Shown here piece after piece: positions 1 to 64,000 of a DNA stretch of 64,000 bases (positions are counted from its first letter, which is position 1; the number at the start of each line of letters is the position of its first letter). The position numbers and the translations under genes were made by a program. The DNA lies in NCBI GenBank assembly GCA_044225365.1, contig JBGAIQ010000005.1, positions 21,287 through 85,286 on the forward strand, read 5' to 3'. Below the pieces are notes generated by a model. The model saw nothing but the letters and a program-made list of their open reading frames with translations, had not been told where the DNA came from and ran no database searches. The DNA is from Planctomycetota bacterium (GTDB taxonomy: Bacteria > Planctomycetota > B15-G4 > JADJEK01).

Positions 1-989
1 TGGATTGCACGTTCTGCTTCCATCACGCCTGGCGCAAGAAGGTCTATGGCATCAACAAGGTCGAGTACACCCGCAAGCGCTCCGTCCAGCACATGATCGA
101 CGAGGCGCTGGCGGTGAAGGCGAAGTATCCCCTGCGCATGGCGCACTTCGTCGACGACATCTTCAATCTGAAGATGGAATGGCTCGAAGAGTTCGCCGAG
201 CGCTGGCCGAAGGAAGTCGGTTTGCCCTTCGACTGCATCCTCATGGCGAACATGGTGCAGGAGAAGCACATCCAGCTCCTCAAGAAGGCGGGCTGCATCT
301 ACGCCCGCATCGCGATCGAGGCAGCGAACGACCACATCCGCAATCAGGTCTACAAGAAGAACACGACGCGCCAACAGTTGTTGAATGCCGCGAACTGGAT
401 CAAGCAGTACGGCATCCGCGTCGGCTCACTGAACATGATCGGCGCGCCGGGTTCGACGATCGAGGACGAGTTCGAGACGCTGCAGCTCAACATCGACTGC
501 AAGATCGACCATCCGCTCGTGTCGCTGCTCCAGCCCTATCCGATGACGGACATCAACGAAATGACGTCCGAGATGGGATACGCGACGGACGCGTGGGACA
601 AGTTCAGCACCAAATTCAATCGCACGACTCCCATCAGCTTCCAGAACCGCCATGAATTCGAGAACTTCCACAAGCTGTTCCCGATCGCGGTGCGGAACGC
701 GTGGCTCGTGCCGCACATGAAGAAGTTGATCAAGCTGAAGTGGATGCACCCGGTCTTCACCGTGATGTACATGCTGCACTCGGAGATCCTCGTCTCCGAG
801 CAGAACAAGCTCTACAACGACGCGCAGGGCTTCACCGGGTTCTCGAACTGGTTCTGGGTCGACTTCACGAAGCGCGTCGCCGTGAAGGGCGTCATCCGCG
901 TCTACGAGACGATCTTCGGCAAGATCTCGGCCCGCCTCGCTGCGGCGCAGAAGATGGGCGACGAGCGCACCGTCGCTCACATGGACTGA
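1..989 (+). CDS. B12-binding/radical SAM domain protein, 5'-truncated at the window edge (reading frame enters at nt 3)
   Basis: The frame beginning at nt 3 translates DCTFCFHHAW..., which is the tail of a CxxxCxxC radical-SAM cluster motif. This is continuous with track ORF 93..989 (298 aa) and ends at a TGA at 987-989. Codon GC3 is high even though the gene is Lys/Asn-rich. Confidence 0.6.
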   Translation, partial: DCTFCFHHAWRKKVYGINKVEYTRKRSVQHMIDEALAVKAKYPLRMAHFVDDIFNLKMEWLEEFAERWPKEVGLPFDCILMANMVQEKHIQLLKKAGCIYARIAIEAANDHIRNQVYKKNTTRQQLLNAANWIKQYGIRVGSLNMIGAPGSTIEDEFETLQLNIDCKIDHPLVSLLQPYPMTDINEMTSEMGYATDAWDKFSTKFNRTTPISFQNRHEFENFHKLFPIAVRNAWLVPHMKKLIKLKWMHPVFTVMYMLHSEILVSEQNKLYNDAQGFTGFSNWFWVDFTKRVAVKGVIRVYETIFGKISARLAAAQKMGDERTVAHMD

Positions 990-1094
990 AGTCGTAACGA
1001 GCATCTCGCACTCGAAGCGGGCGGTGACCGGATCGACCGGTCGCCGCCCGTTTCGCTCGAATGCGGGCCCGTTCCCAGCGGCAGCGGGCAAAGT

Positions 1095-1131
1095 AACTCG
1101 GGCGCCCCGGTGGAGACGCGGCGCCCGAGTT
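1095..1131. terminator. GC-rich hairpin downstream of the radical SAM gene: 12-bp perfect inverted repeat AACTCGGGCGCC/GGCGCCCGAGTT with a 13-nt loop
   Basis: The inverted repeat is read directly from the sequence. It lies about 105 nt after the stop of the radical SAM gene and has no T-tract, as is common in high-GC genomes. Confidence 0.3.
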
Positions 1132-1339
1132 CGTTCACGAAAAGGGAGTCGGCGGAGCCGGGCGAGCGAGCGACGAGAAGACCGCCGCGCGCTTCGAACC
1201 GGCGCGCCATCGAACCCGAGCGATGCATGCTCCGTGCCATGCTGAGGCCGCGAGGTTTCGTCTCCCCAGCGGAGCTTCAGGGGCGTTTGCCGGCAGATGG
1301 ACCGCCTGCGAGACGAAGTGCGAAACGATTCTCCCCGCG

Positions 1340-1360
1340 GGTGGAAAACTGTTTTCCACC
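1340..1360. promoter_or_regulatory. Perfect 21-bp palindrome GGTGGAAAAC-T-GTTTTCCACC just beyond the 3' end of the sigma-54 regulator gene
   Basis: Read directly; the two arms are exact reverse complements. It is either a minus-strand terminator-like element for the regulator gene or a binding site for a dimeric protein. Confidence 0.3.
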
Positions 1361-1368
1361 GCATTCGA

Positions 1369-2832
<1,464 letters not shown>

Positions 2833-3041
2833 GAATCCGCTCTACCCCGACGTCGCTCGCGAATCCCGCGCATCGTGGCGAGGTCGCTGCCGTTCGTCGC
2901 TCCATGGCCGTCACCGAGAGGACGACTCTATCGCTCCTTCACGCCGATTCGACCCCACGTCCGCCAGCAGAAACGAAAAAGACGAGCGGATTCGACGGCC
3001 TCGAATCCGCTCCGTACCGCTCCTTGCCAAATCGCTCCGGC

Positions 3042-4745
3042 TCAGTCCGAGCTGACGACGAGGTCGAGTTCGTTGCTGAGCGCGACTCCGTGGGCGGCGG
3101 ACGGGTCGAGGACGGCGACCTGGAGATGCAGGGTCAGATCCGGTAGGTGCCCCAGGTTCTTTCCCGGCAGCGTCGCCTTACCAGAACCCGGGATCGCGAG
3201 CGATCCATGGAGCAGAACGGGGATCTGGAACGAGGGCTGAGAGAGATCGAGATGGAAACCGGGGAGGATGCCGGGAAGTTCGGCGGACGCGACGATGAGG
3301 ATCGCGGGCGCAGCCGCGAGCCCCTGCGAGATCTGGATCGCGTAACCCGAGTCGATGCACTCTCCCGAATCCCCCGTCAGCAGCGGAGTGATTCCGGATG
3401 AACCCACGATGCCGGGCGCGCCCGATTCGAACGTGCACCACCGATTGGCGACGAGGAAGACATCACCCTTCAAATTGGTGTCGCCCGGAACGAGGTTGTT
3501 CGCGAGGCTAAAGAACCCGAAGTAGCGCCCGTCCTCCGAAACAGCGGCGAGCACGCTGCTCCCGTTGCCCTGCACCCCTGCATTGCTCTTGCTCACTCTC
3601 TTGGTGGCGCCGAGAACCAGATCACGCACGTAGATGTCCTGGATCGGTCCATTCGCGTCGGTTCCGTCGAGGGTCGTGCCCTTGCTCTCGAAGAGCACGT
3701 AGCGACCGTCGTTCGAGACGACGGGGCGGATGCTGTCGCCATTGCTCTCCGTTCCATCCGTCGCGACGCTCACGCGCACGGTCGTCTGCGCGAGCATGTC
3801 GCGCAGAAAGCAGTCGCTCTTCGCATTCGAGTCGCCGGCGACGAGGTTCGTGGCGTTGCTGGAGAACGCGACGAAACGGCCGTCGCTCGAGATGAGGTCG
3901 ACGCCGTCCGACACCGAGGCGGCATTCCCGGCGACTCCCGCGGACGAGACGCTCACGATCTCGATCGCTCCCGTCGTGAGATCGGCGCGGAACATGTCGG
4001 AGATCGGTCCGTTCGCATCGTTCGCGACGAGATTCGTGGCGTTGCTGTAGAACGCGACGTAGCGGCCGTCGCCCGAGATCGCGGGAAGGCTGCTGCTGCC
4101 GTTCGCGAGCACTCCTCCCAGGCCGACGCTCACCCGCCGCGTCGTCTTCAGTTGTCGATCCCGCACGTAGATGTCGACGACGGGATTCTGCGTGATCGGC
4201 CCCGCCGCGAGGTTGTTCGCGTTCGACTGGAACACCACGAAGCGTCCGTCCGCCGAGATCGTCGGGAACGAGCAGGCACCGTTCGCGAATCCTTCGGAAT
4301 CCGTGAGGCTCGCCAGCTCCTTCGTCCCGAGGACCCGGTCGTAGACGAACACGTCCTGCAGTGGATTCGAATCGACCGCGACGATCGCCGAATCCCACGA
4401 CGAGAAGCAGACGAATCGACCGTCCGGGGTGATCGTCGGGCACGAGCTGAAGAAATCGCCGTTCAACGGCGAACCCGAGTAGGCGTCCGACAGGCACACG
4501 ATCGTCTGCTGATTGCGATCGAAGAGGAAGACGTCGTTCGAGATGCTGCCCGCTTGCCCCGGGGTGAGGTTGCTCGAGGCGCTGTCGAACACGATGTAGC
4601 GCCCGTCCGCGGACATGCTGACGATGCCACCGGCGTCCCCGTTGCCGTTGAGATTGGTGGGCCCGCCGGAGACTTTCGTGATCCCGGCGTGAACGAGGGG
4701 AAGCGATGCGAAACCGAGGACGACGATCGCGGCGAGAGTGCGCAT
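3042..4745 (-). CDS. Secreted PD40/TolB-like beta-propeller repeat protein with a conserved C-terminal module
   Basis: Starts at an internal ATG of track ORF 3042..4853. The signal peptide is MRTLAAIVVLGFASLPLVHAG. Seven repeats of DGR[YF]xxFxSxAxNL, typical of PD40 propeller blades, are present. The last roughly 120 aa match the C-termini of three other secreted proteins in the window. Confidence 0.7.
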   Translation of the reverse strand: MRTLAAIVVLGFASLPLVHAGITKVSGGPTNLNGNGDAGGIVSMSADGRYIVFDSASSNLTPGQAGSISNDVFLFDRNQQTIVCLSDAYSGSPLNGDFFSSCPTITPDGRFVCFSSWDSAIVAVDSNPLQDVFVYDRVLGTKELASLTDSEGFANGACSFPTISADGRFVVFQSNANNLAAGPITQNPVVDIYVRDRQLKTTRRVSVGLGGVLANGSSSLPAISGDGRYVAFYSNATNLVANDANGPISDMFRADLTTGAIEIVSVSSAGVAGNAASVSDGVDLISSDGRFVAFSSNATNLVAGDSNAKSDCFLRDMLAQTTVRVSVATDGTESNGDSIRPVVSNDGRYVLFESKGTTLDGTDANGPIQDIYVRDLVLGATKRVSKSNAGVQGNGSSVLAAVSEDGRYFGFFSLANNLVPGDTNLKGDVFLVANRWCTFESGAPGIVGSSGITPLLTGDSGECIDSGYAIQISQGLAAAPAILIVASAELPGILPGFHLDLSQPSFQIPVLLHGSLAIPGSGKATLPGKNLGHLPDLTLHLQVAVLDPSAAHGVALSNELDLVVSSD

Positions 4746-4859
4746 GGCACGGCTCCTACTTCGAGTTCGGGAACGATGGTTCCATCCCGTCGCCCTTCGA
4801 TTCGATGCCGAGAAAAAGCGCTTGGACCCAGGATTGAACCACGGAATCGGCATCGCCCG

Positions 4860-6020
4860 TCATCCGCTCATGGCCTGAGCGATCGAAGCCAAGGCCGACA
4901 CGATGGCGTCGACGTCGTCCTCGGTCGACGTCATCCCGAACGACGCGCGCACGGCGCCGCCCTCGAACGTCCCGATCGCGCGATGCGCGAGCGGCGCGCA
5001 GTGCAGACCGGCGCGCACCTCGATCCCGAATGCACTGTCGAGGACGAGTGCGAGCTCGTGCGGATCGAGCCCGGGAATGCGAAGCGGGAATACGGCCTCG
5101 CGCGCGCGCATCGACGTCGGCCCGAAGACCTCGACCCTTCCGACGGCACGAATCCGCTCGAGGAAGCGCTCGCCGAGCATCGCCTTGTGCGCGGCGATGG
5201 CGTCGATCCCGCGCGCGAGCAACACGTCGAGAGCCGCGTCGAGACCGGCGATCCCAGGCGTGTTCGCCGATCCCGATTCGTGGCGATCGGGCCAGCTCGA
5301 CGGCTGACGATCGTCCTCCGAATGCGTGCCCGTTCCGCCTTCGCGCACGGGCGCGAGATCGACGTGCGGCGCGACCCACAATGCTCCCGTTCCGAGCGGT
5401 CCGAGCAGCCCTTTGTGACCCGCGAATGCGACGAGATCGGCGCCGAGTTCGGCGGGATCCACGGCGCGTGTCCCCATGGTCTGCGCCGCGTCGACGAGCA
5501 CGAGCGCACCGACTCGATGCGCGAGCGCGGCGGCTTCGGCGACCGGTTGGATCGCGCCCGTCACGTTCGATGCGTGTTGGATCGCGAGCAGTCTCGTGCC
5601 CGGCACGAGCGCCGTGCGCAACTCCGAGAGTTGCACGACGCCCTCCGCATCCGCAGCGACTCGCACGACGACGCCGCCTCGAGTTTCGTGCGAGCGCAGC
5701 GGACGAAGCACCGAGTTGTGCTCCATCACCGTCGTGACCACGCGATCCCCAGGCTTCAAGATGCCGAGGAAGGCGAGATGCAACGCGTCCGTCGCGTTGA
5801 GCGTGAAGACGATCCGGTTGGGATCCTCGACGTGCAGCAGACGCGCGAGTTTGCCGCGAGCCTCCGCAACCACTCGCCCAGCCTCCACGGCGCGAGCCGA
5901 TGCCCCGCGCCCGGCCGCAACCCCCACATCGGTCAGATACCGGGTCATCGCCCGCGTGACCTCCTCCGGCTTCGGGAAGGATGTCGCGGCATGGTCGAGA
6001 TAACGTCGTGGCACGATCAT
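4860..6020 (-). CDS. Class V aminotransferase, cysteine desulfurase family (NifS/SufS/CsdA-like)
   Basis: 386 aa with an ATG start. The PLP-lysine motif AGHKGLLGPLGTG is present, and overall length and layout fit the class V aminotransferase fold. No suf or isc partner genes are adjacent. Confidence 0.75.
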   Translation of the reverse strand: MIVPRRYLDHAATSFPKPEEVTRAMTRYLTDVGVAAGRGASARAVEAGRVVAEARGKLARLLHVEDPNRIVFTLNATDALHLAFLGILKPGDRVVTTVMEHNSVLRPLRSHETRGGVVVRVAADAEGVVQLSELRTALVPGTRLLAIQHASNVTGAIQPVAEAAALAHRVGALVLVDAAQTMGTRAVDPAELGADLVAFAGHKGLLGPLGTGALWVAPHVDLAPVREGGTGTHSEDDRQPSSWPDRHESGSANTPGIAGLDAALDVLLARGIDAIAAHKAMLGERFLERIRAVGRVEVFGPTSMRAREAVFPLRIPGLDPHELALVLDSAFGIEVRAGLHCAPLAHRAIGTFEGGAVRASFGMTSTEDDVDAIVSALASIAQAMSG

Positions 6021-6184
6021 CGCGTTCCGGACTCCTGTCGTTCCGGTGACCTTCCAGTCGCAGGCGAACCTTCGAAATCGCAGCGCGCGAACTCGATGGC
6101 CGCCCTATACTCTTGCGAATCGCGATGACACCGGCCAGTCATCGGTCCCCACATTTCGCCATCGTATCCAACAGGACCCCACCC

Positions 6185-7693
6185 ATGTTGAAGTTCGCCC
6201 TCGGCCTCGCCGCGTCCATCGCGGCGCTCGCTTCTCCCACTGCCTCGGCCGCAGATTTCACTCTCTCGAAGGTCGGCGGCGGCATGTCGCAGCTCACCAC
6301 AATGAAGCTCGCCGGGGATCCGAATCTCCACTACATCCTCCTGTTCTCGATCAACGAAGCGACGACGCCGATCAATGCGCAGGTCACGCTCGAGATCCCG
6401 CTCACGTTCCTGAACCTCGCCGTCGCGATTCCCGGGTTTGCGGGAACCTTGAACGGTGCGGGCACCGCGAGCGCGTCGTTCATCATCCCGAACGATCCCG
6501 TCATCGATCCACTCACGATCTCCTTCCAGGCGATCGGCGGCGTGACCGGGATCGGGCAGGCCACGAACCTCGTGCGCGTCACTCCCGCCGCGCCGGGCAC
6601 CTTCGAAGCCACGCTCACCGACGCCACGCTGCCGGTCGCCGGCGGCGCGGTGGTCGAGAAGAGCGATTCGAGCGTCCTCCTCGTCGGCGGATCGGGACCG
6701 GTCTTCCAGAGCTACAACGGCAATCGCGAAGAGTTCGCGCTCGGCGGACCGGCGTTCGGCGTCGGTTTCCTCGGACAGTCGACCGCGCTCGCCGACGGCC
6801 GCATCCTCTTCACGGGCGGCATCGGCGCCGATGGGCAGCCGACGGATGCCGCGGCCATCTTCGATCCTGTCGCGCTCACCACGACGAATCTCACGATGAA
6901 CGCGAAGCGCGCGGGCCACGGCGCGTCGCTGATGAATGACGGTCGAATCCTGATCACCGGCGGCTTCTCCACGTTCACGCTGACCGACCTGCTCACGTTC
7001 CTCCAGGGCGTGCAAGGCTCGACCGAGATCTTCGATCCCAACACCAACGCGTTCTCGAACGGCCCTACGCTGCTCGAACCGCGCGCGCTCCATACCTCGA
7101 CGACGCTGACCAACGGACGTGTCCTCATCGCGGGCGGCCTCACGATCCTGCCAATCGTCAACATCCCGACGGTGTCGAACACGGCCTATGCGTACAACCC
7201 GTCGAGCAACTCCTTCGGCCTTCCGGCGTTCATGAACGGCGGTCGCATGCTGCAGACGGCCGTTCCGCTCACCAATGGCAAGGTCCTCCTCGTCGGTGGG
7301 CTCAACGTCGACTTCAGCCAGGTGCTCGCGACAGGTGACCTCACGCAGCTCGTCGTCGGCACATTGTCCGACTGCCAATTGTTCACCGTCGGATTCCTCG
7401 GACTCGGCACGTTCCAGACCGTCTCCGGAATGAGTTCGCCCCGTGCGGGCGCCGGCGTCGCGCAGTTGCCGAACGGCGAAGCACTGATCTGCGGCGGCTT
7501 CACTCTCGATCTGTCGGCGGCGACGATCGGAGTCACTCCGCTCGCCACGGCGGATCGCTACGCGAGCTCCGGAATCACCACCACGGGTTCGATGCTGAAC
7601 GCGCGGTCGTTCCCCGTCCTCGAGCCGCTCAACGACGGAACGGTCCTCGTCGTCGGCGGCGGTCCGCTCGGCAGCGAGATCTATCAGCCGTGA
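6185..7693 (+). CDS. Secreted Kelch-repeat beta-propeller protein
   Basis: Starts at an internal ATG of track ORF 6113..7693, giving the signal peptide MLKFALGLAASIAALASPTASA. Six repeats of GR[IV]L[IF]xGG / GKVLLVGG are typical of Kelch blades. Confidence 0.65.
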   Translation: MLKFALGLAASIAALASPTASAADFTLSKVGGGMSQLTTMKLAGDPNLHYILLFSINEATTPINAQVTLEIPLTFLNLAVAIPGFAGTLNGAGTASASFIIPNDPVIDPLTISFQAIGGVTGIGQATNLVRVTPAAPGTFEATLTDATLPVAGGAVVEKSDSSVLLVGGSGPVFQSYNGNREEFALGGPAFGVGFLGQSTALADGRILFTGGIGADGQPTDAAAIFDPVALTTTNLTMNAKRAGHGASLMNDGRILITGGFSTFTLTDLLTFLQGVQGSTEIFDPNTNAFSNGPTLLEPRALHTSTTLTNGRVLIAGGLTILPIVNIPTVSNTAYAYNPSSNSFGLPAFMNGGRMLQTAVPLTNGKVLLVGGLNVDFSQVLATGDLTQLVVGTLSDCQLFTVGFLGLGTFQTVSGMSSPRAGAGVAQLPNGEALICGGFTLDLSAATIGVTPLATADRYASSGITTTGSMLNARSFPVLEPLNDGTVLVVGGGPLGSEIYQP

Positions 7694-7722
7694 CCCCGCC
7701 CTGATTCCAATGGTGCGCAGGG

Positions 7723-7762
7723 AAGGAGCGGAGCGACGCCATCGAGCAACGCTCCGCTCCTT
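7723..7762. terminator. Hairpin (13-bp stem AAGGAGCGGAGCG/CGCTCCGCTCCTT, about 14-nt loop) between the Kelch gene and the BMC-P gene
   Basis: Read directly. It sits about 30 nt after the Kelch stop and is followed by TTCCATT. Confidence 0.35.
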
Positions 7763-7809
7763 CCATTGACGAGTGGCCAACGGCGGTGCCCCCCTCTACG
7801 ATCGGCGCC

Positions 7810-8127
7810 ATGTTCCTCGCCACCGTCATCGGGACCGTCGTCACGCCGATCCAGCATCCGTTCTACGACGGCAAGAAACTCATGCTCGTGAGGGCCGAGC
7901 GGCCGGACGATGGCAAGCCTTCGCACGAAGGCGTCGTTCTCGCGGTCGACCGCGTGGGCGCCGGGATCGGCGAGAAGGTCCTCGTCCTGAAAGAAGGCAG
8001 CAGCGCACGCTCTCTGTTCGAGAATGACCGCGCTCCGGTGCGAACGGTGATCGTCGGAATCGTCGACGAGGTCGAGGTCGAAGGCGAGAGGACGTTCTTC
8101 GCCGGGGATGGAGGCACAGCGCGATGA
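7810..8127 (+). CDS. Bacterial microcompartment vertex protein (BMC-P; EutN/CcmL/PduN family, PF03319-like)
   Basis: From the ATG the protein reads MFLATVIGTVV...GKKLMLV...DGKP...LAVDRVGAGIGEKVLVLKEGSSAR...PVRTVIVGIVDEV. This matches the EutN/PduN/CcmL pattern along its whole length of about 105 aa. The stop overlaps the aldolase ATG (ATGA). Confidence 0.8.
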   Translation: MFLATVIGTVVTPIQHPFYDGKKLMLVRAERPDDGKPSHEGVVLAVDRVGAGIGEKVLVLKEGSSARSLFENDRAPVRTVIVGIVDEVEVEGERTFFAGDGGTAR

Positions 8128-8849
8128 CGGGTACGGACGAGCGCTCGCTCCAAACGCTGAAGCGGCAGATCACGGAGATCGCGCGGTTGTGTTGGGACCG
8201 CGGCTACATCGGCGCGATCGACGGCAACATCTCCGTGAAGCTCGACGATGGGACTCTGCTCATCACGCCGTCGGGCACGATCAAGTTCCTCATCGAACCC
8301 GACATGATCGTGAGGACCGACGCGCAGGGCACGCCGCTCTCCGGCGGACGCGCCTCGACCGAGATCAAGATGCACGTCGCGTGCTACCAAGAGCGCCCCG
8401 ACATCCGCGCCGTGGTGCATGCGCACCCGCCCACCGCCGTCGCATTCTCGCTCGCGGGCCTCGACATGATGAAGGCCCTGATCCCCGAACTCATCGTCAC
8501 GCTCGGCGCGATCCCGACCGCACCGTACGGGACCCCCGGCACCGAAGAACTGCCCGATTCCGTGCGCGAGTACGTGCGTTGCTCCGACGCGATCATCATG
8601 GAGCGGCACGGGGCGCTCTGCCTCGGCAAGGATCTCCTCGACGCCTACAAGAAGCTGGAACAGATCGAGCACAACGCGAAGATCATCTACATGGCGCATA
8701 CGCTCGGTCGCGTTCGCGAATTGCCGCAACCGGAAGTCGAGAAACTCCTCGCGACGCGTTCGCAGCTCGGCATCAAGACGACGAACGTGTACTGCAATCA
8801 GTGCGGGCACGAAGTGAACGGCGGCACGTCCGAGCCGCATCGACCGTGA
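8124..8849 (+). CDS. Class II aldolase/adducin family protein (L-fuculose-/rhamnulose-1-phosphate aldolase-like) with a C-terminal extension of about 40 aa
   Basis: 241 aa with an ATG start. The sequence IGAIDGNISVKL...ITPSG...HVACYQERPDIRAVVHAHPP has the metal-binding His pattern of FucA/AraD-type class II aldolases. Translational coupling with the BMC-P gene is indicated by the ATGA overlap. Confidence 0.85.
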   Translation: MTGTDERSLQTLKRQITEIARLCWDRGYIGAIDGNISVKLDDGTLLITPSGTIKFLIEPDMIVRTDAQGTPLSGGRASTEIKMHVACYQERPDIRAVVHAHPPTAVAFSLAGLDMMKALIPELIVTLGAIPTAPYGTPGTEELPDSVREYVRCSDAIIMERHGALCLGKDLLDAYKKLEQIEHNAKIIYMAHTLGRVRELPQPEVEKLLATRSQLGIKTTNVYCNQCGHEVNGGTSEPHRP

Positions 8850-8873
8850 GTCGGACCACTCCGAAGGGCGGCT

Positions 8874-9998
8874 GTGCGGGATCCTGACCTACCGACGGTC
8901 GCGTTCGACGCGAGCTGCACCGCGAAGCGCGAGCGCACCGGCGTCGGTCGCTATGCGGCGTGTCTACTCGACGCGCTGTTCGCCCGCACGGACGATTCGC
9001 GATACACCTTGGGCTACCGCCTCTCGCGCTGGCGACGCGCCTCGTATCGCTACCGAGCGACGAGTTCGCGAGTCCGCGAGCGCTGGTTCATCGACCATCT
9101 CGCTCAAGCGATGCTCGGACCGCACGACGTCTTCCATGGGCTCGACGCGCGGCTCCCTCGCGGTTGGACCGGCCCGATGGTGGCGACACTGCACGACGTC
9201 GGCGCCGTCGAACGCGCGGAGATCGCGAGCGCGGGGTTCCGCGACAAGAAACTCGCCGCGTACTCCGATCTCGCGCAACGCGCGACCCGGATCATCTGCG
9301 TTTCCGATGCGACCCGCGAAGGGTTTCGCGCTCTCTTCCCGATCCCGGCCGATCGCTTCGCGGTGATCCATCACGGGCTCGAGCCGCGGTTCCGTCCCCC
9401 CAAGGCCGACGAACTGGCCCGACTCATCACGAAGCACCGCCTCCCGGCGCGCTACTTGTTGTTCGTGGGATTGATCTCGTCGCGCAAGAACCTCGTGCGC
9501 GCGGTCGAGGCGTTCTCACGGATCGCGGCCGACGACGCTTCGATCCACTTCGTCCTGGCCGGCGGCAACGCCCACGGATTCGACGACGTAGGGCACGCGA
9601 TCGCGTCGAGCGAGGCCCGTGATCGGATCCGGTTGTTCGGCTACGTCGATGACGCCGACCTCCCCGCGCTGTACGGCGCCGCTCGAGCGCTCATCTTCCC
9701 GGGGCTCGCGGAGGGCTTCGGCATGCCGATGCTCGAGGCGATGGCGTGCGGCACGCCCGTCCTCGCCGCGGATCGGCCGGTCACGCACGAGGTCGTCGGC
9801 GACGCGGCGCTCCTCGCGAACGGCGAAGACGAGGACTCGCTCGCGAATGCGATGAACGCGATCCTTTGCGACGAGGGTCTGCGAACGCGCCTCGTCGAGC
9901 GGGGTCTCGCGCGCGCCTCACGATTCAGTTGGGCGAATGCTGCGGAGGCCACTCTCGCCGTGTATCGTGCCGCCGTCGGACGACCCCAATTGGCTTGA
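8874..9998 (+). CDS. Glycosyltransferase family 4 (GT-B fold)
   Basis: 374 aa with a GTG start in the track. The C-terminal half carries the GT4 signature ...LFPGLAEGFGMPMLEAMACGTPVLAA... Confidence 0.75.
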   Translation: MRDPDLPTVAFDASCTAKRERTGVGRYAACLLDALFARTDDSRYTLGYRLSRWRRASYRYRATSSRVRERWFIDHLAQAMLGPHDVFHGLDARLPRGWTGPMVATLHDVGAVERAEIASAGFRDKKLAAYSDLAQRATRIICVSDATREGFRALFPIPADRFAVIHHGLEPRFRPPKADELARLITKHRLPARYLLFVGLISSRKNLVRAVEAFSRIAADDASIHFVLAGGNAHGFDDVGHAIASSEARDRIRLFGYVDDADLPALYGAARALIFPGLAEGFGMPMLEAMACGTPVLAADRPVTHEVVGDAALLANGEDEDSLANAMNAILCDEGLRTRLVERGLARASRFSWANAAEATLAVYRAAVGRPQLA

Positions 9999-10013
9999 GG
10001 CGGGCTTGAGGCC

Positions 10014-12227
10014 ATGCGATCCACGATCATGAAACGGGTTCCGAACCCGCGCGTCCTCGTCCTTTGTCTGCCGCTCGTGACGGGCTGCAATGGACCCGAA
10101 CGATCCGGCGTCGAGGAAGTCTTCAACTTCACGCCGCTCGCCTACTACGAAACGAGTACCTCTCCGCCCGGCTACTCCGTCGACGTGCTGTGGCCGCTCA
10201 TCAACGCGTATCGCTCGGGCGATGCGCGCGGCAGCCGGTTCTTCCCGATCTACTCCGAGGATTGCGTCGACGCGGACCACTCCGCGATGCGACTGTTCCT
10301 CCTCTACGGCAGATCGCAAGACGGCGCGACGCACAGCCATCAACTCTGGCCAATGTACTCGTACACCCAATCGGCGGAGGACAAGTGGAGCTCGATGGTC
10401 CTCTTGCTCGCGGGCTTCTCGCGGGACGGCAGCGAGCACAATCGTTTCTTCTTCCCGTTCTACTTCGATCGCTCGGCGAAGGATGAGAACTGGTTCACGC
10501 TCTGGCCGTTCTACGGCACATCGAGCCGGGAACTCGCGAGCGGCGCGCAACTACGCCACGATCACGTCGCCTGGCCGCTCTTCCGCTTCGAGAGCTCGAG
10601 CGACGACCAGACCTCGGGCCAGCATCTCCTCTCGCTGCACTTCCTCGCCGGCCTCTACGACGCGTACCGACAACCGATCGAGTCGCTGGATTCCGAGGGC
10701 CGATCGAAATCCGCGGGAAGTCGTTCGAGCAGCGTCATCGGCTGGATCCTGGGACCGGTATTCAGCCTCTTCCACGCCTACGACGATTCCGTCGAGCAGG
10801 TAAGCGGCTTCACGCTGCTCTCGCTCTTCAACAAGCGAGTCTCCCGCCATTTCGACATGGGCAGCGACAACGACTCGGATGAGAAGGTCGATCTCGCGCT
10901 CGTCTCGAGTCGCACGGAGATGCACGAGAACGGCGAGTATCACCACAGCCAGCTCTTCCCGATCTACAGCAACACCTCACAGCCGGGCGGCGCGACCGAG
11001 ACCTGGGTCATCACTCCGCTCTACCGACACGCCGCCGATCCGCAGTTGAACAAGAGCGAGCACGACGTGCTCTTCGGGCTCTGGCACTACGGCGTCGAGG
11101 GCGACGGCGCTACCCGCGCCACGAGCTGGCGCCTCCTGCCGCTCCTCTGGTTCACGACCCGCCCCGACTCCGAGACGTCGCTCGTCCTGCCGTTCTACTA
11201 CCACATCCAGGACAAGGACTCCGACTACCTCCACGTCATCCCGTTCTACGGGAAGAACACGGAGGCCGGCGGCAAGAAGACGACGACGTTCGTCCTCACC
11301 CCGCTCTACATCGGCACCCACGACGAACGCACCCGCCTCGAACAAACCGACGTCCTCTTCCCGCTCATCTCCTGGCAGCACTCGAACAACGGGTCACTGA
11401 GCCGATTCACGCCGCTGTGGTACTACGAAGAAGCCGGCGCCCGCACGCACTGGAACTCCTTGCTCCTCGTCGACCGCACGACGTCGGAGATCGAGAGCTC
11501 GACGCTCGTCTACCCGCTGTGGGAGGATCGCACGGTCCGCGGCGAAGGACGCCGCCGCTCCCTGTTTCCGATCTTCGACTTCGTCCGTCACCTGCAGGAC
11601 GACGCACCGAAGGGCGACGAGTTCGCGACGCTCTTCCCACTCGCGAGCTTCCGCACCGACGGCGAATCGAGCAACCGCTGGATCTTCCCGTTCTACTTCT
11701 GGAGCGACGACGCCGCGGGCCACAGCAACAAGATGATCTGGCCGTTCTTCGGCACGAAGCGCGACTCCGACCACGTGACGCGATCGGTGATCTGGCCCTT
11801 CTTCTTCTGGGGCAGCGATTCGACCGGTGATTGGTCCGAGACCGGAATCCTCTATCCACTGTTCGCCTCGTCGCACGATCGTCGCGACGCGACGACCCGC
11901 GATCACAGCCACCTCTTCCCCCTCTACTGGTCGACCTCGGGCGAGAACGAGACCGGACCGTGGAGCTTCGACTGGGTCCTGTGGCCGCTGTGGCAACACG
12001 AGCGCAAGGCGAACGGGGAGATCTGCGCGCACTCGCTGTTCAAACTCGGCGAATACGAACTCTCACCCGACGGCACGACGGAGGAGTTCTCGATCCTCCA
12101 CGCGGTCTACCGCTACCACCGCGAAGGCGACGACGTGCTGCGGAGCGTGCCGTTCTTGTTCCGTTACGAACGGGAGAAGGGCGAGAGCACGCTGTACCTG
12201 TTCCACTTCATTCCGATCGGGCTTTGA
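10014..12227 (+). CDS. Lipoprotein of unknown function built from about 25 short aromatic repeats ([LFIV][WF]P[LFI][YFW])
   Basis: 737 aa. The signal peptide plus lipobox is ...LVLCLPLVTGC. Examples of the repeat core are LWPLI, FFPIY, LWPMY, FPFYF, LWPFY, AWPLF, LFPIY, IPFYG, LFPLI, IWPFF and LWPLW, recurring about every 20-30 aa. Confidence 0.6.
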   Translation: MRSTIMKRVPNPRVLVLCLPLVTGCNGPERSGVEEVFNFTPLAYYETSTSPPGYSVDVLWPLINAYRSGDARGSRFFPIYSEDCVDADHSAMRLFLLYGRSQDGATHSHQLWPMYSYTQSAEDKWSSMVLLLAGFSRDGSEHNRFFFPFYFDRSAKDENWFTLWPFYGTSSRELASGAQLRHDHVAWPLFRFESSSDDQTSGQHLLSLHFLAGLYDAYRQPIESLDSEGRSKSAGSRSSSVIGWILGPVFSLFHAYDDSVEQVSGFTLLSLFNKRVSRHFDMGSDNDSDEKVDLALVSSRTEMHENGEYHHSQLFPIYSNTSQPGGATETWVITPLYRHAADPQLNKSEHDVLFGLWHYGVEGDGATRATSWRLLPLLWFTTRPDSETSLVLPFYYHIQDKDSDYLHVIPFYGKNTEAGGKKTTTFVLTPLYIGTHDERTRLEQTDVLFPLISWQHSNNGSLSRFTPLWYYEEAGARTHWNSLLLVDRTTSEIESSTLVYPLWEDRTVRGEGRRRSLFPIFDFVRHLQDDAPKGDEFATLFPLASFRTDGESSNRWIFPFYFWSDDAAGHSNKMIWPFFGTKRDSDHVTRSVIWPFFFWGSDSTGDWSETGILYPLFASSHDRRDATTRDHSHLFPLYWSTSGENETGPWSFDWVLWPLWQHERKANGEICAHSLFKLGEYELSPDGTTEEFSILHAVYRYHREGDDVLRSVPFLFRYEREKGESTLYLFHFIPIGL

Positions 12228-12250
12228 GCGAGGCGAACGCGGGAGAAGAG

Positions 12251-12512
12251 CGTACGTCGGTCTCGGGCGCGGTCTCGTACATCGGGCTCGTACATCGGTC
12301 TCGGGCGCGGTCTCGGTCTCGGGCTCGGTCTCGGTCTCGGTCTCGTACGTCGTACATCGGTCTCGGTCTCGGTCTCGTACGTCGGTCTCGGTCTCGTACG
12401 TCGTACATCGGTCTCGGTCTCGCACGTCGTGCTCGTACATCGGTCTCGGTCTCGTACGTCGGGCTCGGGCGCGGACGTCGAACGTGGTTCGACGTACATC
12501 GGACTTGGGCGC
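12251..12512. repeat. Hexanucleotide tandem array of about 260 bp (units GGTCTC, GGGCTC/GGGCGC, GTACGT, GTACAT), strictly 6-nt periodic
   Basis: Read directly: ...cgtacgtcggtctcgggcgcggtctcgtacatcgggctcgtacatcggtctcgg... The array fills the convergent gap between the lipoprotein stop (12227) and the VOC gene stop (12514). Confidence 0.8.
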
Positions 12513-12513
12513 G

Positions 12514-12900
12514 TCACTGGCCCGCTGGGGGTTGCCACAATTCGAGCTTGTTGCCGTCGGGATCGGTGACCCAGCCGAATTTGCCATACTCGGATTCTTC
12601 GACCTTGTCCGCGACGTCGCAACCTTCGGCGCGGAGTGCGGCCAAGACGGCGTGGAGATCCTCGACGCGGTAGTTGATCATGAAGCTCGCTTCACTCGGC
12701 GCGAAGTACTTCGTGTCGTGCGGGAACGGGCTCCACACCGTCGTCCCCGTTCCCGTCGGGTTCTCCGGCCCGGCCCACTTGAACGCGACGCCACCCCACG
12801 CCTCGACGTTCATTCCGAGGTGAACGCGGTACCACTCCCCGAGCGCCTTCGGATCCTTGGACTTGAAGAACACGCCACCGATCCCAACGACACGCTTCAT
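12514..12900 (-). CDS. VOC family protein (glyoxalase/bleomycin-resistance/dioxygenase fold)
   Basis: 128 aa with an ATG start. The N-terminus MKRVVGIGGVFFKSKDPKALGEWY and the C-terminal ...GWVTDPDGNKLELWQP are typical of small VOC proteins. Confidence 0.7.
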   Translation of the reverse strand: MKRVVGIGGVFFKSKDPKALGEWYRVHLGMNVEAWGGVAFKWAGPENPTGTGTTVWSPFPHDTKYFAPSEASFMINYRVEDLHAVLAALRAEGCDVADKVEESEYGKFGWVTDPDGNKLELWQPPAGQ

Positions 12901-12982
12901 CTCGAATTCCTACACGAAGTGAACCTGCGCTCGAATCCTACACGACCGCCACGTCCTCGACCGTCCCAGGCGAAGCGAAGAG

Positions 12983-13390
12983 TCAGCGATCGCTCGCAGT
13001 ACGCCTCAGCAACAAACGCGTGCGGGGTGTCGCCACTTCGTCGAAGTAGAACGCGAGCGCGCCTGGCAAACAGCACACGATGGACGCGAACGAGTGACGC
13101 TCGCATTCGTCGATCGCGTCTTCGAGCGGAAGGTCGCGACCATCCAGCAAGGGCGAATCGGACATGATGTGAACCTGGGCCGGTGCTCCCGCGCTTCGTA
13201 GCACGTCCAACGCTTCGTTGGACGATCTCGCGGGATGTACGAATCGAACATCCCAATCGACGAAATGGTTGAGAACGGACCTCGCGCGATCACGTCCCCT
13301 CGCATTCCCAAACAGTGCGATCAACCGTTCGCGCTTCTTCTTCTCGACGAAGGCTCGCAGCGTCGCTGCTTCGGCTGGATGAATGGCCAT
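12983..13390 (-). CDS. Hypothetical protein
   Basis: 135 aa with an ATG start. I recognise no motif. It is in the same orientation as the VOC gene and 83 nt upstream of it. Confidence 0.45.
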   Translation of the reverse strand: MAIHPAEAATLRAFVEKKKRERLIALFGNARGRDRARSVLNHFVDWDVRFVHPARSSNEALDVLRSAGAPAQVHIMSDSPLLDGRDLPLEDAIDECERHSFASIVCCLPGALAFYFDEVATPRTRLLLRRTASDR

Positions 13391-13399
13391 CTTCTCTCA

Positions 13400-13492
13400 C
13401 ACGTCCGACGTACGACTACGAGTCCCACGTACGAGACCGATCTAATAGACCGGGACTCACGTACGAAACCGAGTCCGAGTCCGACGTACGCC
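13400..13492. repeat. Degenerate inverted copy of the hexanucleotide array (units GAGACC, GAGTCC, ACGTAC, which are reverse complements of GGTCTC, GGACTC, GTACGT)
   Basis: Read directly: acgtccgacgtacgactacgagtcccacgtacgagaccgatct...gtacgaaaccgagtccgagtccgacgtacg. It lies immediately upstream of the hypothetical gene's start. Confidence 0.6.
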
Positions 13493-13506
13493 CCTCTCCC
13501 GTCCTG

Positions 13507-14934
13507 TCAGACCCCTCGGATCCACTCCGTCACCAAATCCATCACGCTCTCCTCCATGGTGGTCTCGATGACGGCGTATTCGCTCGGTGCCCCCGTCGTC
13601 GACTTTTGGAACAGGTGATTCAGATCCGGCAGTATCCTCGCAGTGGTGTGCGTGTTGCCGCCCTTCCTCAGAGCGGCTTCGATCGCGGGGATGTTCATGG
13701 TCGCGGGGACCTGAAGATCCTTCGCGCCGTTGAGTGCCAGGACGGGGCATTTCACTTGGACGAGGTATTCTTGCGGATCGATCGCGAAGAAAGCCTTGAA
13801 CCAAGGTGAGTTGATCTCGCGGGCGGTCTGCGCGGCGTCCTCGTAGATCCACTTCTCGCCGGGCGGGCTCTTCTCGAGGCCGCGCTTCAATAGTTCGTCG
13901 AGCTTCGCGCCGAGTTCGGGACCGACGGGAACGGAAATGGCGAGGTCGATCATGGCGGCGCTGAGCTTCGCTTCGATCTCCACCTGGTCCTTCGGCTTGC
14001 CGTTCGCGAGGGAGATGAGGCGACCCTGTTCGATCGAGATCTCGCGCCCGGACACGCCGGTGCCCGCGAGCAGGACGATGAATCCGACGTCCGCGCTCTT
14101 CGTCGCACAGATCGGCGCGATGAGACCACCCTCGCTGTGACCGATGAGGCCGATGCGCTTCGTGTCGATCTCGGGCCGCGACTTCAGGAACGCGACGCCC
14201 CCGAGTGCGTCGTCCGCGAAATCGAAGCTGGTCGAGGATTCGAATCGCCCCGTCGAGCCGCCGATCCCGCGATCGTCGGCGCGCAGCACGGCGATGCCGT
14301 GACGCGCGAGATGATCCGCGAGGACGAGGAAAGGTTTGTGCCCGAGCAGGCTCTCGTCGCGGTCCTGTTGACCCGAGCCCGTGATGAGGACGACCGCCGG
14401 GAAGGGCGGCTTCATGCCTTCGCCGTTCGGAATGAAGAGCGTGCCACCGAGGGAGATCGAGTCGTTCAGACTGTCGTAGTCGACGTCCTCGCTCTGATAC
14501 GGGAACGGCGGCTTCGGAGTCTGCGGGCGCGCGAGGTCGGCCAGTCGCTCCGTTCGCTTCAGCTCAAGAGGTACGGCGGCGCCACCCTGCTTGAACTCAC
14601 CCGCGATCTTCGATCCCGCACCGTCGAGCTGACCGGAATACTCGATGCCGAACTTGCGCACGACGAAGCGCACGCTCGCGGCGTCGCACGTCGTCTCGTC
14701 GACCGGAATCGCCTTCAGTCCCTGATCGATGCTGTCCATCGTCGACTGTAACGCACCGTTCGTCCCGCGCGTGACGAGGAAGCCGATGCGAAGCGTCATC
14801 GACTGTACCGTGATGCGCCCTTCCCAGGCTCCGACGATCTCCGCGCGTCGAAGGGCAAGGCCCGATGCATCCCGTAGCAGCACCGATGCGAACAGAGCGA
14901 CCAGAAGAGCGACGTGGGAGCGAACGGTATGCAT
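13507..14934 (-). CDS. Secreted alpha/beta hydrolase (serine hydrolase; S9 / X-Pro dipeptidyl-peptidase-like)
   Basis: Starts at an internal ATG of track ORF 13507..14979, giving the signal peptide MHTVRSHVALLVALFASVLL. The nucleophile elbow GHSEGG is present, together with the usual downstream Asp and His regions. Confidence 0.7.
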   Translation of the reverse strand: MHTVRSHVALLVALFASVLLRDASGLALRRAEIVGAWEGRITVQSMTLRIGFLVTRGTNGALQSTMDSIDQGLKAIPVDETTCDAASVRFVVRKFGIEYSGQLDGAGSKIAGEFKQGGAAVPLELKRTERLADLARPQTPKPPFPYQSEDVDYDSLNDSISLGGTLFIPNGEGMKPPFPAVVLITGSGQQDRDESLLGHKPFLVLADHLARHGIAVLRADDRGIGGSTGRFESSTSFDFADDALGGVAFLKSRPEIDTKRIGLIGHSEGGLIAPICATKSADVGFIVLLAGTGVSGREISIEQGRLISLANGKPKDQVEIEAKLSAAMIDLAISVPVGPELGAKLDELLKRGLEKSPPGEKWIYEDAAQTAREINSPWFKAFFAIDPQEYLVQVKCPVLALNGAKDLQVPATMNIPAIEAALRKGGNTHTTARILPDLNHLFQKSTTGAPSEYAVIETTMEESVMDLVTEWIRGV

Positions 14935-15088
14935 GGAGAGTTCCGCTTCGATTCGTCTTTCGTTCCCCGGGGTCGTCACCGCGCCGACTGCGCAGCCTCC
15001 CGAGTGCTGGGGGGAACGCCAGCATCCTTCTCGGAGTTCCCGGATTCAACCCCTCGCAACCGCACCCTCCATCCGTTGAAATGACCCC

Positions 15089-18000
15089 ATGGCGCCAGCG
15101 ATCCATACTGCGCATCCATTCTTCGACAGCCTGATGCGTCGGCCGGTTTCGGCCTTCATGTCGCTCTGCCTCATCTTCCTGCTCGGCTTCGTCGCCTATC
15201 GGCGCATTCCGCTCACGCTGATGCCGTCGGGACTCTCCGACCCGACGATGCAGATCGAGATTCCGTACTCGAACGCCTCGCCCGAGGAGGTCTACGAGCA
15301 CGTGACGAAACCGATCGAGGACGCGGTCCGCCAGCTCTCGGGAATCGAACACGTCGAGTCGACCTCCAGCGCCGGTCGCGGACGTGTGAGCGTCTCGTTC
15401 CACGGCGACGTCGACCTCGACGCCGCGTACGCCGACTTGAAGGATCGCCTCGAACGCGTCCGCGCCACGCTGCCCGAGGGCTCCGACAAGCCCGTGATCT
15501 TTCGCTGGAACAGCGACGTTGCACTCCCGATCTTCTGGATCGGCGTCCAATTCGAACCCTCGCTCGAGGATCCATACCACCTCGTCGAGGAGGTTCTGCA
15601 GAAGCGAATCGAATCCGTCGATGGCGTCGCGCAGGTCGGTCTCGAGGGTATGGTGCAGGACACCGTGCGGGTCTTCGTCGCGCCCGACAAGCTGCGAGCG
15701 CACGGCATCACGCTCTACGAAGTCGTCGACAAACTGCGCCGCGACAACTTCGTGTTGCCTTCGGGACACATCGACGACGCCGGCCGCCAGTTCCTCCTGC
15801 GGGTCGACACCACGTACTCCGATCTCGAGGAGGTCCGCAACTACCCGCTCAAGCCCGGTCTCTACGTGAAGGACGTCGCCGACGTCCGCTTCGCCCGGGC
15901 GTACCGCGACACGGTGAGCCGCGTCAATGGCAAGCGCGCGCTCACGATGACGATCAGCAAGGAGTCCGACAAGAACACCGTCGCCGTGTGTGCGGCGGTA
16001 CGCAGCATGCTCGACGAGCTGCGGCACGACGATCGACTCAAAGGCTTCGAGTACTCGATCTACTTCGACCAATCGAAGCTGATCGTCGGAGCGCTCGACG
16101 ACCTCAAGTCGTCGCTCCTGTTCGGAGCCTTCTTCTCCGTGCTCGTGCTCTTCGTCTTCGTGCGTCGCGTCGGCATCACCGCGCTCGTCTCGCTCGCGAT
16201 CCCGATCTCGCTGCTCTCCGCGGTCATCGGGCTCTACTTCACGGGCTTCACGCTCAACATCGTGTCGCTCGCCGGCATCACGCTCGCCACCGGCATGCTG
16301 GTCGACGATTCGATCGTGGTCACGGAGAACGTGTTGCGCCTGCGCGCCGAGGGCCGCAACCCGCTCCATGCCGCGGCGGTCGGCACGGGCCAGGTCGCGA
16401 TCGCGATCATCCTGTCGACCCTGACGTCGATCGTCGTCTTCGCGCCCCTCGTCTTCATGTCGGGCGGCAAGTCGACTCGCGCGCTGCTCGCCGAACTCGG
16501 CGCCCCCATCACCTACTCGCTTCTCGCTTCGCTCTTCGTCGCGCTCTTCCTCCTGCCCATCACGATCGTGATGTTCTCGCGCTTCGAGAAGAAGACCGAG
16601 AACGTGTTCGACCTGCCGACCGACACCCGATTCCATCGGGCGTACCGGCGCGTCCTGGCGCTCGCCGTCAAGAACCGCTTCGTCACCGCCGCCGCGATCC
16701 TCGCCATGCTCCAGCTCGGGGCCGTGGCGTTCAAGCACGTCGACATGAACTTCGAGGATCGCAAGGAGGGCGGCGGGCGCCTGCGCATCACGATCGATCT
16801 CCCGGATCGCTACACGATCGAAGAAGCCTCCGACACCTTCGCCGAGTACGAGAAGTTCCTCGTCGCGCGCCGCAAGGAGGACAAGGTCCGCGACGTGAGC
16901 TCGCGATTCACGCGCCAGGAAGGGCGACTGCTGCTCTGGTTCGAGGACGGCGCTCCGAAGGGCTGGGAGAAGACTCTGTCGAAGACGCTGGCCGAGGTCA
17001 TGCCGAAGGTCCCCGGAGTTCGACTCTCCTACGGCTTCGAACAGGGCGGCGAGCAGGGCAGCATGAGGATCGAGCTGCAAGGTCGCGACAGCGTCACGCT
17101 CGGCCGTCTGTCGCGAGACGTCATCCGCGAACTCGAAAAGCTCCCTGAACTCTCGGACGTGAAGACCGACACCGCCGATGGCCTCGACGAACTCCACGTG
17201 GCGTTCGACCGCGAGGAGACGCTGCGCTACGGGGTCACCCAGGAAGTGCTGCTCGGCCTCATCTCGTGGGGTATCGGCAGCCAGCAGCTCTCGCCGTTCA
17301 AGACGGCGACCCGTGAGATCCCGATGCTCGTCGAGTACGAAGATCCCGACGTCGGAGATCTCTCGTACCTGAAATCGCTCGAGGTGCCCGTCGGCGCGGG
17401 TGGCAACGTCACGCTGGGATCCCTCGGTCATTTCGAGATCGAGAAGAACTACGGCTCGATCCGCCGCCGCGACGGGATCGTGAATCTGCCGATCAGCGCC
17501 CAGAGCTACGACTCGAACGGGTATCGCGTGAATCGACGAGTCGCCGAAGTGCTCGACGCGTTCCCGTTTCCCGAGGGCTACACCTGGACGAATCGAGGAA
17601 AGCAGCAGGATTTCGAAGAGAGCAAGTCGGAGATCTCGCTCGCGTTCCTCGTGGGCGTCGTGTTCGTGTTCCTGCTCATGGGAATGCTGTTCGAGTCGTT
17701 CATCCTGCCCTTCGCCGTGATGCTGACGATTCCGCTCGCCGTCGTCGGCGGCGCCTTCGCGCTCGTACTCACCAAGACTCCGCTCGACGTCACGGGCATG
17801 CTCGCATTCGTGCTGCTCGCCGGAATCGTCGCGAAGAACGGGATCGTGCTCGTCGATCGAATCCAGCAGCTTCGGCACGCAGGAATCGCGCGATTCGATG
17901 CCGTGCTCGACGGCTGCTGCGAGCGACTGCGCCCTGTCATCATGACCGCGCTCACGACGATCTTCGGCCTGCTTCCGATGGCGATGCCCGAGCTGTTCGC

Positions 18001-18217
18001 AGCGACATCGGGTGCGGGAGGGATCGACTACCGCGGGCTCGCGATCGTCACGCTGGGCGGGATGATCCTCTCCACCGCGCTCACCCTGCTCGTGGTTCCG
18101 ATGTTCTACACCGTGTTCGACGACTTCTGGATCCTGATCGTCTCGATGTTCAAGAAGCCGACCGCAACCGAGGATGCCGCTCTCGTCGAGCGCGAGACGA
18201 CGGAAGGCACACCATGA
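15089..18217 (+). CDS. RND efflux transporter permease (AcrB/HAE-type, 12 TM helices, about 1040 aa)
   Basis: 1042 aa with an ATG start. The N-terminus ...FFDSLMRRPVSAFMSLCLIFLLGFVAYRRIPLTLMPS aligns with the AcrB TM1 region. Two large periplasmic loops and two hydrophobic six-helix bundles are evident. No membrane-fusion-protein gene is adjacent. Confidence 0.85.
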   Translation: MAPAIHTAHPFFDSLMRRPVSAFMSLCLIFLLGFVAYRRIPLTLMPSGLSDPTMQIEIPYSNASPEEVYEHVTKPIEDAVRQLSGIEHVESTSSAGRGRVSVSFHGDVDLDAAYADLKDRLERVRATLPEGSDKPVIFRWNSDVALPIFWIGVQFEPSLEDPYHLVEEVLQKRIESVDGVAQVGLEGMVQDTVRVFVAPDKLRAHGITLYEVVDKLRRDNFVLPSGHIDDAGRQFLLRVDTTYSDLEEVRNYPLKPGLYVKDVADVRFARAYRDTVSRVNGKRALTMTISKESDKNTVAVCAAVRSMLDELRHDDRLKGFEYSIYFDQSKLIVGALDDLKSSLLFGAFFSVLVLFVFVRRVGITALVSLAIPISLLSAVIGLYFTGFTLNIVSLAGITLATGMLVDDSIVVTENVLRLRAEGRNPLHAAAVGTGQVAIAIILSTLTSIVVFAPLVFMSGGKSTRALLAELGAPITYSLLASLFVALFLLPITIVMFSRFEKKTENVFDLPTDTRFHRAYRRVLALAVKNRFVTAAAILAMLQLGAVAFKHVDMNFEDRKEGGGRLRITIDLPDRYTIEEASDTFAEYEKFLVARRKEDKVRDVSSRFTRQEGRLLLWFEDGAPKGWEKTLSKTLAEVMPKVPGVRLSYGFEQGGEQGSMRIELQGRDSVTLGRLSRDVIRELEKLPELSDVKTDTADGLDELHVAFDREETLRYGVTQEVLLGLISWGIGSQQLSPFKTATREIPMLVEYEDPDVGDLSYLKSLEVPVGAGGNVTLGSLGHFEIEKNYGSIRRRDGIVNLPISAQSYDSNGYRVNRRVAEVLDAFPFPEGYTWTNRGKQQDFEESKSEISLAFLVGVVFVFLLMGMLFESFILPFAVMLTIPLAVVGGAFALVLTKTPLDVTGMLAFVLLAGIVAKNGIVLVDRIQQLRHAGIARFDAVLDGCCERLRPVIMTALTTIFGLLPMAMPELFAATSGAGGIDYRGLAIVTLGGMILSTALTLLVVPMFYTVFDDFWILIVSMFKKPTATEDAALVERETTEGTP

Positions 18218-19266
18218 CTCGACGATTCACGAGAGCCCCTTGGATCGTCGCGCTCCTCGCGTCCGCGTTCGCCTGCTCGCGCGACGACGGACGCACGCCC
18301 CTCGTCGTCTACTCGCCGCACGGCGAGGACATCCTGCGCGAGTTCGAGAAGATGTTCGAGGCTGCGCATCCCGACGTCGACGTCCGCGCGCTGAACCAGC
18401 CCGCGCAGTCGTGCTTCACCCGGATCCGCGGCGAGCGCGAGAATCCGAGTTGCGACGTCTGGTGGGGTGCGCCCGCGACGACCTTCGCACGCGCGGCCGA
18501 CGAGGACCTCCTCGAGAGCTACGAACCGTCGTTCGCCGCCGCGATCCCGGAGGATTCGCGCGATTCGAAGTGGCGCTACAGCGGTCAATTCGTGATCCCG
18601 CAGGTGATCCTGTACAACAAGGACCGCCTGAAGCCGGAGCAGGTCCCAACGCACTGGGACGACCTCGCGGCCCCTGGATGGCACGGCCGGATCATCCTAC
18701 GCGCACCGATGGACTCGGGCGGGATGCGGACGTCCTTCTCCTGGTTCATCACCTGGAAGTCCGGTCCCGCGACGGCTTCGTTCGAGCCCGGCTTCGACTT
18801 CCTGTCGAAGATCAGCCGGAACACGAAGAAGCTGACCGCCAATCCGCAGGAACTCTTCGAAGCGGTGACCAAGGACCCCGACGACGTCGTGTCGATCTGG
18901 AACATCACCGACGCGATCTTCCAGCGCGACCACTATCACTATCCGTTCGGCTTCTCGATCCCGAGCGAGGGCGTCCCGCTCGTGATCGACGCGATCGCTC
19001 TCGTGAAGAACCCCGGCCGCGATGCGAAACGCGAGGCCGCGGCGCGAGCCTTCTACGAGTTCGTGAACACTCTCGAGAGCAGCGAGTACCTCGCGAAGAA
19101 TCACGGGCGACTGCCGGTGCGCAAGGACTTCGACGAACAGAAGCGCCCGATCGATCTACGGGGTCTGACGTTCAAGGCGCTCCCGATCGATCGCCAGGTC
19201 GCTGCTTCGCACGAAGACGAATGGATGCGCCGTTGGGACGAGCAGATCAAGTCGCTCGCGAAGTGA
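18214..19266 (+). CDS. ABC transporter periplasmic substrate-binding protein (family 1, Fe3+/thiamine/polyamine type)
   Basis: 350 aa. The ATG overlaps the RND stop (ATGA). The signal/lipoprotein-like N-terminus is WIVALLASAFAC. Size and composition fit the AfuA/FbpA/TbpA class. Confidence 0.7.
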   Translation: MTRRFTRAPWIVALLASAFACSRDDGRTPLVVYSPHGEDILREFEKMFEAAHPDVDVRALNQPAQSCFTRIRGERENPSCDVWWGAPATTFARAADEDLLESYEPSFAAAIPEDSRDSKWRYSGQFVIPQVILYNKDRLKPEQVPTHWDDLAAPGWHGRIILRAPMDSGGMRTSFSWFITWKSGPATASFEPGFDFLSKISRNTKKLTANPQELFEAVTKDPDDVVSIWNITDAIFQRDHYHYPFGFSIPSEGVPLVIDAIALVKNPGRDAKREAAARAFYEFVNTLESSEYLAKNHGRLPVRKDFDEQKRPIDLRGLTFKALPIDRQVAASHEDEWMRRWDEQIKSLAK

Positions 19267-19273
19267 TCGATCG

Positions 19274-20935
19274 ATGAATTCGCGACGCGCCGCATTCTCC
19301 GCTGCGTTCGCCGCGCTGATCCTCGGCGTCCTCGTGCTGTGGCCTTCGCTCCAGGCGGTTCTCGATTCGCTCGGCGAGCCCGGAAGGCGATCGCTCGCGG
19401 TATGGCGCGCGCTCTTCGACCCGCAACACCCCGCCGCCCTCCGGGCGTTGTGGAACTCGACCTGGACCTCGCTCGCTTCGGTCGTCCTCGCCGGGATCCT
19501 CGGGACGGCCCTCGCGATTGCGGTGGCGCGAGTCCGATTCCCACTGCGCGGCACGCTCGCGGCGCTCTCCGTCCTGCCCCTGCTCCTGCCTCCGATCGTC
19601 GGCGTCTTGACGTTCAAGCAGTTCCTGTACGGCGAGTACGGCCTCGTTCCCCTGATCCTGAAGCGAACGCTCGGTATCGAAGCGCATCTCGACGGATACC
19701 TCGGCGTCCTCGCGCTCCACACGTATTCGTTCTTCCCGTTCTTCTTCCTGTTCGTCGCCGCGGGACAGAAGCGAGTCGACCCCGCGCTCGAGCAAGCCGC
19801 GGTCAGTCTCGGCGCCTCGCGTGTCACGATCCTCCGCCGGGTCCTGCTGCCGATCCTGATGCCATCGCTCATCGGCGCCGCGGTACTCGTCCTGCTCAAT
19901 TCGATGGGCTCGTTCTCGGCTCCTCTGTTCTTCGCGCCATCCGAGGAGTTCCTGACCCTTCGCATCTACAACTCGCGCGAGGCCGATCCCGCGGGCGCCG
20001 CCGCGCTCGCCACGCTGCTCGCGATCGCGGCGTTCGTCCTCCTCGTTCCATTGCGGGCCCTCGAGAATCGCTCGCGAGCCGAATCGGCGAGCAAGGGATC
20101 GTCGATGCTGGCGGAGCCCCCATTCGGCGCTCTCGGCCGCACCGTGCTCTTCGGCGTCGCGCTCGCTCTCGTGCTGTTCCTGCTGCTGCCGCATCTCTCG
20201 ATCGTCGTCCTCTCGTTCGCGGCCGACACCAACGCCAAAGCAAGCGCCGTCCCGACCGAATTCACGCTCGACCACTGGAAGCGGATCTTCGAGGACGACG
20301 CGTTCACCCGACCGCTGCAGAATTCCACGTGGATGGCGGGGATCGCGGCGATCGTCGACGTGGCCCTCGGTCTCTTCGTCGCCGTATTGCTCGCGAACCG
20401 CCGAACGCCCGCGCGCGGACTCATCGAACTCCTCGCGCTCCTGCCGATGGCGCTCCCAGCAACCGTGCTCGCCTTCAACCTGGTACGAGCTTTCGGCGCC
20501 GCCTCGCCCCTCACGCTCGGCCATGCCCTCGCCGGAACGGTCTTCTTGCTGCCCCTCGCATATCTCGTTCGCAATCTGCCCATCGCATTGCGCGCGACGC
20601 AGTCGGCCCTCGCGACGGTCGACACCAGCCTCGTCGACGCGGCGACGTCGCTCGGCGCGTCGCGGAGCGTGGCCTTCACGAGGATCGTGCTTCCCCTCGT
20701 CGCACCGGGCGTCCTGTCCGGCGCGCTTCTCTGCTTCCTCTCCGGGCTCACGGAATTCGTGGCCTCGATCCTGCTCTATATCCCCGAGAATCTCCCGATC
20801 GCGGTCGAGATCTTCAACCGCCAATACAATCGCGCCCTCGGCGAACCCGCCGCGCTCTCGGTCCTGTTGCTCCTCACGCAAGCCCTCGTGTTGCTGTTCG
20901 CGAATCGATTCCTGAAGGTCGAGAAGGTCGCGTAG
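19274..20935 (+). CDS. ABC transporter permease with two fused transmembrane domains (FbpB/ThiP-like)
   Basis: 553 aa with two EAA loops: EQAAVSLGASRVTILRRVLLP and VDAATSLGASRSVAFTRIVLP. Confidence 0.75.
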   Translation: MNSRRAAFSAAFAALILGVLVLWPSLQAVLDSLGEPGRRSLAVWRALFDPQHPAALRALWNSTWTSLASVVLAGILGTALAIAVARVRFPLRGTLAALSVLPLLLPPIVGVLTFKQFLYGEYGLVPLILKRTLGIEAHLDGYLGVLALHTYSFFPFFFLFVAAGQKRVDPALEQAAVSLGASRVTILRRVLLPILMPSLIGAAVLVLLNSMGSFSAPLFFAPSEEFLTLRIYNSREADPAGAAALATLLAIAAFVLLVPLRALENRSRAESASKGSSMLAEPPFGALGRTVLFGVALALVLFLLLPHLSIVVLSFAADTNAKASAVPTEFTLDHWKRIFEDDAFTRPLQNSTWMAGIAAIVDVALGLFVAVLLANRRTPARGLIELLALLPMALPATVLAFNLVRAFGAASPLTLGHALAGTVFLLPLAYLVRNLPIALRATQSALATVDTSLVDAATSLGASRSVAFTRIVLPLVAPGVLSGALLCFLSGLTEFVASILLYIPENLPIAVEIFNRQYNRALGEPAALSVLLLLTQALVLLFANRFLKVEKVA

Positions 20936-20960
20936 GAATCGTCGGCGTCCCCACCATCGC

Positions 20961-21632
20961 ATGCCTACCACGCTCGACATCACATTGCTGTCCCTCCGCG
21001 TCGCGCTCGTCTCGACGCTGTGGATCGCCGTGCCCGGAGTCGCGATGGGGTATCTGCTCGCGCGCGGGCGGTTTCGCGGCAAGGCTCTGGTGCAGGCCCT
21101 CATCGCCCTGCCGATGGTCCTGCCGCCGGTCGCCATCGGCCTCCTTCTGCTGCGGCTCCTCGCGCGCGATTCGTTCGTCGGAGACTTCCTGGCAGGGATC
21201 GGGATGGGCTCGCTGCTGCTCACCTGGAAGGCCGCCGCGATCGCCTCGGCCGTGATGGCGTTCCCGCTGCTCGTGATCGGCGCGCGGCAGGGATTCGAGA
21301 GCGTGCCAAGGAGGATCGAGCAGGTCGCGGAGACGCTCGGGATCTCACGGCGAACGACCTTCTTTCGCGTGACAATGCCGCTCGCGCTCCGCGGGATCCT
21401 GTATGGACTCGTGCTCGCGTTCGCACGGGCGCTCGGCGAGTTCGGAGCAACCTCGATCGTGGCGGGCCACATCCCCGGCGAGACCGAAACCCTCTCCCTC
21501 GCGATCCATTCCCGGATCGAGAACTTCGACGATGCGGGCGCGTGGCGGCTCTCCGTCGTCGCGCTGGTGCTCGCGCTCCTGTTCACCTCGTTTGCCGAGT
21601 ACGTGCTCCGCCGCAAGGACGATCCCCGATGA
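20961..21632 (+). CDS. ABC transporter permease, ModB/CysTW-like (molybdate/sulfate family)
   Basis: 223 aa. The EAA region reads ETLGISRRTTFFRVTMPLALRGILYGLVLAFARALGEFGATSIVAG, which matches the ModB-type signature. Confidence 0.65.
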   Translation: MPTTLDITLLSLRVALVSTLWIAVPGVAMGYLLARGRFRGKALVQALIALPMVLPPVAIGLLLLRLLARDSFVGDFLAGIGMGSLLLTWKAAAIASAVMAFPLLVIGARQGFESVPRRIEQVAETLGISRRTTFFRVTMPLALRGILYGLVLAFARALGEFGATSIVAGHIPGETETLSLAIHSRIENFDDAGAWRLSVVALVLALLFTSFAEYVLRRKDDPR

Positions 21633-22717
21633 CGGCGCGACACGCGATTCATCTGCGCTGCGCGATTCCGGGTTTTGCCCTCTCCGCGCAAGCCGAATGG
21701 AGAAGCGACGCCGCGGCGCTGTTCGGACCGAGCGGGAGCGGAAAGTCGACGATCCTCGAAGCGATCGCGGGTGTGCGCCACGACGTCGAAGGCGACGTGC
21801 GGCTCTGCGGGCGCGCGCTTCACGGCCTGCCGGCGCGCGATCGTAGGATCGGCTGGGTGCCGCAGGACGGCGCGCTCTTCCCCCACCTCCGAGTGCGCGA
21901 GAACCTCGAACTCGCGAGCCGCGCCCGTGGCGATGCCGGGGCGATCGCTCGCGCGGTCGACGCTCTCGAGATCGACTCCCTGCTCGATCGTCGCGCTCGC
22001 GAGCTGTCGGGAGGCGAGCGCCAGAGGGTCGCGATCGCCCGCGCGCTCGCTTCGAGACCCGACTTCCTGCTGCTCGACGAACCACTCGCAGCGATCGATC
22101 GGCCACTACGAACCCGCATCGTCCCGTTCTTGCAGCGCCTGCGAAAGGACCTTGCGATCCCTTTCCTGCTCGTCACTCACGATCCGCTCGAAGTCATGGA
22201 ACTCGTCGACGAAGTGCTCGTGCTGTCGAGCGGCGACATCGCCGCGCAAGGCCCTCCCGCGAGCATCTTCGCTTCCGCGTCGGAGTTCGCGCCGCTCCAC
22301 GCTCTCGGCGCGGAGAACGTCTACGACATCGAATGCGTCGAGTCCGGGGTCGTCGAAGAAGCCCGAACGGATCGACCTGGATCCGCCAGCTCCCTCGTCG
22401 TTCGTACGCGCGGTGGCCTCGAACTCACGCTCGCCCACGTGCCAGGCTTTCCGATTCCCACTCGCGTCGCGCTTCGAGCCGAAGACGTCCTGCTCGCTGC
22501 AGAAGTGCCCCGCGCGATCTCGGCTCAGAACGTGATTGCCGCGCGCGTCGCTGCGGTGACCGAGGTCCGAGGAGCTCGCCTCGTCGAACTCGCTGTCGGA
22601 TCCTCCGGCGAGCGCATGCTCGCGAAGATCACAGCCGCCGCCGAACGACGCCTCGCGATCGTCCCTGGCGCCGACGTCTGCGTGGTGCTGAAGGCGCACG
22701 CGGTGCATCCGCTCTGA
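21629..22717 (+). CDS. ABC transporter ATP-binding protein with C-terminal TOBE/MOP domain (ModC/FbpC-like)
   Basis: The ATG overlaps the ModB-like stop (ATGA). Walker A GPSGSGKST, signature LSGGERQRVAIARAL, Walker B LLLDEP and the H-loop THD are present. An extra C-terminal beta-rich domain of about 130 aa fits a TOBE domain. Confidence 0.8.
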   Translation: MTARHAIHLRCAIPGFALSAQAEWRSDAAALFGPSGSGKSTILEAIAGVRHDVEGDVRLCGRALHGLPARDRRIGWVPQDGALFPHLRVRENLELASRARGDAGAIARAVDALEIDSLLDRRARELSGGERQRVAIARALASRPDFLLLDEPLAAIDRPLRTRIVPFLQRLRKDLAIPFLLVTHDPLEVMELVDEVLVLSSGDIAAQGPPASIFASASEFAPLHALGAENVYDIECVESGVVEEARTDRPGSASSLVVRTRGGLELTLAHVPGFPIPTRVALRAEDVLLAAEVPRAISAQNVIAARVAAVTEVRGARLVELAVGSSGERMLAKITAAAERRLAIVPGADVCVVLKAHAVHPL

Positions 22718-23052
22718 GTCCCGTCGCGTCGATGTTCCGTGAAAAGACGATTACATCGTCCGTTTTTCTCGGAGCCGACTCCGCTCGATTCCCCGATTCC
22801 TGACGAGATCATGCGGAGGGATTCCGCGACGCCACGATCGAGAATTGGGAATCTCGCGCGCCCCGATTCGACCCTTTCCACTCGCCTGCGTCGAGTCGAG
22901 CCCATCGCTCATGTCTTTCGGGCAGGAGTTCCCGAAAACGCTCGATCGCGAGCCACCGCCGCGAGCCTGAGGCGTTTCGCACGGGATTTGCGGCCGAAGG
23001 ACTCGACCTGTCCCGCCCTTGTCATCTTCCACCGGTCAAGGAATCGCTCGTG

Positions 23053-25464
23053 ATGCAACCCGACAACAGGCCTGATCCGATTCCGTCTCGACGCGCGCGC
23101 TGGCTCCGCGGTGCGATCGAGTCCGTTCCGATCCTCGCTGGTGCAGGCTTCCTGCTCGCTGCGATCCACTCGAGTACGGCGGCGGCCGATCCGCCGGCTC
23201 CGCCGGTCGCGGCCACCTCGACGCGGGTCATTGCGTGGAACGATCTCGGCATGCACTGCATGGATCCCGGCTACTCCGTCTTCGCGCTCCTGCCGCCCTT
23301 CAACGACTTCAAGTCGGCGCTCATCGTGAACGGCAAGCTGCAGAAGGCTGGCAATCCGTATCAGGTCTCGTATCGCGGGACTGCGTCGGCCACGGGCCAG
23401 TTGAACACGAGTTCGATCGGCAAGACCGACTTCTGGGATCACGTCCAGTCGATCTTCGGTGTGGCGCTGCCGCCCGACCACGGACTGGCGGGTCACGACA
23501 TGCCGGGTCCGTTGAACACGCCGCAGCCGATGAGCTTCGACGGGACGTGGAACTGGTTCGCCGCCGACGGCGTCCCGATCACTCCGTACGACGACACGAC
23601 GAAGGCGAACAACACGTATCCGCTGCTCGAAGCCATCGCGAAGGACGCCAACGGCACGACGATCGCCTCGACGTCGAACGTCGTTCCCGTCTCCGACGAG
23701 ATGGACTGCAGCCATTGCCACGCATCGGCCGCCAGTCCCTACGCAAAGCCGCTGAAGGGATGGGTCTTCGCGAGCAACACGATCGAGGACTATCGCCTCA
23801 ACATCCTGCGTCTGCATGACGAGAAGCAGGCGGGCAACGCGGCGTTCGCGAGTGCTCTCGCCGCGAAGGGCATGAATCCGCTCGGACTCGAGGCGACGGT
23901 GACGCAGGACGGTCATCCGATGCTGTGCGCCGCGTGTCATGCGAGCAATGCGTTGCCGGGCTCCGGCATCGCCGGGATCTCCCGCCTCACGTCGGCGCTC
24001 CACCTGAAGCACGCGAACGTCGTCGACACGACGGGCAAGACGCTCGATTCCGACACCAATCGCAGCGCCTGCTACGAGTGTCACCCTGGCTCCGTGACGC
24101 GCTGCCTGCGCGGCGCGATGGGCAGCGCCGTGGCAAAGGACGGCACCCTCGAGATGCAGTGCCAGAACTGCCACGGATCGATGAGCAAGGTTGGTGATCC
24201 GGCGCGACTCGGCTGGCTCGACGAACCGAGCTGCCAGCAGTGCCATACCGGTACCGCAACGCAGAACTCCGGGCAGATCCGATTCACCTCGGTCTACGAC
24301 GCCAACGGGAATCCGCACGTTCCGGCGAACCTCACCTTCGCGACCGACGCGAACGTGCCGGCCACGGGCTTCGATCTCTATCGCTTCTCCGACGGCCACG
24401 GCTCGCTGCAGTGCGAGGCGTGCCACGGCTCGACGCACGCGGAGTACCCGTCGTCGGAGCCGAAGGACAATCAGCAGAGCATCGCGGCGCAAGGACACAC
24501 CGGCATGCTCGTCGAGTGCCAGAGCTGTCACGGCACGGTCCCGTTCACCGTGAACGGCGGACCGCACGGCATGCACTCGATCGGACAATCCTGGGTGAAC
24601 CAGCACGGCGACATCGCCGAGACGCAGGGCACTTCGCAGTGCCGCACCTGCCATGGCACGGACTATCGCGGAACGGTCCTCTCCTATGCGCAGGACAACC
24701 GAACGTTCTCGACGGTATTCGGCACCAAGAGCTTCTTCAATGGTGCGCAGGTCGGCTGCTTCCACTGCCACAACGGCCCGGGCAGTGCAGATCCCATCAA
24801 CAATGCGGCACCTGTCGTCACCAACAAGAATGTCGCGACCCCGAACGACACGACGCTCACGGTGAACCTCGCCGGCACCGACGCCAACAACGATCCGCTC
24901 ACCTATCGCATCGTCGAGCAGCCCTCGCACGGTACGGTCGGGATCGCGGGCGCCGTGGCGACCTACTTCCCCGAGCCAGGTTTCGTGGGCACGACGACCT
25001 TCACGTTCGCCGCGTGGGACAACAAGACGAACTCCAACCTTGGAACCGTCACCGTCACGTCGAACGGTCCGAGCTGCCTCGGCGCCTCGAAGCGTTACGG
25101 CTTCGGTTGCGCGGGCACGGGCGGCGTCCTGCCGCAGCTCGACGTCACGGGCTGCCCGACACCGGGCAGCACGATCACCGTCGCGCTCACGAAGGGACTG
25201 CCAGGCGCGACTTCGATCGTCTTCGTCGGCGCAGGTCAGGGCGCGACAACGCTCCCCGCTGGATGCGTCCTGCGCGTGTTCCCGCTCCTGCCGTTCTCCT
25301 TCGCGATCCCCTTGAGCTCGGGAGTCGGCGGCGGAGCGTTCTCCCTCCCCGTGACGATTCCGCCCGCTACCACGGGCACTGCGACCCTCCAAGCGTTCGT
25401 CGTCGACCCGGGAGTGTGGCAAGGCTTCTCGGCGACGAACGGCGTCCAAGTGGACATCCACTGA
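23053..25464 (+). CDS. Secreted nonaheme c-type cytochrome with a C-terminal Ig/cadherin-like domain and conserved C-terminal module
   Basis: Nine CxxCH motifs are present (CSHCH, CAACH, CYECH, CQNCH, CQQCH, CEACH, CQSCH, CRTCH, CFHCH). The signal peptide is ...ILAGAGFLLAAIHSSTAAA. TYRIVEQPSHGTV is an Ig-like stretch. The last roughly 115 aa are shared with three other secreted proteins in the window. Confidence 0.75.
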   Translation: MQPDNRPDPIPSRRARWLRGAIESVPILAGAGFLLAAIHSSTAAADPPAPPVAATSTRVIAWNDLGMHCMDPGYSVFALLPPFNDFKSALIVNGKLQKAGNPYQVSYRGTASATGQLNTSSIGKTDFWDHVQSIFGVALPPDHGLAGHDMPGPLNTPQPMSFDGTWNWFAADGVPITPYDDTTKANNTYPLLEAIAKDANGTTIASTSNVVPVSDEMDCSHCHASAASPYAKPLKGWVFASNTIEDYRLNILRLHDEKQAGNAAFASALAAKGMNPLGLEATVTQDGHPMLCAACHASNALPGSGIAGISRLTSALHLKHANVVDTTGKTLDSDTNRSACYECHPGSVTRCLRGAMGSAVAKDGTLEMQCQNCHGSMSKVGDPARLGWLDEPSCQQCHTGTATQNSGQIRFTSVYDANGNPHVPANLTFATDANVPATGFDLYRFSDGHGSLQCEACHGSTHAEYPSSEPKDNQQSIAAQGHTGMLVECQSCHGTVPFTVNGGPHGMHSIGQSWVNQHGDIAETQGTSQCRTCHGTDYRGTVLSYAQDNRTFSTVFGTKSFFNGAQVGCFHCHNGPGSADPINNAAPVVTNKNVATPNDTTLTVNLAGTDANNDPLTYRIVEQPSHGTVGIAGAVATYFPEPGFVGTTTFTFAAWDNKTNSNLGTVTVTSNGPSCLGASKRYGFGCAGTGGVLPQLDVTGCPTPGSTITVALTKGLPGATSIVFVGAGQGATTLPAGCVLRVFPLLPFSFAIPLSSGVGGGAFSLPVTIPPATTGTATLQAFVVDPGVWQGFSATNGVQVDIH

Positions 25465-25560
25465 CCCCGTTTCTCATTTCCGGTCCGACCTCGCGCGCCG
25501 CGCTCCCTGAACGATGGGATCGCGGCGCGCGTCTTTCGTATTCCGGTCGTTCGTGTCGTG

Positions 25561-28260
25561 TCAATTCCCGTCGTTTTCCAGCTTCGTCGCGAGTTCCGGC
25601 CGCCCGGTCGCCCGATAGACCGCGGCGAGGTCCTTCATGATCGCCGCTCGCAGCTCCTTGGCGTCGGATGAGACGTCCTTCTGCGCGCGTGTCAGCTCGC
25701 GTTCCGCCGCTTCCCAATCGCGACGGCGGACGTGGATCTTCCCGAGCGCGCAATGCGCCGCGGCGTTGCCCGCGTCGTCCTGCGGTCGCGCGTCGATACT
25801 CGCCTGCAGGTCCAGGAGCGCGTGGTCGTCGTCCTTCGCATCCGCGCGGGCGAGCCCGAGCTCGTAGCGCGTGGCGGCGAGAGTGGGATGGTCCTTGGGA
25901 AGTGCGATCGTTCGGATGCGAAGCACTTCCACCCAGTCGGCGACCGCGTCCTCGTACTCTCCGCGCAGACGATGCAGTGCCGCTCGCTGCGAGATCGTGT
26001 CGGCGGTGCGCGGATGGTCCGCGTGGAATTGCTTCGTCGCGGCGACGACGGCTTCGTCGAGCGCAGCCTTTGCGCCAGCGAGATCCTTCTGCGCGAGCGC
26101 GACCTGGGCGAGTCGAGGCAGCAGGATTGCGAGCGCTTCGGCGCCGGCGCCGCGCAGCTTGCGCATCCCTTCGATCGCGCGTTCGAAGTCGGCGCGAGCC
26201 GCGGGGAGGTCGCCGTCCTTCAGCTCGATCGAGCCGCGGTTCGCGAGACATTGGAGCGTGAGGTAGGCGTCGTCGCCGAGGATGCGTCGCCGCAGGTCGT
26301 AGGCGATGTCCAGGTTCTCCCTCGCTTCCTTCGTCATCCCCAGTCGGAGGAGCGCGGCGCCGAGGTTGTTCCGACTCTCCGCGACGCTGAGCGAACCAGG
26401 GAACTCCTTCTCGCGGATCGCGAGCGCGTCGCGATGCAGCTCGTAGGCGGCCTTGAAATCCCCGCAGGCGGCGGTCGCCGCGGCGAGATCGTTCATGGCG
26501 CGGGCGATGTCCGAATGGACCTCGCGAGGATGGAGACGATGGATGCGCAGCGCTTGCGCGAGGGTGTCGCGCGCGGCGACCGCGTTCCCTTCTTCGAGTT
26601 CGAGGGCGCCGAGATTGCCGAGGCTGAGCGCGTGCTCGAGGTGATCGTCTCCGAAGAACCCCACGCGGATCTCGAGGGCTTCCTCGATGAGAGCCTTCGC
26701 CTCGTCGCGCAATCCGACGTGGCGCGCCGCGGTGCCGAGGGCGTCGATGAGGTTTGCGAGGACGTGGGGATCCGTTGCGTACTTCTTGCGAACGTCCGTC
26801 GCCTGCTGGAGCAGTCGTTCACGAACGCGATCGCGAAGCTGTGGCTCTTCGTAGAAGTCCGCCTTCAGGAAGACGTCGGTGAGCGCGTCCGTGACCTGGG
26901 CCGACGACTCGGCCTCGATCGATGCGTGGTTCGCTTGGTCGATGGCCACCTTCCGCGCCCTTTCGGCATCGTCTCGCTCGCGCGTCGCGCTTCGCGCGAA
27001 CGAGAGGCTGACGATCGTGCCGCCGAGGAGCGAGGCCATGAGTGCGATCCCGAGCGACGTCGCAACGCGATGTCGGCTGGCGAAACGCTCGATGCGATAC
27101 CACGTCGAAGGGGGCCGCGCGACCACCGGAAAGCCGTCGAGATGACGACGCACATCGGCGGCGAATTCGAGACAACTTCGATATCGCCGCGCTGGTTCCG
27201 ATTCGAGCGCCATCCCGACGATCCGATCGAGATCGCCGAGAAGCGAGCGAGCGAGCTTCTCCGGCGTCAGACCGCGCGCCGCCGCGCGAGCCACGATCTT
27301 CTCTCGCTCGGTCGCGGGCGACAGTACTCGCGCGCTCGGCGGAACGAGGAGTGTGCTCGCATCGGCGCCGTTCGCGATCGCGCGGATCTCGCCCTGGGAG
27401 AACGGACGGGTGCCGGTGAGGAGTTCGTGGAGCACGACGCCTAGCGACCAGACGTCGCTAGCGATGCCGACGGCGCCGCCGCGCATCTGTTCGGGGCTGG
27501 CGTATTCCGGTGTGTATGCCGCGGGATTCGTGCCCGTCGGCGGCTTCACCGTCTCGCCGGGTTCGCCCTCGCCCTCTCGCAACAGCGCCGCCACACCGAA
27601 GTCGACGATTCGCGGTTCACCGTCGCGAGTCACGAGGATATTGCTCGGCTTGAGATCACGGTGGAGCACGAGGCTTCGATGCGCGTGATCCGCTGCGAGG
27701 CAGATCGTCTCGAACAGACCGAGTCGCTCGCGTAACGTGAGCCGCCGCTCGTCGCAGAAGCGATCGAGATGCTCCCCGTCGACGAGTTCCATCACGATGT
27801 ACGGAACGCCGTCGGCCGTCGCACCGCCGTCGAGGAGGCGTGCGATGTTCTTGTGCTCGATCCGCCCGAGGAGGCGTGGCTCGCGCAGGAAACGCCTCCG
27901 CATCGTGTCGGAGAGCAGCCCGACGTGGAGCAGCTTCACCGCGACGGGTCGCGGGATCGACCCGTCCGCGCGCATGGCGCGGTAGACCGAGCCCATGCCG
28001 CCCTCGGCGATCTTGCTCTCGAGGCGCCAATTACCGAACGTGGCGCCGACGAATGGATCGACCTGGATGCTGGGGATCGCCGTGCCGTCGACGACTCCGT
28101 TCTCGATCCGATCGGCCTCGAGCATTCGCTCGACCTGCGCTCGCAGAGTCGAATCGTCGCCGCAGCTCGACGCCACGAATTCATCGCGTTCCGCAGCGGG
28201 ACGCGCCAGCGCCGCTTCGAAGAGCTGCTCGATCCTGCGCCAGCGTTCCGCGGTCCACAT
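25561..28260 (-). CDS. Serine/threonine protein kinase with C-terminal TPR repeats
   Basis: 899 aa with an ATG start. Kinase motifs are intact: GxGxxG-like GGMGSVYRA, VAVKLL, HRDLKPSNIL, DFGVA and SPEQ. A transmembrane segment is followed by about 500 aa of TPR-like helical repeats. Confidence 0.85.
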   Translation of the reverse strand: MWTAERWRRIEQLFEAALARPAAERDEFVASSCGDDSTLRAQVERMLEADRIENGVVDGTAIPSIQVDPFVGATFGNWRLESKIAEGGMGSVYRAMRADGSIPRPVAVKLLHVGLLSDTMRRRFLREPRLLGRIEHKNIARLLDGGATADGVPYIVMELVDGEHLDRFCDERRLTLRERLGLFETICLAADHAHRSLVLHRDLKPSNILVTRDGEPRIVDFGVAALLREGEGEPGETVKPPTGTNPAAYTPEYASPEQMRGGAVGIASDVWSLGVVLHELLTGTRPFSQGEIRAIANGADASTLLVPPSARVLSPATEREKIVARAAARGLTPEKLARSLLGDLDRIVGMALESEPARRYRSCLEFAADVRRHLDGFPVVARPPSTWYRIERFASRHRVATSLGIALMASLLGGTIVSLSFARSATRERDDAERARKVAIDQANHASIEAESSAQVTDALTDVFLKADFYEEPQLRDRVRERLLQQATDVRKKYATDPHVLANLIDALGTAARHVGLRDEAKALIEEALEIRVGFFGDDHLEHALSLGNLGALELEEGNAVAARDTLAQALRIHRLHPREVHSDIARAMNDLAAATAACGDFKAAYELHRDALAIREKEFPGSLSVAESRNNLGAALLRLGMTKEARENLDIAYDLRRRILGDDAYLTLQCLANRGSIELKDGDLPAARADFERAIEGMRKLRGAGAEALAILLPRLAQVALAQKDLAGAKAALDEAVVAATKQFHADHPRTADTISQRAALHRLRGEYEDAVADWVEVLRIRTIALPKDHPTLAATRYELGLARADAKDDDHALLDLQASIDARPQDDAGNAAAHCALGKIHVRRRDWEAAERELTRAQKDVSSDAKELRAAIMKDLAAVYRATGRPELATKLENDGN

Positions 28261-28572
28261 GTTCCGTCGTCTCTCTACAGCAGATCCCGATCGTAGCGCC
28301 GGCGCTCGCCCGTTCGAAGCGACCGCGACTCACGACGGCGGGTCCATCCTTCATGCATGCATGCGCCGAACGGCCTCCCATCCTGCCAATTTCGCCCGTT
28401 TCTCTCCCCGAAGGTCCGGATCGAAAATTCTTGGCAGCTCGTCGATCGGGAAATCGCATGCACTCGCACACGCCGTTGGAAGCGCCCCGCCCGCGATTCC
28501 ACGCACTCCCGACCGGCCCGCCGCGACGACGCTTCGATCGACCGCGGGCGAAAGCAAGTGAGGACTCACGTC

Positions 28573-31236
28573 ATGCAGACCCCGCTCATTCCATCTCTCC
28601 TATTCTTTGGCGTCATTGGCGCATCGAGCGCCGCGCTTGCCCAATTCCAGGACTTCCAGGGCTACACCGGATTCGACGTCGGACTGACCAGCCAGGTCCG
28701 ATTCCCGTCGGAGTTCCAGTTCGCCGACCTCGACGCCGACGGTCACGAGGACCTCGTCTTCGTGAGTCAGAGCGCCGCGTACCCACGACTCGGCGTGATG
28801 CTGAATCAGGGCGACGACACCTTTGCGCTTCCATCGTTCCAGGTGCTTCTCGCCGGCGCGGTCGACCTCGCGACTCTCGACATCGATGCAGATGGGGATC
28901 TCGACGTCGCCGTCGCCGAGGGCGGCGGCACGCTCGCCAACGGCCAGACGGTCGCGATCTTCAAGAACTCCGGAACCGGAGCGCTCAGCTTGAAACAGCG
29001 CGTCACGGTCGCCAAGGGCCCGGCGGGGATCGCGGCGGGTGACTTCGACGCGGACGGCGACGTCGACCTCGGTGTAGCGATCTACGGAGTCGCCGCGAGC
29101 GGAGCCTCGCTCCGCGTGCTCACCAACTCCGGCACCGGAACGTACGCGCTCGGCCCCTCGATCTCCTTGTCGAAGGCGCCCTATGGCGTTCGCTCCGGAG
29201 ATCTCAATGGCGATGGCAAGGCCGACCTCGTCGTCGTCCACGACAACGACATCCTCGATGTCCTGATCTCGACCGGCGCTTCGTTCGCGGCTCCGATCGT
29301 GTTCGACGTGAAGGCGACCACCACGCTCGGCGCCCATCTCTTCCCCTGCGTCGCGCTCGCCGACCTCGACCACGATGGCGATCTCGACATCGCGTTCTCG
29401 GACAACAATCACCAGAAGCAGAATCCCCTGCTCGTCGGGATCGTGACCGTGATCACGAATCAGGGTGGCGGCTCGTTCGCGATCGGCAACGACATCGTGT
29501 TGCGGCCCTACCAGAGCGGGTTCACCGACCTCGCGTTCGAGGACTTGAATGGAGATTCGTGGCTCGACGTTCTCGGTTGCGACCATTTCGACTGGGACTA
29601 CGTCCTTGCCGACGGCCAGGGCGGATTCCACGCCCCCACGACTCCGAGCTTCGGCTTGATCGCCGCCGATGAACCGACTGCGGTCGGCGCGCTCGACGTC
29701 GATCACGACGGGGATCTCGACGCCTTCGTCCTCGGCAGTCACTCGAACGCGATGACGATCCATCGCTTCGAGAACGGACAGCCCTTCGCGCCGCCGACCA
29801 CCGTCGGCCCCGACGGCGATCTCGACTTCGGCGATCTCGACGGCGACGGCGATCTCGACATCGTGGGCGGCGGCGGCGGGCCGATCTGGGTCACGATGAA
29901 CCAGGGCGGCGGCCACTTCGGTCCGGCGACGAACTTCCCGAGCTCGGCGTTCAACGGGCCGACGGCGGTCAAGCTCGCCGATTTGAACAACGATGGCCGG
30001 CCCGATCTCCTCATCGGCACCCTCAGCGGCTTCAACACGAAGCTCAACAACGGCAACGGCACGTTCGGCGCATTGACGCAGTGGAACATGCCGATCTGCG
30101 GCGGGAACGATCTCGATGCGGTCGATCTCGACAACGACGGCAATCTCGACATCGTCATTCCCGAATCCGCCGGTTGTCCCGGCGTCCCGTTCCCGCGCGT
30201 CTTCATCGCGAAGGGTCTCGGCAACGGAACGTTCGTCCCGCCGATCCAGTTCAACGCCACTTTCCTCGTCGAGAAGATGACCCACGCCGATCTCGACGGC
30301 GACGGCAATCAGGACCTCGTCCTCTCGGGCAACACGACGCTCGAGATCTATCGCGGCAACGGCAACCTCACCTTCCAGCCGAAGGTCCAGGTCCCCGCCG
30401 ACTTCGCGCCGCACGGGATCGTGGTGGCCGACCTGAACGGCGACTCGATCCTCGATCTCGCATCATGCAACTGGGGCAACATCGACGACGACGGGATCGA
30501 CGAGACGATGACGGTGTCGCTCGGCATCGATGGACTCACGTATGCGCCGAAGACGATCTACGCCGCGAACGGCTCGTGGGACCTCGGGTCCGTCCTCGGC
30601 ATCAGTGCCGCGGATGCCGATCGCGACGGCGACGTCGATCTCTTCGTGACCAATTTCGATTCGCACGACGTGTCGCTGTTCAAGAATCGTGGCGACGGCA
30701 CGTTCCTCGCCGCCACGCGTATCGGCGGCGTGAAGGACCTGACGGACTCGGTCGTCGCGGACTTCACGGGCGACGGCATCGTCGACATCGTGCTCACGGG
30801 AAGTTCCTGGGCGCCCTCGGTCGCGCCCGGCATCACGTTGCTCGAAGGCCTCGGAAACGACCCATGGATCGCGCTCGGCACCGGATCGAAAGGCACGCTC
30901 GGTGTGCCGCATCTCGACGGCGATGGCGCACTCGTCGCGGGCAACACGATCACGTTCCATCTCGCGAAGGCGCGACCGAACGCGACCGGGGTCTACATCG
31001 TCGGTTTCAGCACGCTGATGATGCCGTACCTCGGCAGCACATTGGTGCCGACCCCGAACCTGCTCCTCCCGCTCGGCGTCGATGCGACGGGCGCGGCGAG
31101 TCTCGAAGCGGCGCTGCCTCCGACGATCGCCGTCGGTTCGAGCTTCGACGTCGTCGCTCAGTGCTGGATCCTCGACCCGCTCGCGGCGAACGCGTACGCG
31201 GCGGCATCGAACGGCATCCTCGCCCACTCGCCCTGA
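28573..31236 (+). CDS. Secreted FG-GAP/VCBS (integrin-alpha-like beta-propeller) repeat protein with conserved C-terminal module
   Basis: Starts at an internal ATG of track ORF 28357..31236, giving the signal peptide MQTPLIPSLLFFGVIGASSAALA. About 14 repeats of DxDGDGxxD[LI]xV are present. The C-terminal roughly 110 aa form the shared module. Confidence 0.7.
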   Translation: MQTPLIPSLLFFGVIGASSAALAQFQDFQGYTGFDVGLTSQVRFPSEFQFADLDADGHEDLVFVSQSAAYPRLGVMLNQGDDTFALPSFQVLLAGAVDLATLDIDADGDLDVAVAEGGGTLANGQTVAIFKNSGTGALSLKQRVTVAKGPAGIAAGDFDADGDVDLGVAIYGVAASGASLRVLTNSGTGTYALGPSISLSKAPYGVRSGDLNGDGKADLVVVHDNDILDVLISTGASFAAPIVFDVKATTTLGAHLFPCVALADLDHDGDLDIAFSDNNHQKQNPLLVGIVTVITNQGGGSFAIGNDIVLRPYQSGFTDLAFEDLNGDSWLDVLGCDHFDWDYVLADGQGGFHAPTTPSFGLIAADEPTAVGALDVDHDGDLDAFVLGSHSNAMTIHRFENGQPFAPPTTVGPDGDLDFGDLDGDGDLDIVGGGGGPIWVTMNQGGGHFGPATNFPSSAFNGPTAVKLADLNNDGRPDLLIGTLSGFNTKLNNGNGTFGALTQWNMPICGGNDLDAVDLDNDGNLDIVIPESAGCPGVPFPRVFIAKGLGNGTFVPPIQFNATFLVEKMTHADLDGDGNQDLVLSGNTTLEIYRGNGNLTFQPKVQVPADFAPHGIVVADLNGDSILDLASCNWGNIDDDGIDETMTVSLGIDGLTYAPKTIYAANGSWDLGSVLGISAADADRDGDVDLFVTNFDSHDVSLFKNRGDGTFLAATRIGGVKDLTDSVVADFTGDGIVDIVLTGSSWAPSVAPGITLLEGLGNDPWIALGTGSKGTLGVPHLDGDGALVAGNTITFHLAKARPNATGVYIVGFSTLMMPYLGSTLVPTPNLLLPLGVDATGAASLEAALPPTIAVGSSFDVVAQCWILDPLAANAYAAASNGILAHSP

Positions 31237-31275
31237 AGATCTCCCTACGCTCCTCATGCGCCCGCGGCGGTCGGA

Positions 31276-31887
31276 TCATTCCGCCGCTGCGGGTGCGTCG
31301 CTTCCCGGCCCGCCAGGCAGCGCGCCGCCGATCTCGCTCTCCAAGTAGGCCCTCGCGATGCGCCAATCCCGCGCGACCGTCCGCTCCGAGGATTCGAGGA
31401 GCTGAGCGACCTCCGCGACCGAGAATCCACCGAAGAAGCGCAATTCGACGAGACGCGCCTTCTCGGGATCGACGACCGCGAGCTTCAAGAGCGCGGAATC
31501 GAGCGCGATCAAGCGATCGTCGGTCACCGGAACCGATTCGGCGGGATGACCGTCCCCGGTTCCGAGTTCGACCCGCTCGCGACCTCCGCCCCGCTTCTCG
31601 CTGCCGCGCGCGCGCGCATGCTCGATCAGGATGCGTCGAATCGTGCGGGCCGCGGCCGCGAAGAACTCGCCGCGCGAACCGATCGTCGGGAACGGCGCGC
31701 CGAAGAGGCGAAGATAGACCTCGTTCGCGAGCGCCGTCGGTTGCAACGTGTGATCCGCACGCTCGCCTTTGAGGAAATGGCGGGCGAGCCGACGGAAATC
31801 GGAATACACGGCCGACGCGAGTTCCCGTCCCGCGTCGGGATCCCCGTCGCGGGCGCGAGCGATCAGGCGATCGATGTCCACTTCCAT
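31276..31887 (-). CDS. ECF-type sigma-70 family RNA polymerase sigma factor (the kinase-associated ECF type)
   Basis: Starts at an internal ATG (MEVDIDRL...). Region 2, ...ALANEVYLRL..., and region 4, ...RLVELRFFGGFSVAEVAQLLESSERTVARDWRIARAYL, are both recognisable. No anti-sigma gene is adjacent. Confidence 0.75.
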   Translation of the reverse strand: MEVDIDRLIARARDGDPDAGRELASAVYSDFRRLARHFLKGERADHTLQPTALANEVYLRLFGAPFPTIGSRGEFFAAAARTIRRILIEHARARGSEKRGGGRERVELGTGDGHPAESVPVTDDRLIALDSALLKLAVVDPEKARLVELRFFGGFSVAEVAQLLESSERTVARDWRIARAYLESEIGGALPGGPGSDAPAAAE

Positions 31888-31965
31888 CCGGTAGCACTCC
31901 GTCGCGCGCGAGAATCGCTCAGCGCACGGCAACGCCCGGACAGGATAACAGGCGGACTCGATCCG

Positions 31966-33786
31966 TCAGGGTTTGAAGTCGACGCGCACCGCGTTCGAGA
32001 TCCCGACGCCATGCAGGAGGCTCGGGTCGACGTACACGTACTGCAAGTCGAGCGCGAGCGGGCCGCCGCCGCCGGGGATCGCCGGGATCTGGACCTGCCC
32101 CGCCGCGTTCGTGAACAACGAGACCTGGATCAGCACGGGCACCGTGACGAGCGTGCCGCCGAGGAAGGGAATCGGACTGACCTGGGTGCTCGCGAGCAGG
32201 ATCCCGGCCTGATTCGCCGCAGCGCCCGTGACGCTGAGCGCGGCCGTCGTGCCGGTCGACAGATCCCCTCCGCAGACGCTGAGCTTCGAGTTCCCGGGGC
32301 CGCCGAATCCGAGATCCAACTGGCAAACGTAGGCCGAGAACGACACGGGATTCGACGCGATCCCGTTGGCGACGACCTCGAGGGAGAACACACCGGGCGG
32401 CAGCGATGCCGGGAGCGTGAACTCGGTGCTCACCGGCAACGAACCCGTCATGACGCCCGTGCTGCTCCAATTGAAAGTCCGCGCGTAGTACACGCTCGTT
32501 CCGCTCGTGAGTCGCACGAGCGGGTAGTTGGAGTTCATCTGGAAGTCGTCGCCGTACGACGCGCCCTCCGAGATGCCGTTCAACTGCGTTCCGACGAGGT
32601 GGTACGAGCCGTTCGCGTTCGGCGTGATCGAGGTGATCGTCGGCTTGCCGGCCGCGAGCGGGCTGCCGGTCGGCTTGTAGACGTAGAGGTCCTTACCCAT
32701 GTGCGAGTAGAGCACGGTCCCGTCCGGCAGATCGAGCATCAAGGTCGTGAACGTGGGCGTGTTGTCCGTCGTTCCGTTCGGCGCGGGCTGCAGGCTGAAC
32801 GAGTTCGCGACCGGATCGTACTCGTAGAACGTCGTCGGCGCGGGAAAGCCATTGCCCGGCGACGGCGTCGGGCTGGTGGCGCAGAGCACGTTGCCCGTCA
32901 CGAGCATCGCCGCCGGCGCGTCCGGCGTGCCGTTGCCGTTCGGGATGTCCGGCCCTGCCGTCCACACTCCCTGCTGGAAGCCGAGCGAGGGCGTGTAGAG
33001 CGCGGTATGTCCCGTCGAGCCGAGGAAGAAGGCCTTGCCGCTCGGAAGCAGGAGCGCGCCGCCGAGCTCACCGACGTAGGGGTCGTAGAGCGAGACCGGA
33101 ACCGTCGCGTCGTTGATCCAGAGGTTGAAGAGCGAGATGAATCGCTCCGAGTGCGTACCGAACGGATCGATCGTGAGGATGCTGTTGTCTGGCAGCTTCA
33201 CCCAGCTCGCCTCGTCCTGGTATCCGCCGTATGCGAGCTGTGCCGCGTTCTGCCAAGTGTTGTTCACGGGGTCATAGATCAAACCCACGCCGTACGAATG
33301 CGGAACGACCGGCATCAAGAGCACTCGACCGTCCGAGAGCAGTTCGCTGTTGCAGTCGAAGAACAGATCGGTCGCCGTATTCCAGATCGCCGGCGGCGGA
33401 TCGACCTGCGTCCACACGTTGGTCTTCGGATCGAAGACCTCGGCATGCGGACCACCCGAGCCGTACTCCGCACCCGCCACGAACACGCGCCCGTCCTTCA
33501 GCACCTGCGACGGATAGTAGAGCCGCGTATCGTGCGCATCCGCGAATGCCGACCAGTAGCCATTCACGTAACTGCCATGGATGTCCGGATTGAGCCGATA
33601 CCACGACTTGCCGATCGTGCCTCCATCGTTCCTCGCCGCCATCACGGTGCCATCGGACAGGAGCAGCATCAGATTGACCGGACCCGGCGCAGTCTGATGG
33701 AGCTTGGTCCACGTTCCTGCGGACGCGACCTCGGGCAGCAACAAAACGGGAAGGAAGACGAGATGGCGGAAGCGGGAGGCGGACAT
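31966..33786 (-). CDS. Secreted Kelch/galactose-oxidase-like beta-propeller protein with conserved C-terminal module
   Basis: Starts at an internal ATG of track ORF 31966..33888, giving the signal peptide MSASRFRHLVFLPVLLLPEVASA. Repeated DGRV[FL]..G/DG[TS]V propeller blades are present. The C-terminal roughly 120 aa form the shared module. Confidence 0.6.
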   Translation of the reverse strand: MSASRFRHLVFLPVLLLPEVASAGTWTKLHQTAPGPVNLMLLLSDGTVMAARNDGGTIGKSWYRLNPDIHGSYVNGYWSAFADAHDTRLYYPSQVLKDGRVFVAGAEYGSGGPHAEVFDPKTNVWTQVDPPPAIWNTATDLFFDCNSELLSDGRVLLMPVVPHSYGVGLIYDPVNNTWQNAAQLAYGGYQDEASWVKLPDNSILTIDPFGTHSERFISLFNLWINDATVPVSLYDPYVGELGGALLLPSGKAFFLGSTGHTALYTPSLGFQQGVWTAGPDIPNGNGTPDAPAAMLVTGNVLCATSPTPSPGNGFPAPTTFYEYDPVANSFSLQPAPNGTTDNTPTFTTLMLDLPDGTVLYSHMGKDLYVYKPTGSPLAAGKPTITSITPNANGSYHLVGTQLNGISEGASYGDDFQMNSNYPLVRLTSGTSVYYARTFNWSSTGVMTGSLPVSTEFTLPASLPPGVFSLEVVANGIASNPVSFSAYVCQLDLGFGGPGNSKLSVCGGDLSTGTTAALSVTGAAANQAGILLASTQVSPIPFLGGTLVTVPVLIQVSLFTNAAGQVQIPAIPGGGGPLALDLQYVYVDPSLLHGVGISNAVRVDFKP

Positions 33787-33877
33787 GAGGCTCCTTGGGC
33801 AGGGCGACTTCGTGAGGAAGAGTCTACTCCAAGGAGTCGTCGAGGGTCCTGCGGCGAAGGCAGCGCCGAGACGACAG

Positions 33878-33912
33878 CATCCCCGCACTCGCTTTGCGCG
33901 AATGCGGGGATG
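33878..33912. terminator. Hairpin (10-bp stem CATCCCCGCA/TGCGGGGATG, about 15-nt loop) immediately 3' of tRNA-Arg on the minus strand
   Basis: Read directly; it begins about 10 nt after the tRNA's CCA end. Confidence 0.4.
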
Positions 33913-33921
33913 CTCGATGTT

Positions 33922-33998
33922 TGGTACGCCCGTCGCGAGTCGAACGCGAAACCTTCGCCTTCGGAGGGCGACACTCTATCCAGTTGAGCTACGGGCGC
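33922..33998 (-). tRNA. tRNA-Arg (anticodon CCG), 77 nt with encoded CCA
   Basis: The minus-strand sequence GCGCCCGTAGCTCAACTGGATAGAGTGTCGCCCTCCGAAGGCGAAGGTTTCGCGTTCGACTCGCGACGGGCGTACCA folds as a cloverleaf. It has a 7-bp acceptor stem (G1-U72 wobble), D-arm GCTC/GAGT, anticodon stem TCGCC/GGCGA with loop CTCCGAA, and a T-arm with TTCGA. It aligns closely with E. coli tRNA-Arg(CCG). Confidence 0.85.
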
Positions 33999-34035
33999 GC
34001 AGGACGCGCGATCTTAGCGGTCCCGCCCTCGGAAA

Positions 34036-35778
34036 CTACTTCTTCTCGCCGCGATGGAGGCTGTGCACGAAGATGCCGTCCGTGCTGATCCGCGTCACGA
34101 CGGCGTCGCGTCCCGAGGTGAACGAAGCGAGCTTTTCCTTGTCGAGTTGCTCGATCGACATCGCCGAGTCGCGCTTGCCGAGACCCATCATGAACAACGC
34201 GAGCAGTCCGAAGTTCGCCTTCAAGCTGTCCGCCGCGTCCGTCGCGTAGATGACCGAGAAGGGACCCTTGCCGAGGGCCGCGAGCGTGCTCGCAAAGGCC
34301 GGGTCGGTGGCGAGCGACGGCAGCTTGCTCTCGCCGCCGCGACGTAGGATGTCCTTCAACAGCTCACTCGACGCCGAGATCACCATGAGGTCGGGCTGGA
34401 TCGTGTAGTGGAGCTTCACCGGCAGGATCGACGCAGGGAGCGTCCAGAGGATCTTGCCGTCGAACTCGCTGCGCTCTCGGATGGCGGCGAGGCCGTTCTC
34501 CTGGATGTACGCGTCGAGGGCCGTTTCGATCGTCTTGCCGTCGTCGATCTTGATCGCGACCGCGACGCTGTGCGGATCCTCCTCGGTGCCGGGGAGGGCC
34601 TCGGTCTCGTCCTTCACCTTCGAATACGCGATCGCGATCTCGTTGCCGAGCGGATCGAGCACGTCGCGGCGCAGGTTGAACTTGTCCGTCGACATCGAGT
34701 CCAACTCGGACTGCATCGTCTTCGCCGTCTCCGGATCGATCTTCTCCATCTCGGAGAGCAACGCCTCGAACCCGGCGCCGATGTCGAGATGAACCGTCGA
34801 GCCTCGCTCGACATCGCTCGAGAGTCTCGAGAGCAGGTTCATTGGACCCGCGGGGAAGAACTTCGACAGGATCGTGCCGATCGGCGTCTCGCCCTCGATG
34901 CGAACCTCGATCGAGTACTCGCTGGTCTTCGAGTCGACCTTGCCGCGCATCGCGGCGCGACCGATCTTGTCGACTCCGAGCTTGCGCGCCATCTCACTGT
35001 CCGAGACGTTCTTCTCGGACTCGAGTCCCTCGCGGACGATCGTGCCGAGATCCACGTAAGCGCGAAGGCCCGAACCGCTCGGATTCGCGCCGAGGGACGC
35101 CTCGAAATCCGCCTTCTTGGAAAGCGGGTTCTCGAGCTTGCCCGACAAGCCCTGGATCAATTGTTCGATCTCGTCGCGATCGCCGTCCTTCTGCGGCTGC
35201 ACGGTGAGCACGAACGTCGAACCGACGACCGCATACGCCAGTTCGGCCGGCTTGTCGTTCTCCGACTTCGCCTTCTCCGTGACGATCGTCACCGAAACAC
35301 CCTCGATCTCGCGCGTCTCCTGCGAGCCCTTGCCCTCGTCGATCTCCTTCTTCAGGAGGTCGCTGAACTGCTGCGCGAGCTCTCCGGCATGATCGCCGCC
35401 GCCCAGCAGGAAACCGATGCGAGGAATCGAGACTCGCTGCTTGAAGAAGTCGGGATCCGAAGCCGCGGAATCGAAGAAGACCAGCGCGGCGCCGCCCTCG
35501 ATCTTCTCGAGCATGGCGAACGGATCGGCGCCGGCATCCTGCGCGATCTTGCTGCGCATCTCGCTGAAGGTCTTCCAGAAGTCCTCCCGCACCGCGTCCA
35601 TCGACGGGTCCATGAGGCAGCGTCCGAGATCGCTGGCCTTGAAATCCGCGATCGTCTGCTCGACGTCGTCGCACTCGAGGAACCCCCACACGTCGGCCGG
35701 CACGGCCTTCTCGTAGGCATCGCCCGCGATCGCCGTGGCGGAAAGTGCAAGGGTGGAAAGAAGCGTGTTGCGGATCAT
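34036..35778 (-). CDS. Secreted hypothetical protein (paralog A of a tandem pair)
   Basis: 580 aa with an ATG start and signal peptide MIRNTLLSTLALSATAIAG. It shares ADVW..CDDV, ETREI.G..V, GST.FVL and the ...GDSKLPSLA.D... block with the upstream gene. Confidence 0.6.
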   Translation of the reverse strand: MIRNTLLSTLALSATAIAGDAYEKAVPADVWGFLECDDVEQTIADFKASDLGRCLMDPSMDAVREDFWKTFSEMRSKIAQDAGADPFAMLEKIEGGAALVFFDSAASDPDFFKQRVSIPRIGFLLGGGDHAGELAQQFSDLLKKEIDEGKGSQETREIEGVSVTIVTEKAKSENDKPAELAYAVVGSTFVLTVQPQKDGDRDEIEQLIQGLSGKLENPLSKKADFEASLGANPSGSGLRAYVDLGTIVREGLESEKNVSDSEMARKLGVDKIGRAAMRGKVDSKTSEYSIEVRIEGETPIGTILSKFFPAGPMNLLSRLSSDVERGSTVHLDIGAGFEALLSEMEKIDPETAKTMQSELDSMSTDKFNLRRDVLDPLGNEIAIAYSKVKDETEALPGTEEDPHSVAVAIKIDDGKTIETALDAYIQENGLAAIRERSEFDGKILWTLPASILPVKLHYTIQPDLMVISASSELLKDILRRGGESKLPSLATDPAFASTLAALGKGPFSVIYATDAADSLKANFGLLALFMMGLGKRDSAMSIEQLDKEKLASFTSGRDAVVTRISTDGIFVHSLHRGEKK

Positions 35779-35791
35779 CGAGTTTTCCTAG

Positions 35792-37690
35792 TCACTGTTT
35801 TTCGTTGAGCCAGAGTGCGCGTACGCGGATCCCGCGGGCGTCGATGGACAAGCCGCTGACCGCGCGACCCGTGATGTACTTCTTGATGTCGTCCGCCGTG
35901 ATCGAGCCGAGCGTCGATTCGATTTCGGGTTTCCTGAGGACGAGGCCCTGGCGCATTCCAGCGAGGAAAGCGGAGGTGTAGGTCGCGGAATCGACCTCGG
36001 AGACGATCGATTGCGACGACTCACCGAGCGCGGCGAAACCGGCCTTGATCGATTCGTCGCTCGCGAGCGACGGCAGCTTCGAATCCCCACTGCGACGCAG
36101 GACGTCTTCCACGATCTCGCGCGCCGCGGAGATGACGAGCTGATCGTTGGTGAGCGAGTACGAGACCTCGATCCCGAGAGGCGTGGGGATCGTGAAGATG
36201 ACGCGACCCTCGAACTCGGTTCGACGGCGGATCGCGTCGAGGCCTTGCCCCTTCAACAGGGCCTCGAGACTCGTCTCGAGCGCCGCACCATCCTTCAGCT
36301 CGACGATGAAACCGACGTTCGAAGGATCGTCCTCACTGCCGGGCAACGCCTGGTTCTCGTCCTTCACGGCGATGCGGAAGACCGCGACCTCGCGCCCGAG
36401 CAGGGCGAGGAGTTGCGTTTGCAAGTCGAAGCCGCCGACCTTGGCCTCCTCGAGGCCCGATCGCATTTCGGAAGCCGCGTCGGGTTCCACGACGTCGAGG
36501 AACTCCCCGAGCGATTCGATCGCGGCGGGAAAGTCGACGTGGAACAGCATCGCGTTGCGCGCTTCGACGGGGATCTTCGAAGCGAGTCCGAACTTGCCGC
36601 TCGGCAGCAGGCGCTCGAGCAGCTTCGTGAGCACGCTCGAATCCTCCATCGAGAGCTCGAGCCCCGCAGAGGAACCCGTCGCGGCGGGAGTGAATTGCAG
36701 CGCGAAGTATCCGAGATGCTGCAGGCCGAGCGCTTCGAGCTTCTGTGCGCCTTCGAGCGAGATGCCATGACTCTCCGGCTCGTCGTCGGCCTCGTCCATG
36801 TCCTCGTCGTAGTCCTCGCCCTCGTCGTCGCCCGCCCCATCCGAATCCGGATCGTCGATGTACGCGTCCGTGTCTTCGTCGGCAGAGTCGCCCTCGACGA
36901 TCCCGCTCTCGTGGGCGTGCTTCAGCGCCGACGCCAGGATCGATCCGACGTTGACGAACGCATGGAGCGCTCCGCCGCCGCCGGGTCCGGCCTGCGCGGA
37001 CTTGTAGAAGGGAGAGTCGGCGAGCGACTCGTGCGGTTCTCCGGCCAGGCCGCGCACGACGGATTCGAGGCGTTCCGGCTTCGCGTGATGGAGATCGGAC
37101 CCGAGCACGAACACGGTGGAACCGACCATTCCGATCGCGAGTTCGGAGGGTTTCGCATCGTCGGGCTTGTCGTCGAAGACTTCGACCGCGATTCCCGCGA
37201 TCTCCCGCGTCTCCTTCACGACCTTCCCCTTCGCGACGTCCTCGCCCACCGAGTCCTCGATCTTCGCGAGCAACTCCGGAGCATGCCCCTCGGCCCCGAA
37301 GAGGAAGAGGAGCGGCGGGTACTCCGCTTCGCCGAAGACGTACTCGGGATCGAAGGCCGAGGGATCGAGCACCGCGAGCGCCGAAGGCCCGTCCAGAAGC
37401 TGCAAGAACTCGAGCGGGTCGGGCCCACCCTTTTCGGCGGCCTCCTTGCGCATCGTCTCGAACATCGCGACGACCGCGTCTCGCACCGGCGCGAACTTCG
37501 GATCCGCGAAGAGTCGGCCCAACTCCGTGCTCTCCACGCCGGCGACGAGTCCCTTGACGTCATCGCATCCGATGTATGCCCAGACATCGGCCGGCAGCGC
37601 GTGATCGAGCGTGAGCGGCGGAGACGGGTCACCGCCGAAGGCGATCCCGCACGACAGCAGGGAGGCAAAGCCAAGGACTCGCAGCTTCAT
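35792..37690 (-). CDS. Secreted hypothetical protein (paralog B) with a 45-aa poly-acidic insert
   Basis: Starts at the ATG at 37690 (the track ORF begins one codon earlier at a GTG). The signal peptide is MKLRVLGFASLLSCGIAFG. The insert EGDSADEDTDAYIDDPDSDGAGDDEGEDYDEDMDEADDEPE is absent from paralog A. Confidence 0.6.
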   Translation of the reverse strand: MKLRVLGFASLLSCGIAFGGDPSPPLTLDHALPADVWAYIGCDDVKGLVAGVESTELGRLFADPKFAPVRDAVVAMFETMRKEAAEKGGPDPLEFLQLLDGPSALAVLDPSAFDPEYVFGEAEYPPLLFLFGAEGHAPELLAKIEDSVGEDVAKGKVVKETREIAGIAVEVFDDKPDDAKPSELAIGMVGSTVFVLGSDLHHAKPERLESVVRGLAGEPHESLADSPFYKSAQAGPGGGGALHAFVNVGSILASALKHAHESGIVEGDSADEDTDAYIDDPDSDGAGDDEGEDYDEDMDEADDEPESHGISLEGAQKLEALGLQHLGYFALQFTPAATGSSAGLELSMEDSSVLTKLLERLLPSGKFGLASKIPVEARNAMLFHVDFPAAIESLGEFLDVVEPDAASEMRSGLEEAKVGGFDLQTQLLALLGREVAVFRIAVKDENQALPGSEDDPSNVGFIVELKDGAALETSLEALLKGQGLDAIRRRTEFEGRVIFTIPTPLGIEVSYSLTNDQLVISAAREIVEDVLRRSGDSKLPSLASDESIKAGFAALGESSQSIVSEVDSATYTSAFLAGMRQGLVLRKPEIESTLGSITADDIKKYITGRAVSGLSIDARGIRVRALWLNEKQ

Positions 37691-37737
37691 CACGCTACCT
37701 CGATTCTAGAACCGATCCCTTGCCACGAACCCACGCT

Positions 37738-40071
37738 TCATTCCTGCGGATACACGATCACTCGGTCGTGGACGATGATCGCCACGTCCGGCTTGCCGTC
37801 GCCCGTGCAGTCCGCGACGACGACCTCGCGCGGCTCGCGACCGCCGCGCTCCACCTCGAAGATCCGCGTCTCGAAGATCGTGAAACGAATCGCGTACTCG
37901 AGACTGTCCTTTCGGATCGCAGCGAACAGGAGTTGATGATCGACGGTCTCGCTGATCGCGACGTCGGCATTCTTGTCGCCATTCACGTCCCCCACCGCGA
38001 GGCGATCGGGAAACGCGTTCTTCAGCGGGAGATCGAAGTCCGCGACGACGGAGAAGCCCGCGTCGCTCGCTCCGTTCTTCACGACGGCGAGGCGATCGGC
38101 CGCGCCGACGACGATGTCCTGACGACCGTCGCCATCGAGATCGGCGCCCGCGATCATCGCGGGCGCGACGCCTGCGAGATCGACCTTGGCCTTGCGCACG
38201 GTCTGGTCGGCGTCGACCGCCCAGACCTCGAGATGCGCGCCGGTCTTGTTCGAGACCAGGAGCTCGTTCTTGCCGTCCCCATCGAGATCGAGCAATGTGA
38301 CGCGATCGACCTGCGCCGCGGGATCGTCGAGATTCAACTGCAACACCGTCTGCGGCTTGCCATCGGCGTCGAGGTAGATCGCGCGGGCGAAGTTGCCCTT
38401 CGGAACGATCAGCTCGTTCTTGCCGTCTCCGTCGGCGTCTCCGAACGTGAGTTGCGTACGCTCGAGCCCGTTCAAGATGCCGAGGCCGCGTTCCTCGAGT
38501 TTGACGTCCGCGTACTTGCCGTCCGCCGTCGCGAGCAGGAGTCGTGGAAGACTGCGCGGGAAGAACAGGAGCGCGTCGCGCTTGCCGTCGCGATTCACGT
38601 CGATGAGCCAGAGATCGGCCGGATCCTTCGGCAACTTGCCGAGATCGAACGTCGACCGCACCGCACCCTTCTCGTCGAGCGCGACGAGCGCGCCCTTCCG
38701 GTCCGAGCCCTTTCCGGACGCGGACACGATCACGATCTCGGCCTTCTTGTCGCCGTCGAGATCCGCGGCGTCGAGTGCGACGACGTCGCCGCCGTCCGGG
38801 ATCGGTAGTGCGTTGGGGAACGCGATCCCCGACTTCGGGTCGACCTTTGCGACGCCGATCACGCGTTCGGCGGCCGAGGCCACCACGAGTTCGAGTCTGC
38901 CGTCGCCGTCGACGTCTGCGAGACGCGGCTTGGCGACGCCGGAGAACGACGCCGCGATCTCGGGCGCGATGCTGCCGCCGAGGAGATCGCGATACAACAC
39001 GACCTGCGCCGCGCTCGGCTCGACGACGAGCAATTCGGACTTGTGATCGCCGTCGATGTCGCCGAAGACGAACTCGCGCTGATCCGCGTCCTTGATCGCT
39101 TGGAACGCGACCGAGCGCAGTTGCGATAGCGGCCCGTTGTCCGTCGTCTCGTCCTTCTTGTATCGCAGCAGCGCGAGGCGGCCGCTCTTGCTGCGGATCG
39201 CGACCGCTTCGGCGCCGGGCTCGTTGTCGAAATCGCCGACGACGAGCGCGCGGATCTCCGCGAAGCGCGAGGCGAGCTCGGGACCGAACGTCGCGCCGCC
39301 CTTGCCGAGCCGGAAGCGGATGGGCCACTCCGAATTGCCGACTGCGTAGGTGAGGTCGAGCTTGCCGTCGCCGTCGACGTCGAGGAGGTTCAACTGATCG
39401 GCGCCGCGAGTGGCGTTCGGCAAGCGCTTGCCCTCACCGAAACGACCGCCCTTGTCGGCACCGCTCGAGAGGAACAGATAGGTGTCATCGACACCGAGCA
39501 CGACGAGATCGAGCTTGCCGTCACCGTCGAGATCTCCCGACTTCAACGCGCTGTTGACGCCGCTCGCCTTCGTCACGTCGAGCCGCTGGACGAGCGAGTA
39601 GTCGGCGTGGTCGCCGCGCTTCTCGATCGTGACCTTCCCGGAATCACCGAGGTAGATCAACTCGGGCTTCTTGTCGCCGTCGAGATCGGCGAACGCGATC
39701 GCGGAGACCTTCTCCTCGACCGGCACGCTCTCGCGCACGAACGTGGTCTCGTCCGGGAGATCGTTCATCCGCTCGCGGCCTTCGCCCTTCTTGCCGTCGG
39801 TGGCCTTCTCGCCGGCCTTGGGCCGGCGCAGCAGTTCGATGCGTGCGCGCCCGTTGTTGACGAGAGCGAGGTCGCCCAGGCCGTCGCCGTCCACGTCGGC
39901 CGCGACGAGATCGCTGATCCCTTCACCGATCTTGGAGACGAGCAGCCCCTTCCACCCATAGTCGCCGGCGATCTTGCTGATCGTGTCCGAAGTCGTGTCG
40001 GTGTCGCCCGGCGCGACAGCCGGGGTGCAGGGAACGAACGCGAGCAGCACGGAAGCAATCGACGAAACCAT
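37738..40071 (-). CDS. Secreted FG-GAP/VCBS repeat protein
   Basis: Starts at an internal ATG (MVSSIASVLLAFVPCTPAVA). About 12 repeats of DxDGDGKxD/E[LI] (ADVDGDGLGDL, DLDGDGKLDL, DVDGDGKLDL, DLDGDGKNEL...) are present. Confidence 0.7.
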   Translation of the reverse strand: MVSSIASVLLAFVPCTPAVAPGDTDTTSDTISKIAGDYGWKGLLVSKIGEGISDLVAADVDGDGLGDLALVNNGRARIELLRRPKAGEKATDGKKGEGRERMNDLPDETTFVRESVPVEEKVSAIAFADLDGDKKPELIYLGDSGKVTIEKRGDHADYSLVQRLDVTKASGVNSALKSGDLDGDGKLDLVVLGVDDTYLFLSSGADKGGRFGEGKRLPNATRGADQLNLLDVDGDGKLDLTYAVGNSEWPIRFRLGKGGATFGPELASRFAEIRALVVGDFDNEPGAEAVAIRSKSGRLALLRYKKDETTDNGPLSQLRSVAFQAIKDADQREFVFGDIDGDHKSELLVVEPSAAQVVLYRDLLGGSIAPEIAASFSGVAKPRLADVDGDGRLELVVASAAERVIGVAKVDPKSGIAFPNALPIPDGGDVVALDAADLDGDKKAEIVIVSASGKGSDRKGALVALDEKGAVRSTFDLGKLPKDPADLWLIDVNRDGKRDALLFFPRSLPRLLLATADGKYADVKLEERGLGILNGLERTQLTFGDADGDGKNELIVPKGNFARAIYLDADGKPQTVLQLNLDDPAAQVDRVTLLDLDGDGKNELLVSNKTGAHLEVWAVDADQTVRKAKVDLAGVAPAMIAGADLDGDGRQDIVVGAADRLAVVKNGASDAGFSVVADFDLPLKNAFPDRLAVGDVNGDKNADVAISETVDHQLLFAAIRKDSLEYAIRFTIFETRIFEVERGGREPREVVVADCTGDGKPDVAIIVHDRVIVYPQE

Positions 40072-40201
40072 CCGCAAAGCCTCTCGAACGATGACGCGGG
40101 AATCGAGCGAGTCTACGGGAGGACTTCCGGGCAGGAAAGCATGGAGACTCGCCCAGATTCACACGGCGGGCGGCGACGGGATCGGCTTCGGGGGAGCCGG
40201 G

Positions 40202-41767
40202 TCAGAGGCAGCGCAGGTAGGCGGTGAGAGCTTTCTTGTCCGGCGCCGAGAGTTTCAGCGAGAGCGTCAGGTTGAAGAATTCGACCGTGTCCTCGAGCGT
40301 CAGGCAGCGGCCGTCGTGCAGGTACGGCGGGCTGTCCTTGATCCCTCGCAGGGTGAACGTCTTGATCGGACCATCGCCCGCCTCGTTGGCGACGAATCGC
40401 TCGAAGTGCAGGTTGTGCATCTGCTGATCGAGGTAGTAGGGCGCGGGATGACACGTCGCGCAACCTGCGGCGCCGAAGAACAGCTCCGATCCGCGCTTCT
40501 CCTCGGGCGTGGCTTTCGAAAGATCGAGTCGTCCGGTGATCGGATCGAGCTTCGGCGCGGGCGGGAAGTCGAGCATGTTCTGGAATTGCGCCATGTGGCT
40601 CACTTGAACGCGATCGAGGAAGTTCATGCCCTTCTTGATCGCGTGGATCTCGTCGCCGTTGAAGTACGCGGAGCGCTGCTCGAACTCCGTGAAGTCCTCG
40701 ACCGATCGCAGACTCCGCTTGCTGCCGTGGATCTGCTGCTCGCCGACGCCGCGCAGGCTCACGGTGTCGAGACGGAATCGCCGCTCCTGCGGCCGCAGAT
40801 CGGGGGAGAGATGGAACTGTCCCGTGGTGTGACCGTTCACGTGGCAGTCGAAGCAGGTCACGCCGAGGCTCGGCTCCGCCGTCTTTCGATCGTCGGTCGG
40901 GTTGAACTCCTCCTGGGAGAACGGAGTCACGAGCAGTCGCAGACCATCGAGCTGGACCGGAGTGAGAACGCTCTTGAACAGCGAGTAGTAGTTGTTGATC
41001 GACACGACCTGGCCGCGCGACACGTCGCCGAGCTCCGGGCGATTGACGAGGAAGATCGCGGGCGGGAATTCGGGGAGGAAGGCCTCGTGGAGATCGAAAT
41101 CGACGTCGAACCGCTGCAGGCGAGGGAACATCTCGAGCTGCATCTTGGGAAACACCTGCCCGCCGTTCACCTGCAGTGGATGCGGGAGCGCGGGGTACGG
41201 GAACACGCCGCTCTTACGGACGTCGTCGGCCGACATCGCGGCGAGCGCTTCCCAGGTCGTGCCCGCCGCGAGACGCGCGGTCGGCCCCACGTTCACGGGC
41301 TTGCCGCGCGACATCGTGACCGCAGGATCGGGATGCGGCGTGAGGTCGTAGCGCGCCGCCAGCAACGCCGCCTGTTCCGACATCACCCGCGGCTTCGCAT
41401 TGGATTCCTTCGCCATGATGTCCTCGAACTTCGCGCCGGGCTTGTCGGCGTTGAGGGGATCGCGCACGAAATCGAATCCGGTGATCCGGCCGCCGTTCGG
41501 TTGCTTGGTCACGGCGGCCGAGACGACCATGGGCTCCGCGCCGTCCAGCAGCGGAGACTTGTCGTGCTCGGTGAGGTTCTGTTCCGGTCGCTGCGCCGCG
41601 GGCTTCGCGGGAGTCTGGGCGGCTGCGATCGCATCGAAGGTCGTCGATCGGGTCGGGCTCGCGAGCGCGATCGCGGATCCCAGTAGAGCGAGAGATCCCG
41701 AGCGGAAGATGCGATGCGTGCCGCTTCGGGCATGGTGATGGAAGGCGTGGGCGAAGCGAACGAACAT
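40202..41767 (-). CDS. Di-heme cytochrome c peroxidase family protein (CCP/MauG-like)
   Basis: Starts at an internal ATG (MFVRFAHAFHH...), which gives a signal peptide. Two heme motifs, CFDCH and CATCH, are present, and the C-terminus carries the ...PYLHDGRCLTLEDTVEFFN signature of the CCP family. Confidence 0.8.
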   Translation of the reverse strand: MFVRFAHAFHHHARSGTHRIFRSGSLALLGSAIALASPTRSTTFDAIAAAQTPAKPAAQRPEQNLTEHDKSPLLDGAEPMVVSAAVTKQPNGGRITGFDFVRDPLNADKPGAKFEDIMAKESNAKPRVMSEQAALLAARYDLTPHPDPAVTMSRGKPVNVGPTARLAAGTTWEALAAMSADDVRKSGVFPYPALPHPLQVNGGQVFPKMQLEMFPRLQRFDVDFDLHEAFLPEFPPAIFLVNRPELGDVSRGQVVSINNYYSLFKSVLTPVQLDGLRLLVTPFSQEEFNPTDDRKTAEPSLGVTCFDCHVNGHTTGQFHLSPDLRPQERRFRLDTVSLRGVGEQQIHGSKRSLRSVEDFTEFEQRSAYFNGDEIHAIKKGMNFLDRVQVSHMAQFQNMLDFPPAPKLDPITGRLDLSKATPEEKRGSELFFGAAGCATCHPAPYYLDQQMHNLHFERFVANEAGDGPIKTFTLRGIKDSPPYLHDGRCLTLEDTVEFFNLTLSLKLSAPDKKALTAYLRCL

Positions 41768-42106
41768 GGAACTCTCCTCGAGCACCGATGGGATGGCGGA
41801 GCGAGGATTCAGCAAACGCGGAGCCGCGTGTGCGGCCACCGGCACGGCCGGCTCCCTCGCCATGCATGAACGGCGGAAGAACGGCGCGCCGCACATGCCT
41901 CGTCGAGCGCGCGACCGTGGGCGCGAGCTGCGGGCCGAGCGGGAAGATTGAAGAAAACGCATCCGACGACCAGCCCATGCCGCTCGCGGATCGACGAATC
42001 GAGAGCGGGATCGCGCTCGATTCGCCCCCTCATCGAATGGGTGGCGACTCCCATGCGCTTGTGATCGCACGTCGCGCGGCACGGCTTCTGCTGGCCTCGC
42101 CCGCTC

Positions 42107-43204
42107 GTGAGACGATTCCTCCCATCCCGGTTCGGCAAGATCGTCCTCGTGCTCGCGGTGCTCCTCGCGGCGTGCCGGGTGGCGCTACCGTTCGTGGTGC
42201 GCGGATACGTGGTGCGCACTCTCAACGCCGGCGGCGAGTACGACGCGTCGATCCGCGACCTCGACATCTCGCTATGGCGAGGCGCGTACTCGATCGAGGG
42301 GATCACGATCGACAAGCGGGACAAGCAGGGTCGAACCCCATTCCTCTACATCGAGCGGCTCGAGATCGCGCTCGACGGACGGTCGCTGCTCCATGGCCGC
42401 ATCCTGGCGGCGACCCGCCTCGAGTCTCCGGTCGTGAACTTCGAGATCGCGAAGGAGACTCGCGAGACGCAGGTGGGAACGGGCGTGGCGTGGCAGGATC
42501 GGCTCGCGGACCTCGCGCCGGTCGACATCCAGCGGTTCGTCGTCGCCGGCGGCTTCGTGCACTTCCTCGACGCCACCCGAGATCCCAAGATCGACGTGTT
42601 CGCGATGGCGATCGCCGTCGAGGCGAAGAACCTCAAGAATCGCTCGGAGTATGGCGCCTCGGATCCCGCGACCTTGCACGTCAGCGCGCGCACGGTCGGG
42701 AACGGCGAAGTGCGCGGCTCGATGCGCTGGGATCCCCTCGCGACGCCCCCGCGCTTCGATCTCGATCTCGCGATCGAGCAGCTCGATCTCACGCGGCTCA
42801 ACGATCTGTTCCGGGCGCTCGGCGACTTCGACTTCGAGAAGGGCCGCGCCGATGTCTACGTGGAACTCGCCGCCGACCGCGGGCGCATCCACGGCTACGT
42901 GAAACCGCTGCTGCACGATCTCGACGTCCTCGACTGGAAGCACGAGGAGAAGGGCGAGGGAGTGACGGGCAAGTTGTGGGAAGGCGTCGTCGGCGGACTG
43001 TCGCAGATCTTCAAGAATCAGCCGCGCGATCGCCTCGGGGCCCGCATCTTCGTCGAAGGGGACATCTCGGATCCGCGCATCGGCGTCTTCGAGATCGTCC
43101 TCAGCGTCTTGCGCAATGCATTCGTGCGCGCGCTCTCGCCCGGCATCGACGACGAGATCGGTTCCGCCTCCGACCCCGTCTCGATCGCGGAGCAACTGCG
43201 ATGA
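42107..43204 (+). CDS. Membrane-anchored hypothetical protein (AsmA/DUF748-like)
   Basis: 365 aa with a GTG start in the track. An N-terminal TM anchor, FGKIVLVLAVLLAACRVALPFVV, is followed by a soluble beta-rich region. The assignment is tentative. Confidence 0.45.
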   Translation: MRRFLPSRFGKIVLVLAVLLAACRVALPFVVRGYVVRTLNAGGEYDASIRDLDISLWRGAYSIEGITIDKRDKQGRTPFLYIERLEIALDGRSLLHGRILAATRLESPVVNFEIAKETRETQVGTGVAWQDRLADLAPVDIQRFVVAGGFVHFLDATRDPKIDVFAMAIAVEAKNLKNRSEYGASDPATLHVSARTVGNGEVRGSMRWDPLATPPRFDLDLAIEQLDLTRLNDLFRALGDFDFEKGRADVYVELAADRGRIHGYVKPLLHDLDVLDWKHEEKGEGVTGKLWEGVVGGLSQIFKNQPRDRLGARIFVEGDISDPRIGVFEIVLSVLRNAFVRALSPGIDDEIGSASDPVSIAEQLR

Positions 43205-44232
43205 GTCGGACGATCGCGCGCGTCGCGAGTTCCTCCCGAGCCGACTGGATCCTCGCGATCTCGGCGGCGTGGGCCTGCACGAGCTGCGCGGCGCTGCTCG
43301 GTGAAGACCCCGCGCCCAAGCTCGTCGATCCCGATCTCCCCGCCAAGGAGCGTCACGCGGAGGATGTCGGCGCCGAAACGGGGGCCGAGAACGCCGCTGC
43401 CACCGAGGCGCTGTCCGAAGTGCTCTCCACCTTCGTGGACGCCGACGGAAACATCTCGTACGTGGCGCTGCGCACGCATCGGCAGATGCTCGACCGCTAT
43501 CTCGATTCGCTGGTGCGGGTGCCGGCCGATCGCTTCGCGACCTGGAGCCGCAACGACCAGCTCGCGTTCTGGATCAACGCCTACAACGGATTCGTCATCG
43601 ACACGATGATCCGCCATCACCCGATCTCGCGGTCGGGCTGGCTGAAAGGGCTGGGGTATCCGAGCGACAGCATCCAGCAGATCGATGGCGTGTTCGCGAC
43701 GGAGAAGCACGCCGTCCTCGACCGTCATCTCTCGCTGGACGAGATCCGCGACGGCATCCTGCGGAAGGACTTCCGCGATCCGCGGATCCTCTTCGCACTC
43801 GTCAACGGCGCGCGCTCGAGCCCGCCCTTGCGTCAGCAGCCGTACGCCGGCTCGCGCCTCGATGCGGAGCTCGCGCGACAGATCGAGCGATTCCTCTCTG
43901 ATCCGACGCGGGGCGTCGCGGTCGACCAGTACGGGCGCGTGATCCGCATCTCCAAGATCTTCGACTGGTACGCCGGCGATTTCCGTGACGGCTACTCGAC
44001 GGAGCGCTTCGTCGCTCGCGCGGCCGAGCTGCGGCCGGCGCTCGAGTTCATGGCGACGTACGGCGACGCGAGACTCGTCGAGGCCTTCGAAGGGAAGACC
44101 TACGACGTGAAGTTCATGGACTTCGACTGGGCGCAGAATCGCTCGGTCCCGGTCGACGACGACCGATCGTTCGATCTCGACGCGATGACCGGGCGCGAAA
44201 AGGACGCAGTGAAGAAGGACGAACCCCGATGA
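43201..44232 (+). CDS. DUF547-like domain protein
   Basis: ATG within track ORF 41788..44232, overlapping the upstream stop (ATGA). The central ...AFWINAYNGFVIDTMIRHHP...RDPRILFALVNGARSSPPL... matches my recollection of DUF547. Confidence 0.5.
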   Translation: MSRTIARVASSSRADWILAISAAWACTSCAALLGEDPAPKLVDPDLPAKERHAEDVGAETGAENAAATEALSEVLSTFVDADGNISYVALRTHRQMLDRYLDSLVRVPADRFATWSRNDQLAFWINAYNGFVIDTMIRHHPISRSGWLKGLGYPSDSIQQIDGVFATEKHAVLDRHLSLDEIRDGILRKDFRDPRILFALVNGARSSPPLRQQPYAGSRLDAELARQIERFLSDPTRGVAVDQYGRVIRISKIFDWYAGDFRDGYSTERFVARAAELRPALEFMATYGDARLVEAFEGKTYDVKFMDFDWAQNRSVPVDDDRSFDLDAMTGREKDAVKKDEPR

Positions 44233-45779
44233 GGACTCCCACACATCCGCACTCGAGCATTCCGGGTCCGCGATCTCCCGCGAGATCGCGGCGCCTGCGA
44301 GCCATCGACGTCGCGCCGCCCGCCATCGTCATGATGATGGCGGGTTGCTCGGCCGGCGTCGGCGGCGGCGGTCAGACCGAATTCGAGCCGCCGCGAACCA
44401 TCACGCTCTCCGACATCGCGGTTCCCTACGGGTTCACGATCGAGCTGGTCGCGTCGGGTTTGGAATGCCCGACCGGCGTGACCTTCGACGACAAGGGATT
44501 CCCCTGTATCGTGGAGTCGGGCTATCGCGGCAAAGCTCCCCCGGCCGCACCCCGATTGCTGCGCATCGCCGACGACGGATCGAGCACCGTTCTCGCGGTG
44601 GGCTCTCCGGAGAGTGCACCGTGGAACGGCGTCGCTCACGCGGAGGAGTCGTTCTACGTCGCGGCGGGCGGCCAGGAGCGCGGGAGCATCCTGCGCATCG
44701 ATGCCGCCGGCAAGATCGAAACTCTCGTCGCGGATCTGCCGAGCGCCGGCGACCACAAGACGAACGGTCCCGTCGTCGGGAAGGACGGCTCGCTCTACTT
44801 CGGCCAGGGAACGGCCACGAATGCCGGGGTCGTCGGCGAGGATTCGGAGGCGTTCGGCTGGCTCATGCAGCACCCGGACACCTGCGACATCCCGGCGAAG
44901 GACATCGTCCTCTCGGGAGTGAACTTCCAGTGCGACGACGTCCTCTTGCGAAAAGGCACCGCGATCACGGGCGCCTTCCTGCCGTTCGGGACGCCCTCGC
45001 ACGAGGGCCAGATCATCCACGGCCAACTGCCGTGCAACGGCGCGATCTTCAGGCTGCCGAACGTCGCCGCCAGGACGGCGAACTCGGACGCCGAGAAACC
45101 CGTCGCGCTGGAGCTCGTGGCGTGGGGATTCCGCAACCCGTATGCACTCTGCATCGCACCGGATGGCGCGCTGTACGCGATCGACAACGGCTACGACATG
45201 CGCGGCAGTCGCCGGGTGTTCGGAAGCGGCGAGGCGGTCTATCACGTCGAGGCGGATCGCTGGTACGGCTGGCCGGATTTCGATTGCGGGATGCCGCTCA
45301 CGGACGATCGGTATGGCGAGTCCGAGGCCGAGAAGCCGCTCGCCTTCCTGCTGAAGGACCATCCCGAGAACCCGCCCGGACCCTTGGCCGTGCTGCCGGT
45401 ACATTCTTCCGCGGACGGCATCGACATCTCGCGCAGCGAGACCTTCGGATTCGCGGGTCAGGCCTTCATCGCGGAGTTCGGCGACCAGGCGCCCGCGATC
45501 GGAACGGTGGCGGCGCCCGTCGGCTTCAGGGTGGTGCGAGTCGATCTCGCCACGGGGAGCGCGACGGACTTCGCGGTGAATCACGGCGCGATCGGCGGCC
45601 CGGCATCGAAGTTCTCGAACCACGGGCTCGAGCGACCCATCGCACTGCGCTTCGATCCGATCGGAACGAGCCTCTACGTCGTCGACTTCGGAGTCGTCCT
45701 CGAGACGCAGGGCGGGACGAAGCCAATCGTGGGGACCGGCGCCTTGTTCCGCATCCGTCGCACGAGCACGCCGCGATGA
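44229..45779 (+). CDS. Lipoprotein, soluble quinoprotein glucose/sorbosone dehydrogenase-like (SGL, PQQ-dependent) beta-propeller
   Basis: 516 aa. The ATG overlaps the upstream stop (ATGA). A lipobox ...IVMMMAGC is present, together with the motifs WGFRNPYALCIAPDGALYAIDNG and RPIALRFDP... typical of the SGL family. Confidence 0.65.
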   Translation: MRTPTHPHSSIPGPRSPARSRRLRAIDVAPPAIVMMMAGCSAGVGGGGQTEFEPPRTITLSDIAVPYGFTIELVASGLECPTGVTFDDKGFPCIVESGYRGKAPPAAPRLLRIADDGSSTVLAVGSPESAPWNGVAHAEESFYVAAGGQERGSILRIDAAGKIETLVADLPSAGDHKTNGPVVGKDGSLYFGQGTATNAGVVGEDSEAFGWLMQHPDTCDIPAKDIVLSGVNFQCDDVLLRKGTAITGAFLPFGTPSHEGQIIHGQLPCNGAIFRLPNVAARTANSDAEKPVALELVAWGFRNPYALCIAPDGALYAIDNGYDMRGSRRVFGSGEAVYHVEADRWYGWPDFDCGMPLTDDRYGESEAEKPLAFLLKDHPENPPGPLAVLPVHSSADGIDISRSETFGFAGQAFIAEFGDQAPAIGTVAAPVGFRVVRVDLATGSATDFAVNHGAIGGPASKFSNHGLERPIALRFDPIGTSLYVVDFGVVLETQGGTKPIVGTGALFRIRRTSTPR

Positions 45780-46156
45780 AGCTCCCACCCACTCCCTTCG
45801 TCGGCGCGACCTTGCTGTGCGCTCTCGTCGCCTGCTCCGAGTCCGCGCGCTGGGCGCCTCCCCTCGGGCCTCCGCTCCGCGTCCAGCCGGGCGAAGGGGC
45901 GCAAGCGTTCGACGCCGCGCGCCGATCCTTCGAGATCCACTGCGATCGATGTCACCCGAACGGTGAGCCGGGCCTCGGCCCCTCGTTGAACGGGACCTCC
46001 CTGCCGGAGTGGCTCGTCCGCCTGCAGATCCGGCGTGGCTTCGGCCCCATGCCTGCGTTCGGCAACGAACTCGACGACGCCGAGATCGATCGCCTCGCAT
46101 GGTACGTTCGACGCATGCAGGCCCAATCGGTCCCGACGCGCGAGCGATTCAAGTGA
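45776..46156 (+). CDS. Class I c-type cytochrome (lipoprotein), likely electron acceptor of the adjacent dehydrogenase
   Basis: The ATG overlaps the upstream stop (ATGA). The N-terminus MKLPPTPFVGATLLCALVACS precedes a single CDRCH heme motif, and a conserved methionine follows downstream (GFGPMPAF). Confidence 0.7.
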   Translation: MKLPPTPFVGATLLCALVACSESARWAPPLGPPLRVQPGEGAQAFDAARRSFEIHCDRCHPNGEPGLGPSLNGTSLPEWLVRLQIRRGFGPMPAFGNELDDAEIDRLAWYVRRMQAQSVPTRERFK

Positions 46157-46278
46157 CGCGTCTTCCCTCGTTTCCAGTCGAGGGGCGAATCGCCAGCGAA
46201 TACGAGCGCGGCGATTGAGAACGGCGCGGGCCCGAATACAATCGATGCCGCCCACGTCCTCTCTCGCCGGAAATCCTC

Positions 46279-47253
46279 ATGCGCACTCGTCGACTCTGCT
46301 GCATCGCCTGCGCCGTCTTCCTCGGATTCGTCGCCGCCACTGTGCGTGCCGACGAAGTGAAGCTCAACGACGGCAAGGTCGTGAAGGGTGGAGTCCTGAA
46401 GGAGACGGACGACAAGGTCTGGATCGATCTCGGCTTCACGGTGCTCGAGGTGCCGAAGGCGAAGATCACCGAGCGCAAGAGCGACGATGCTGCCGCCGCC
46501 GCGACGGCGAGCGAAGGCAAGGAAGTGAAGAAGGACCTCTGGACCGAGTCGACCCAGCTCGAGCCCATCACGGTGGAGAAGGCGCTCCTGAAGTTCGGCG
46601 AAGGCGTGGTGATGGTGAAGGTGCCGAACGCCCTCGGTTCCGGTTTCATCATTCGCGAGGACGGTTACATCGTGACCAACTCGCACGTCGTCCAGGGCGA
46701 GATCGACGTCTCGGTGACGGTGTACAAGAAGGTCGAGGGCCGCCTCGAGCGCAAGAGCTACGACAAGGTGCAAATCGTCGCGGTGAATCCGTTCATCGAC
46801 CTCGCCTTGCTCAAGATCGACGCGAAGGAACTCGGCGACACGAAGCTGACGAAGGTCTACTTCGGGCGCACCGAGGACGTGAAGCAAGGATCGCAGGTCT
46901 TCGCCGTCGGCGCGCCGCGCGGCCTCGACTTCACGCAGACGCAGGGCTCCGTGTCGAGCACGAATCGCGCGATGGACGGCAAGGTCTACATCCAGATCGA
47001 TGCGCCGATCAATCCCGGCAACTCGGGTGGTCCTCTCTTCAACGAGAAGGGCGAAGTGATCGGCGTGAACTCGCTGAAGCTCGGCGCGTCCGAGGGGCTC
47101 AACTTCTCGATCCCGATCGACTACGTGAAGCACTTCATCGTCAACCGTGACGCCTTCGCGTTCGACCGCGACAATCCGAACACCGGCCATCGCTATCTCG
47201 CTCCGCCCACGAAGCAGAAGAAGGACGCGACGCCCGAAGGGAAATCGTCTTGA
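46279..47253 (+). CDS. Trypsin-like serine protease (S1C, HtrA/DegP-like catalytic domain without PDZ)
   Basis: A signal peptide is present. The catalytic triad is in the canonical order: ...TNSHVV (His), ...DLALLKI (Asp), ...GNSGGPL (Ser). Confidence 0.75.
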   Translation: MRTRRLCCIACAVFLGFVAATVRADEVKLNDGKVVKGGVLKETDDKVWIDLGFTVLEVPKAKITERKSDDAAAAATASEGKEVKKDLWTESTQLEPITVEKALLKFGEGVVMVKVPNALGSGFIIREDGYIVTNSHVVQGEIDVSVTVYKKVEGRLERKSYDKVQIVAVNPFIDLALLKIDAKELGDTKLTKVYFGRTEDVKQGSQVFAVGAPRGLDFTQTQGSVSSTNRAMDGKVYIQIDAPINPGNSGGPLFNEKGEVIGVNSLKLGASEGLNFSIPIDYVKHFIVNRDAFAFDRDNPNTGHRYLAPPTKQKKDATPEGKSS

Positions 47254-47717
47254 CGGCGCCTTCCGAATGGAGCGGGCAAGGACTTCGAATCGCAGTCCTC
47301 TTCTCGCGCTTCAATTCCGAGATCACCGATCGATTGCTCGAAGGCGCGAAGCGTGAGCTTTCGCGCAGCGGAGTTACTCGCGATCGCACCTTGTTCGAAT
47401 CCGTCCCGGGTGCGTTCGAGCTGCCGCTCGCCGCGAAGATCGCGGCGAAGAGCAAGCGATTCGACGCGGTCGTCGCACTCGGCTGCGTGATCCGGGGCGA
47501 GACGGATCACTATCGCCACGTCTGCGAAGGCGCGACGCGCGGCATCCTGCTCGCGAGCCTCGAGACCGAGACCCCGATCGCGTTCGGCGTTCTGACGACC
47601 GACAACGAATCCCAGGCCCTCGAGCGCTCGGGCAACGACCTCGACGACAACAAAGGTGCCGAAGCGGTTCGCGTCGCGATCGAGATGGTCCACAAGCTCC
47701 GTCGGCTCGGGAACTGA
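47250..47717 (+). CDS. ribH: 6,7-dimethyl-8-ribityllumazine synthase
   Basis: 155 aa with a TTG start in the track that overlaps the protease stop. The sequence ...GLRIAVLFSRFNSEIT...VPGAFELP...ALGCVIRGETDHY... matches RibH end to end. It is followed by nusB, the classical ribH-nusB pairing. Confidence 0.85.
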   Translation: MTAPSEWSGQGLRIAVLFSRFNSEITDRLLEGAKRELSRSGVTRDRTLFESVPGAFELPLAAKIAAKSKRFDAVVALGCVIRGETDHYRHVCEGATRGILLASLETETPIAFGVLTTDNESQALERSGNDLDDNKGAEAVRVAIEMVHKLRRLGN

Positions 47718-47720
47718 GAC

Positions 47721-48239
47721 ATGCGACGACGCACCCGCGCGCGCGAGCTCGCGCTCCAGTATTTGTTCTGCCTCGAGGGAACGAAACTCGATCCCAAGCC
47801 GGATCCCGTGCTCTTCCTCGACGATCACACGAGCGATGACGACGTGCGCAGCTTCGCGCTCGATATCGTGCGTGGATGCATCGATCAAGGACCCGCGATC
47901 GACGAGACGATCCGCGGCGTCGCGAAACGATGGGACCTCTCGCGGATGGCGGCGACCGATCGCTGCATCATCAAGATCGGCGTCTTCGAGCTGCTCTTTC
48001 GCGACGACATCCCGCCGCAGGTCACGCTCAACGAGGCGATCGAACTCGCGAAACGTTACGGTGCGGAGAAGTCCGGCCCCTTCGTGAACGGCATGCTCGA
48101 CGCGGTGCGCGAGAAGACGGGCCGCAAACCGTTCGACAGCCACACGCGCGGTCTCGGCCGCATTCCGGATCCCGAGGGTGAGACGACCGAGGAGCCCGAC
48201 GAGGGCGGCGAATTCCCGACTCCGCTGTCGGCGAATTGA
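47721..48239 (+). CDS. nusB: Transcription antitermination factor NusB
   Basis: The sequence ARELALQYLF...DRMAATDRCIIKIGVFELLFRDDIPPQVTLNEAIELAKRYGAEKSGPFVNGMLD is the canonical NusB fold sequence. Confidence 0.85.
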   Translation: MRRRTRARELALQYLFCLEGTKLDPKPDPVLFLDDHTSDDDVRSFALDIVRGCIDQGPAIDETIRGVAKRWDLSRMAATDRCIIKIGVFELLFRDDIPPQVTLNEAIELAKRYGAEKSGPFVNGMLDAVREKTGRKPFDSHTRGLGRIPDPEGETTEEPDEGGEFPTPLSAN

Positions 48240-48287
48240 CGTTGCGTCTTTGCGCATCGTCGCACGGGTGATTGGAATCGAGGAAGC

Positions 48288-49196
48288 ATGTTCGCGAAGC
48301 TCGCCGCCTCCCTGAAGAAAACGCGCGACAAGCTCGTTCTCGGCCTCAAGACCATCCTGTCCATCGGCCGCGACCTGGACGACGCTCTGCTCGACGAACT
48401 CGAGGAGACGCTCTACGGCGCCGATCTCGGCAAGGCTGCGGGTGAGATCATCGAGAAGGCGCGTAAGGCCTACAAGCTGCGCGACCTCAAGACGACCGAC
48501 GACGTGTTCGCGTTCTTGAAGAAGGAGATCCGGGCGCGACTCGGCGATCGCTCCGAGATCCGCGTCGCGGCGACGGCCCCCACCGTGATCCTCGTCGTCG
48601 GCGTCAACGGGTCGGGAAAGACGACGTCGATCGCGAAGCTCGCGCGCCACTTCGTGAAGAATGGCAAGAAGGTGGTCGTCGGCGCGGGCGACACCTTCCG
48701 CGCCGCCGCGGTCGAGCAGCTTCACATCTGGTCCGAGCGCGTCGGCTGCGGATTCATCTCCGGCAAATCGGACACCGATCCCGCCGCCGTCGCCTTCGAT
48801 GCAGCCGATGCCGCGGTGAAGCAGAAGGCCGATATCGTGATCATCGATACCGCCGGCCGCCTGCACACGCAGGAGCATCTGATGCGGGAGCTCGAGAAGA
48901 TCTCGCGCGTGCTGAGCAAGCGCATTCCCGGGTCGCCGCACGAGACCCTGCTCGTACTCGACGCCACCACCGGCCAGAACGCGATCCAGCAAGCCGCGCG
49001 CTTCAAGGCGGCCGTCCCCGTCACGGGACTCGTGCTCGCCAAGCTCGACGGTTCCGCGAAGGGAGGCGCGGTCGTCTCGATCCGCGATCAGGTGGGCGTC
49101 CCGGTGAAGTTCGTCGGCGTCGGCGAGCAGTTCGACGATCTCGAGGTTTTCGATCCCGAGAGCTTCACCGAGTCGTTGTTCGAAGCAGGACCCTGA
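48288..49196 (+). CDS. ftsY: Signal recognition particle receptor FtsY (short form, NG domain)
   Basis: An AGGAAG Shine-Dalgarno sits 8 nt upstream of the ATG. G1 VILVVGVNGSGKTTS, DTFRAAA, G3 DTAGR and the TKLDG-type AKLDGSAKGG are all present. Confidence 0.9.
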   Translation: MFAKLAASLKKTRDKLVLGLKTILSIGRDLDDALLDELEETLYGADLGKAAGEIIEKARKAYKLRDLKTTDDVFAFLKKEIRARLGDRSEIRVAATAPTVILVVGVNGSGKTTSIAKLARHFVKNGKKVVVGAGDTFRAAAVEQLHIWSERVGCGFISGKSDTDPAAVAFDAADAAVKQKADIVIIDTAGRLHTQEHLMRELEKISRVLSKRIPGSPHETLLVLDATTGQNAIQQAARFKAAVPVTGLVLAKLDGSAKGGAVVSIRDQVGVPVKFVGVGEQFDDLEVFDPESFTESLFEAGP

Positions 49197-49206
49197 TCGC
49201 GTCGCG

Positions 49207-50607
49207 TCACATCGCGCCGAGGACGATCGTCGAATGGCCCGTCTTCGGCTGTTTGGGATCGAGCAGCGCCTTCACCTTCACCGGCGAATTGCCGCTTTCG
49301 AGTCCGCCGATCGCCACGGTGTAGTCCCCAGGGAGGAACAGCGGCACGCCGAACACGTCGAGTTCTCCGTTCGGCTTCATGAGCGAGTAGTCCGCGAGGT
49401 CGAGCGTCGCGCCGTCGGGGGTGAGCAACGACACGACCGGCAGCAAGGTGCCCTTCTTCAGTTTGATCGTCGCGTCGAGGTGCGCGTCGGGAAGGACGCG
49501 GACCTTGAACTCGAATCCGGTTGCGGCAGCGGGTAGCTCGATCGTCTTCTGCACGCTGCGCGCCGCTTTGGGCAACTTGCGCGACGTCGCGATCGCAACG
49601 GGACCGAAGCCGTGCGAGAAGTTCGACACTCGCACACGGTGGCGACCCGTCGTTCCGAGCGTGACACTGAATGCGCCGCCCTTGCCGAAATCGACGTCCT
49701 TCGCCCACACCACGAGTCCATCCGGATCGACGACCTCGACTCGCGCATGAACCTCTTGACCTGCAGCATTCACGGCGAGGAAGTGCTGCGTGAACTTCAT
49801 CCCCACGACGCCGTCGAACGTCGCATCGAAGACGTCGCCGGCACTCACGGGCACGATCTTGATCTTGTCGCCCGGAGCGAACTTCGGCAGGACGCAGCCG
49901 TCGAGCACGAGATGAAGCCGCTCGTTCCATCGCGCGGCCATCTTCTTCTCGCCGCTCTCGCCGGGATGGAATCCGTCGTAGGTGTCGGTCGTCGCGTCGT
50001 AGCCGGTGAATTGATCGACGAGCAGGACGCGCGATTCGGGGCGATCGACCGCCGCGACGAGCGCGGGGATCTCCGAGTTGAACGCGAGCAGAGTAGGCGG
50101 CACTTGCCCCGACAGCTCGATCGGAACGATCTGCGCGACGAGGATCTTCAAGTTCGGCCGCGCCGCGCGCAGGTTGAGCAGGATCGACTGGAGATTGAGG
50201 AGCGCCGTCGTCACCGGCACCGCGTGGTTGATGTCGGTGTTCCCCATGTGGACGAGCGCGACATCGGGGGTGTACGCGCTCGCGAGCCCTTCGATCGCGA
50301 GACTCATCTCCGCGGTCTGCCAGCCCGAGTGGGCTTCGTGGTCCGGATCGAAGTCGGAGTAGAGCGGAGGGCCGCCGAAGACACCTTGCTGACTGCCCAC
50401 GAAGTCGAACGGGATGCCTTCGTCGTGCAGGGTGTGATCGAGCCAGTAGCGCCAGCTCGCATGACCGGTGTTGGTCTCCGTGATCGAATCGCCCACGGGC
50501 ATGATGCGAACGGGCGCGCCTGCGCCGGCATTCCCCGTTGGCGCGGGGACGAGGGCCGGACCGAGGCAGACGAGGAGGAGTGCGGCGAGCATGGAACTGC
50601 CCCTCAT
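49207..50607 (-). CDS. Secreted SGNH/GDSL hydrolase with a C-terminal beta-rich extension of about 230 aa
   Basis: Signal peptide present. Block I MPVGDSITE, block III GNTD and block V DGFHP are recognisable. The C-terminal half is of unknown function. Confidence 0.65.
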   Translation of the reverse strand: MRGSSMLAALLLVCLGPALVPAPTGNAGAGAPVRIMPVGDSITETNTGHASWRYWLDHTLHDEGIPFDFVGSQQGVFGGPPLYSDFDPDHEAHSGWQTAEMSLAIEGLASAYTPDVALVHMGNTDINHAVPVTTALLNLQSILLNLRAARPNLKILVAQIVPIELSGQVPPTLLAFNSEIPALVAAVDRPESRVLLVDQFTGYDATTDTYDGFHPGESGEKKMAARWNERLHLVLDGCVLPKFAPGDKIKIVPVSAGDVFDATFDGVVGMKFTQHFLAVNAAGQEVHARVEVVDPDGLVVWAKDVDFGKGGAFSVTLGTTGRHRVRVSNFSHGFGPVAIATSRKLPKAARSVQKTIELPAAATGFEFKVRVLPDAHLDATIKLKKGTLLPVVSLLTPDGATLDLADYSLMKPNGELDVFGVPLFLPGDYTVAIGGLESGNSPVKVKALLDPKQPKTGHSTIVLGAM

Positions 50608-50903
50608 CGTTCATCATGTTCGCAAGGAATGCAACTCGATCGTCGCTGCATCTTCGACGTGAACTGGATTCTCGCTCGAACCCGGCTCGAATCCGCGTAC
50701 GATCGACGGTGGAAACCGGGCGGCTGCCCAGCGCGTAAGACTCATCTCCCCTTCTTCCCCTTTTCCCGGAGTCACCGCCCGGATCCATTTTCCGCCCCGC
50801 CGCGCGCCGGCGTGGTCCGCGAATCGAAACGAGTCTTCGGCGAGTTCGGCTCAAGTTCGAGGCCTGAACCGTCGAAAGCGGATCCATCTTCGAGGATTCC
50901 GCA

Positions 50904-51728
50904 GTGCCCGACTCACCTCACCCTTCGACCTTCCTGCATTCGCGCAACGCACGTTCGTTGCCCGTCGGCTGGATCGTCGTGCCCGCGCTCGTCGTCCTCA
51001 TCGGCTTGCCGAAGGCGACGACACCGACTCACGTGATCGCGCTCTTCAGTCTCGGCCTCGGCGTCACCTGCGCCCTGCTCCTCGTGCGGACGATCGTGCT
51101 GCAGCTTCGCAAGCCGTACACCAGTGAGCTCGCGGCGCTCGCGAACGAGATCGAACCGCTCCTCGATCGCTCGACAAGATTGCCTCCCGCGGTGAAGTCC
51201 CCCCGCGCAACGACGCCGCCCATTCGCCGCCGCCTGCCCGCGCGCTCCACGCTCGCCGACCTCCTCGGCCTGCTGCGCGAAGAACACGCGGAGCTCGCGG
51301 CCGCTCAGCACGTCGGGCTCGATTTCCGGATGCACGGCGATCTCGACCACGCTCCACTCGAACTCGAGACGATTCGCTTCGTCCTCGCCCATCTGATCGA
51401 CAACGCGATCCGGCACGGCCACGATGCCGTGACGCCGGGACTCGTGGAACTCCGCGCGAACCCGATCGACGACGGCAAGGCCGTGCGGTTCACGGTCAGC
51501 GACGACGGTCATGGCGTCTCCCCCGCTTCGCGCGCGAGCCTGTTCGGAGAGATGCCCTCGACTCGCCGTCCAGCACCGAGCTTGAAGAAGCCGGGCCTGA
51601 TGCGGTGTCGCGAGCTCGCCGAAGCGGTTCAGGGGACGATCGCCTGCGAGCCTCGTACTCCGCGCGGCACTCGATTCGTCTTCGACATCCCGGTGAAGGT
51701 CGGGCGGCCGCAATTCCTCGTCACGTGA
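50904..51728 (+). CDS. Small membrane protein with HATPase_c-like domain (histidine-kinase-like)
   Basis: 274 aa with a GTG start in the track. Two TM segments are followed by HLIDNAIRHG (N-box-like) and TVSDDGHGV (G1-like). The H-box is not clear. Confidence 0.5.
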   Translation: MPDSPHPSTFLHSRNARSLPVGWIVVPALVVLIGLPKATTPTHVIALFSLGLGVTCALLLVRTIVLQLRKPYTSELAALANEIEPLLDRSTRLPPAVKSPRATTPPIRRRLPARSTLADLLGLLREEHAELAAAQHVGLDFRMHGDLDHAPLELETIRFVLAHLIDNAIRHGHDAVTPGLVELRANPIDDGKAVRFTVSDDGHGVSPASRASLFGEMPSTRRPAPSLKKPGLMRCRELAEAVQGTIACEPRTPRGTRFVFDIPVKVGRPQFLVT

Positions 51729-52551
51729 CGGGGGCGGCCCTCGAACTCCGCGCGGCGAACTCGATGTGACTCGCCCGACCGAGCAACTCCCGCTCGCTGC
51801 CGATCCGTTCCTCGAGTGCGAGCAAGCGACGCTTCGTTTCGCCGTCGTCGAGCAGCGATCGATTCTTGTGCATGGGGAGCACCGGCCTCCCGATCATGCT
51901 GACCACCGACAGGCCCGCATCGCTCGCCAGTCGTTCGATCTCGGCGGCCTTGAACATCTTGGTCGGGAAGCGCTCGTCCTTGTCCTTCGCGAGCCATTCG
52001 CTGCGGCCATCCTTCATGAATCGCTCCAGGGCCGCGACGTCGCCGCGCTCCAGCATGTGCTCGAGACCCGCGTACCGTTGGTCCACCGAGGCGAGGAACA
52101 CGCCGCCATCGACGAGCAGCCGCTTCACGTTGCGAAGCGCGAGCGCGACGTTCGGAACGAACGACAGCACATCGCCGAGTGCGATCACGAGGGAGTAGCG
52201 CGCTTCGCCGAGCATCGCGGGTAGATCACGATCGTCGAGGCTGGCCCGCACGAATCGACACTCCGCCGTGAGCCCGGCCTCCGCGTAATTCTTGCGCGCC
52301 TGTTCGAGCATGCCCTCGGAGAGGTCGAGGAAGTCGGTCGCGTAACCGCTCTTCGCGAGCTTCACGCCGAAGTGGCCCGGCCCGCATCCGGCATCGAGGA
52401 CGTTCGCCCGCGCTTGAATCGGCAGGAAGCGCTTGAGATGTCGCCACGTCAACTCGCGGCAGAACGCGAGGTACGAATCGCCCTCGTGCTGCTCCTCGTA
52501 ACGGGGAGCCACTCGATCGTGATAACGTTCGTTGGAACTGCGCCGGGACAT
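51721..52551 (-). CDS. Class I SAM-dependent methyltransferase
   Basis: Starts at an internal ATG of track ORF 51721..52962 (MSRRSSNERYHDRVA...). Motif I VLDAGCGPGHFG and the post-I acidic residue FLDLS are present. Confidence 0.75.
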   Translation of the reverse strand: MSRRSSNERYHDRVAPRYEEQHEGDSYLAFCRELTWRHLKRFLPIQARANVLDAGCGPGHFGVKLAKSGYATDFLDLSEGMLEQARKNYAEAGLTAECRFVRASLDDRDLPAMLGEARYSLVIALGDVLSFVPNVALALRNVKRLLVDGGVFLASVDQRYAGLEHMLERGDVAALERFMKDGRSEWLAKDKDERFPTKMFKAAEIERLASDAGLSVVSMIGRPVLPMHKNRSLLDDGETKRRLLALEERIGSERELLGRASHIEFAARSSRAAPVT

Positions 52552-52654
52552 CACCGAATCGTACGCCCGGTTCGTCGTCCGATCGTCTGTGTTTTTTCGA
52601 TGACTCGAAGCCCCAGGAGCGGGCGCGCCGTGCGGCGCTCGTAGACTGCTCGCG

Positions 52655-54841
52655 ATGATACCGTTCCTCCTCGTCCTCCTGGTCCTCGCGGTCGATCCCC
52701 ATGGGTTCGAGCCGCCCGCGTTGAAGCGAGCGTTGCTCCTCACCGCGGGGCCGCTGGCGTTGCTGATGCTCCTCCCGACGGGCGGGCTGCGACGGGTCGC
52801 CACGACGCCGCTCGGCTTCGGCCTCTCGGCCCTCGCACTGCTCTTCGCTTGGTCGTGCCTCGGGACGGTGATCGCCGGCGTGCCACTCGCGATCGGCGGA
52901 AAGGGCGTCGGCCTCTTGCTCCTCCTGCTCGCGTTCGCCGCGCTCGCCCGCGAGAACGCCACGAAGAACGCCTTCCGGCTCGGCGACAGCCTGCTCGCGC
53001 TCGGGCTCGTCTGCGCGGTCTACGCGATCCTGCAGCGAATCGGCTTCGATCCGCTCTTCCTCAATCCCGAGAAGAAGTCGGTCGCATTCTTCGGCAACAC
53101 GAATCGTGCGGCGGAATTCATCGCACCCCTCGCGCCGCTGGCGCTTGCGTTCCGTACTTCGCGCGGCGGCACACTCGCCGGGCTCGCCACGCTCGCGCTT
53201 CCGCTGCTCGTCGCGGCGACGATCCTCACGAACAGCCGCGCAGGTGCGATCGCCGCGGGAGTGGGCCTGCTCGCCGTTCTCGTGTTCACGTCCGATCCTT
53301 TGCGCCGCAAAGTCGATGTCGCGCTCATCGCGGCCGGCCTGTTGCTTCCGTTGCTGCTCGGTGGAATCGAGAACTACCGCTTCAAGAGCGTCGCCGAGAG
53401 CGAAGCGAGCATCGTCTCCCCCGACTATTCACCGAATCGTCAGCGCGAACTCCTCCTCGAGGCATCGCTGAGGATGAGCAAGGACTCGCCCCTCTTCGGA
53501 AAAGGAGCCGGGAACTTCCGATACGCGTTCCCTCGGTTTCGCGATCCCGAAGAAGCACGCATGCTCACCCTGGGCGGAGCGCTCTCGTCGGCGGAGGATC
53601 CGCACAACGAGTTCCTCCTGCTCGCGACCGAGTCCGGCATCCCGGCCGCGGCGCTCTTCGTGATCTTCCTGCTCAGCGCATTGCTCTCGGTGCGCACGTC
53701 CTCGCTGTGGCCGGCCGGCCATCCGTTGCGTGCCGCGGCGCCCGGCTACGCGGGGGCGCTGATCGCGCTGTGCGTGATGGCGGCCTTTCGATCGATCCTC
53801 GATCATGCCCCGGTCGCGCTCATGACGGCCGCGCTCGGTGGCAGCTTGCTCGCGTGTCGCGAGATCGATCCAGCATCGCGGCGCTCTGGGCCCCTGCTCG
53901 TCGTCCTTCCGATCTGGCTCGTTGCCATCGCGTTCCTCGGCGTACGTGCTCTCGCGTCCGAGATCTGCCTCGGTCTCGCCGCGCGCGACCTGAGCGCGAG
54001 CCGCCTCGTTCCTGCGATCGACGACCTCTCGAACGCGCGCATGTTCGACGGAACCAATCTCGCCGCAATGCAGCTCGAAGCCACATTGACCGAAGGCGCC
54101 GCGCGGCTCGATCCCAAACGCACCGATGCCGCGATCGCCGCGCGCCGCCGCATCCTCGCCCTCGACCCGAGCCACGTCACCTCGCACTTCCGGCTCGCAG
54201 CGCGAATGTACGAACGGGGCGATTTCGGCACGGCGCGCTCGCACCTGCGCTACGGCCTCTCCGTGCTGGGTGAGAACCGCAAGGGATGGAGCGAGAAGGG
54301 CGTCACCCGACTCCTCGAACAGAAGGAATTCCGCGCCGCCGCCATCTTCGAGAGACTGCGGCGCGTCGGCGGGGAAGGCACGCTCGGCGAATTGCGGAGC
54401 GAGGCCGATACCAACGCCAAGTCGCCGCAGCGCGATCGACAGGTCTTCGCCGCGGAACTCCTCGCGCAGTTCCTCGAGTTGCGCCCTGCCGACCCCGACG
54501 CGGCATACGATCTCGCCGAACTCTGCTCCAAACTCGAGGACAAGGCGCGAGCCGACTCGTACTACGAACGATCCCATCTCTGCCGAGCCGCGCAGGCACT
54601 GGAGCACAAGGACGTCGTCCTCGCCAAGCGCTCGCTCGCGAGCGCCCAGCACTATGGAGAGTCGTTCGACCTCTCCGTGCTGCTCTCCCTCGTCGCGCTC
54701 CTCGAGAAGGACTCGCTTCCGCTCGAGAAGCTCGAGCACGAGGCAAGAGGACAGAGGGTGTCGCGTCCGATCCACGAAGCCCTGGCACCTCTCGCCAAGA
54801 TGCCGGAGTTCGCCGACGCGCTGAAGCGCATCGGATCCTGA
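52655..54841 (+). CDS. O-antigen ligase (Wzy_C) family polytopic membrane protein with a C-terminal TPR-like helical region
   Basis: 728 aa with an ATG start. It has more than 10 TM helices, a central ...TNSRAGAIAAG... loop characteristic of O-antigen ligase/Wzy_C, and a soluble helical-repeat tail of about 300 aa. Confidence 0.7.
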   Translation: MIPFLLVLLVLAVDPHGFEPPALKRALLLTAGPLALLMLLPTGGLRRVATTPLGFGLSALALLFAWSCLGTVIAGVPLAIGGKGVGLLLLLLAFAALARENATKNAFRLGDSLLALGLVCAVYAILQRIGFDPLFLNPEKKSVAFFGNTNRAAEFIAPLAPLALAFRTSRGGTLAGLATLALPLLVAATILTNSRAGAIAAGVGLLAVLVFTSDPLRRKVDVALIAAGLLLPLLLGGIENYRFKSVAESEASIVSPDYSPNRQRELLLEASLRMSKDSPLFGKGAGNFRYAFPRFRDPEEARMLTLGGALSSAEDPHNEFLLLATESGIPAAALFVIFLLSALLSVRTSSLWPAGHPLRAAAPGYAGALIALCVMAAFRSILDHAPVALMTAALGGSLLACREIDPASRRSGPLLVVLPIWLVAIAFLGVRALASEICLGLAARDLSASRLVPAIDDLSNARMFDGTNLAAMQLEATLTEGAARLDPKRTDAAIAARRRILALDPSHVTSHFRLAARMYERGDFGTARSHLRYGLSVLGENRKGWSEKGVTRLLEQKEFRAAAIFERLRRVGGEGTLGELRSEADTNAKSPQRDRQVFAAELLAQFLELRPADPDAAYDLAELCSKLEDKARADSYYERSHLCRAAQALEHKDVVLAKRSLASAQHYGESFDLSVLLSLVALLEKDSLPLEKLEHEARGQRVSRPIHEALAPLAKMPEFADALKRIGS

Positions 54842-54851
54842 TCGCGCGCGA

Positions 54852-57800
54852 TCACTCGATGCCGTACTTCGAGATCAGAGTCTGCAGCCAGCGGCGTGTG
54901 ATGCCGAGGCGCTCCGCGGCCTTCCCGCGATTGCCCTCGCTTGCCCGAAGGGCGGCGACCACGAGCTCCTTCTCGTAGTTCGCGACGGCATCCTTCAGCG
55001 AGGTCTCGCCGGGTAGCGCCGATTCGCGCACCGGCGCGACGACCGCAGGAAGCGGCGTGCGCCGATAGTCCGGGGGAAGGTCTTGCGCGTCGATGGGATC
55101 GTGCGGCGACGTGAGCACCAGCGCGCGAACGACGGCCTCGAGCTCACGCACGTTGCCGGGGAAGGGTTGGGCCGAGAGATGTGCGAGCGCTGCGTCGGTG
55201 AATCCGCGCGGCTTGTCCCCCGAACGGCGCGCGATCTCGCTCGAGAAGTGCGCGACGAGCAACGGCACGTCGCCGCGCCGATCGCGTAGCGGCGGTACGT
55301 CGATCGGAATCACTCGCAGGCGCCAGTAGAGGTCCTCGCGGAATCGTCCTGCAGCCACCCACTCGACGAGCGGCCGATTCGTCGCCGCAACGAGTCGGAA
55401 GTTCACGCGCTGCGGTTTGTTCGAACCGAGCGGCCAAACCTCGCCGTCCTGCAACACACGCAGGAGCTTCGCTTGCATCGCGAGCGGCATGTCCGCGATC
55501 TCGTCGAGGAACAACGTGCCTTGATCGGCTGCGACGACGAGTCCCTCGTGATCGCGCGTGGCGCCCGTGAACGATCCCTTGCGGTAGCCGAACAGCTCGG
55601 CCTCGACGAGAGTCTCGGGCAGCGAAGCGCAGTTCACCGCGATGAATCGCTTGCGCCGCCGATAGGACCGATCGTGGAGCGAGCGCGCGATCAACTCCTT
55701 GCCCGTGCCGGCTTCGCCGAGCACCAGGACGGAGGCGTCGGAATCGGCGACGCGTTCAACGAGATCGAGGATGCCGAGCAACCGCGGATCCTGCGTCACC
55801 AACGGACTCGCAACACCCTTCGCCTCGAGTTCACGGCGCACTCGATCGAGATCGTCGCGAGCGGTCTCGAGTTCGCGCGTCCTCGCCTTCACGTCGGCGA
55901 GCAAGCGTGTGTTCAGCACCTCGATCTCCCCGCGGAGGCGTGCCCGATCGAGGACGATCGCGGCCTGCTCGGCGAGCGCCTGCGTCACGTTGCGGGCGGA
56001 GTCGTCGAAGCGATCGATCCGCTCCGGGTCATCGACGTAGATCGCTCCGATCACCTCGCCGCGCGCCTTGAGGGGCGCGCAGAGCACGGAGAGGAGGTCG
56101 AGGCGCGAGATGCTCTGGTACTCCTTGAATCGCTCATCGGTCCGCGCCTCCGAGGTGACGATCGTCTCTCCCGATGCGAGTGTTCGCTCGACGATCGAGC
56201 GGGAGAGTTGCATCGCGGGATCCTCGATGTCCTGTTGCCGCAGATTGCGCGCAGCCTCGAAGCGAAAGCTCGACTCGAAGCGCGTGACGACGAATCCGCG
56301 GCTCGCACCGAGCAAGTCGAGCGCGGTGTCGAGGATTCGGGTGAGGACATCGGCGACGGAGTCGGCCTCGTTGATCCACCGACTCGCTTCCAACACTTGG
56401 CGCAACTGACGATTCTCGCGCAGCAGATCGCGCTCGACGGCGGTGCCCTCGAGGGCCGCATCGAGCGCGGCGACGAGTTCGCGCGCGATCGCGATCCGGA
56501 GCCGGTGGCCGCAAGCAAGCGCATGGCGCTGCGCGGCGCGAGCCGCATCGCGCCCATCTCGGGCGAATTCGAAGGAGCCGTTCGCGAGGTCGAGCCGTAC
56601 GGCACGCGCGAAGGCGATGAGCACCGCGGCTTTCGTTGCGTCGTCGCTCGCCGTCTCGAGCGCGGAGAGGAGAGCGCAGCGTGCGGCATCGCGGCGCAGC
56701 AGCACCAACGCAGCCGCGCGGATGCCCGTGGCTTCGGCGAGCGCCTTGCGTCGACCCGCCGCTCGGGCGAGGCGACGCGCGAGGCGGGCGCGGCGGAGCG
56801 CACCGATGGGATCGGAGCGAAAGAGCTGCTGCTCGGCGACGAGTGATTCGGCCGTCGCGCGTTCACCCTGGCCGCCGGCGCGATCGGCGAGGAGGACGGC
56901 CCGCCGCGCGACACCCCACGCCGTCGCGATCTCCCCGCGATCGCGGGCCGCTTCTGCGATCGCGATCAGCACCGAGAGTCGGGCCGAGGCACGCTCCGGT
57001 CCCGCCGAGAGCTGGAGCGACTCGCGCACGGCCGCCCGGGTCCCGTCGATGTCGCCTAGGGTCGCGCGCGCCCGAATCAGTTCCGCCGCCGAGAGCGCGG
57101 CACCGGGATGAGCGTTCACGAACTTGCGATGCTCGAGGCTCTGCTCGAGACACTTCACGGCCGCTTCAGGATCGCCGAGGAAGAGGCGCGCGGCACCTTC
57201 GCCGGCGAGGGCCCACCCCAGGCCGCGACGATTCCCGGCTCGCGAGAACAGGATCGTCGCTCGTTGCAATGACTGGAACGCGCGCCGTGCATCCCCCGAC
57301 TCGAGTCGCGCGAGACCGAGTCGAGTGAGGACGTCCGGCAACAATCGTCGGTCGCTCGATCTCTCGAGCAGGTTCACCGCGCGTCGAAGCCGTCGCTCCG
57401 CGAGCGCGGCGCGCCCGGCCTCGAGATCGATCACGGCGAGCGTCGAATCGAAGTGCGCGGCACGCGCGAGGCGGCCGAGGCGACGCGACAATCGGCGCGC
57501 TTCGACGAACGCCTCGTGCGTGCGTCGCACGTCACCGGCCCGATCGGCGAGCGGACCTGCGACCGCGGCGATCTCGAGTCGCGCGGAGAGATCGTCGATT
57601 CCTTGGCGCAACGACCAGAGGGCGTTCACCTCGTTGCGCGCCTCGGCCGTCTTGCCTGCGGCATTCGCGGCCCAGGCGCGAGCCGCACGCAACCGGAACA
57701 CGTCGTTCCCGCGCGCCCGCAAGAGTGCCCGATCGAGCCGGTCGACGGCATCGGTTGCGCGCCCCATCCGCTCGAGCAGTTGCGCGTGCTCGACGGCGAG

Positions 57801-59969
57801 TTGGAATTGCGTCCCGTCGGGCGGGAGCTGCTCTGCCTGCGAGAAAGAGGTTTCCGCCTCGACGAGGCGTCCGGCCATCGCCAGCGCCCTCGCCCGTAGC
57901 GACTCGCGCACGTACGCCCGTTCGGGTCGCATGGGCTCACCGTCGAGCATCGAAAGAGCACGAAGCGCGAGCGTCGGGTTCACCTCGACGAGCGCGGCGC
58001 GCGCGCTCGCGAGAGCGTAGTGCCGTGGAGCCTTCCTGCCCGCAAACGCCAGCGACTGCGCGACCGACGCAAGCGTCGTGGCGTCACGACTCCGTCGCAA
58101 GAGAGCGCGCGCGATCGCCCGCGCGGCCTGCGCATCGTTCGGGCTCGCCACCTTGGAGGCGAGCGTCACGGCGATCGCCGAGTCGAGCACTCCCGTCTCG
58201 TGAGGCGGCTTGAAACCGCGCAACACGAGTAGACGCGTCGCGCGGGCCAACATCGCCAGGACGGCCGGCCCGAAGAGCCCGGTTGCCTCGACGAGCACCG
58301 GGATCGGCAGGGAGACCCGAACCTGGGCGAGGAGGACGAAGACGGATCGCGACTCGCTCGGCAATTCGTCGAGATAGGCCGTGAAGGAGTTGCGACCTCG
58401 CGAGTCGACGGCGGAATCCTCGATCACGGCGGCGTGCTCGGCGTCGTCGAGTCGTGCCAGATCCGCGACGATGCCGCTCTCCCGATCGAGCAATCCGCCG
58501 CGCCGCGCCAATTCGCGCACGATCGACCGCATGCGCCGTGGCGAACCGTCGGAGCGCCGCACGAGCTCCGCCGCGAGCGCCTCCGGAGCGAGGAGGCGCG
58601 GGATCGTCACCTCGAGGATCGCGAGGACGTCCGACTCGGCGATCGGCTGGATCATGAATTCATCGAACTCGACCACGAAGTCGACGGGCAATGCGAGACG
58701 CGCCGCGTCGACGTCGCCACCGAGTGCGATACCTCCCGCGACCTCGCCGCGAGCGAGCGCGGCCGCGAAGACCGCGAGCGCTTCGATCGCCGATCGACTC
58801 GCGTTCTCGACATCGTCGAGGATCGCGATCACTCCGGGCATCTTCTCGCGCGCGTTCGCGATCTCGGCGATCGCTCGAAGCGGCGAGTCGACTTCGGCGA
58901 GATCGAGCGTGAGGATCCCGCGAGCCCTCGCGAGTTCGCGCAGCCGCAACAAGTGCGTCGTTCGGCCGCTGCCAAGGCGCCCCCCGATGACCAGCGTGCG
59001 AGGACTCTCGCTCGAATCCTCGATCCCGGACGCGACGCCGCCGAGCCAACGCGCGAGGCGCTCCTCCGAAGTGCGGGCGAGGACGACTCGCCAATTCTCC
59101 TTCGTGCTCGTTGCATCGACGTCGCCCGTCCCGAGCAAGCGGCGGTGCACGGCTCGCGCGTCGAGGGTGCGGAGCGCTGGATCCGGCGCCAGGAGCCGCA
59201 AGAGGAGCTCCTCGAGGAAGGGTGCGGAACAGCGTTCGGCGACGCGTCGCGCCACGTCCGCGGGAACTCCCGCGAGGATCGCGCGGACCAAAGAAGTCGC
59301 GTCGGATCCGTCGGTCGACGGAGGGACGAAGAAGAGCGGTTCGCCGAGCACGACCTCGACCAGCAGGCTGCCGAACGCGTAGAGATCCGATGCGGCAGTC
59401 GGCGCCGCGGAGAGCAATCGTTCGGGGGCGAGGTATTGCAATGTGCCGTGACGCGCTCGCTCGGGATCGGCGAAGGCGGGGTCGATCAGCACGCCTCGTC
59501 CGCTCGGCGTGACGATCACGTTTTCCGGCTTGAGATCCCCGTGCGCGAGTTCGAGCGAGTGCATCGCGAAGAGGCCGAGAAGGACGTCGCCGAGCACCGC
59601 GAAAGCCTTCTCACGAGAGAGCGCAGGCAGTGCGGCTCGCAGGTCGCGGCCTTCGACGTAATCGCAGACGACGTACGAAACCCCCGTCGCGGGGTCGGTC
59701 TCGATCGCGAGCATCGTCGCGAGATTCTCGTGGCGGAAGCCGAGGAACGAGACGAGAGCCTCGACGTTCGCGAAGTCGGCACCGAGGCCAGCGGAATCGC
59801 TGCGATCACGGAGCAGTGCGCGATCGAAGCGTGGCGGCCGATCCGCTCGGCGCGGCAAGGGTCGCAGCACTCGTCGCGCGTTGCCGCTCGCCGTGTCCCG
59901 CACGAGCCATGGCGTTCTGGGCGCGACGACGGAGGCGAGCGCCCGCTCGACGCGGTAGCGTCCGAGCAA
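54852..59969 (-). CDS. Giant multidomain regulator: degenerate Ser/Thr kinase, P-loop NTPase (STAND/PknK-like), TPR, GAF, sigma-54 activator AAA+, Fis HTH. The start is uncertain: the track ORF extends to 60068 and overlaps fur; a TTG at 59969 is proposed.
   Basis: N-terminal kinase fold (LGRYRV..., HGDLKPENV, YLAPE). P-loop LVIGGRLGSGRTTHLL. About 600 aa of TPR-like repeats. GAF-like stretch ...GFVVTRFESSFRFEAARNL...GAIYVDD... Sigma-54 module GEAGTGKE, GSFTGA and LFLDEIAD, with an Arg finger. C-terminal HTH ...AAERLGITRRWLQTLISKYGI. Confidence 0.8.
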   Translation of the reverse strand: MLGRYRVERALASVVAPRTPWLVRDTASGNARRVLRPLPRRADRPPRFDRALLRDRSDSAGLGADFANVEALVSFLGFRHENLATMLAIETDPATGVSYVVCDYVEGRDLRAALPALSREKAFAVLGDVLLGLFAMHSLELAHGDLKPENVIVTPSGRGVLIDPAFADPERARHGTLQYLAPERLLSAAPTAASDLYAFGSLLVEVVLGEPLFFVPPSTDGSDATSLVRAILAGVPADVARRVAERCSAPFLEELLLRLLAPDPALRTLDARAVHRRLLGTGDVDATSTKENWRVVLARTSEERLARWLGGVASGIEDSSESPRTLVIGGRLGSGRTTHLLRLRELARARGILTLDLAEVDSPLRAIAEIANAREKMPGVIAILDDVENASRSAIEALAVFAAALARGEVAGGIALGGDVDAARLALPVDFVVEFDEFMIQPIAESDVLAILEVTIPRLLAPEALAAELVRRSDGSPRRMRSIVRELARRGGLLDRESGIVADLARLDDAEHAAVIEDSAVDSRGRNSFTAYLDELPSESRSVFVLLAQVRVSLPIPVLVEATGLFGPAVLAMLARATRLLVLRGFKPPHETGVLDSAIAVTLASKVASPNDAQAARAIARALLRRSRDATTLASVAQSLAFAGRKAPRHYALASARAALVEVNPTLALRALSMLDGEPMRPERAYVRESLRARALAMAGRLVEAETSFSQAEQLPPDGTQFQLAVEHAQLLERMGRATDAVDRLDRALLRARGNDVFRLRAARAWAANAAGKTAEARNEVNALWSLRQGIDDLSARLEIAAVAGPLADRAGDVRRTHEAFVEARRLSRRLGRLARAAHFDSTLAVIDLEAGRAALAERRLRRAVNLLERSSDRRLLPDVLTRLGLARLESGDARRAFQSLQRATILFSRAGNRRGLGWALAGEGAARLFLGDPEAAVKCLEQSLEHRKFVNAHPGAALSAAELIRARATLGDIDGTRAAVRESLQLSAGPERASARLSVLIAIAEAARDRGEIATAWGVARRAVLLADRAGGQGERATAESLVAEQQLFRSDPIGALRRARLARRLARAAGRRKALAEATGIRAAALVLLRRDAARCALLSALETASDDATKAAVLIAFARAVRLDLANGSFEFARDGRDAARAAQRHALACGHRLRIAIARELVAALDAALEGTAVERDLLRENRQLRQVLEASRWINEADSVADVLTRILDTALDLLGASRGFVVTRFESSFRFEAARNLRQQDIEDPAMQLSRSIVERTLASGETIVTSEARTDERFKEYQSISRLDLLSVLCAPLKARGEVIGAIYVDDPERIDRFDDSARNVTQALAEQAAIVLDRARLRGEIEVLNTRLLADVKARTRELETARDDLDRVRRELEAKGVASPLVTQDPRLLGILDLVERVADSDASVLVLGEAGTGKELIARSLHDRSYRRRKRFIAVNCASLPETLVEAELFGYRKGSFTGATRDHEGLVVAADQGTLFLDEIADMPLAMQAKLLRVLQDGEVWPLGSNKPQRVNFRLVAATNRPLVEWVAAGRFREDLYWRLRVIPIDVPPLRDRRGDVPLLVAHFSSEIARRSGDKPRGFTDAALAHLSAQPFPGNVRELEAVVRALVLTSPHDPIDAQDLPPDYRRTPLPAVVAPVRESALPGETSLKDAVANYEKELVVAALRASEGNRGKAAERLGITRRWLQTLISKYGIE

Positions 59970-59985
59970 GAGCTTCGCATCGCGA

Positions 59986-60465
59986 TCAGCCAGACTTCTC
60001 CTCCGATTTGCCGCACGCCGCGCAGAGGCCGAACAGCTTGAGCGTGTGCGAGAGCACTCGGAAGCCATGACGCTTCGCCGCCTGCTCCTGATGCGCCTCG
60101 ATCTCGGGATCCGAGAATTCCACGATGTCGCCGCATCGCAGACAGATCATGTGATCGTGGTGCTCGCGACCGTGGACCGGCTCGTAGAACTTGGCCTCGC
60201 GAGCGCCGATCTCCAACTCGTCGAGGAAGTTCGAGTCGACGAGCAACTTCAGCGTGCGATAGACCGTCGCCTTGCTGACGTACATGCGCTCGCGCTTCAG
60301 GACTTGATAGAGATCCTCGGCGGAGAAGTGCTTCGGCATCGAGAACGCGCGCTTCACGATCTTGAGCCGCTGCGCGGTGTGCTTCAGCTTGTTCTCGCGG
60401 AGGAACCGCTCCAGCAGTTCGTCGACCTTGGCGGCCTTCGCGCGTTTGGTCTCGCTCTGGATCAC
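59986..60465 (-). CDS. fur: Fur family transcriptional regulator (ferric/zinc uptake regulator-like)
   Basis: 159 aa. The GTG start overlaps the purD stop (GTGA). The DNA-binding helix ...KATVYRTLKLL and the metal sites HHDHMICLRCG and CAACG are present. Confidence 0.8.
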   Translation of the reverse strand: MIQSETKRAKAAKVDELLERFLRENKLKHTAQRLKIVKRAFSMPKHFSAEDLYQVLKRERMYVSKATVYRTLKLLVDSNFLDELEIGAREAKFYEPVHGREHHDHMICLRCGDIVEFSDPEIEAHQEQAAKRHGFRVLSHTLKLFGLCAACGKSEEKSG

Positions 60466-61742
60466 GCCGAAGCCTCGTAGTCCTTGCGCCCGATGTCGGT
60501 GCGATAGAACGCCTTCTCGAAACGAATCCGGGCAACCCTGCGGTAGGCCTTCTCACAGGCCTGGCGAAGGTCTGTCCCGAGTGCGGAGACGGTGATCACT
60601 CGCCCGCCGGCCGTTACGACGCTTCCGTGATGCAGGGCCGTACCCGCGTGGAAGACCGATACGCCCTCTTCGGCTTCGTCGCGGAGGCCTTCGATCGGGT
60701 AACCCTTCTCGAAGCTGCCGGGATAACCTCCCGAGGCGATCACGACGGCGCAGCAAGGCCGCGGGTCCCACTCGAGTCCCTTCGACTGGTCGAGCTTCCC
60801 ATCGACCGCGAGCGAGAGCAACTCGAGCAGATCGGTCCGAAGCCGGGGAAGGATCGCCTGCGCCTCGGGATCGCCGAGCCGCACGTTGAATTCGAGCACT
60901 TTCGGGCCCGCCTTCGTCAGCATCAATCCCGCGTAGAGGAAGCCGACGAAGCGGTGTCCTTCCCGAGCGAGAGCGTGAACCACCGGGACGAAGACCTGCG
61001 ACTCGACCTGCCGGAGGATCGCCGGAGTGATGTTGCTCGCGGGACAGACGGCGCCCATTCCGCCGGTGTTCGGGCCGCGGTCGAAGTCGAACGCCTGCTT
61101 GTGATCGCGCGCTGCCTCGAGGGTGGCGATCGTGCGGCCGTCGACGATCGCGATCACAGATGCCTCACTGCCCTGCAGGAACTCCTCGATGACGAGGCGC
61201 GCCCCGGCCTCTCCGAAATCTTGCGTCACCATGAAGCGATCGATCGCCGCGAGCGCCTCGTTGCGATCGGCCGCGATGATGACGCCCTTGCCCGCCGCGA
61301 GGCCGTCGGCCTTCAACACGATCGGGAAATCGACGATGGCGTCGATGTACGACCGCGCAGCGTTCGCATCCTGGAAGATGCGGAAGCCGCCGGTCGGGAC
61401 GTGGTACTTGCGGCATAGTTCCTTGGTGAAGGCCTTACTGCCTTCGAGGCGAGCCGCGCCGGCGACGGGGCCGAAGATCTTGAGGCCGCTCGCATGGAAC
61501 GAGTCGGCGATGCCGAGTACGAGGGGCGCCTCGGGTCCCACGACCGTGAGGTCGATCGCCTGCGCCTTCGCGAACGCGGTGAGGCCCGCGACGTCGTCGA
61601 TCTTGATGTCGACGGTCTCGGCGATCTCGGACATGCCGACGTTGCCCGGTGCGACGAACAACTTCGAGAGCCGAGGAGAACGCTGGATGGCTGCGCAGAG
61701 CGCGTGTTCGCGCCCGCCGCTGCCGATGACGAGTACTCGCAT
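60462..61742 (-). CDS. purD: Phosphoribosylamine--glycine ligase
   Basis: Starts at an internal ATG of track ORF 60462..61970 (MRVLVIGSGGREHAL...), giving a full-length PurD of about 427 aa with an ATP-grasp fold. Confidence 0.9.
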   Translation of the reverse strand: MRVLVIGSGGREHALCAAIQRSPRLSKLFVAPGNVGMSEIAETVDIKIDDVAGLTAFAKAQAIDLTVVGPEAPLVLGIADSFHASGLKIFGPVAGAARLEGSKAFTKELCRKYHVPTGGFRIFQDANAARSYIDAIVDFPIVLKADGLAAGKGVIIAADRNEALAAIDRFMVTQDFGEAGARLVIEEFLQGSEASVIAIVDGRTIATLEAARDHKQAFDFDRGPNTGGMGAVCPASNITPAILRQVESQVFVPVVHALAREGHRFVGFLYAGLMLTKAGPKVLEFNVRLGDPEAQAILPRLRTDLLELLSLAVDGKLDQSKGLEWDPRPCCAVVIASGGYPGSFEKGYPIEGLRDEAEEGVSVFHAGTALHHGSVVTAGGRVITVSALGTDLRQACEKAYRRVARIRFEKAFYRTDIGRKDYEASA

Positions 61743-61918
61743 CAAAACCCCGAACACTGCCATTTTGCGGCGCCGTCGCCGCTCGTGAGCCGGCAAAAAG
61801 TACCAGCATCGCGAACCCCGGCAAGGACCGCGCCGAAAAAACGGCGACAGATTCGCGCGCGCCGGAGACGACATCGTAGACTCGATCGTGTCGAGCCCAT
61901 TCTGTCCGTTCGAATCCG

Positions 61919-63187
61919 ATGATCGAAGCCTCGAGCCTCCTCTGCGCAGCCCTCGCGCTCGCGCCCGCACCCCCCGTCGAATTCGCCGGGAGTCGTCTCT
62001 ACGCTGCGAGCGTCGGAGGCGATCGAGTCGTCGGATTGGACAACGATGGCGTCACGGCGCAGACGATCCTCGATGCCGGGCTCGTGGATCCCCGCGGCAT
62101 CGCGTTCGGTCCCGACGGCAAGCTCTACGTCGCATCGGGAGACCACGTCCTGAAGTTCGGAGGCAATGGCGCACTCGAGGACACGCTCGGTGCCGCCGCG
62201 GGTCTCACGGGCGCACGCGGCATCGCGATCGGGCCGAATGGCGACCTGTTCGTCACGTCGCTCACTCAGATCCTCGAACTGCGGCGCGATGGGACCCTGG
62301 TGCGTTCGATCGGCTCGGGCGACAACCTGCACGTGCCGGTCGGCCTCTGCTTCTCCGGTGAAGGCCACCTCTTCGTCACGCTCGCCGGGGACAACGCGAT
62401 CGCGGAATACGATGCGAGCTTCGACCGCATCCACGTCTCCACGTTGACCGAACTCGCGATTCCGATGGGGATCACGATCGCTCCGAACGGAGTCCGCTAC
62501 GTCTCGTCGTTCTTCAATGCGTCCGTCCTCGCGCTCGACGCGACCGGTGCGGTCGTCGGCGTCTTCACCGACGCCGCACTGCTCTTTCCCTCCGGCATCG
62601 CAGTCGGCCCCAACGGCAATCTCTTCGTCTCGACGTTCTTCGGCAACACGATCGTCGAGCTCACGCCGGTCGGCGCGAAGGTCCGCGAGATCTCGCTCCC
62701 CACCGGAGCGACGAACCCCGAGGGCATCGCGTTCGCGCCCTACCGCTGGAAGGGCAAGCTCAAGGGCCGACTCGTCGTCGATCCATCGATCGCGAAGAAC
62801 GTCAACGAGAACGTCTACCTGGCGTACGCTCCGGGTTCGCGCACCCTGATGATCGATCTCGTCGACAAGACCTCGTCCAAGGATCTGGCGTCGACACTCG
62901 GCGTCACCGGCATGGCGTTCTACGGCTTCGAAACGTTCGAGACGCAGGACGCGAAGGCACGACGCGTCCAGGGACTCGAACTCGCACTGTTCTCCGCCGC
63001 GCCCGCGGACCCACCGGGAGCGGGTGCACTCACCCAGAGTTCGATCGTGCTCGACTTCACGGGCAAGGCAGCGCCCTTCGGTTCATCGCCCGGGTTCTTC
63101 CCGAAGAGCGCGACCGGAACGCTCACCCGCAGCAACTCGAAGAGTTCGCTTCGAGGAACGATCGTCACGTCGAGCGCGCTCCACTGA
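61919..63187 (+). CDS. Secreted NHL/SMP-30-like six-bladed beta-propeller protein
   Basis: 422 aa with an ATG start and a signal peptide. Repeated blades of the form PxGIAxGPxGxL[FY]V (DPRGIAFGPDGKLYVAS, ARGIAIGPNGDLFVTS, PSGIAVGPNGNLFVST...) are present. Confidence 0.6.
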   Translation: MIEASSLLCAALALAPAPPVEFAGSRLYAASVGGDRVVGLDNDGVTAQTILDAGLVDPRGIAFGPDGKLYVASGDHVLKFGGNGALEDTLGAAAGLTGARGIAIGPNGDLFVTSLTQILELRRDGTLVRSIGSGDNLHVPVGLCFSGEGHLFVTLAGDNAIAEYDASFDRIHVSTLTELAIPMGITIAPNGVRYVSSFFNASVLALDATGAVVGVFTDAALLFPSGIAVGPNGNLFVSTFFGNTIVELTPVGAKVREISLPTGATNPEGIAFAPYRWKGKLKGRLVVDPSIAKNVNENVYLAYAPGSRTLMIDLVDKTSSKDLASTLGVTGMAFYGFETFETQDAKARRVQGLELALFSAAPADPPGAGALTQSSIVLDFTGKAAPFGSSPGFFPKSATGTLTRSNSKSSLRGTIVTSSALH

Positions 63188-63411
63188 GCGCCACGTTTCG
63201 CGCCCGCTCGCTGGCGATCACGCGCGCGGCTTTTCCGTGGCTTTTCGATGCAGTCCCCTCGACATCGCGATATGGTGTCTCGCGTTCAGGAACGCTGCGC
63301 AACCACACACCGACGGCCGTCCAACGCTCGAGCTTCGCCCGGCGATGAACGCGGGAGCGACCCGCATCGATCCGGCTCCACTGTCGACTCGAGGGATGGT
63401 CTGGGGTAGCC

Positions 63412-64000
63412 ATGCAGAGCGAGAGTGACGCGGTGACCGACAGCGTCGCGCCGATCGATTCGATGAATCCCGTTCGTTCCGATTCACCGCCGCAGGATCT
63501 CGGGCGCGACGTCTCCAGGTCGACCGCGCTGCCGATCGCGCCGATCCTCGCGCTCCTCGCCGGGGTCTTCAGCGTCGCGTCGGTGGGCGCGTCGATCCTC
63601 GCCGTGGCGGCGACGCGCGAGCTCTCCTTCCTGCAGTCGACACAAGTCATCGGCGCACTCGCTCTGCTCGCGCTCGCACTGCTCGCACGACGGCGATCGT
63701 CGCAACCCCTGCCGATCGGCCGCCTCGGACTCTGGCTCGCTGCGACCGCCCTCACGATGGCTGGAGCCGTCGAACTGCCGAGTTGGCCGTCGATCGATAC
63801 CTTCGGGATCGGAGTCACCTTCCCGTTCCTCGTTCTGCTCGCCCTCCTCACGTACTTCGTCCTCGAACGGGACACCGACGGCGCGACATCGGGCATGATC
63901 GCGTGCGTGATCTTCGCGGCCTTCGGCGGACCGCTCTTCCTGCGCGACGGCGATGCCTTCCACGCGGTGCATCTGCTGCTCGCCATCGCCGGCGTCGGAA
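63412..64000 (+). CDS. Polytopic membrane protein, 3'-truncated at the window edge
   Basis: An ATG at about 63412 opens a frame with no stop before the window ends. Strong GC3 bias and several hydrophobic helices are present (PIAPILALLAGVFSVASVGASILAVAA...). It is not in the ORF track because it lacks a stop. Confidence 0.4.
   Translation, partial: MQSESDAVTDSVAPIDSMNPVRSDSPPQDLGRDVSRSTALPIAPILALLAGVFSVASVGASILAVAATRELSFLQSTQVIGALALLALALLARRRSSQPLPIGRLGLWLAATALTMAGAVELPSWPSIDTFGIGVTFPFLVLLALLTYFVLERDTDGATSGMIACVIFAAFGGPLFLRDGDAFHAVHLLLAIAGVG

Follow-up and report, generated by a model that had tools for sequence, protein, structure and literature searches.

A probable reduced form of a planctomycete BMC satellite operon: a vertex-protein gene coupled to a class II aldolase gene

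The 64-kb stretch of DNA analyzed here (the window) contains two overlapping genes encoding a predicted vertex protein of the EutN/CcmL family (BMC-P; 105 amino acids; positions 7810 to 8127) and a class II aldolase (241 amino acids; positions 8124 to 8849), which, like all the features described below, lie on the forward strand. The initial annotation had described the first product as a full-length EutN/CcmL-family protein, and the Pfam scan agrees: BMC-P matches PF03319 (EutN_CcmL) with an E value of 1.5e-21 and 77.1 bits against a cutoff of 25, covering the profile end to end (positions 1 to 83 of 83). Among PDB sequences, it is best matched by the BMC-P from the intact Haliangium shell (5V74; E value, 1.6e-14). 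Foldseek comparison of the AlphaFold2 model of BMC-P (pLDDT, 85.5) with the PDB returned EutN (2HD3), CcmL (4N8X and 2QW7), and the Haliangium ochraceum (HO) shell (5V74), with TM scores of 0.77 to 0.88 and E values of about 1e-8, and the modeled protein thus has the fold of solved pentamer subunits. The family motifs DxxGAGxGE (here DRVGAGxGE) and GSSAR are kept, and 26 columns are invariant across the alignment of 28 BMC-P orthologs. Since all 28 begin at the methionine encoded by the ATG at 7810, this codon, already chosen in the initial annotation, is a better start than the GTG at 7786 of the database gene call (P0001, 113 amino acids).

BMC-P has its closest counterparts outside its own clade in loci in which three pentamer genes (P1, P2, and P3) precede the aldolase gene. 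It is 59% identical to P3, 42% identical to P1, and 31% identical to P2 of one such locus, L014, which makes it orthologous to P3, the “green-clade” protein encoded next to the aldolase in the triplet. The next-closest BMC-P (about 55% identity) is the third pentamer gene of the complete SPU-like BMC loci L007 to L009, which carry BMC-H, BMC-T, and AldDh. The unit consisting of a single BMC-P and the aldolase (the reduced form) is found on about 14 distinct contigs from metagenome-assembled genomes (MAGs) labeled Planctomycetota/Phycisphaerae, and P1-P2-P3 plus aldolase is found on about 18 related contigs (L014 and seventeen further ones). Its recurrence in over 30 independent contigs shows that the adjacency of BMC-P and aldolase is not due to chance. 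Assemblies of the reduced clade include GCA_016709145.1 (JADJEK01), in which a 359-kb contig carries the pair, GCA_964649825.1 (CAZYQW01), and GCA_020851675.1, the first two being near complete; GCA_016792805.1 is of the triplet type. The nearest outgroup of the aldolase (P0147; 54 to 55% identity) is encoded directly after P1-P2-P3 in L014, also with a 4-nt overlap.

In the window, the start codon of the aldolase gene and the stop codon of the BMC-P gene overlap in an ATGA (8124 to 8127), the feature from which translational coupling had been proposed. A GGAGG Shine-Dalgarno sequence for the aldolase (8110 to 8114) is located within the 3′ end of the BMC-P gene, with a spacing of 9 nt to the aldolase ATG. 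Because the BMC-P gene contains the ribosome-binding site of the aldolase and the two codons overlap, both proteins are predicted to be translated from a single message. The 4-nt overlap is also present in L014 (ATGA), L012 (GTGA), and L005 (TTGA), and L010, L012, and L014 have comparable GGAGG or GGGAGG sequences ahead of the aldolase start codon; in L003, an 18-bp gap separates the two genes.

The second protein matches PF00596 (Aldolase_II) with an E value of 2.6e-45 and 155 bits. Its residues E80, H99, H101, and H162, invariant in 34 aldolase homologs, align with the glutamate and three histidines of the fuculose-phosphate aldolases 6BTD and 4C24 (motifs SSE, HxH, and HG); we take them to correspond to E73, H92, H94, and H155 of the Escherichia coli enzyme. 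The protein is thus a zinc-dependent enzyme with a complete catalytic set, FucA-like as the initial annotation had suggested. None of the NCBIfam equivalog models (FucA, RhaD, AraD, MtnB, and OtnC) reaches its cutoff, the best score being that of an OtnC-like model (141 bits versus 250), with the FucA models at 81 to 105 bits versus cutoffs of 250 to 400. The conserved C-terminal tail ends in CxxCG; in the AlphaFold2 model, residues 219 to 241 are disordered and form no amphipathic helix, and helix 202 to 214 aligns with FucA’s own C-terminal helix. No encapsulation-peptide helix is detectable on the aldolase in this model or in the alignment to solved FucA. The apparently amphipathic stretch PEVEKLL is probably no encapsulation peptide, since it is part of the canonical C-terminal helix of FucA and the true extension is disordered.

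The flanking Kelch and glycosyltransferase genes named in the initial annotation are both present. Upstream, positions 6185 to 7693 encode a secreted Kelch-repeat protein, recognized by Pfam Kelch families and carrying in its translation the signal peptide MLKFALGLAASIAALASPTASA. A Kelch gene lies upstream of the pair in nearly all reduced-form loci, L023 not included, and these neighbors are 53 to 80% identical in L003 to L022 and L031 to L033. The 116-bp gap between the Kelch stop and the BMC-P start contains a perfect, 15-bp, GC-rich inverted repeat (7721 to 7764), and the fold of the region from 7694 to 7815 has an energy of −53.6 kcal/mol (z score, −2.8); the upstream transcription unit probably ends at this hairpin. 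L003 has a comparable hairpin, after which comes TTTGTTTTCT. The gap before BMC-P is only 25 bp in the reduced-form relatives L010 and L018, and those of L005 (40 bp) and L022 (39 bp) are likewise too short for such a hairpin.

Downstream, the pair runs into a GT4-lipoprotein-RND cluster. The GT4 glycosyltransferase gene (8874 to 9998; PF00534/PF13692) starts 24 bp after the aldolase stop (gap, 8850 to 8873), with no hairpin in this gap, and is probably cotranscribed with the aldolase gene. The tblastn maps show GT4 conserved downstream of the aldolase both in the reduced clade and in 10 triplet-type loci. In L024, a PIG-L deacetylase gene comes next after GT4, a pairing reminiscent of MshA/MshB. 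The next gene in the window (10014 to 12227), 15 bp after GT4, encodes a 737-amino-acid protein with a lipobox (LVTGC) and many WP[LFM][FY]-type repeats, for which neither Pfam nor NCBIfam gave a match; its orthologs are 33 to 44% identical, and it comes next after GT4 in all of the reduced-form loci that reach far enough.

The statement that no other shell genes lie nearby holds for the whole 64 kb. In tblastn searches of the window, seven BMC-H/BMC-T queries (PduA, CcmK2, and EutM, in approximate sequences, and BMC-H/T proteins from L007 and L009) gave nothing better than an E value of 0.16, two AldDh queries gave no hit, and queries with P1 and P2 found no further BMC-P. Pfam scans of about 40 large open reading frames of the window showed no PF00936, PF00171, PF06130, or PF04909. 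In addition, BMC-H, BMC-T, AldDh, PTAC, and PF04909 are absent from the flanks of the approximately 14 reduced-form contigs. However, this local absence tells little, because the triplet-type relatives are equally devoid of shell genes nearby (no BMC-H within 10 kb); it is therefore normal in this satellite family.

Both genes are under purifying selection, BMC-P to an extent comparable to that of the aldolase: within the reduced clade, dN/dS is 0.16 to 0.41 for BMC-P (whose dS values, 0.8 to 1.3, are near saturation) and 0.14 to 0.36 for the aldolase. The ratio of BMC-P to aldolase divergence is about 1.3 in this clade and 0.9 to 1.4 in triplet lineages of equal depth, and this comparison gives no clear signal of a relaxed constraint on BMC-P following the loss of P1 and P2. 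The only clade-diagnostic residues of BMC-P are K61, G41 (in an indel), and F96. Position 61 is always K in the reduced clade but D or E in nearly every other P3 protein. A clade-specific functional shift of BMC-P through K61 is unproven, since the P3 protein of L029, a complete BMC locus, also has a lysine there.

The conserved two-gene unit is real, and it is probably a cut-down, modest variant of a satellite operon that was known from Planctomycetes before. On balance, we think it probable, with moderate confidence, that the pair represents a reduced version of the satellite operon, composed of a BMC-P triplet and a class II aldolase, of planctomycete metabolosomes of the MIC3 type. In a Planctomycetota lineage labeled Phycisphaerae, P1 and P2, which lie upstream in the relatives, are gone, and the unit now stands between a Kelch gene and the GT4-lipoprotein-RND cluster. 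BMC-P would cap the vertices of a shell whose facet proteins (BMC-H/T), together with the aldehyde dehydrogenase, may be encoded elsewhere in the genome. The aldolase would act as the signature enzyme, converting a ketose-1-phosphate-like substrate into dihydroxyacetone phosphate and an aldehyde, which might then be oxidized within the shell. Of the two options left by the initial annotation, a satellite of a main BMC locus or a minimal BMC module, the former gains support from the closest outgroup loci, which are P1-P2-P3-aldolase operons (L014 and others) that fit the satellite locus of the planctomycete MIC3 BMCs (Sutter 2021), with the HO type I satellite as another precedent, and the latter is unsupported, since a shell cannot be built from a single BMC-P and an aldolase.

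Several observations sit uneasily with a reduced satellite. P1 and P2 are missing here, yet they always accompany the third BMC-P in triplet-type BMCs. Neither the window nor the reduced-form flanks supply BMC-H/T, AldDh, PTAC, or PF04909, and organelle genes would not be expected to be cotranscribed, as these appear to be, with GT4 and a lipoprotein gene. No encapsulation-peptide helix is detectable in the aldolase, the tail of which (219 to 241) is disordered, and the fixed K61 sets the clade’s BMC-P apart from the D or E of nearly all other P3 proteins.

Much of this would also be accounted for if all of the facet proteins had been lost and BMC-P had become a pentameric partner, scaffold, or regulator acting with the aldolase rather than a vertex, an explanation that we consider possible, albeit rather unlikely. 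It would fit the lack of any shell or core-enzyme gene in the 64 kb or in any reduced-form flank, the loss of P1 and P2, the maintenance of adjacency and coupling under purifying selection across the clade, and the charge switch at K61. The first of these does not discriminate, however, because triplet satellites, which are catalogued for genomes that have a main locus, are also without a nearby BMC-H. Furthermore, neither a relaxation nor a rate shift of BMC-P was found relative to the triplet lineages, K61 also occurs in the P3 protein of the complete locus L029, and the literature consulted gave no shell-independent function of a BMC-P.

It is improbable, in our view, that the aldolase serves the downstream envelope or glycoconjugate cluster (GT4, lipoprotein, and RND; PIG-L in relatives) as a cytosolic sugar-phosphate enzyme, with BMC-P merely carried along. 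In such a case, BMC-P could be kept for the translation signals of the aldolase present in its 3′ end. The short, hairpin-free gap between aldolase and GT4, the 15 bp from GT4 to the 737-amino-acid protein gene, the presence of GT4 behind the aldolase throughout the reduced clade as well as in 10 triplet loci, and the MshA/MshB-like order of GT4 and PIG-L deacetylase in L024 would all be consistent with this role. On the other hand, triplet-plus-aldolase loci without GT4 exist (L014, L026, L027, L030, and L039), which argues that the association of BMC-P with the aldolase is the older and more stable one. Moreover, a BMC-P serving only to carry a ribosome-binding site would not stay full length, with a dN/dS of 0.16 to 0.41 and intact motifs, and the coupling is not obligatory, as the gap in L003 indicates. 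Finally, despite the missing shell genes nearby and a triplet down to one gene, the pair is very improbable as a decaying, functionless relic of a lost BMC locus, an alternative raised in the initial annotation and contradicted by the purifying selection on BMC-P, since about 14 contigs, diverged to 57 to 87% identity, retain an intact frame, dN/dS is well below 1 and aldolase-like, 26 columns are invariant among 28 orthologs, and the near-saturated BMC-P dS argues against a recent transfer of the orthologs.

The clade with the reduced satellite represents a natural deletion experiment, in which P1 and P2 are gone and P3 and the aldolase are still coupled and constrained. It bears on the function of the aldolase BMCs of the MIC3, HO, and related types and on why many BMCs have three pentamer paralogs. 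If the facet genes remain in these genomes, one green-type pentamer suffices for this type of organelle, and P3-aldolase would form the satellite's indispensable core. If facet genes are missing from the genomes, a BMC-P functions without a shell, which would be new for the field; we find it unlikely that this Phycisphaerae-affiliated lineage is without facet proteins and two of the three pentamer genes and that its remaining, coupled BMC-P has a shell-independent job.

Among catalogued systems, the initial annotation had pointed to the PVM and Haliangium types, which are close, but the nearest is MIC3, a BMC type whose 11 loci are all planctomycete (Sutter et al. 2021, Nat Commun 12:3809, Suppl. 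Data 2). Every MIC3 member has a satellite consisting of a BMC-P triplet (green, grey, and orange) and a PF00596 aldolase, with a main locus elsewhere that contains AldDh, a PF04909 amidohydrolase, two further BMC-P, two BMC-H, BMC-Ts, and BMC-Tdp (Sutter 2021). The pair shares with MIC3 the planctomycete phylum, as judged from the records of its relatives: the nearest genome matches are labeled as Planctomycetota, uncultured Phycisphaeraceae, or Phycisphaerales MAGs, and the window’s aldolase clade groups with planctomycete sequences. Further likenesses are a PF00596 aldolase encoded directly after a green-clade BMC-P, the 4-nt overlap found in L014-type loci, and the lack of a nearby BMC-H; an aldolase with no encapsulation peptide may be another. 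In contrast to the MIC3 triplet, the window has only the P3/green gene, and its context, with Kelch upstream and GT4-lipoprotein-RND downstream, is new. Green-clade BMC-P is often the sole pentamer gene, in many BMC types (Sutter 2021).

The HO type I satellite, found mostly in Deltaproteobacteria/Myxococcales, combines two BMC-P with a PF00596 aldolase (Sutter 2021). It resembles the pair in being a satellite of BMC-P and this aldolase, remote in HO from the main shell locus, and in its solved BMC-P (5V74), the best PDB sequence match of the window’s protein; it differs in having two BMC-P rather than one, and the relatives of the window are planctomycete. In the PVM and PVM-like fucose-rhamnose BMCs, which occur in Planctomycetes and Verrucomicrobia, including catalogued Phycisphaeraceae MAGs, the signature class II aldolase PvmN (PF00596) makes the aldehyde for the metabolosome (Axen 2014; Sutter 2021). 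Membership in this type was rejected, as its aldolase lies in the main locus with BMC-H, AldDh, PTAC, and acetate kinase, PVM core genes of which the window has none, and the nearest relatives of both proteins lie outside PVM-type loci. The aldolase of ACI, from Acidobacteria, is closest to those of HO and MIC3 (Sutter 2021). In ACI and MUF2/MIC4, too, a PF00596 aldolase goes together with a BMC-P triplet; these types belong to other phyla, and their aldolase carries a C-terminal encapsulation peptide and is encoded within or close to a main locus that has BMC-H.

The 65.8% G+C window carries the gene for a microcompartment vertex protein of the EutN/CcmL family (BMC-P, 105 aa; 7786/7810-8127, +) overlapping that of a FucA-like class II aldolase (241 aa; 8124-8849, +). 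The initial annotation predicted a full-length BMC-P and left it to a PF03319 (EutN_CcmL) search to contradict this; the search returned a match over the whole profile (E 1.5e-21, 77 bits versus a cut-off of 25). The class II assignment of the aldolase likewise held (PF00596, Aldolase_II; E 2.6e-45). The junction reads ...GGAGGcacagcgcgATGAcg...; GGAGG occupies 8110-8114 (+), and the ATG that opens the aldolase gene (8124-8126) overlaps the TGA that closes BMC-P (8125-8127, +), giving the ATGA that had been described. The originally assigned start, ATG 7810, is preferred over the 113-aa call from GTG 7786 in the public record (P0001), since all 28 aligned orthologs begin at this Met. The flanks are also as first reported: a secreted Kelch-repeat protein upstream (6185-7693, +) and a GT4 glycosyltransferase downstream (8874-9998, +).

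BMC-P orthologs form a tight clade in protein searches (57-87% identity), matched by an aldolase clade at 73-86% identity, beyond which identity drops sharply to 55%. Context look-ups plus a scan each of genomes and metagenomes yielded two arrangements. The reduced form, on about 14 distinct contigs labelled Planctomycetota, uncultured Phycisphaeraceae or Phycisphaerales MAGs (the window, L003, L005, L010, L012, L013, L016-L019, L022, L023, L031 and L032), has the order Kelch (missing from L023), single BMC-P, aldolase, GT4, a protein of about 700 aa and an RND pump. The triplet form, on about 18 distinct contigs (L014, L024-L028, L030 and L034-L044), has three BMC-P genes (P1, P2 and P3) before the aldolase, and in L014 the third shares the ATGA overlap seen in the window. 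The window BMC-P is 59% identical to the aldolase-proximal gene of the L014 triplet, 42% to the first and 31% to the second, and is therefore the ortholog of P3. Next, at about 55% identity, come the third pentamer genes of complete SPU-like microcompartment loci (L007-L009), which contain RpiB/DeoC, BMC-Tdp, BMC-H and aldehyde dehydrogenase (AldDh). The triplet satellites share an upstream block encoding a Ser/Thr kinase, a ClpX-like AAA_2 ATPase and a SurA-like PPIase (L024 1954-7044; L014 2008-8964). Members of the reduced clade have the Kelch gene in its place, which puts the rearrangement breakpoint immediately upstream of P3.

The initial annotation saw no other shell genes nearby, and this holds throughout the 64 kb. 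Searches by tblastn with PduA, CcmK2 and EutM, BMC-H and BMC-T from L007 and L009, P1/P2-type BMC-P and two microcompartment aldehyde dehydrogenases gave nothing significant (best BMC-H match, E 0.16), and when some 40 large ORFs were compared with Pfam, none matched PF00936, PF00171, PF06130 or PF04909. All families seen there were unrelated ones, among them sigma-54 activators, an RND pump, an ABC transporter, FG-GAP, Kelch, kinases, PurD, FtsY and NusB. One sigma-54 activator is of ordinary type (1369-2832, -); another belongs to a 1,738-aa fusion (54852-60068, -) of Ser/Thr kinase, STAND/TPR region, GAF, activator AAA+ and Fis-type HTH. An 804-aa protein (23050-25464, +) combines matches to multihaem cytochromes (MtrC/MtrF-like, c7/c3) with bacterial Ig/cadherin-like domains. 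Among the collected loci, no reduced or triplet one has a BMC-H, BMC-T or AldDh match in its flanks; such matches do occur in the controls, L007-L009 and L029. That the window lacks shell genes is no argument against a main locus elsewhere, since satellites of the triplet type stand just as alone.

The best-supported reading, which we consider somewhat probable, is that the locus is a reduced MIC3/HO-type satellite serving a metabolosome encoded elsewhere. Its contribution would be a vertex pentamer together with an aldehyde-generating aldolase, facets and aldehyde dehydrogenase would be encoded elsewhere in the genome, and P1 and P2 would have disappeared from the locus in a Phycisphaerae-affiliated lineage. 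The satellite interpretation first offered gains support from the triplet homologs; its other half, the main locus, we infer from homology and the published catalogue. A pair working independently of any shell, in genomes lacking BMC-H, would equally leave the flanks empty of facet genes; we regard it as unlikely, if worth keeping in mind.

A further idea, that the aldolase was recruited to a GT4/envelope cluster with BMC-P carried along, we consider quite improbable. GT4 also lies directly 3' of the aldolase in 10 triplet loci (e.g., L024), so this adjacency is not peculiar to the reduced clade. The GT4 resembles MshA/BshA/MSMEG_0565 below all cut-offs, and in triplet-type loci such as L024 the next protein is a large PIG-L (MshB/BshB-like deacetylase) (regions compared: window 8874-9998; L024 8661-12369; L012 17169-19409). 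The pairing, packed tightly behind BMC-P and aldolase, resembles pathways of GlcNAc transfer followed by deacetylation. In the window the next gene encodes a 737-aa protein (10014-12227, +) with a lipobox (LVTGC) and no Pfam or NCBIfam match; orthologs (33-44% identity) directly follow GT4 in every reduced-form locus long enough to show it. It contains dozens of WP[LFM][FY] / FP[LIF]Y repeats. Between it and a convergent glyoxalase-family gene (12514-12900, -) lies an imperfect tandem array (12251-12480) of a TCGGTC-like 6-mer with nested periods of 32 and 77 bp (70-87% matches); because of it, either strand shows long Arg/Ser-rich ORFs that are spurious.

Between the Kelch stop (7693) and the BMC-P start (7810) lies a perfect 15-bp GC-rich inverted repeat (7721-7735/7750-7764). 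The hairpin (-53.6 kcal/mol, z -2.8) is followed by no T-run, whereas its L003 analog has one (TTTGTTTTCT); the corresponding gap is just 25 bp in L010 and L018, 39 bp in L022 and 40 bp in L005. The aldolase-GT4 and GT4-737-aa gene gaps are short (24 and 15 bp) and hairpin-free, and a consensus scan of 5800-15200 returned neither a sigma-70-like promoter nor a convincing terminator; the genes in 7810-12227 may thus be transcribed together.

In sequence, BMC-P comes closest among solved structures to the pentamer from the intact shell of Haliangium ochraceum (5V74, E 1.6e-14), then to EutN and CcmL. An AlphaFold2 model from the ortholog alignment (pLDDT 85.5) superposes on EutN (2HD3), CcmL and 5V74 with TM about 0.8, and the protein retains DRVGAGxGE and GSSAR, motifs of the family. 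Pairwise NG86 dN/dS within the reduced clade, at near-saturated dS (0.6-1.3), is 0.16-0.41 for BMC-P, similar to the aldolase (0.14-0.36), and 26 columns are invariant across the 28 orthologs. The ratio of BMC-P to aldolase divergence is about 1.3 within the reduced clade versus 0.9-1.4 in triplet-lineage pairs of similar depth, so there is no clear relaxation. This constraint argues against the decaying relic of a former microcompartment locus that had been raised as an alternative, making it very improbable. The sole clear diagnostic substitution of the reduced clade is K61 (of the 17 other P3 proteins, 16 have D/E), also present in P3 of L029, from a complete locus. Neither dN/dS, divergence ratios nor diagnostic substitutions gave a positive sign of changed BMC-P function.

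Among solved structures, the aldolase is most closely related to 6VOP/6VOQ ("aldolase") and to several L-fuculose-phosphate aldolases. S78-T79-E80, H99-x-H101 and H162-G align with the FucA SSE, HxH and HG motifs (6BTD, 4C24) and are invariant across 34 homologs, so it is, judging by sequence, very probably an active zinc aldolase. At the level of NCBIfam equivalogs no model reaches cut-off (top, OtnC-like, 141 bits versus 250), the FucA models scoring lower. The PEVEKLL stretch is part of the fold's canonical C-terminal helix, modelled at 202-214. Beyond this, the extension proper (residues 219-241; 8778-8846) is predicted to be disordered, shows no encapsulation-peptide-like helix in the model, and bears a conserved NVxCxxCG, possibly a metal or disulfide site. 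This motif is kept in the reduced clade and the L014/L026/L027/L030 group; L024/L025/L028 aldolases have another tail, NTLAQDLLARLACS. C153 and C227 are invariant across the 34 homologs.

Sutter et al. 2021 (PMC8217296) define satellites as remote loci with shell genes, enzymes being optional, and catalogue those of type I HO (two BMC-P plus aldolase) and MIC3; a BMC-P-plus-aldolase satellite is therefore an already catalogued arrangement. MIC3 comprises 11 loci, from Planctomycetes only, each with a satellite in which a BMC-P triplet accompanies a PF00596 aldolase; encapsulation peptides are undetectable. Its separate main locus encodes AldDh, an amidohydrolase (PF04909), a further two BMC-P, two BMC-H, BMC-Ts and BMC-Tdp. 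PF00596 is also a signature enzyme of PVM, PVM-like, GRM5, ACI, MUF2/3 and MIC4. Grey- and orange-clade BMC-P always occur together in triplets, and the third member (green/blue/purple) is often a locus's sole pentamer (PMC8217296). Our literature search turned up no further publication about MIC3 or Phycisphaerae BMC-P. While the window's single-pentamer form in this gene context is absent from the 2021 description, the triplet loci found here match the MIC3 satellite as described there.

Follow-up and report, generated by a model that had tools for sequence, protein, structure and literature searches.

The locus lies in a planctomycetotal DNA stretch of 64,000 nucleotides, which was analysed at its full length and is called the window here. 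It comprises two small genes enclosed by arrays of short tandem units, between a lipoprotein gene and an alpha/beta hydrolase gene, and the features are the following, numbered from the first letter of the window.

12228 to about 14973, no strand: probable lineage-specific insertion of about 2.75 kb, which splits a cluster of GT4, lipoprotein, RND pump, binding protein and permease genes.
12240 to 12513, plus strand: left arm, expanded; about 39 units of 6-7 nt connect the outer terminus CGGGAGAAGAG with the inner end.
12240 to 12260, plus strand: outer terminus of the left arm, CGGGAGAAGAGCGTACGTCGG, starting 12 nt past the lipoprotein stop codon.
12460 to 12513, no strand: hairpin at the inner end of the left arm, with the core ACGTCGAAC-GTG-GTTCGACGT at 12475-12495.
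12514 to 12900, minus strand: gene for a 128-aa protein of the VOC/glyoxalase fold (Pfam Glyoxalase_6, 2.9e-7; Glyoxalase, 6.7e-6).
12901 to 12982, minus strand: 82-nt intergenic spacer between the VOC and p135 genes.
12983 to 13390, minus strand: p135, which encodes a 135-aa protein whose family is uncharacterised.
13400 to 13501, minus strand: right arm, unexpanded and degenerate, with the same units as reverse complements.
13507 to 14934, minus strand: alpha/beta hydrolase gene (Pfam Hydrolase_4, Peptidase_S9 and others).
14974 to 15088, plus strand: retained ancestral spacer and leader of the RND gene, recognised by sequence identity with the related loci L127 and L128.

The two arrays (12240-12513 and 13400-13501) represent the two arms of a single imperfect inverted repeat, about 100 nt in length. 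Both are built of CG-anchored 6-7-nt units (CGGTCT, CGGGCT, CGTACGT and CGTACAT) and share a non-array outer terminus, CGGGAGARGRG, as well as the inner end CGGACGTG. The right arm measures 102 nt and amounts to a compact form of the left one. Its outer terminus, CGGGAGAGGGG, is separated from the hydrolase stop by 5 nt and its inner end from the start codon of p135 by 9 nt, and AT-rich GATCTAATAGACC interrupts it at 13439-13451. The left arm contains about 155 nt more than the right arm as a result of internal tandem expansion. Its approximately 39 units include 17 CGGTCT, 6 CGTACAT, 5 CGTACGT, 3 CGGGCT and 3 CGGGCG, and Tandem Repeats Finder placed the array at 12251-12480 with periods of 6, 13, 32 and 77 (scores 124-239). 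The higher-order periods of 32 and 77 nt, together with two exact 27-nt copies at 12345-12371 and 12396-12422, reveal this expansion. The unit core CGTACRTCGGNCTCGG was present in 9 copies in the left arm and 2-4 in the right arm, while GGTCTCGGTCTC with at most one mismatch occurred 15 times in the window (1.3 expected), 10 of these in the left array. Homology to the right arm ends at 12486, and the remainder (12487-12513) consists of more degenerate units and the 3′ half of the hairpin. The preliminary description had reported inverted tandem arrays that bracket exactly two co-oriented genes and fill the intergenic space on both sides. The unit parse, Tandem Repeats Finder and the reverse-complement right array confirmed that the arrays are real; both genes (12514-12900 and 12983-13390) are on the minus strand, and the arrays take up 274 of the 286 nt of the left spacer and 102 of the 116 nt of the right one.

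Local alignment of the left arm with the reverse complement of the right arm yielded a score of 64, which exceeded all 500 dinucleotide shuffles (24.9 ± 5.1, maximum 48) and bore out the proposed inverse relationship of the arrays. The direct orientation scored 17 and the best of 1224 other window segments scored 35. The module between the outer arm ends (12240-13501; 1,262 bp) has terminal inverted repeats at both ends, the outer 41 nt being 85% complementary without gaps; further ungapped pairs extended over 41 nt at the inner ends (80%), 53 nt (79%) and 62 nt (73%). When gaps were allowed, 92 of the 102 nt of the right arm were collinear with 12240-12486 at 91%, a figure inflated by the repetitive units. 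In addition, CGGGAGAAGAGCGTACGTCGG at 12240-12260 and CGGGAGAGGGGCGTACGTCGG at 13481-13501 on the minus strand were the sole two matches to the terminus in the 64 kb, where 0.01 were expected. These matching outer ends take in 11 nt of non-array sequence that had not been remarked before.

Regarding the genes inside the arms, both Pfam matches of the VOC protein exceeded the curated cut-offs, and the GC3 of its gene (0.82) was typical of the host. The p135 protein had 12 homologues at 52-64% identity and a family of 1449 cluster representatives at E ≤ 1e-3, with no match in Pfam, NCBIfam or PADLOC; its AlphaFold2 model (pLDDT 87) found no fold match in the PDB. The p135 gene is compositionally foreign, as its GC3 of 0.68, compared to a host mean of 0.846 ± 0.043, falls in the lowest 0.3% of host 135-codon windows. 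Since the GC3 of the VOC and hydrolase genes is host-like, the two cargo genes are unlike in composition. Elsewhere, genes of the p135 family had unrelated neighbourhoods in other genomes and also occurred on Priestia/Bacillus plasmids, usually with a GC3 below that of their core neighbours. The closest homologue (locus L133) sits in a repeat-flanked 1.16-kb segment adjoining a tandem array, and a different small repeat follows two successive genes there; none of the p135 homologue loci showed flanks like the arms of the module. No transposase or recombinase match to the VOC or p135 protein was obtained in Pfam, NCBIfam, PADLOC or PHROGs, indicating that they are passenger genes only.

The 82-nt spacer between both genes carries a 16/17-nt direct repeat, CTCGAAT(T)CCTACACGA, at 12901-12917 and 12930-12945, and gave no significant RNA fold. 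The hairpin at 12460-12513 adjoins the VOC stop codon and lacks a U-tract, the terminator scan having detected no U-tract terminator at this position. Its predicted fold reached -27.4 kcal/mol on the plus strand (z -3.3) and -15.8 kcal/mol on the minus strand (z -1.5), and the hairpin may be a terminator between convergent transcripts.

What is new here is the synteny result. Four related loci (L127, L128, L129 and L130/L131) kept the order of the GT4, lipoprotein, RND pump, binding protein and permease genes, with the lipoprotein stop only 57-113 bp from the RND start. Tblastn on these loci retrieved the collinear orthologues and no VOC, p135 or hydrolase. The comparison was anchored on the lipoprotein and involves distant relatives, the closest being 52-55% identical in the lipoprotein protein. 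As the DNA between the lipoprotein and pump genes is missing in all four syntenic relatives, an insertion is favoured. The inserted DNA would contain both arms, the VOC and p135 genes and the hydrolase gene and would therefore be larger than first proposed. Its right boundary was placed where the ancestral spacer appears to be retained, from 14974 on: the 13-mer CGTCACCGCGCCG (14974-14986) recurs in L127, 1 nt past the lipoprotein stop, and TCCGTTGAAATGACCCCATG (15072-15091) is identical in L128. Because the block missing in the relatives spans about 2.75 kb including the hydrolase gene, which lies within the block and outside the inverted repeat, the empty site does not coincide with the boundaries of the repeat. 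The hydrolase has a 100%-identical 475-aa NCBI protein (P0013), and a synteny search through it led to a best relative of 55% identity in an unrelated context. Thus, the suspected insertion was recovered as a block absent from four relatives, and its extent had to be revised; the relatives, which lack the hydrolase too, cannot demonstrate an insertion specifically between the hydrolase gene and that of the lipoprotein.

We then considered signs of mobility. Comparison of the flanks (left ...GGCGAACG, right TCCTGTCA...) disclosed no target-site duplication, as 12240/13501 has no adjoining direct repeat of at least 2 nt. No transposase was present in or adjoining the module, and no recombinase domain was detected in the two cargo genes, the hydrolase, the lipoprotein or ten neighbouring ORFs between window positions 93 and 20935. 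Further copies of the arms would be marked by CGGGAGARGRGCGTACGTCGG and by clusters of CGTACRTCGGNCTCGG. Arrays of these units numbered two in the 64 kb, and neither the terminus nor the unit motif had a further copy in the window beyond the two arms; a kmer-dense site at 59645-59698 lay inside a kinase gene and was discarded as a chance match. No comparable array appeared in 105 kb of related loci. A scan of a genome collection with the permissive pattern CGTACRTCGGNCTCGGNCTCG returned at least 118 single chance matches, and among the matches listed none was inside an array; a metagenome scan with a 22-mer gave two matches, both in ordinary coding sequence. In the viral scans, neither the array pattern nor the terminus nor the p135 profile matched anything, and plasmid blastn of the whole module returned nothing either. 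The other arrays or cassette copies that the preliminary description had suggested looking for were therefore found neither in the window nor in the metagenome, viral and plasmid searches. No cognate transposase or element is known for these arms. With no target-site duplication, transposase or recombinase, and no extra copy in the sequences searched, mobility and inversion are inferred and are not findings.

Several known identities were rejected. A type III toxin-antitoxin system (ToxIN-like) needs tandem repeats of approximately 34-45 nt upstream of a gene for a ToxN-type endoribonuclease, and the units here are degenerate and 6-7 nt long; moreover, p135 had no PADLOC or Pfam match and its homologues lacked such upstream arrays. 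Integron attC cassettes were discarded since inspection of the 82-nt spacer and the arms revealed no RYYYAAC or GTTRRRY cores, and the spacer and right arm folded no better than shuffles. A CRISPR array requires 23-50-nt repeats and unique spacers, while these units are contiguous, of 6-7 nt and without spacers. No Rfam family matched. As for a restriction-site decoy (GGTCTC, CGTACG, GTAC), GGTCTC and CGTACG were near Markov expectation outside the element and GTAC was only modestly below it (115 observed, 151 expected), so there was no clear signal of restriction avoidance. The idea of an operator was dropped, the 16-nt core motif occurring nowhere else in the window.

Our leading reading, held tentatively, is that the module is the relic of a transposase-less, non-autonomous insertion cassette bounded by inverted repeats; a decayed insertion cassette is most likely, rather than a new kind of system. 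The module would be part of a 2.75-kb acquisition that separates two genes of a conserved cluster and may have arrived as one unit, its arms being former transposition or recombination termini. Its gene content recalls a mobile insertion cassette and the build of its arms a foldback element. After insertion, the left arm would have grown from about 100 to about 275 nt via slippage or unequal exchange among its units and the right arm would have decayed. Any present-day role, such as pairing of the 5′ and 3′ untranslated regions in the two-gene transcript, would be secondary. Two arrays around one gene pair are an unlikely coincidence given that neither the rest of the window nor the 105 kb of related loci holds a comparable array. 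For the cassette we counted the inverted homology beyond chance, the rare common terminus, the inner-end match (80% over 41 nt), the accessory cargo devoid of a mobility gene, the foreign composition of p135, the varied contexts of its family, the repeat-flanked homologue at L133 and the absence of the block in four relatives. The known transposase-less cassettes and the expanding, internally repetitive termini of eukaryotic foldback-type elements also speak for it (PMC3913671, PMC3573991, PMC4079207). Against it we counted the missing target-site duplication, the mismatch with the empty site, the host-like GC3 of the VOC and hydrolase genes, the lack of a second copy in the window and of a known cognate transposase, and the resemblance of the arms, just 73-85% ungapped. 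Hence, of the mobile-cassette reading put forward earlier, the homologous inverted arms and common termini stood, while target-site duplication, transposase and extra copies were not found.

Transposase-less modules bracketed by inverted repeats are a documented kind, represented by the mobile insertion cassettes MIC231 of Bacillus cereus and mic-qnrD of Proteeae (PMC3913671). Like these and MITE-bracketed composites, the module has passenger genes between imperfect inverted repeats, accessory cargo and no internal transposase, and its size is comparable (1,262 bp versus 1,519 bp for mic-qnrD; PMC3913671). In contrast, the repeats of mic-qnrD measure 24 bp and the arms of the module approximately 100-275 nt of 6-7-nt tandem units, and mobile insertion cassettes show a target-site duplication and ends related to a known insertion sequence, whereas the module has no duplication and no known cognate element.

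Among the alternatives, a local, non-mobile origin is unlikely. In such a scenario, a spacer array of about 100 nt would have been duplicated in inverted orientation during the illegitimate recombination that brought in or rearranged these genes, one copy would have expanded by slippage, and the whole would be a neutral, functionless scar. The lack of a target-site duplication, of a transposase and of other copies in the searched sequences agrees with this, as do the boundaries of the block missing in the relatives, which differ from the arms, the arm mismatches free of strand-specific G.U bias and the fact that each arm alone folds no better than shuffled sequence. However, the outer and inner arm ends both correspond, which is tidy for an accidental rearrangement, and bacteria seldom carry short inverted duplications 1 kb apart other than in mobile elements.

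It is quite improbable that each arm is a separate copy of a small STRR-, REP- or MITE-like repeat that is dispersed among intergenic regions and settles just after stop codons. Copies located after the lipoprotein and hydrolase genes would look inverted only because those genes converge, and the arms do start 12 nt and 5 nt past stop codons in the same orientation relative to the gene. L133, with its different small repeat after two successive genes, offers a parallel, and so do the STRR of heterocystous cyanobacteria, tandem intergenic arrays of approximately 7 nt that often lie just downstream of genes, have no known function and may affect transcript stability (PMC2670836). The arms resemble STRR in being tandem 6-7-nt units in intergenic DNA, whereas STRR occupy many loci with near-perfect units and the module has two adjacent, inverted, heterogeneous arrays (two unit classes) with unique common termini. 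Furthermore, the same geometry is expected for any bounded element between convergent genes, and no third copy turned up in the window intergenic regions, the 105 kb of related loci or the listed matches of the public pattern scans.

We attach a similarly low probability to a cis-acting RNA device, in which the arms would pair in a hydrolase-p135-VOC transcript to form an RNase III processing or stabilising stem, or would connect the 5′ untranslated region of a p135-VOC transcript with the 3′ one. The three genes of the insertion share one orientation and are separated by short spacers, the untranslated spacers are filled exactly by the arms, and the minimum-free-energy and centroid folds of minus-strand RNA from 13510 to 12230 pair the arms with a predicted duplex energy of about -140 kcal/mol. 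Such pairing is nevertheless trivial for any inverted repeat, and the plus-strand duplex was equally stable (-136 kcal/mol). Selection for RNA pairing was rejected, as G.U-compatible mismatches showed no strand bias and hence no minus-strand preference; there was no Rfam match, and the p135 homologues lacked such flanks. In rRNA operons, complementary sequences approximately 1-3 kb apart form processing stems, substrates of RNase III, that bracket a unit in a longer transcript. Those stems are conserved across taxa and experimentally cleaved, whereas the module arms showed no conservation and no strand-specific compensation.

A bolder form of the cassette reading, which we regard as very unlikely, would make the module the bacterial equivalent of a foldback-type element, a cassette that lacks a transposase and ends in long arrays of 6-7-nt units (core CGTACRTCGGNCTCGG). 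A transposase or recombinase acting in trans would bind these units as multiple subterminal sites, and the arms would expand and contract like a microsatellite. Eukaryotic foldback-type elements have long, internally repetitive terminal repeats that expand, and their arms can seed satellite-like arrays (PMC3573991, PMC4079207). The module resembles them in its terminal inverted repeats of tandem subrepeats and in arms made unequal through expansion; however, they are eukaryotic, multi-copy, associated with P-element-type or other transposases and provided with much longer arms, whereas one copy of the module was seen. Finally, an invertible segment, in which recombination of the arms (Hin/Gin type or homologous exchange) would flip the two genes, is highly improbable: a stretch of about 1 kb flanked by inverted repeats does recall one, but no serine or tyrosine recombinase was detected in the segment or the scanned neighbours, which leaves the suggested recombination or inversion module without its enzyme, p135 has no resolvase-like fold match, arms 73-85% identical and unequal in length are poor recombination substrates, and no switch is apparent since transcription from a flanking gene would still run through the segment in either orientation.

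As a by-product, p135 represents a sizeable family that has neither a Pfam model nor a solved-structure match. If the arms do not prove to be functional termini, the locus would still constitute a clean insertion scar, in which 2.75 kb of accessory DNA in antisense orientation interrupts a conserved cluster of five genes, and an example of a short repeat arm ballooning through slippage. If they do, transposase-less cassettes would be extended to long arms of tandem units, so far mainly a property of eukaryotic foldback elements, and the arms would provide a handle on the movement of small accessory genes in Planctomycetota-like genomes.

The spacer between the lipoprotein and VOC genes consisted almost entirely of repeat sequence, and the same units occurred in reverse complement, and more degenerate, between the hydrolase stop (13507) and the p135 start (13390).

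Features of the module and its neighbours
10014-12227, plus strand: lipoprotein gene, left neighbour of the left array
12240-12513: left arm; outer terminus at 12240-12260, CGGGAGAAGAGCGTACGTCGG
12514-12900, minus strand: VOC gene, 128-aa VOC/glyoxalase-fold protein (Pfam Glyoxalase_6, 2.9e-7)
12983-13390, minus strand: p135 gene, encoding a 135-aa protein
13400-13501: right arm; outer terminus at 13481-13501, minus strand, CGGGAGAGGGGCGTACGTCGG
13507-14934, minus strand: alpha/beta hydrolase gene

Tandem Repeats Finder resolved nested periods of 6, 13, 32 and 77 nt at 12251-12480, and splitting the left array at CG anchors gave about 39 units (17 CGGTCT, 6 CGTACAT, 5 CGTACGT, 3 CGGGCT and 3 CGGGCG). 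With up to one mismatch, GGTCTCGGTCTC had 15 occurrences in the window (1.3 expected), 10 of them within the left array. When aligned locally to the left arm, the reverse complement of the right arm scored 64, compared with 24.9 ± 5.1 (maximum 48) for 500 dinucleotide shuffles, 17 for the right arm in direct orientation and 35 for the best of 1224 other window segments. The inverted relation of the two arrays is far above chance, and the preliminary description, which had reported inverted hexanucleotide arrays bracketing two genes, was right about both the arrays and their orientation. The arrays form the two arms of a single inverted repeat whose ends are defined. Specifically, the outer ends have 21 nt in common, 11 of which are not array units; this terminus matched just twice in 64 kb (0.01 expected) and, like a 16-nt core motif (CGTACRTCGGNCTCGG), was confined to the two arms in the window. 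The arms are 85% complementary over their outer 41 nt and 80% over their inner 41 nt (12446-12486 versus 13400-13440). In a gapped alignment, 92 nt of the 102-nt right arm are collinear with 12240-12486 at 91%, an identity flattered by the repetitive units; the left arm, in which periods of higher order and two exact 27-nt copies occur, contains about 155 nt of additional internal units. The simplest description is therefore an arm of about 100 nt enlarged on the left through tandem duplication. On their outer sides, the arms are separated by 12 nt from the lipoprotein stop and by 5 nt from the hydrolase stop (convergent genes); on their inner sides, the left arm directly adjoins the VOC stop (0 nt) and the right arm is 9 nt away from the p135 start.

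The databases contained no close relative, the best non-self match being 55% identical for the hydrolase and likewise for the lipoprotein; the latter was distinctive enough as a query to find orthologous loci. Three of these (L127, L128 and L129) shared the order GT4 glycosyltransferase, lipoprotein, RND pump, solute-binding protein and permease, and L130/L131 kept the first three genes. All five genes are present in identical order in the window (tblastn identities of 55-63% for GT4, 35-54% for the lipoprotein, 53-71% for RND, 57-65% for the binding protein and 67-75% for the permease). In every relative only 57-113 bp separated the lipoprotein stop from the pump start, no tandem array was found between them, and the VOC, p135 and hydrolase genes were absent from all the fetched stretches. 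Window 14974-15088 is the surviving ancestral spacer: its 13-mer CGTCACCGCGCCG (14974-14986) was also found 1 nt past the lipoprotein stop in L127, and 20 nt across the pump start (TCCGTTGAAATGACCCCATG, 15072-15091) were identical in L128 (5225-5247). Since the relatives have so short a spacer there and the ancestral one survives, the roughly 2.75 kb from 12228 to about 14973 are an insertion directly after the lipoprotein stop codon. The VOC, p135 and hydrolase genes of this block are all antisense to the cluster, its right boundary is not at the right arm, and neither inverted nor direct repeats were found at its ends. The proposal of a cassette inserted between lipoprotein and hydrolase was therefore upheld as to insertion, the block being missing in the relatives, but not as to its extent, because the demonstrable unit includes the hydrolase and its right edge lies off the right arm. 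The leader of the RND pump is conserved among the relatives, with GTGAAATGA upstream of the RND start in L127 and L129, and the rest of the intergenic DNA has diverged; this leader may act as a signal for translation or regulation. All orthologues of the lipoprotein itself (737 aa, without a Pfam domain) come from assemblies labelled Planctomycetota, where they are invariably flanked by a GT4 glycosyltransferase on one side and an RND pump on the other; this conserved GT4-lipoprotein-RND cluster is uncharacterised.

We tentatively favour a reading in which the arms would be the termini of an inverted-repeat-bounded cassette without a transposase, a present or former insertion unit. The outer and inner ends match, both arrays occur solely beside one pair of accessory genes, and this pair sits in acquired DNA. 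In addition, p135 is foreign in composition, its GC3 of 0.68 falling in the lowest 0.3% of 135-codon host-gene windows (mean 0.846, sd 0.043), and nomadic in distribution, its homologues lying in unrelated neighbourhoods where no VOC gene was adjacent and hexamer arrays were absent. Against the cassette, the target duplication is missing, the boundaries of the empty site and of the arms disagree, and the VOC gene is host-like (GC3 0.82; the hydrolase, at 0.81, also looks native). Nor were other copies found: a stricter 22-mer gave two matches in metagenomes, both coding-sequence coincidences, and viral contigs and plasmids gave none. A loose pattern scanned over the genome collection listed at least 118 matches, single and attributable to chance. 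The mobility initially suggested gained no support: no direct repeat abuts 12240/13501, scans of the module, the genes beside it and ten more ORFs between 93 and 20935 detected no transposase or recombinase, and a kmer-density scan revealed no third array in the window (a weak site at 59645-59698 lay within a kinase gene). The module is like mobile insertion cassettes in gene content (inverted repeats around passenger genes, without a transposase and usually with target duplication; PMC3913671), like eukaryotic foldback-type elements in arm architecture (long terminal repeats made of expanding tandem subrepeats; PMC3573991, PMC4079207) and like cyanobacterial STRR sequences in unit size (PMC2670836). 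It cannot be assigned to any of the three; the defining target duplication is absent.

Among the alternatives, neutral inverted duplication with slippage is unlikely, though it keeps some weight. It is also doubtful that the arms are two copies of a dispersed repeat tied to gene 3′ ends. Consensus scans of the arms found neither a sigma-70-type promoter nor a U-tract terminator, and single arms folded no better than shuffled sequence (z +1.9, +1.1 and 0.0), except for a hairpin at 12460-12513, at the inner end of the left arm (plus-strand RNA -27.4 kcal/mol, z -3.3; minus-strand RNA -15.8 kcal/mol, z -1.5). This hairpin has no U-tract; it may terminate transcription in both directions where the lipoprotein and VOC transcripts converge. 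An RNA processing or stability stem, compatible with the other readings, also seems rather improbable. For a transcript of the minus strand (13510 to 12230), the arms are predicted to pair in both the minimum-free-energy and the centroid structure, with a duplex of about -140 kcal/mol, but this pairing follows from the repeat and is no evidence of selection, because the plus-strand duplex is equally good (-136 kcal/mol) and the arm mismatches display no strand-specific G.U compatibility. Rfam gave no match even at E<=1, and the architectures of CRISPR, type III toxin-antitoxin and integron attC do not fit. Restriction avoidance was rejected: elsewhere in the window GGTCTC and CGTACG occur about as often as a Markov model predicts, and GTAC falls only modestly short (115 observed, 151 expected). 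An invertible switch, finally, is very improbable without a recombinase.

As to the contents of the cassette favoured here, p135 is a real gene, since 12 homologues at 52-64% identity share 34 invariant columns (H42, H74, C106-C107 and D117-E118 among them), an exhaustive profile search collected 1449 cluster representatives at E<=1e-3 (690 at <=1e-10), and AlphaFold2 models the protein with confidence (pLDDT 87). That model found no Foldseek match in PDB, and the protein had no match in Pfam, NCBIfam or PADLOC and no meaningful one in PHROG. In the p135-VOC spacer, a 16/17-nt direct repeat, CTCGAAT(T)CCTACACGA (12901-12917 and 12930-12945), abuts the VOC start codon with its first copy; it had no additional window copy above chance at <=3 mismatches and may serve as an operator or have arisen by a small duplication. 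The closest p135 homologue (L133, 64% identity) sits within a 1.16-kb segment between direct repeats, an exact 16-mer GGAACGATAAGGGGAC at 464-479 and 1622-1637, with a second repeat, ACATTTTACGCCCGC, some 45-60 nt beyond (525-546 and 1668-1689); about six 21-nt units in tandem (GCAAGTCATTTGCTCCCCCGG, 668-804) precede the gene. Flanking repeats were absent from three other p135 loci (L001, L003 and L004). Homologues of about 30% identity are carried by Priestia and Bacillus plasmids. Altogether, p135 represents a sizeable, uncharacterised family without a Pfam or NCBIfam model, and the low GC3 of its homologues in L001 (0.86 versus 0.92-0.97 in larger neighbouring genes) and L004 (0.73 versus 0.87-0.93), together with the other small low-GC3 genes around those of L003 and L004, suggests that they reside in small accessory islands.

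Follow-up and report, generated by a model that had tools for sequence, protein, structure and literature searches.

The 64-kb window, by which the whole stretch of DNA analysed (64,000 nucleotides) is meant, encodes four proteins with unrelated N-terminal folds that carry the same C-terminal module (A to D).

3042..4853, minus strand: gene D, PD40-repeat (TolB-like) propeller protein (Pfam PD40, 4.7e-16; longest ORF 603 aa)
3045..3437, minus strand: module D, last 131 aa of the PD40 propeller protein (translation verified)
23050..25464, plus strand: gene A, nonahaem cytochrome of 804 aa (Pfam matches and CXXCH count)
25075..25461, plus strand: module A, last 129 aa of the nonahaem cytochrome (translation verified)
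25561..28260, minus strand: Ser/Thr protein kinase with TPR repeats, between genes A and B (Pfam Pkinase 3.2e-40, TPR_12)
28357..31236, plus strand: gene B, FG-GAP/VCBS beta-propeller protein (Pfam FG-GAP_3, 4.6e-74; longest ORF 959 aa)
30862..31233, plus strand: module B, last 124 aa of the FG-GAP protein (translation verified)
31276..31932, minus strand: ECF sigma factor of the PF07638 type, between genes B and C (Pfam 1.2e-53)
31966..33888, minus strand: gene C, Kelch-repeat protein (Pfam Kelch matches; longest ORF 640 aa)
31969..32325, minus strand: module C, last 119 aa of the Kelch protein (non-circular HMM, AlphaFold)

The nonahaem cytochrome consists, in this order, of a signal-peptide-like N-terminus, nine CXXCH motifs, an MtrC/MtrF-like domain, a Big_9/cadherin-like Ig domain and module A; the Pfam match to Big_9/Cadherin covers residues 585-670 and lies upstream of the module at residues 676-804. 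The likely starts of genes B, C and D are at 28573 (MQTPLIPSLLFFGVIGASSAALAQ, signal-peptide-like), 33786 (MSASRFRHLVFLPVLLLPEVASAG) and 4745 (MRTLAAIVVLGFASLPLVHAG), and in an independent assembly the gene call for D gives 567 aa. All four proteins have an N-terminal signal-peptide-like segment, and three of the four are beta-propellers. Genes A, B and C and their tails were located where the first-pass annotation had placed them, and the tail strings quoted there were exact. The module length of about 110 aa given there had to be revised to about 120-130 aa; the fourth segment to which it alluded is real (module D) but belongs to gene D, outside the interval that it described.

Module A belongs to the main '4-Cys' subtype (C..YGFGC.GTGG..P.L...GCP.PG...GC.L.V.P...LQAFVVDPG...GFS.TNGV.), module B to a Cys-free subtype with a 'GSTLVPTP' motif, and module C to a 2-Cys subtype (CQxDLGFGGPG...VCGG...GGTLV.VP...GGGGP...Q..YVDP...G.SNAV) and is 54% identical to that of P0002.

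Homology and extent of the module family

At the sequence level, the pairwise similarity among modules A, B and C is weak. In BLASTP searches, A and B aligned with 31.5% identity over 111 aa (E 6e-5) and B and C with 28% identity over 111 aa (E 0.004), and the alignment of A with C (E 0.03) spanned only the last 25 aa. The short A-C alignment is what would be expected if Gly/Ala/Pro-rich tails in a genome of 65% G+C resembled each other by chance or composition, an explanation that is hardly credible in view of the profile searches. A non-circular HMM, made from 150 database modules without the window sequences and run against the six-frame ORFs of the window, detected module A at E 4e-45 (148 bits), module B at E 6e-18 (60 bits), module D at E 2e-16 (55 bits) and module C at E 3e-9 (32 bits). 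In contrast, the maximum score was 8.2 bits among 6875 shuffled or reversed decoys and 11.4 bits among 4000 composition-matched shuffles of the four tails. An HMM built from three sequences also found module D, at E 6e-7. Chance resemblance was refuted by the scores of the non-circular HMM, and it would also have to account for thousands of database relatives and for two subtypes with confident, concordant AlphaFold models. The profile evidence was regarded as decisive for homology; the single module proposed for A, B and C in the first-pass annotation stood up to significance testing (148, 60 and 32 bits, with decoys and shuffles reaching 11.4 at most), and the profiles show that it is a true homologous domain on proteins with unrelated N-terminal folds.

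An exhaustive profile search returned 8410 clusters (50% identity) at E<=1e-3 and 2200 at E<=1e-10. Among the 150 top hits, the module ended no more than two residues from the C-terminus in 149 and was present in one copy per protein in all 150, with no duplication. Four cysteines were found in 93 of the 150 modules, and the final residues were not conserved, the commonest being P, Q, E, R and H. The carriers are mainly Phycisphaerae-type Planctomycetota: the 14 genome hits bore Planctomycetota or Phycisphaeraceae MAG labels, except for one 'Candidatus Aquidulcis' and one 'bacterium', and one further module protein came from a Myxococcales MAG. More than one carrier was present in nine of 18 genome regions; the 15-kb locus L012 has four. 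Within a genome, subtypes are 21-35% identical, each being closer to modules of other genomes than to its co-residents, and the residues common to the subtypes (Q, D, G and N) sit in the last two strands.

When the three full proteins A, B and C were scanned against Pfam-A and NCBIfam, no model matched the module. No Pfam family was found at E<=0.01 among 36 isolated modules, in 95 full-length carriers no family extended over the module, and the named Pfam Ig-like families (Big_1/2/3/9, PKD, CARDB, TIG, FlgD_ig, PPC and others) gave no profile HMM match over it. As judged by these scans, the module is a very large domain family without a Pfam-A or NCBIfam model; a literature search returned no publication or experimental report dealing with it.

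Predicted fold and comparison with known systems

AlphaFold modelled module A as an eight-stranded beta-sandwich (pLDDT 90.5) and module C (pLDDT 93.2) with the same strand order. The predicted fold is an Ig-like two-sheet beta-sandwich, confident in two subtypes, and the four conserved cysteines of the main subtype probably form two disulfides. The structural neighbours of the models were generic Ig or macroglobulin (MG) domains only. The first-pass annotation had allowed that the module might prove to be a common, already named Ig-like domain; the fold is Ig-like, yet neither Pfam-A nor NCBIfam contains the family. No sequence model of the generic domains (Big_2, PKD, alpha-2-macroglobulin MG) matched the module, and whereas generic bacterial Ig-like domains are usually tandem and internal, 149 of 150 hits have a lone module at the terminus.

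The module resembles the T9SS CTD of Bacteroidota (Por_Secre_tail PF18962/TIGR04183, type B TIGR04131) in being the last domain and single-copy, in its Ig-like beta-sandwich, which is the fold class of T9SS CTDs, and in its presence on many unrelated Sec-exported cargoes, with many carriers per genome and in restricted lineages. T9SS CTDs are roughly 70-100 aa long, whereas the module has about 125 aa and, in the main subtype, four conserved cysteines. The module is carried by Planctomycetota and, in one case, by a Myxococcales MAG; no T9SS genes turned up in its vicinity, and it also occurs in stand-alone, N-terminal and membrane-kinase-linked form. The models PF18962, TIGR04183 and TIGR04131 gave no match at E<=0.1 with the three full proteins and 36 isolated modules, in agreement with the earlier observation that T9SS CTD motifs are not evident, and identity with a T9SS CTD by sequence was ruled out on this basis. 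The traits that are T9SS-CTD-like are the extreme C-terminal position, the signal-peptide-like N-termini and the predicted fold.

Tripartite signals (PEP-CTERM/exosortase, MYXO-CTERM/myxosortase, GlyGly-CTERM/rhombosortase and LPXTG/sortase) are short, a signature motif being followed by a TM helix and then by an Arg-rich or basic cluster (10.1101/2023.06.07.544157). The module shares with them the C-terminal position, the many proteins per genome and a varied surface cargo, including the choice-of-anchor Z and HAF repeat families that usually bear such signals; it differs in being a folded domain of about 125 aa without a TM helix or basic tail. In the four window proteins, the maximum Kyte-Doolittle hydropathy (19 residues, last 45 aa) was 0.78-1.22 and the tails ended in ...DIH, ...HSP, ...FKP and ...SSD. 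No ORF in the window had a tripartite tail, and no NCBIfam -CTERM model matched the three full proteins or the 36 isolated modules. A sortase-type signal was ruled out, there being no TM helix, basic tail or -CTERM match; hydropathy and NCBIfam scans agree with the first-pass annotation in setting aside PEP-CTERM, MYXO-CTERM, LPXTG and GlyGly-CTERM.

Dockerin (PF00404), SLH and cell-wall-binding repeats are likewise non-catalytic, mostly C-terminal and found on diverse secreted proteins, and the docking of many cargoes to one partner, as in the dockerin/cohesin system, would be shared as a proposal. Dockerin is a calcium-binding duplicated helical module, whereas the present module is a predicted beta-sandwich of unrelated fold, its cargo is mostly non-enzymatic and no cohesin-like scaffold was identified. 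Assignment as a dockerin was rejected on the lack of a Pfam match and the all-beta predicted structure. The PPC domain (Pre-peptidase C-terminal, PF04151) is also a C-terminal beta-sandwich on secreted proteins and is thought to help secretion and then to be removed. It occurs on proteases and is often duplicated, whereas the module has no Pfam match, is never duplicated and has an almost entirely non-proteolytic cargo.

Cargo, atypical carriers and possible role

A signal-peptide-like N-terminus was detected in 106 of 120 full-length hits by a hydrophobicity heuristic. The cargo families included FG-GAP, FG-GAP_2, DUF4394, DUF6923, beta-helix, Kelch, TIG, SBBP, PMP and WD40, together with one 'choice-of-anchor Z' protein and HAF and DNRLRE repeat proteins; in NCBIfam naming, choice-of-anchor and HAF cargo normally lies upstream of C-terminal anchors. 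The carriers are mostly non-enzymatic beta-propeller, beta-helix or Ig-repeat proteins. Beta-propellers make up more than half of the recognisable cargo and, as stated above, most of the window carriers, which would suit a passive Ig-like domain, that is, a structural or ligand-binding beta-sandwich (propeller cap or stabiliser, adhesive tip, spacer) with no shared partner or sorting. Its C-terminal position would then reflect only its mode of spread, as 3' fusion keeps the signal peptide intact. The generic structural neighbours and the divergence of the subtypes within a genome are in line with such a domain, for which unusual carriers pose no problem either. It is nonetheless rather unlikely, given the strictly single, terminal copy in the top hits and a cargo that includes a multihaem cytochrome, beta-helices, TIG arrays and choice-of-anchor Z; because the cargo extends beyond propellers, a propeller-specific structural role cannot be general.

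Several carriers are atypical. P0005, P0007 and P0009, whose genes are at interior contig positions, consist of a signal peptide and the module only, and P0010 has the module at its N-terminus. In P0123, a receptor-type Ser/Thr kinase, the module closes the extracytoplasmic part; secretion of this protein is improbable because one TM helix lies between the kinase domain and the module-bearing part. Such copies are easier to reconcile with docking or binding than with a secretion signal, and argue against a pure export signal. They weigh against the proposal that the module is recognised in the periplasm by an undescribed outer-membrane translocation or attachment pathway and, like a T9SS CTD, is probably cleaved. 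The near-absolute C-terminal position on diverse Sec-exported cargo, the several carriers per region, the restricted lineages, the fold class and the cross-subtype conservation of Q, D, G and N in the last two strands all speak for that pathway. The unconserved last residues, the missing CTD match and the gene content of the region speak against it, and it was considered improbable. Pfam scans found no sortase, rhombosortase, exosortase or T9SS-like genes in the window, nor any match to T9SS machinery (SprA/Sov, PorU, PorV and others) among the scanned window genes, and no secretion machinery stood out among the neighbours in related loci (<=20 kb).

A tag or docking module would be expected to look as this one does: near-obligately C-terminal, single-copy and on diverse exported cargo. 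A shared docking or targeting role at the cell envelope is plausible. The reading preferred here, with a probability of roughly 0.4, is that the module docks to a shared envelope or surface partner. Cargo would be exported by Sec, after which the terminal domain would fold and be oxidised outside the cytoplasm and bind one shared partner, which would be a receptor protein or a polymer of the envelope. In the manner of a dockerin or cell-wall-binding domain, this would retain a diverse set of binding proteins at the envelope, and the module would not be cleaved as a tripartite sortase-type signal is. Points counted for docking were homology, family size, the terminal single copy, diverse cargo, several carriers per region, extracytoplasmic signs (signal peptides and cysteines), the concordant fold of two subtypes and the atypical carriers. 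Counted against it was that neither the window nor 17 related loci yielded a partner, receptor or processing enzyme; the sorting tag, anchoring tag or dockerin-like module of the first-pass annotation is likewise favoured by position, copy number and cargo, and left without a processing enzyme in the window. Within-genome subtypes as divergent as these might have different partners. Known docking domains such as dockerin, SLH and LysM are not confined to the terminus as strictly as the module is, and docking alone does not fully explain its near-absolute C-terminal position.

Going further, it is conceivable, if doubtful, that the module serves as the address tag in a protein-targeting system of Planctomycetota that has yet to be described and that some Myxococcota may share. 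If so, a dedicated receptor, translocon or attachment machinery would recognise a folded, disulfide-bonded C-terminal domain and bring dozens of different binding proteins to the surface of each cell; in function the system would parallel the T9SS CTD or cohesin-dockerin, but it would be made from unrelated parts.

In the related loci, L002 and L008 hold proteins similar to the FG-GAP cargo of gene B that likewise bear the module. Kinases related to the one between genes A and B occur near module genes in L002, L010 and L021, which may hint at a link between the two. ECF sigma factors were the sole family recurring beside module genes in related loci, ECF-type sigma ORFs adjoining them also in L002, L008, L010 and L013, and might be connected with their regulation.

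A common C-terminal module in four exported proteins

Four proteins encoded in the window, here called A to D, carry signal-peptide-like N-termini and end in the same module of ~125 residues. The genes and the translation-verified module copies are listed below.

Module-bearing genes and module copies in the window
23050..25464, +, gene A: 804 aa, exported nonahaem c-type cytochrome with nine CXXCH motifs
25075..25461, +, module A
28357..31236, +, gene B: FG-GAP protein (FG-GAP_3, 4.6e-74; likely start 28573)
30862..31233, +, module B
31966..33888, -, gene C: Kelch protein (Pfam)
31969..32325, -, module C
3042..4853, -, gene D: PD40 propeller protein with a C-terminal fourth copy
3045..3437, -, module D

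A first-pass annotation had proposed that A, B and C, three unrelated secreted proteins, share a C-terminal module, and ORF calls in the window placed all three where it had located them. Pairwise BLASTP gave 31.5% identity over 111 aa for A and B (E 6e-5), 28% over 111 aa for B and C (E 0.004) and an alignment of only 25 aa for A and C (E 0.03); as this was too weak on its own, profile tests were used instead. A non-circular HMM, built from 150 database modules only and searched against the window ORFs, recovered module A with 148 bits (4e-45), B with 60 bits (6e-18), D with 55 bits (2e-16) and C with 32 bits (3e-9). The highest decoy scores were 8.2 bits for 6875 shuffled or reversed decoys and 11.4 bits for 4000 composition-matched shuffles of the four tails, so that the common module on A, B and C is upheld. 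To these three copies a fourth has to be added: module D, found by searching a six-frame translation of the window with a three-sequence HMM, lies outside the coordinates of the first-pass annotation's finding.

The last ~125 residues of A, B and C are untouched by any Pfam or NCBIfam model. In protein A, Pfam matches were found to the MtrC/MtrF outer-membrane cytochrome domain II/IV and, at residues 585-670, to a Big_9/cadherin-like Ig domain. A second Kelch protein (6113..7693, +) is weakly module-like over ~110 residues after its signal peptide (…ISFQAIGGVTGIGQATNLVRVTP). The stretch (residues ~45-140, ~nt 6250..6540) scored E 1.6e-3 and 13.5 bits in hmmsearch and aligned to the module in hhalign over 81 columns at 30% identity (E 0.01); it could represent a diverged copy at the N-terminus, with a score that barely exceeds the decoy maximum of 11.4 bits.

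Family, sequence and predicted fold

At thresholds of E<=1e-3, 1e-10 and 1e-30, an exhaustive HMMER search of 1.84 billion cluster representatives with a five-sequence profile returned 8410, 2200 and 2 clusters, respectively. Of the 150 top-ranking proteins, 122 end exactly with the module, 24 one residue after it and 3 two residues after it, the sole outlier having 5 residues beyond the module; none of these proteins has a second copy. The source annotations of the carriers read 'hypothetical protein', and a literature search found nothing on the module.

The main subtype, to which module A belongs, has the consensus C..YG.GC.GSGGFVP.L...GCP.PG...L....GLGG..A.L..G...A..P.G.GC.LLV.P...LPL.G.GPG.G....IP......LQAFV.DPG...GFS.TNGV...I. 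Module C represents a second subtype (CQxDLGFGGPG...VCG...GGTLVP.P...GGGGP), while B and D are Cys-poor variants. Four cysteines are present in 93 of the 150 modules, and the module probably contains disulfides. Conserved in every subtype are one mid-module glycine, two or three more close to the start and, within the last two strands, the motif Q....D(P)....G...(S)N. No compositional difference was seen between the cargo and the linker that precedes the module. Recognition of the PDZ or beta-signal type at the C-terminus was ruled out because the final residues vary, being mostly P, Q, E or R.

AlphaFold2 models, computed from alignments of the window sequences and homologous database proteins, had a pLDDT of 90.5 and a pTM of 0.81 for module A, and a pLDDT of 93.2 and a pTM of 0.83 for module C. 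Both are predicted to be beta-sandwiches with identical strand order, and the predicted fold is therefore Ig-like. It has no close solved relative. A profile search of PDB sequences gave antibody light chains as the best match (E 0.012). The predicted fold held no hint of a ligand.

It had been suggested that the module does not resemble a sortase-type signal and shows no evident motifs of the T9SS C-terminal domain (CTD), and both points hold at the level of sequence. Tripartite signals consist of a motif, a TM helix and an Arg cluster (10.1101/2023.06.07.544157), all of which the module lacks, and neither a C-terminal TM helix nor a basic tail is present in any of A-D. No PEP-CTERM-like tail was found in the window. 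When 36 isolated modules were compared with Pfam and NCBIfam, none matched any model at E<=0.01, so that the module is not a domain already named in Pfam-A or NCBIfam; it showed no sequence membership in the T9SS CTD, dockerin or PPC domain families. The T9SS CTD and the dockerin, of which it is not a member because no match to their defining profiles was found, would by analogy be its nearest functional counterparts. The module is a new domain family among the C-terminal beta-sandwich or docking modules of exported proteins.

Cargo and the role of the module

Pfam annotation of 95 full-length carriers found no family over the module itself. The cargo comprised FG-GAP (24), FG-GAP_2 (20), DUF4394 (9), DUF6923 (6) and beta-helix (3) domains, besides Kelch, TIG, SBBP, Chlamydia-PMP repeats, WD40, LDL-receptor class B and one protein kinase. 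By NCBIfam, HAF-repeat and DNRLRE proteins are also among the carriers, as is one 'choice-of-anchor Z' repeat protein (NF058597, E 2e-129), which is probably P0120, the database carrier richest in PGGG repeats. On many unrelated exported proteins, the module recurs as a mobile extracytoplasmic domain, present once per protein and near-obligately at the C-terminus.

The look of a sorting or anchoring tag, as first proposed, is retained in so far as the module resembles a tag or docking domain, but some architectures speak against a pure export signal. Some database proteins, for example P0005, P0007 and P0009, come from complete stand-alone genes that encode a signal peptide and the module only, that of P0005 being interior to 21-kb and 32-kb contigs. 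In P0010 the module directly follows the signal peptide and precedes a beta-helix. P0123 (MCA9691924.1), a receptor-type Ser/Thr kinase from a Myxococcales MAG, begins with a kinase domain, followed by a single TM helix and an FG-GAP region that ends in the module (residues 607-730); because of the TM helix between kinase domain and module, its secretion through the outer membrane is probably impossible, although a binding domain across the membrane from the kinase can still be of use to it. These stand-alone, N-terminal and kinase-linked copies make it unlikely that the module is an export signal for a putative outer-membrane pathway, and favour the reading that it would dock or anchor its cargo by binding a shared, putative envelope partner, to which we assign a probability of roughly 40%.

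That the module is a passive Ig-like domain, its carriers sharing no partner, is somewhat less likely than docking. This reading would agree with structural neighbours that are generic only, with a cargo biased towards beta-propellers and with the divergence of subtypes within one genome. Generic Ig-like domains, however, are normally tandem and internal, whereas 149 of 150 hits have the module once and at the end, and a cytochrome, beta-helices and TIG arrays are among its cargo as well. In the boldest reading, which is less likely than not, the module would serve as address tag for a targeting system of the Planctomycetota that has yet to be described.

The sorting of proteins to the unusual envelope of the Planctomycetota is poorly understood. 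To our knowledge, PEP-CTERM is used by some of their lineages only, and T9SS is absent from the phylum. The module family (at least 2200-8400 clusters) can serve at once as a marker by which a large, coherent group of probable surface proteins is recognised, and as a handle for finding partners. If a partner exists, a new docking or export route would follow; if there is none, the family still merits a curated model, since this would annotate thousands of 'hypothetical' proteins. If the module places proteins at the surface, the cytochrome A would become a potential extracellular electron-transfer protein on the planctomycete surface, and it may be such a surface-exposed protein in a planctomycete-like genome. 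The module is a solid, actionable lead for protein sorting and planctomycete envelope biology, the system itself being putative.

Loci, neighbours and other genes of the window

Related loci were sought in a one-genome-per-species collection with a nine-sequence alignment and the peptide pattern [LM]QAFV[VI]D[PGN]G. All 14 loci found are from MAGs, 12 being labelled Planctomycetota, Phycisphaeraceae or Phycisphaera, one 'Candidatus Aquidulcis' and one, by label only, 'bacterium'. Since the scan relied on a single pattern, the sample is taxonomically narrow and biased to the main subtype; the carrier range may be wider. P0123 apparently places the domain outside the Planctomycetota, unless its MAG is misbinned. 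The window itself probably derives from a planctomycete, to judge by its PF07638-type ECF sigma factor and by the distribution of the homologues. A metagenome scan yielded 3 loci, too few for neighbourhood statistics, and tblastn against plasmids gave no match.

Module genes tend to cluster, with four in the window, four in the 15-kb locus L012 and more than one in 9 of 18 regions. In L012, on a Planctomycetota MAG contig (DASUFI010000293.1, 3704..14969), four or five module ORFs occur in 15 kb, two of them overlapping in different frames; they may form an array of tandem paralogues or be frameshifted copies.

Neither the window nor the neighbours in 17 loci yielded a processing enzyme or a partner. 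Clustering of neighbours over these loci and the window returned only ECF sigma factors and Ser/Thr kinases as recurrent. In the window, a Ser/Thr kinase with TPR repeats (25561..28260, -) lies between genes A and B, and a PF07638-type ECF sigma factor (31276..31932, -) between B and C. ECF-type sigma ORFs of ~210 aa lie near module genes in L002 (17258-17899), L008 (3593-4234), L010 (10512-11207) and L013 (11356-11985), four of the related loci; L010 also has a kinase at 11111-13951, and L002 and L008 have several other neighbouring ORFs in common. Module proteins may belong to ECF sigma or Ser/Thr kinase regulons, or the adjacency may be due to chance; both families are very abundant in such genomes, and it is for this reason treated as a side observation.

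Further genes of the window were noted. An EutN/CcmL vertex protein gene (7786..8127, +) overlaps a class II aldolase gene (8124..8849, +) by a few bases, and the pair presumably belongs to a locus for a bacterial microcompartment of the kind that planctomycetes use in sugar degradation. Two tandem exported genes (34036..35778, -, and 35792..37693, -; 580 and 633 aa) are alike by eye, the product of the former having a weak DUF3352 match, and they adjoin a module-free FG-GAP gene (37738..40077, -). At 54852..60068 (-), a 1738-aa fusion combines a Ser/Thr kinase, TPR, GAF, a sigma-54 activator AAA+ domain and a Fis-type HTH, and is a kinase-to-enhancer-binding-protein signalling chain in one polypeptide.

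Follow-up and report, generated by a model that had tools for sequence, protein, structure and literature searches.

One uninterrupted minus-strand reading frame in the 64,000-nucleotide stretch of DNA analysed here (the window) encodes, in a single chain, a Hanks-type kinase fold, a P-loop NOD of the STAND type, MalT-like TPR helices over about 555 aa, a GAF domain, a sigma-54 AAA+ domain and a Fis-type helix-turn-helix (HTH). We interpret this enhancer-binding protein (hereafter the EBP protein) as a one-component bEBP, in which a sensor half, non-catalytic and serving as an oligomerisation scaffold, would gate a sigma-54 activator, and we give this reading a probability of roughly 0.6. The domain order is based on Pfam, on PDB sequence matches and on two confident AlphaFold models. 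It is the order proposed earlier in a sequence-only reading of the same DNA: the Pfam domains occur in that sequence, and the weak parts are backed by structure prediction. Pfam annotation, a check that this reading had proposed, returned Pkinase, a weak nSTAND_NTPase5, TPR_12, GAF, Sigma54_activat, AAA_lid_14 and HTH_8, and the motifs that it quoted (LVIGGRLGSGRTT, GEAGTGKE, GSFTGA and LFLDEIAD) are all found in the translation.

Coordinates of the EBP gene, its encoded domains and its neighbours in the window
Feature	Position	Strand	Residues or length	Basis and remarks
Whole EBP ORF	54852..60068	(-)	1738 codons, counted from first ATG	ORF listing; stop codon 54852-54854
Hanks-type kinase fold, predicted pseudokinase	59103..59972	(-)	~33-322	Pfam, StkP/PknB alignment, AF2 and Foldseek, motif statistics
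STAND-type NOD (P-loop NBD, helical domain, winged helix)	58164..59021	(-)	~350-635	Weak Pfam, AF2 models, Foldseek
TPR/SUPR-like superhelix, ~28 helices, MalT-like sensor	56499..58163	(-)	~636-1190	
GAF	55944..56363	(-)	1236-1375	Pfam GAF and GAF_2, NifA 9qq6_C alignment
Sigma-54 AAA+ and lid	55056..55799	(-)	1424-1671	Pfam, ZraR 1ojl alignment
Fis-type HTH_8	54885..54983	(-)	1696-1728	Pfam E 6.9e-8; aligned to ZraR C-terminus
fur-family regulator	59986..60465	(-)	159 aa	NCBIfam Fur/PerR models; directly upstream of EBP, same strand
purD, phosphoribosylamine-glycine ligase	60462..61763	(-)		TIGR00877 E 6.9e-154; opens co-oriented run purD-fur-EBP
Wzy_C (O-antigen-ligase-like) membrane protein	52655..54841	(+)	728 aa	Convergent; Pfam on contigs, tblastn

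The first domain is predicted to adopt the bilobal kinase fold, N-lobe included. An AF2 model of residues 33-640 has a pLDDT of 83.9, and Foldseek matches whole kinase domains of PknB, Stk1 and PknA over ∼290 columns with target-normalised TM scores of 0.72-0.78. Pfam Pkinase is detected at residues 111-302 (E 1.2e-17), while the N-lobe aligns to no kinase by sequence, and an insert of ∼26 aa lies ahead of helix C. Motif statistics were compiled over 120 relatives, with the clade of the window protein taken as six members. The Gly-rich loop GxGxxG, present in 92 of the 120 relatives, is missing throughout this clade; the window protein carries LASVVAPRTP at the loop position, in a column where at least 90% of relatives have Gly. 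At beta3 the sequence is RVLR, such that the Lys found in 97/120 relatives is replaced by Arg69, and Arg is present in 6/6 clade members. Lys to Arg at beta3 is a standard kinase-dead substitution. The DFG motif has become D196-P-A, with Pro-Ala in place of Phe-Gly, and DP is found in every member of the clade. From the missing loop, the Arg at beta3 and the DP in place of DFG, we predict that the kinase in this small Planctomycetota-labelled clade is a pseudokinase.

The sequence-only reading had proposed kinase-type sensing coupled directly to sigma-54 promoter activation, which by phosphotransfer is unlikely here given these losses in all six clade members. An active enzyme, whose (auto)phosphorylation would couple Ser/Thr phosphotransfer directly to the AAA+ output, is thus improbable, and the evidence for it lies in the confidently predicted whole fold and in the motifs that remain. 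HGDLKPEN, which holds the catalytic-loop Asp, Lys and Asn, is kept along with D196 and LAPE, and all align to StkP. All 120 relatives have the catalytic Asp and the DFG Asp, HGD is a hallmark of the family (103/120) shared by the window protein, and the beta3 Lys and G-loop counts given above mean that the wider family mostly looks competent. Against this, the clade-wide substitutions are joined by an N-lobe unlike any kinase in sequence, and no compensating conserved Lys was seen in beta1-beta2 of the six clade members. The loss of activity is judged from motifs, and with HGD, KPEN, the DFG Asp and APE in place an atypical kinase activity is possible.

The next two regions are more visible in structure than in sequence. 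Pfam nSTAND_NTPase5 matches residues 350-428 with an E value of 3.9e-4, which is under the Pfam cut-off, and homologues carry AAA_16/nSTAND matches. The model of the NOD and TPR regions has a pLDDT of 92.4, and it is matched best by 6mfv, a STAND-TPR protein, and by 1hz4, the MalT sensor; the top Foldseek match, 6mfv_A, extends over 707 columns (E 2.9e-11). In the AF2 models the NOD comprises a P-loop NBD together with a helical domain and a winged helix. The C-terminal TPR/SUPR sensor that characterises the STAND-TPR class is present as well, Pfam TPR_12 falls at residues 914-981, and a long helix (∼1189-1234) links the superhelix to the GAF domain. The front half had been called PknK/MalT-like, and the structure searches agree, as does the label ‘PknK’ that JGI gives to homologues.

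The P-loop NTPase claimed for this region holds in part. The quoted motif and the STAND NOD fold are there, but Walker A reads GRLGSGR369TT (nucleotides 58956-58982), in which Arg369 takes the place of the Lys. Walker B is VIAILDD, with the hhhhDD pattern present. Of the 120 relatives, 56 have Arg at the Walker A Lys position and 29 have Lys. Two members of the window clade retain the Lys, and nucleotide handling by the NOD may therefore still matter.

In the C-terminal output, Pfam Sigma54_activat (PF00158) covers residues 1424-1589 (E 3.5e-65; 219 bits versus a cut-off of 20.2) and AAA_lid_14 residues 1595-1671 (E 6.6e-20). The C-terminal 523 aa match ZraR 1ojl with an E value of 8e-74 and NifA 9qq6_C, from GAF to HTH, with an E value of 1e-72. 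Walker A (GEAGTGKE), Walker B (LFLDEIAD), the arginine-finger region (FREDLYWRL...LRDRRGD) and sensor II (GNVRELE) all align to ZraR, and the claim of a complete sigma-54 AAA+/HTH output is thereby borne out. At L1 the protein has GSFTGA, which keeps the Phe and Thr of the GAFTGA to which it aligns in ZraR. Among relatives the loop is GAFTGA in 88 and GSFTGA in 5, and three orthologues (P0004-P0006) carry GAFSGA; judging from sequence, GSFTGA and GAFSGA are probably conservative variants.

This output was earlier described as NtrC-type, which does not hold: the arrangement is GAF-AAA+-HTH, as in NifA and NorR, and NtrC models align to the AAA+-HTH part only. The accompanying proposal of activation without a two-component phosphorelay agrees with the lack of a receiver domain, Pfam giving no Response_reg (REC) match at E ≤ 0.1 in the whole protein. 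Pfam GAF spans residues 1240-1373 (E 3.9e-17; GAF_2 E 3.6e-15), and a helical linker of ∼45 residues (1376-1423) follows the domain. The EBP protein scores below the NifA equivalog TIGR01817 (336.6 versus a cut-off of 528.85 bits) and below NorR NF003451 (317.9 versus 476 bits), and on these sequence scores it is related in layout to NifA and NorR and is not an orthologue. We considered a metal- or peroxide-sensing GAF like those of PexR and NorR, tied to the adjacency of fur. The domain contains no His and one Cys, and a comparable NorR/PexR-type metal centre is therefore unlikely.

Could the AAA+ domain have ceased to contact sigma-54, as in the sigma-54-independent transcription factors TyrR, HupR and VpsR? 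The departures of L1 from GAFTGA here and in the three orthologues point that way, as does a sub-group of the family that has lost the loop entirely and has LFGILPxxATGV instead. A further point in favour, and one against our main reading, is the outcome of the promoter check: the sequence-only reading had proposed inspecting upstream genes for RpoN-type promoters, and neither the surroundings of the EBP gene nor the regions upstream of the conserved neighbours gave a -24/-12 candidate. The consensus TGGCAC-N5-TTGC, allowing up to two mismatches, is matched 13 times in the 64-kb window, where 12.4 matches are expected by chance, and none lies at 45-64 kb. The divergent intergenic region upstream of Wzy_C (52552-52654) holds no -24/-12 element. 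Two candidate motifs were rejected. One, TGGCCCTCGGnnTGCT, is a sigma-54-like motif common to L004-L006 that lies ∼75 nt inside the 5′ end of the large Wzy_C coding region, in a transmembrane-helix stretch. The other, TGGCTTTTCGATGCA at 63238-63252 of the window, has a GG-to-GC spacing 1 nt short and overlaps a terminator-like hairpin.

Several observations nonetheless make sigma-54 independence quite improbable. The loop keeps its Phe and Thr, every ATPase motif is preserved, ZraR and NifA are matched very strongly, and the Sigma54_activat score is far above its cut-off. In addition, the genome very probably uses sigma-54: another EBP gene occurs in the window, and a PSSM scan gave one strong site of the canonical -24/-12 type, at 1239-1224, far from the EBP gene, although rpoN was not seen within these 64 kb.

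The EBP gene occupies a conserved setting. fur overlaps purD by 4 nt, and the Wzy_C stop is 10 nt from the EBP stop. The synteny purD-fur-EBP-convergent Wzy_C is found in seven loci, including an independent assembly of the window locus; the Wzy_C position is kept in six loci counting the window's own, and the contig of the seventh is not long enough to include Wzy_C. The fur neighbour is 75-84% identical in six other loci, and orthologues at 32-52% identity lie in the purD-fur-X-Wzy_C context. From this gene order, the EBP protein may be linked to polysaccharide genes of the cell envelope (Wzy_C) or to physiology related to Fur. An Rfam scan returned one tRNA and nothing else.

The same setting bears on whether the protein could be an anti-phage or conflict STAND sensor (Avs-like) with a transcriptional effector. 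Known conflict systems are built from parts such as kinase, STAND NTPase and TPR domains, and the PADLOC kinase models PD-T4-6 and MkoA match the kinase domain. However, the PADLOC matches are generic (RtcR on the sigma-54 AAA+ domain, PD-T4-6 and MkoA on the kinase) with none over the NTPase, the chromosomal context is stable, the housekeeping genes purD and fur being its neighbours at seven loci, and the composition of the gene is uniform with the flanking DNA, which together leave this idea very little credence.

The EBP gene is real and intact. As first read, it is one frame of about 1700 aa: the listed ORF encodes 1738 aa with no internal stop or frameshift. Third-position GC is 0.73-0.91 in each 100-codon block except the first, a uniform coding signature. 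Starting at ATG 60068 would place the initial 28 codons inside the 3′ end of fur. These codons carry the codon-position GC of fur, whereas residues 29-118 carry the signature of the EBP gene itself, and the true start is therefore probably CTG 59993, which has GGAGGAG 5 nt upstream, or TTG 59969, giving a protein of ∼1705-1713 aa. The public start call at M119 removes the kinase N-lobe and is too short.

The fusion itself is conserved in relatives, and neither outcome that the sequence-only reading had named as refuting it, an internal stop or frameshift or halves that match separate homologues only, was seen: full-length fused homologues at 42-52% identity cover 93-98% of the EBP protein. PF00069 and PF00158 are found together in every one of at least 120 homologues, counted as database clusters, whose lengths run from 1360 to 2035 aa and which come from Myxococcota (including Sorangium and Chondromyces), Planctomycetota, Acidobacteriota and Gemmatimonadota. 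Genomes with a contig that carries such a fused gene include those of Sorangium cellulosum, Chondromyces apiculatus and Eisenbacteria. An assembly chimera or decayed pseudogene joining a PknK-like gene to an EBP gene, for which unusual length alone speaks, is ruled against by the uninterrupted and uniformly coding frame, by an identical protein on an independently assembled contig and by these fused homologues, and has a negligible chance of being correct.

The fusion is thus not rare, and its architecture is catalogued and common in databases. NCBI names the family proteins ‘sigma 54-interacting transcriptional regulator’, which is right but incomplete. Our literature search found no published description of, or experimental work on, a Pkinase-sigma-54 fusion; the myxobacterial kinome of Perez et al. 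2008 is said perhaps to mention such proteins. The window clade is small and divergent. The best genome matches are ‘Planctomycetota bacterium’ MAGs at 32-38% identity, and ∼8 clusters (50% identity) match the N-terminal 608 aa better than E 1e-30. A ninth match at that level is a 3940-aa protein aligned over the kinase domain only. This representative search gauges the small clade only, with matches weaker than E 1e-30 being generic kinases.

The window protein belongs to the Pkinase-(AAA_16)-TPR-GAF-Sigma54_activat-HTH_8 family, with the same domain order and length class, but unlike most of that family its clade retains neither the G-loop nor the beta3 Lys, and its DFG motif has lost the Phe-Gly. 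Its C-terminal 520 aa resemble the group III GAF-type bEBPs NifA, NorR, FhlA and PexR in their GAF-signalling helix-AAA+-HTH_8 layout, to which it adds ∼1200 N-terminal residues of kinase fold, NOD and TPR, and its GAF probably lacks a metal site comparable to those of NorR and PexR. The STAND-TPR activators MalT and PH0952 have a LuxR or ArsR HTH effector, whereas the window protein has a whole GAF-AAA+-HTH sigma-54 activator, an Arg in Walker A and a kinase fold N-terminal to the NOD. Mycobacterium tuberculosis PknK is laid out as a Hanks kinase, an AAA/STAND domain and MalT-like TPR, the same architecture as the front half here, and several of the homologues labelled by JGI bear its name. 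PknK, however, is an active kinase without a GAF, sigma-54 or HTH output, whereas the window protein combines degenerate kinase motifs with its own DNA-binding activator. Jelsbak, Givskov and Kaiser in 2005 reportedly described Myxococcus xanthus EBPs with FHA domains that couple Ser/Thr kinases to sigma-54 indirectly, a conceptual parallel that likewise involves no two-component relay. There a separate kinase is read by the FHA domain, whereas here the kinase fold lies in cis and Pfam finds no FHA domain in the EBP protein.

By analogy with NifA and NorR, the Fis-type HTH of a one-component bEBP of this kind would bind upstream activating sequences, and the AAA+ ring would assemble and remodel sigma-54 RNA polymerase by means of its GSFTGA loop and the hydrolysis of ATP. 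The N-terminal two-thirds would form a PknK/MalT-like STAND switch made up of the kinase fold, the NOD and the MalT-like TPR sensor. With the catalytic hallmarks of both kinase and STAND lost in the window clade, this part is most likely a non-catalytic scaffold for sensing ligands or proteins. It would keep the AAA+ domain inactive until the TPR, the pseudokinase and/or the GAF senses a signal, and would then allow or drive oligomerisation. We infer both the dependence on sigma-54 in vivo and the autoinhibition and control of oligomerisation by the STAND part. STAND proteins pass from a closed ADP form to inducer-triggered multimers (PMC6468293), and autoinhibition of the AAA+ module by GAF is described for the bEBP PexR (PMC12754779).

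We also offer, tentatively and as something we would not bet on, a more specific version. The pseudokinase, the Walker-A-defective NOD and the MalT-like TPR could together be a purely allosteric, non-enzymatic switch that nucleates or blocks the sigma-54 AAA+ ring in cis, and its targets in this lineage, labelled Planctomycetota, might be glycan genes of the cell envelope (Wzy_C) or a response linked to Fur. To our knowledge, an allosteric oligomerisation switch acting on the AAA+ ring in cis has not been described for any studied bEBP. The sensory modules listed in bEBP reviews are receiver, GAF, PAS, V4R and similar domains. The accessible part of one EBP inventory (PMC3162934) gives ∼43% receiver-type, 12% PAS and 10% GAF proteins and mentions no Hanks-kinase/STAND class.

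The Pkinase-STAND-TPR-GAF-sigma-54 architecture is abundant in Myxococcota, Planctomycetota and their relatives. It places two oligomerising NTPase machines, the STAND NOD and the sigma-54 AAA+ ring, in one chain, and a member of the family could therefore show one assembly switch controlling another. The window clade, with Lys replaced by Arg in both the kinase and Walker A, is a natural ‘double-dead’ version that could separate the scaffolding roles of these domains from their catalytic ones.

The span from 54852 to 60068, which a sequence-only reading of this DNA had assigned to a giant fusion of a kinase-like protein to a sigma-54 activator, holds precisely one uninterrupted reading frame. 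Pfam finds every claimed domain in the claimed order, the nSTAND match falling below threshold and being backed by a structure model. In every 100-codon block beyond the first, third-position GC is 0.73-0.91 and second-position GC is low, while the base composition of the region is like that of the remainder of the window.

Features of the large gene and of the window (window nucleotides unless marked as residues of the large gene's product)
Feature	Position	Strand	Details
Large gene ORF	54852..60068	minus	1738 codons counted from first ATG; internal stops 0
Pkinase	residues 111-302		Pfam E 1.2e-17; profile positions 55-253 only matched
nSTAND_NTPase5	residues 350-428		Pfam, sub-threshold
TPR_12	residues 914-981		Pfam
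GAF	residues 1240-1373		Pfam
Sigma54_activat	residues 1424-1589		Pfam E 3.5e-65
AAA_lid_14	residues 1595-1671		Pfam
HTH_8	residues 1696-1728		Pfam
Fur-family gene	59986-60465	minus	NCBIfam Fur/PerR models; directly upstream of large ORF
Wzy_C genes	52655-54841, 63412-64000	plus	one runs past window end
Second sigma-54 EBP gene	1369-2832	minus	487 aa; first 150 aa without Pfam match
Perfect palindrome GGTGGAAAAC-A-GTTTTCCACC	~1351-1331	minus	downstream of second EBP gene
-24/-12 site TGGCACGGAGCATGCA	1239-1224	minus	canonical; PSSM 16.1
Small ORF, ~77 aa	ATG 1210 to 977	minus	after -24/-12 site
Planctomycete-type ECF sigma factor	31276-31932	minus	PF07638, E 1.2e-53
tRNA gene	33925-33998	minus	

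The initial 28 codons of the frame overlap fur, and their codon-position GC (0.50/0.82/0.54 in the frame of the large gene) is the signature of fur. Residues 29-118 show the large gene's own signature (0.77/0.56/0.79 vs 0.75/0.51/0.81 overall), and orthologue N-termini can be aligned to residues 33-118 (RYRVER, PWLV.D, RRVLR). For the stretch 59714-60068, codon-position GC and alignment together show that translation begins upstream of Met119, the start in the public call (P0001; 1620 aa), which is therefore too short and leaves out the kinase N-lobe. Starting at ATG 60068 would probably make the protein too long. The gene more likely begins at a non-ATG codon, which may be TTG 59969 or CTG 59993, the latter preceded at 5 nt by a strong Shine-Dalgarno sequence (GGAGGAG).

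Two AlphaFold2 models were each generated from an alignment of 67-68 homologues. The model of residues 33-640 (pLDDT 83.9, pTM 0.82) was matched by Foldseek to whole Hanks-kinase domains in the PDB, those of S. aureus PknB/Stk1 and M. tuberculosis PknB and PknA, over ~290 columns with target-normalised TM values of 0.72-0.78. Because these alignments cover whole domains, the N-lobe, which could not be aligned by sequence, is predicted still to fold as a kinase N-lobe. The model of residues 335-1235 (pLDDT 92.4) contains a five-stranded P-loop alpha/beta domain, a helical domain, a winged-helix region and ~28 paired helices. Models and matches support the earlier description of the front half as a PknK/MalT-like kinase-STAND-TPR architecture.

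Motif statistics for 120 family members show that the DFG Asp and the catalytic-loop Asp are invariant and that HGD replaces HRD in 103, as in non-RD kinases. Since these Asp residues are invariant and the beta3 Lys (97/120) and the GxGxx[GSA] loop (92/120) are mostly kept, most of the wider family looks like competent non-RD kinases. In all six members of the clade formed by the window protein and its closest relatives, the Gly-rich loop is missing (the window protein has LASVVAPRTP there), the beta3 Lys position is Arg (RVLR), and Asp-Phe/Leu-Gly has become Asp-Pro. Substitution of Arg for the beta3 Lys is a classical kinase-dead change. Alignment to StkP plainly shows the Phe-Gly of DFG to be missing from the window protein, and no compensating conserved Lys was found in beta1-beta2 of the clade. 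For these reasons we predict that the kinase domain is probably an inactive pseudokinase. An active kinase would fit the HGDLKPEN, DFG Asp and APE elements still present in the domain, but the three changes shared by all six clade members make it unlikely.

The STAND nucleotide-binding module (NOD) of the window protein has the Walker A sequence GSGR369TT and retains Walker B (hhhhDD). The Walker A Lys position holds Arg in 56 of the 120 relatives and Lys in 29, the remaining proteins having other residues; two clade members have Lys and one has GAGCA. Throughout the fusion family, the NOD may bind nucleotide and not hydrolyse it. Judged by these motifs, the window clade carries 'dead' substitutions in the kinase as well as in the STAND P-loop.

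The C-terminal 523 residues match ZraR (1ojl) with an E value of 8e-74 and NifA (chain 9qq6_C) with one of 1e-72, the latter alignment spanning GAF, AAA+ and HTH. In the ZraR alignment Walker A (GEAGTGKE), Walker B (LFLDEIAD), the arginine-finger region, sensor II (GNVRELE) and the HTH are all matched. The C-terminal third is the only part matched by the NCBIfam models for NifA, NorR, AtoC, NtrC and others, all of which score below their equivalog cut-offs; the protein has no receiver domain. The output module is a GAF-type (NifA/NorR/PexR-like) bacterial enhancer-binding protein (bEBP); of the 'NtrC-type output' proposed by the sequence-only reading, the complete sigma-54 AAA+/HTH unit stands and the NtrC type does not. 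With no histidine and a single cysteine, the GAF domain lacks a metal site like that of NorR and PexR (compare PMC12754779).

The L1 loop reads GSFTGA and lines up with GAFTGA of ZraR. A derivative acting independently of sigma-54 seems quite improbable for the window protein. Among its database homologues, P0032, P0078, P0079, P0086, P0089, P0090, P0093, P0095, P0098, P0100, P0106, P0108 and P0111 carry LFGILPxxATGV/ATDV in place of the GAFTGA loop and have probably lost sigma-54 contact, like TyrR/VpsR-type derivatives.

Matches to TGGCAC-N5-TTGC occur in the window at chance level, and scans of the window found none near the large gene or its conserved neighbours. A sigma-54-like motif common to three syntenic loci (L004-L006) was rejected because it falls within a large Wzy_C coding region, and a candidate at 63238 was rejected for its wrong spacing. 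The sole strong -24/-12 site in the window is TGGCACGGAGCATGCA (the runner-up scores 11.2). Together with the palindrome and the small ORF, it looks like a complete enhancer/sigma-54 promoter unit; Rfam gave no family match in the 1224-2832 region. The second EBP gene and this strong element with its upstream palindrome (1351-1224) suggest that the genome uses sigma-54.

A common gene order is found in seven loci, the window's own and L002-L007. It comprises a divergent NHL/Vgb-lyase-like propeller gene, co-oriented purD, fur and the large gene (purD and fur overlapping by 4 nt) and, convergent to the large gene, a gene for a 730-aa Wzy_C (O-antigen-ligase-like) protein, present in six of the seven loci, L007 being too short to show it. 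Three loci have a methyltransferase gene, and at least four a further large Wzy_C protein nearby. Identity across the loci is 75-84% for Fur and only 32-52% for the large gene. In those long enough to show it (the window's own and L002-L006), two or three large Wzy_C membrane proteins flank the regulator; one flanking Wzy_C protein carries TPR repeats. In L004, purD and fur are called as one fused 584-aa ORF (3738-5492; GARS and FUR domains), and an extra 730-aa gene sits between it and the regulator. The conserved Wzy_C proximity is consistent with the ties that sigma-54 generally has to cell-envelope polysaccharides (PMC3162934); a link of the large gene to these genes is circumstantial and doubtful. 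That the protein is a defence-type STAND is very improbable, as PADLOC matches are to generic domains only and the gene context is housekeeping.

Elsewhere in the window, 25561-28260 on the minus strand encodes a different protein of 899 aa, a canonical Hanks kinase with fused TPR repeats (Pkinase, E 3e-40; TPR_12; TPR_10), which is, as pure speculation, a possible partner of the pseudokinase. At 7786-8849 on the plus strand, a class II aldolase gene comes directly after one for an EutN/CcmL-type microcompartment vertex protein, a pair resembling the planctomycetal sugar-degrading microcompartment gene set. The ECF sigma factor is evidence that the window has a Planctomycetota-like origin.

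In a homology search, 215 proteins reached E 1e-10 or better. PF00069 and PF00158 occur together in every one of the top 120 (1360-2035 aa), usually accompanied by GAF, HTH_8 and TPR and often by AAA_16, nSTAND or TPR_MalT matches. The sources named are Planctomycetota, Polyangia/Myxococcota, Acidobacteriota, Gemmatimonadales and Eisenbacteria MAGs, and two isolates, Pseudenhygromyxa sp. and Sandaracinus amylolyticus. Kinase and sigma-54 matches lie 3-5 kb apart on one strand at 15 of 84 genome loci examined (six being the clade's own), including loci of Sorangium cellulosum So ce26 and Chondromyces apiculatus DSM 436. NCBI names the fusion proteins 'sigma 54-interacting transcriptional regulator', and JGI calls some 'PknK' or 'transcriptional regulator with GAF, ATPase, and Fis domain'. 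Because the architecture is already abundant and annotated in databases, the kinase-sigma-54 fusion is not new as such: it is catalogued in large numbers under generic annotations, also in long-sequenced myxobacterial genomes. Our literature search found no paper that describes or tests it, and Perez et al. (2008) may mention such a fusion.

The closest relatives, P0002-P0006, are 42-52% identical to the window protein. Four align across 95-98% of the length; the best single local alignment of P0006 covers 57% only, yet every domain is matched. The clade is small, with ~8 clusters (50% identity) matching the N-terminal 608 aa at better than E 1e-30; a ninth such match, a 3940-aa protein, is confined to the kinase domain. 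Genome collections list the relatives under the label Planctomycetota. A contig of 18 kb from an independent assembly encodes a protein identical to the window's. This contig, the intact frame and the fused homologues bear out a real, conserved fusion, so that the sequence-only observation is confirmed and its interpretation supported in part: the large gene is almost certainly a genuine fused bEBP, and a chimera or pseudogene has a negligible probability. The window protein is a new member, in a small clade, of a catalogued, uncharacterised fusion architecture.

Kinase fold, STAND NOD, MalT-like sensor, GAF domain and complete sigma-54 activator are united in one intact polypeptide. STAND proteins at rest are closed, ADP-bound monomers, and action of an inducer on their sensor makes them multimerise (PMC6468293). 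In group III bEBPs, the GAF domain keeps the AAA+ domain autoinhibited via a signalling helix until ligand is sensed (PMC12754779). By extension from these families, the AAA+ ring would then remodel the sigma-54 holoenzyme. Control of oligomerisation by the NOD is a tentative part of this scheme. With a probability of about 0.6 for the whole picture, the N-terminal 1200 residues would be a largely non-enzymatic scaffold for sensing and oligomerisation that, together with the GAF domain, would control whether the AAA+ ring can assemble on the enhancer sites to which the HTH binds.
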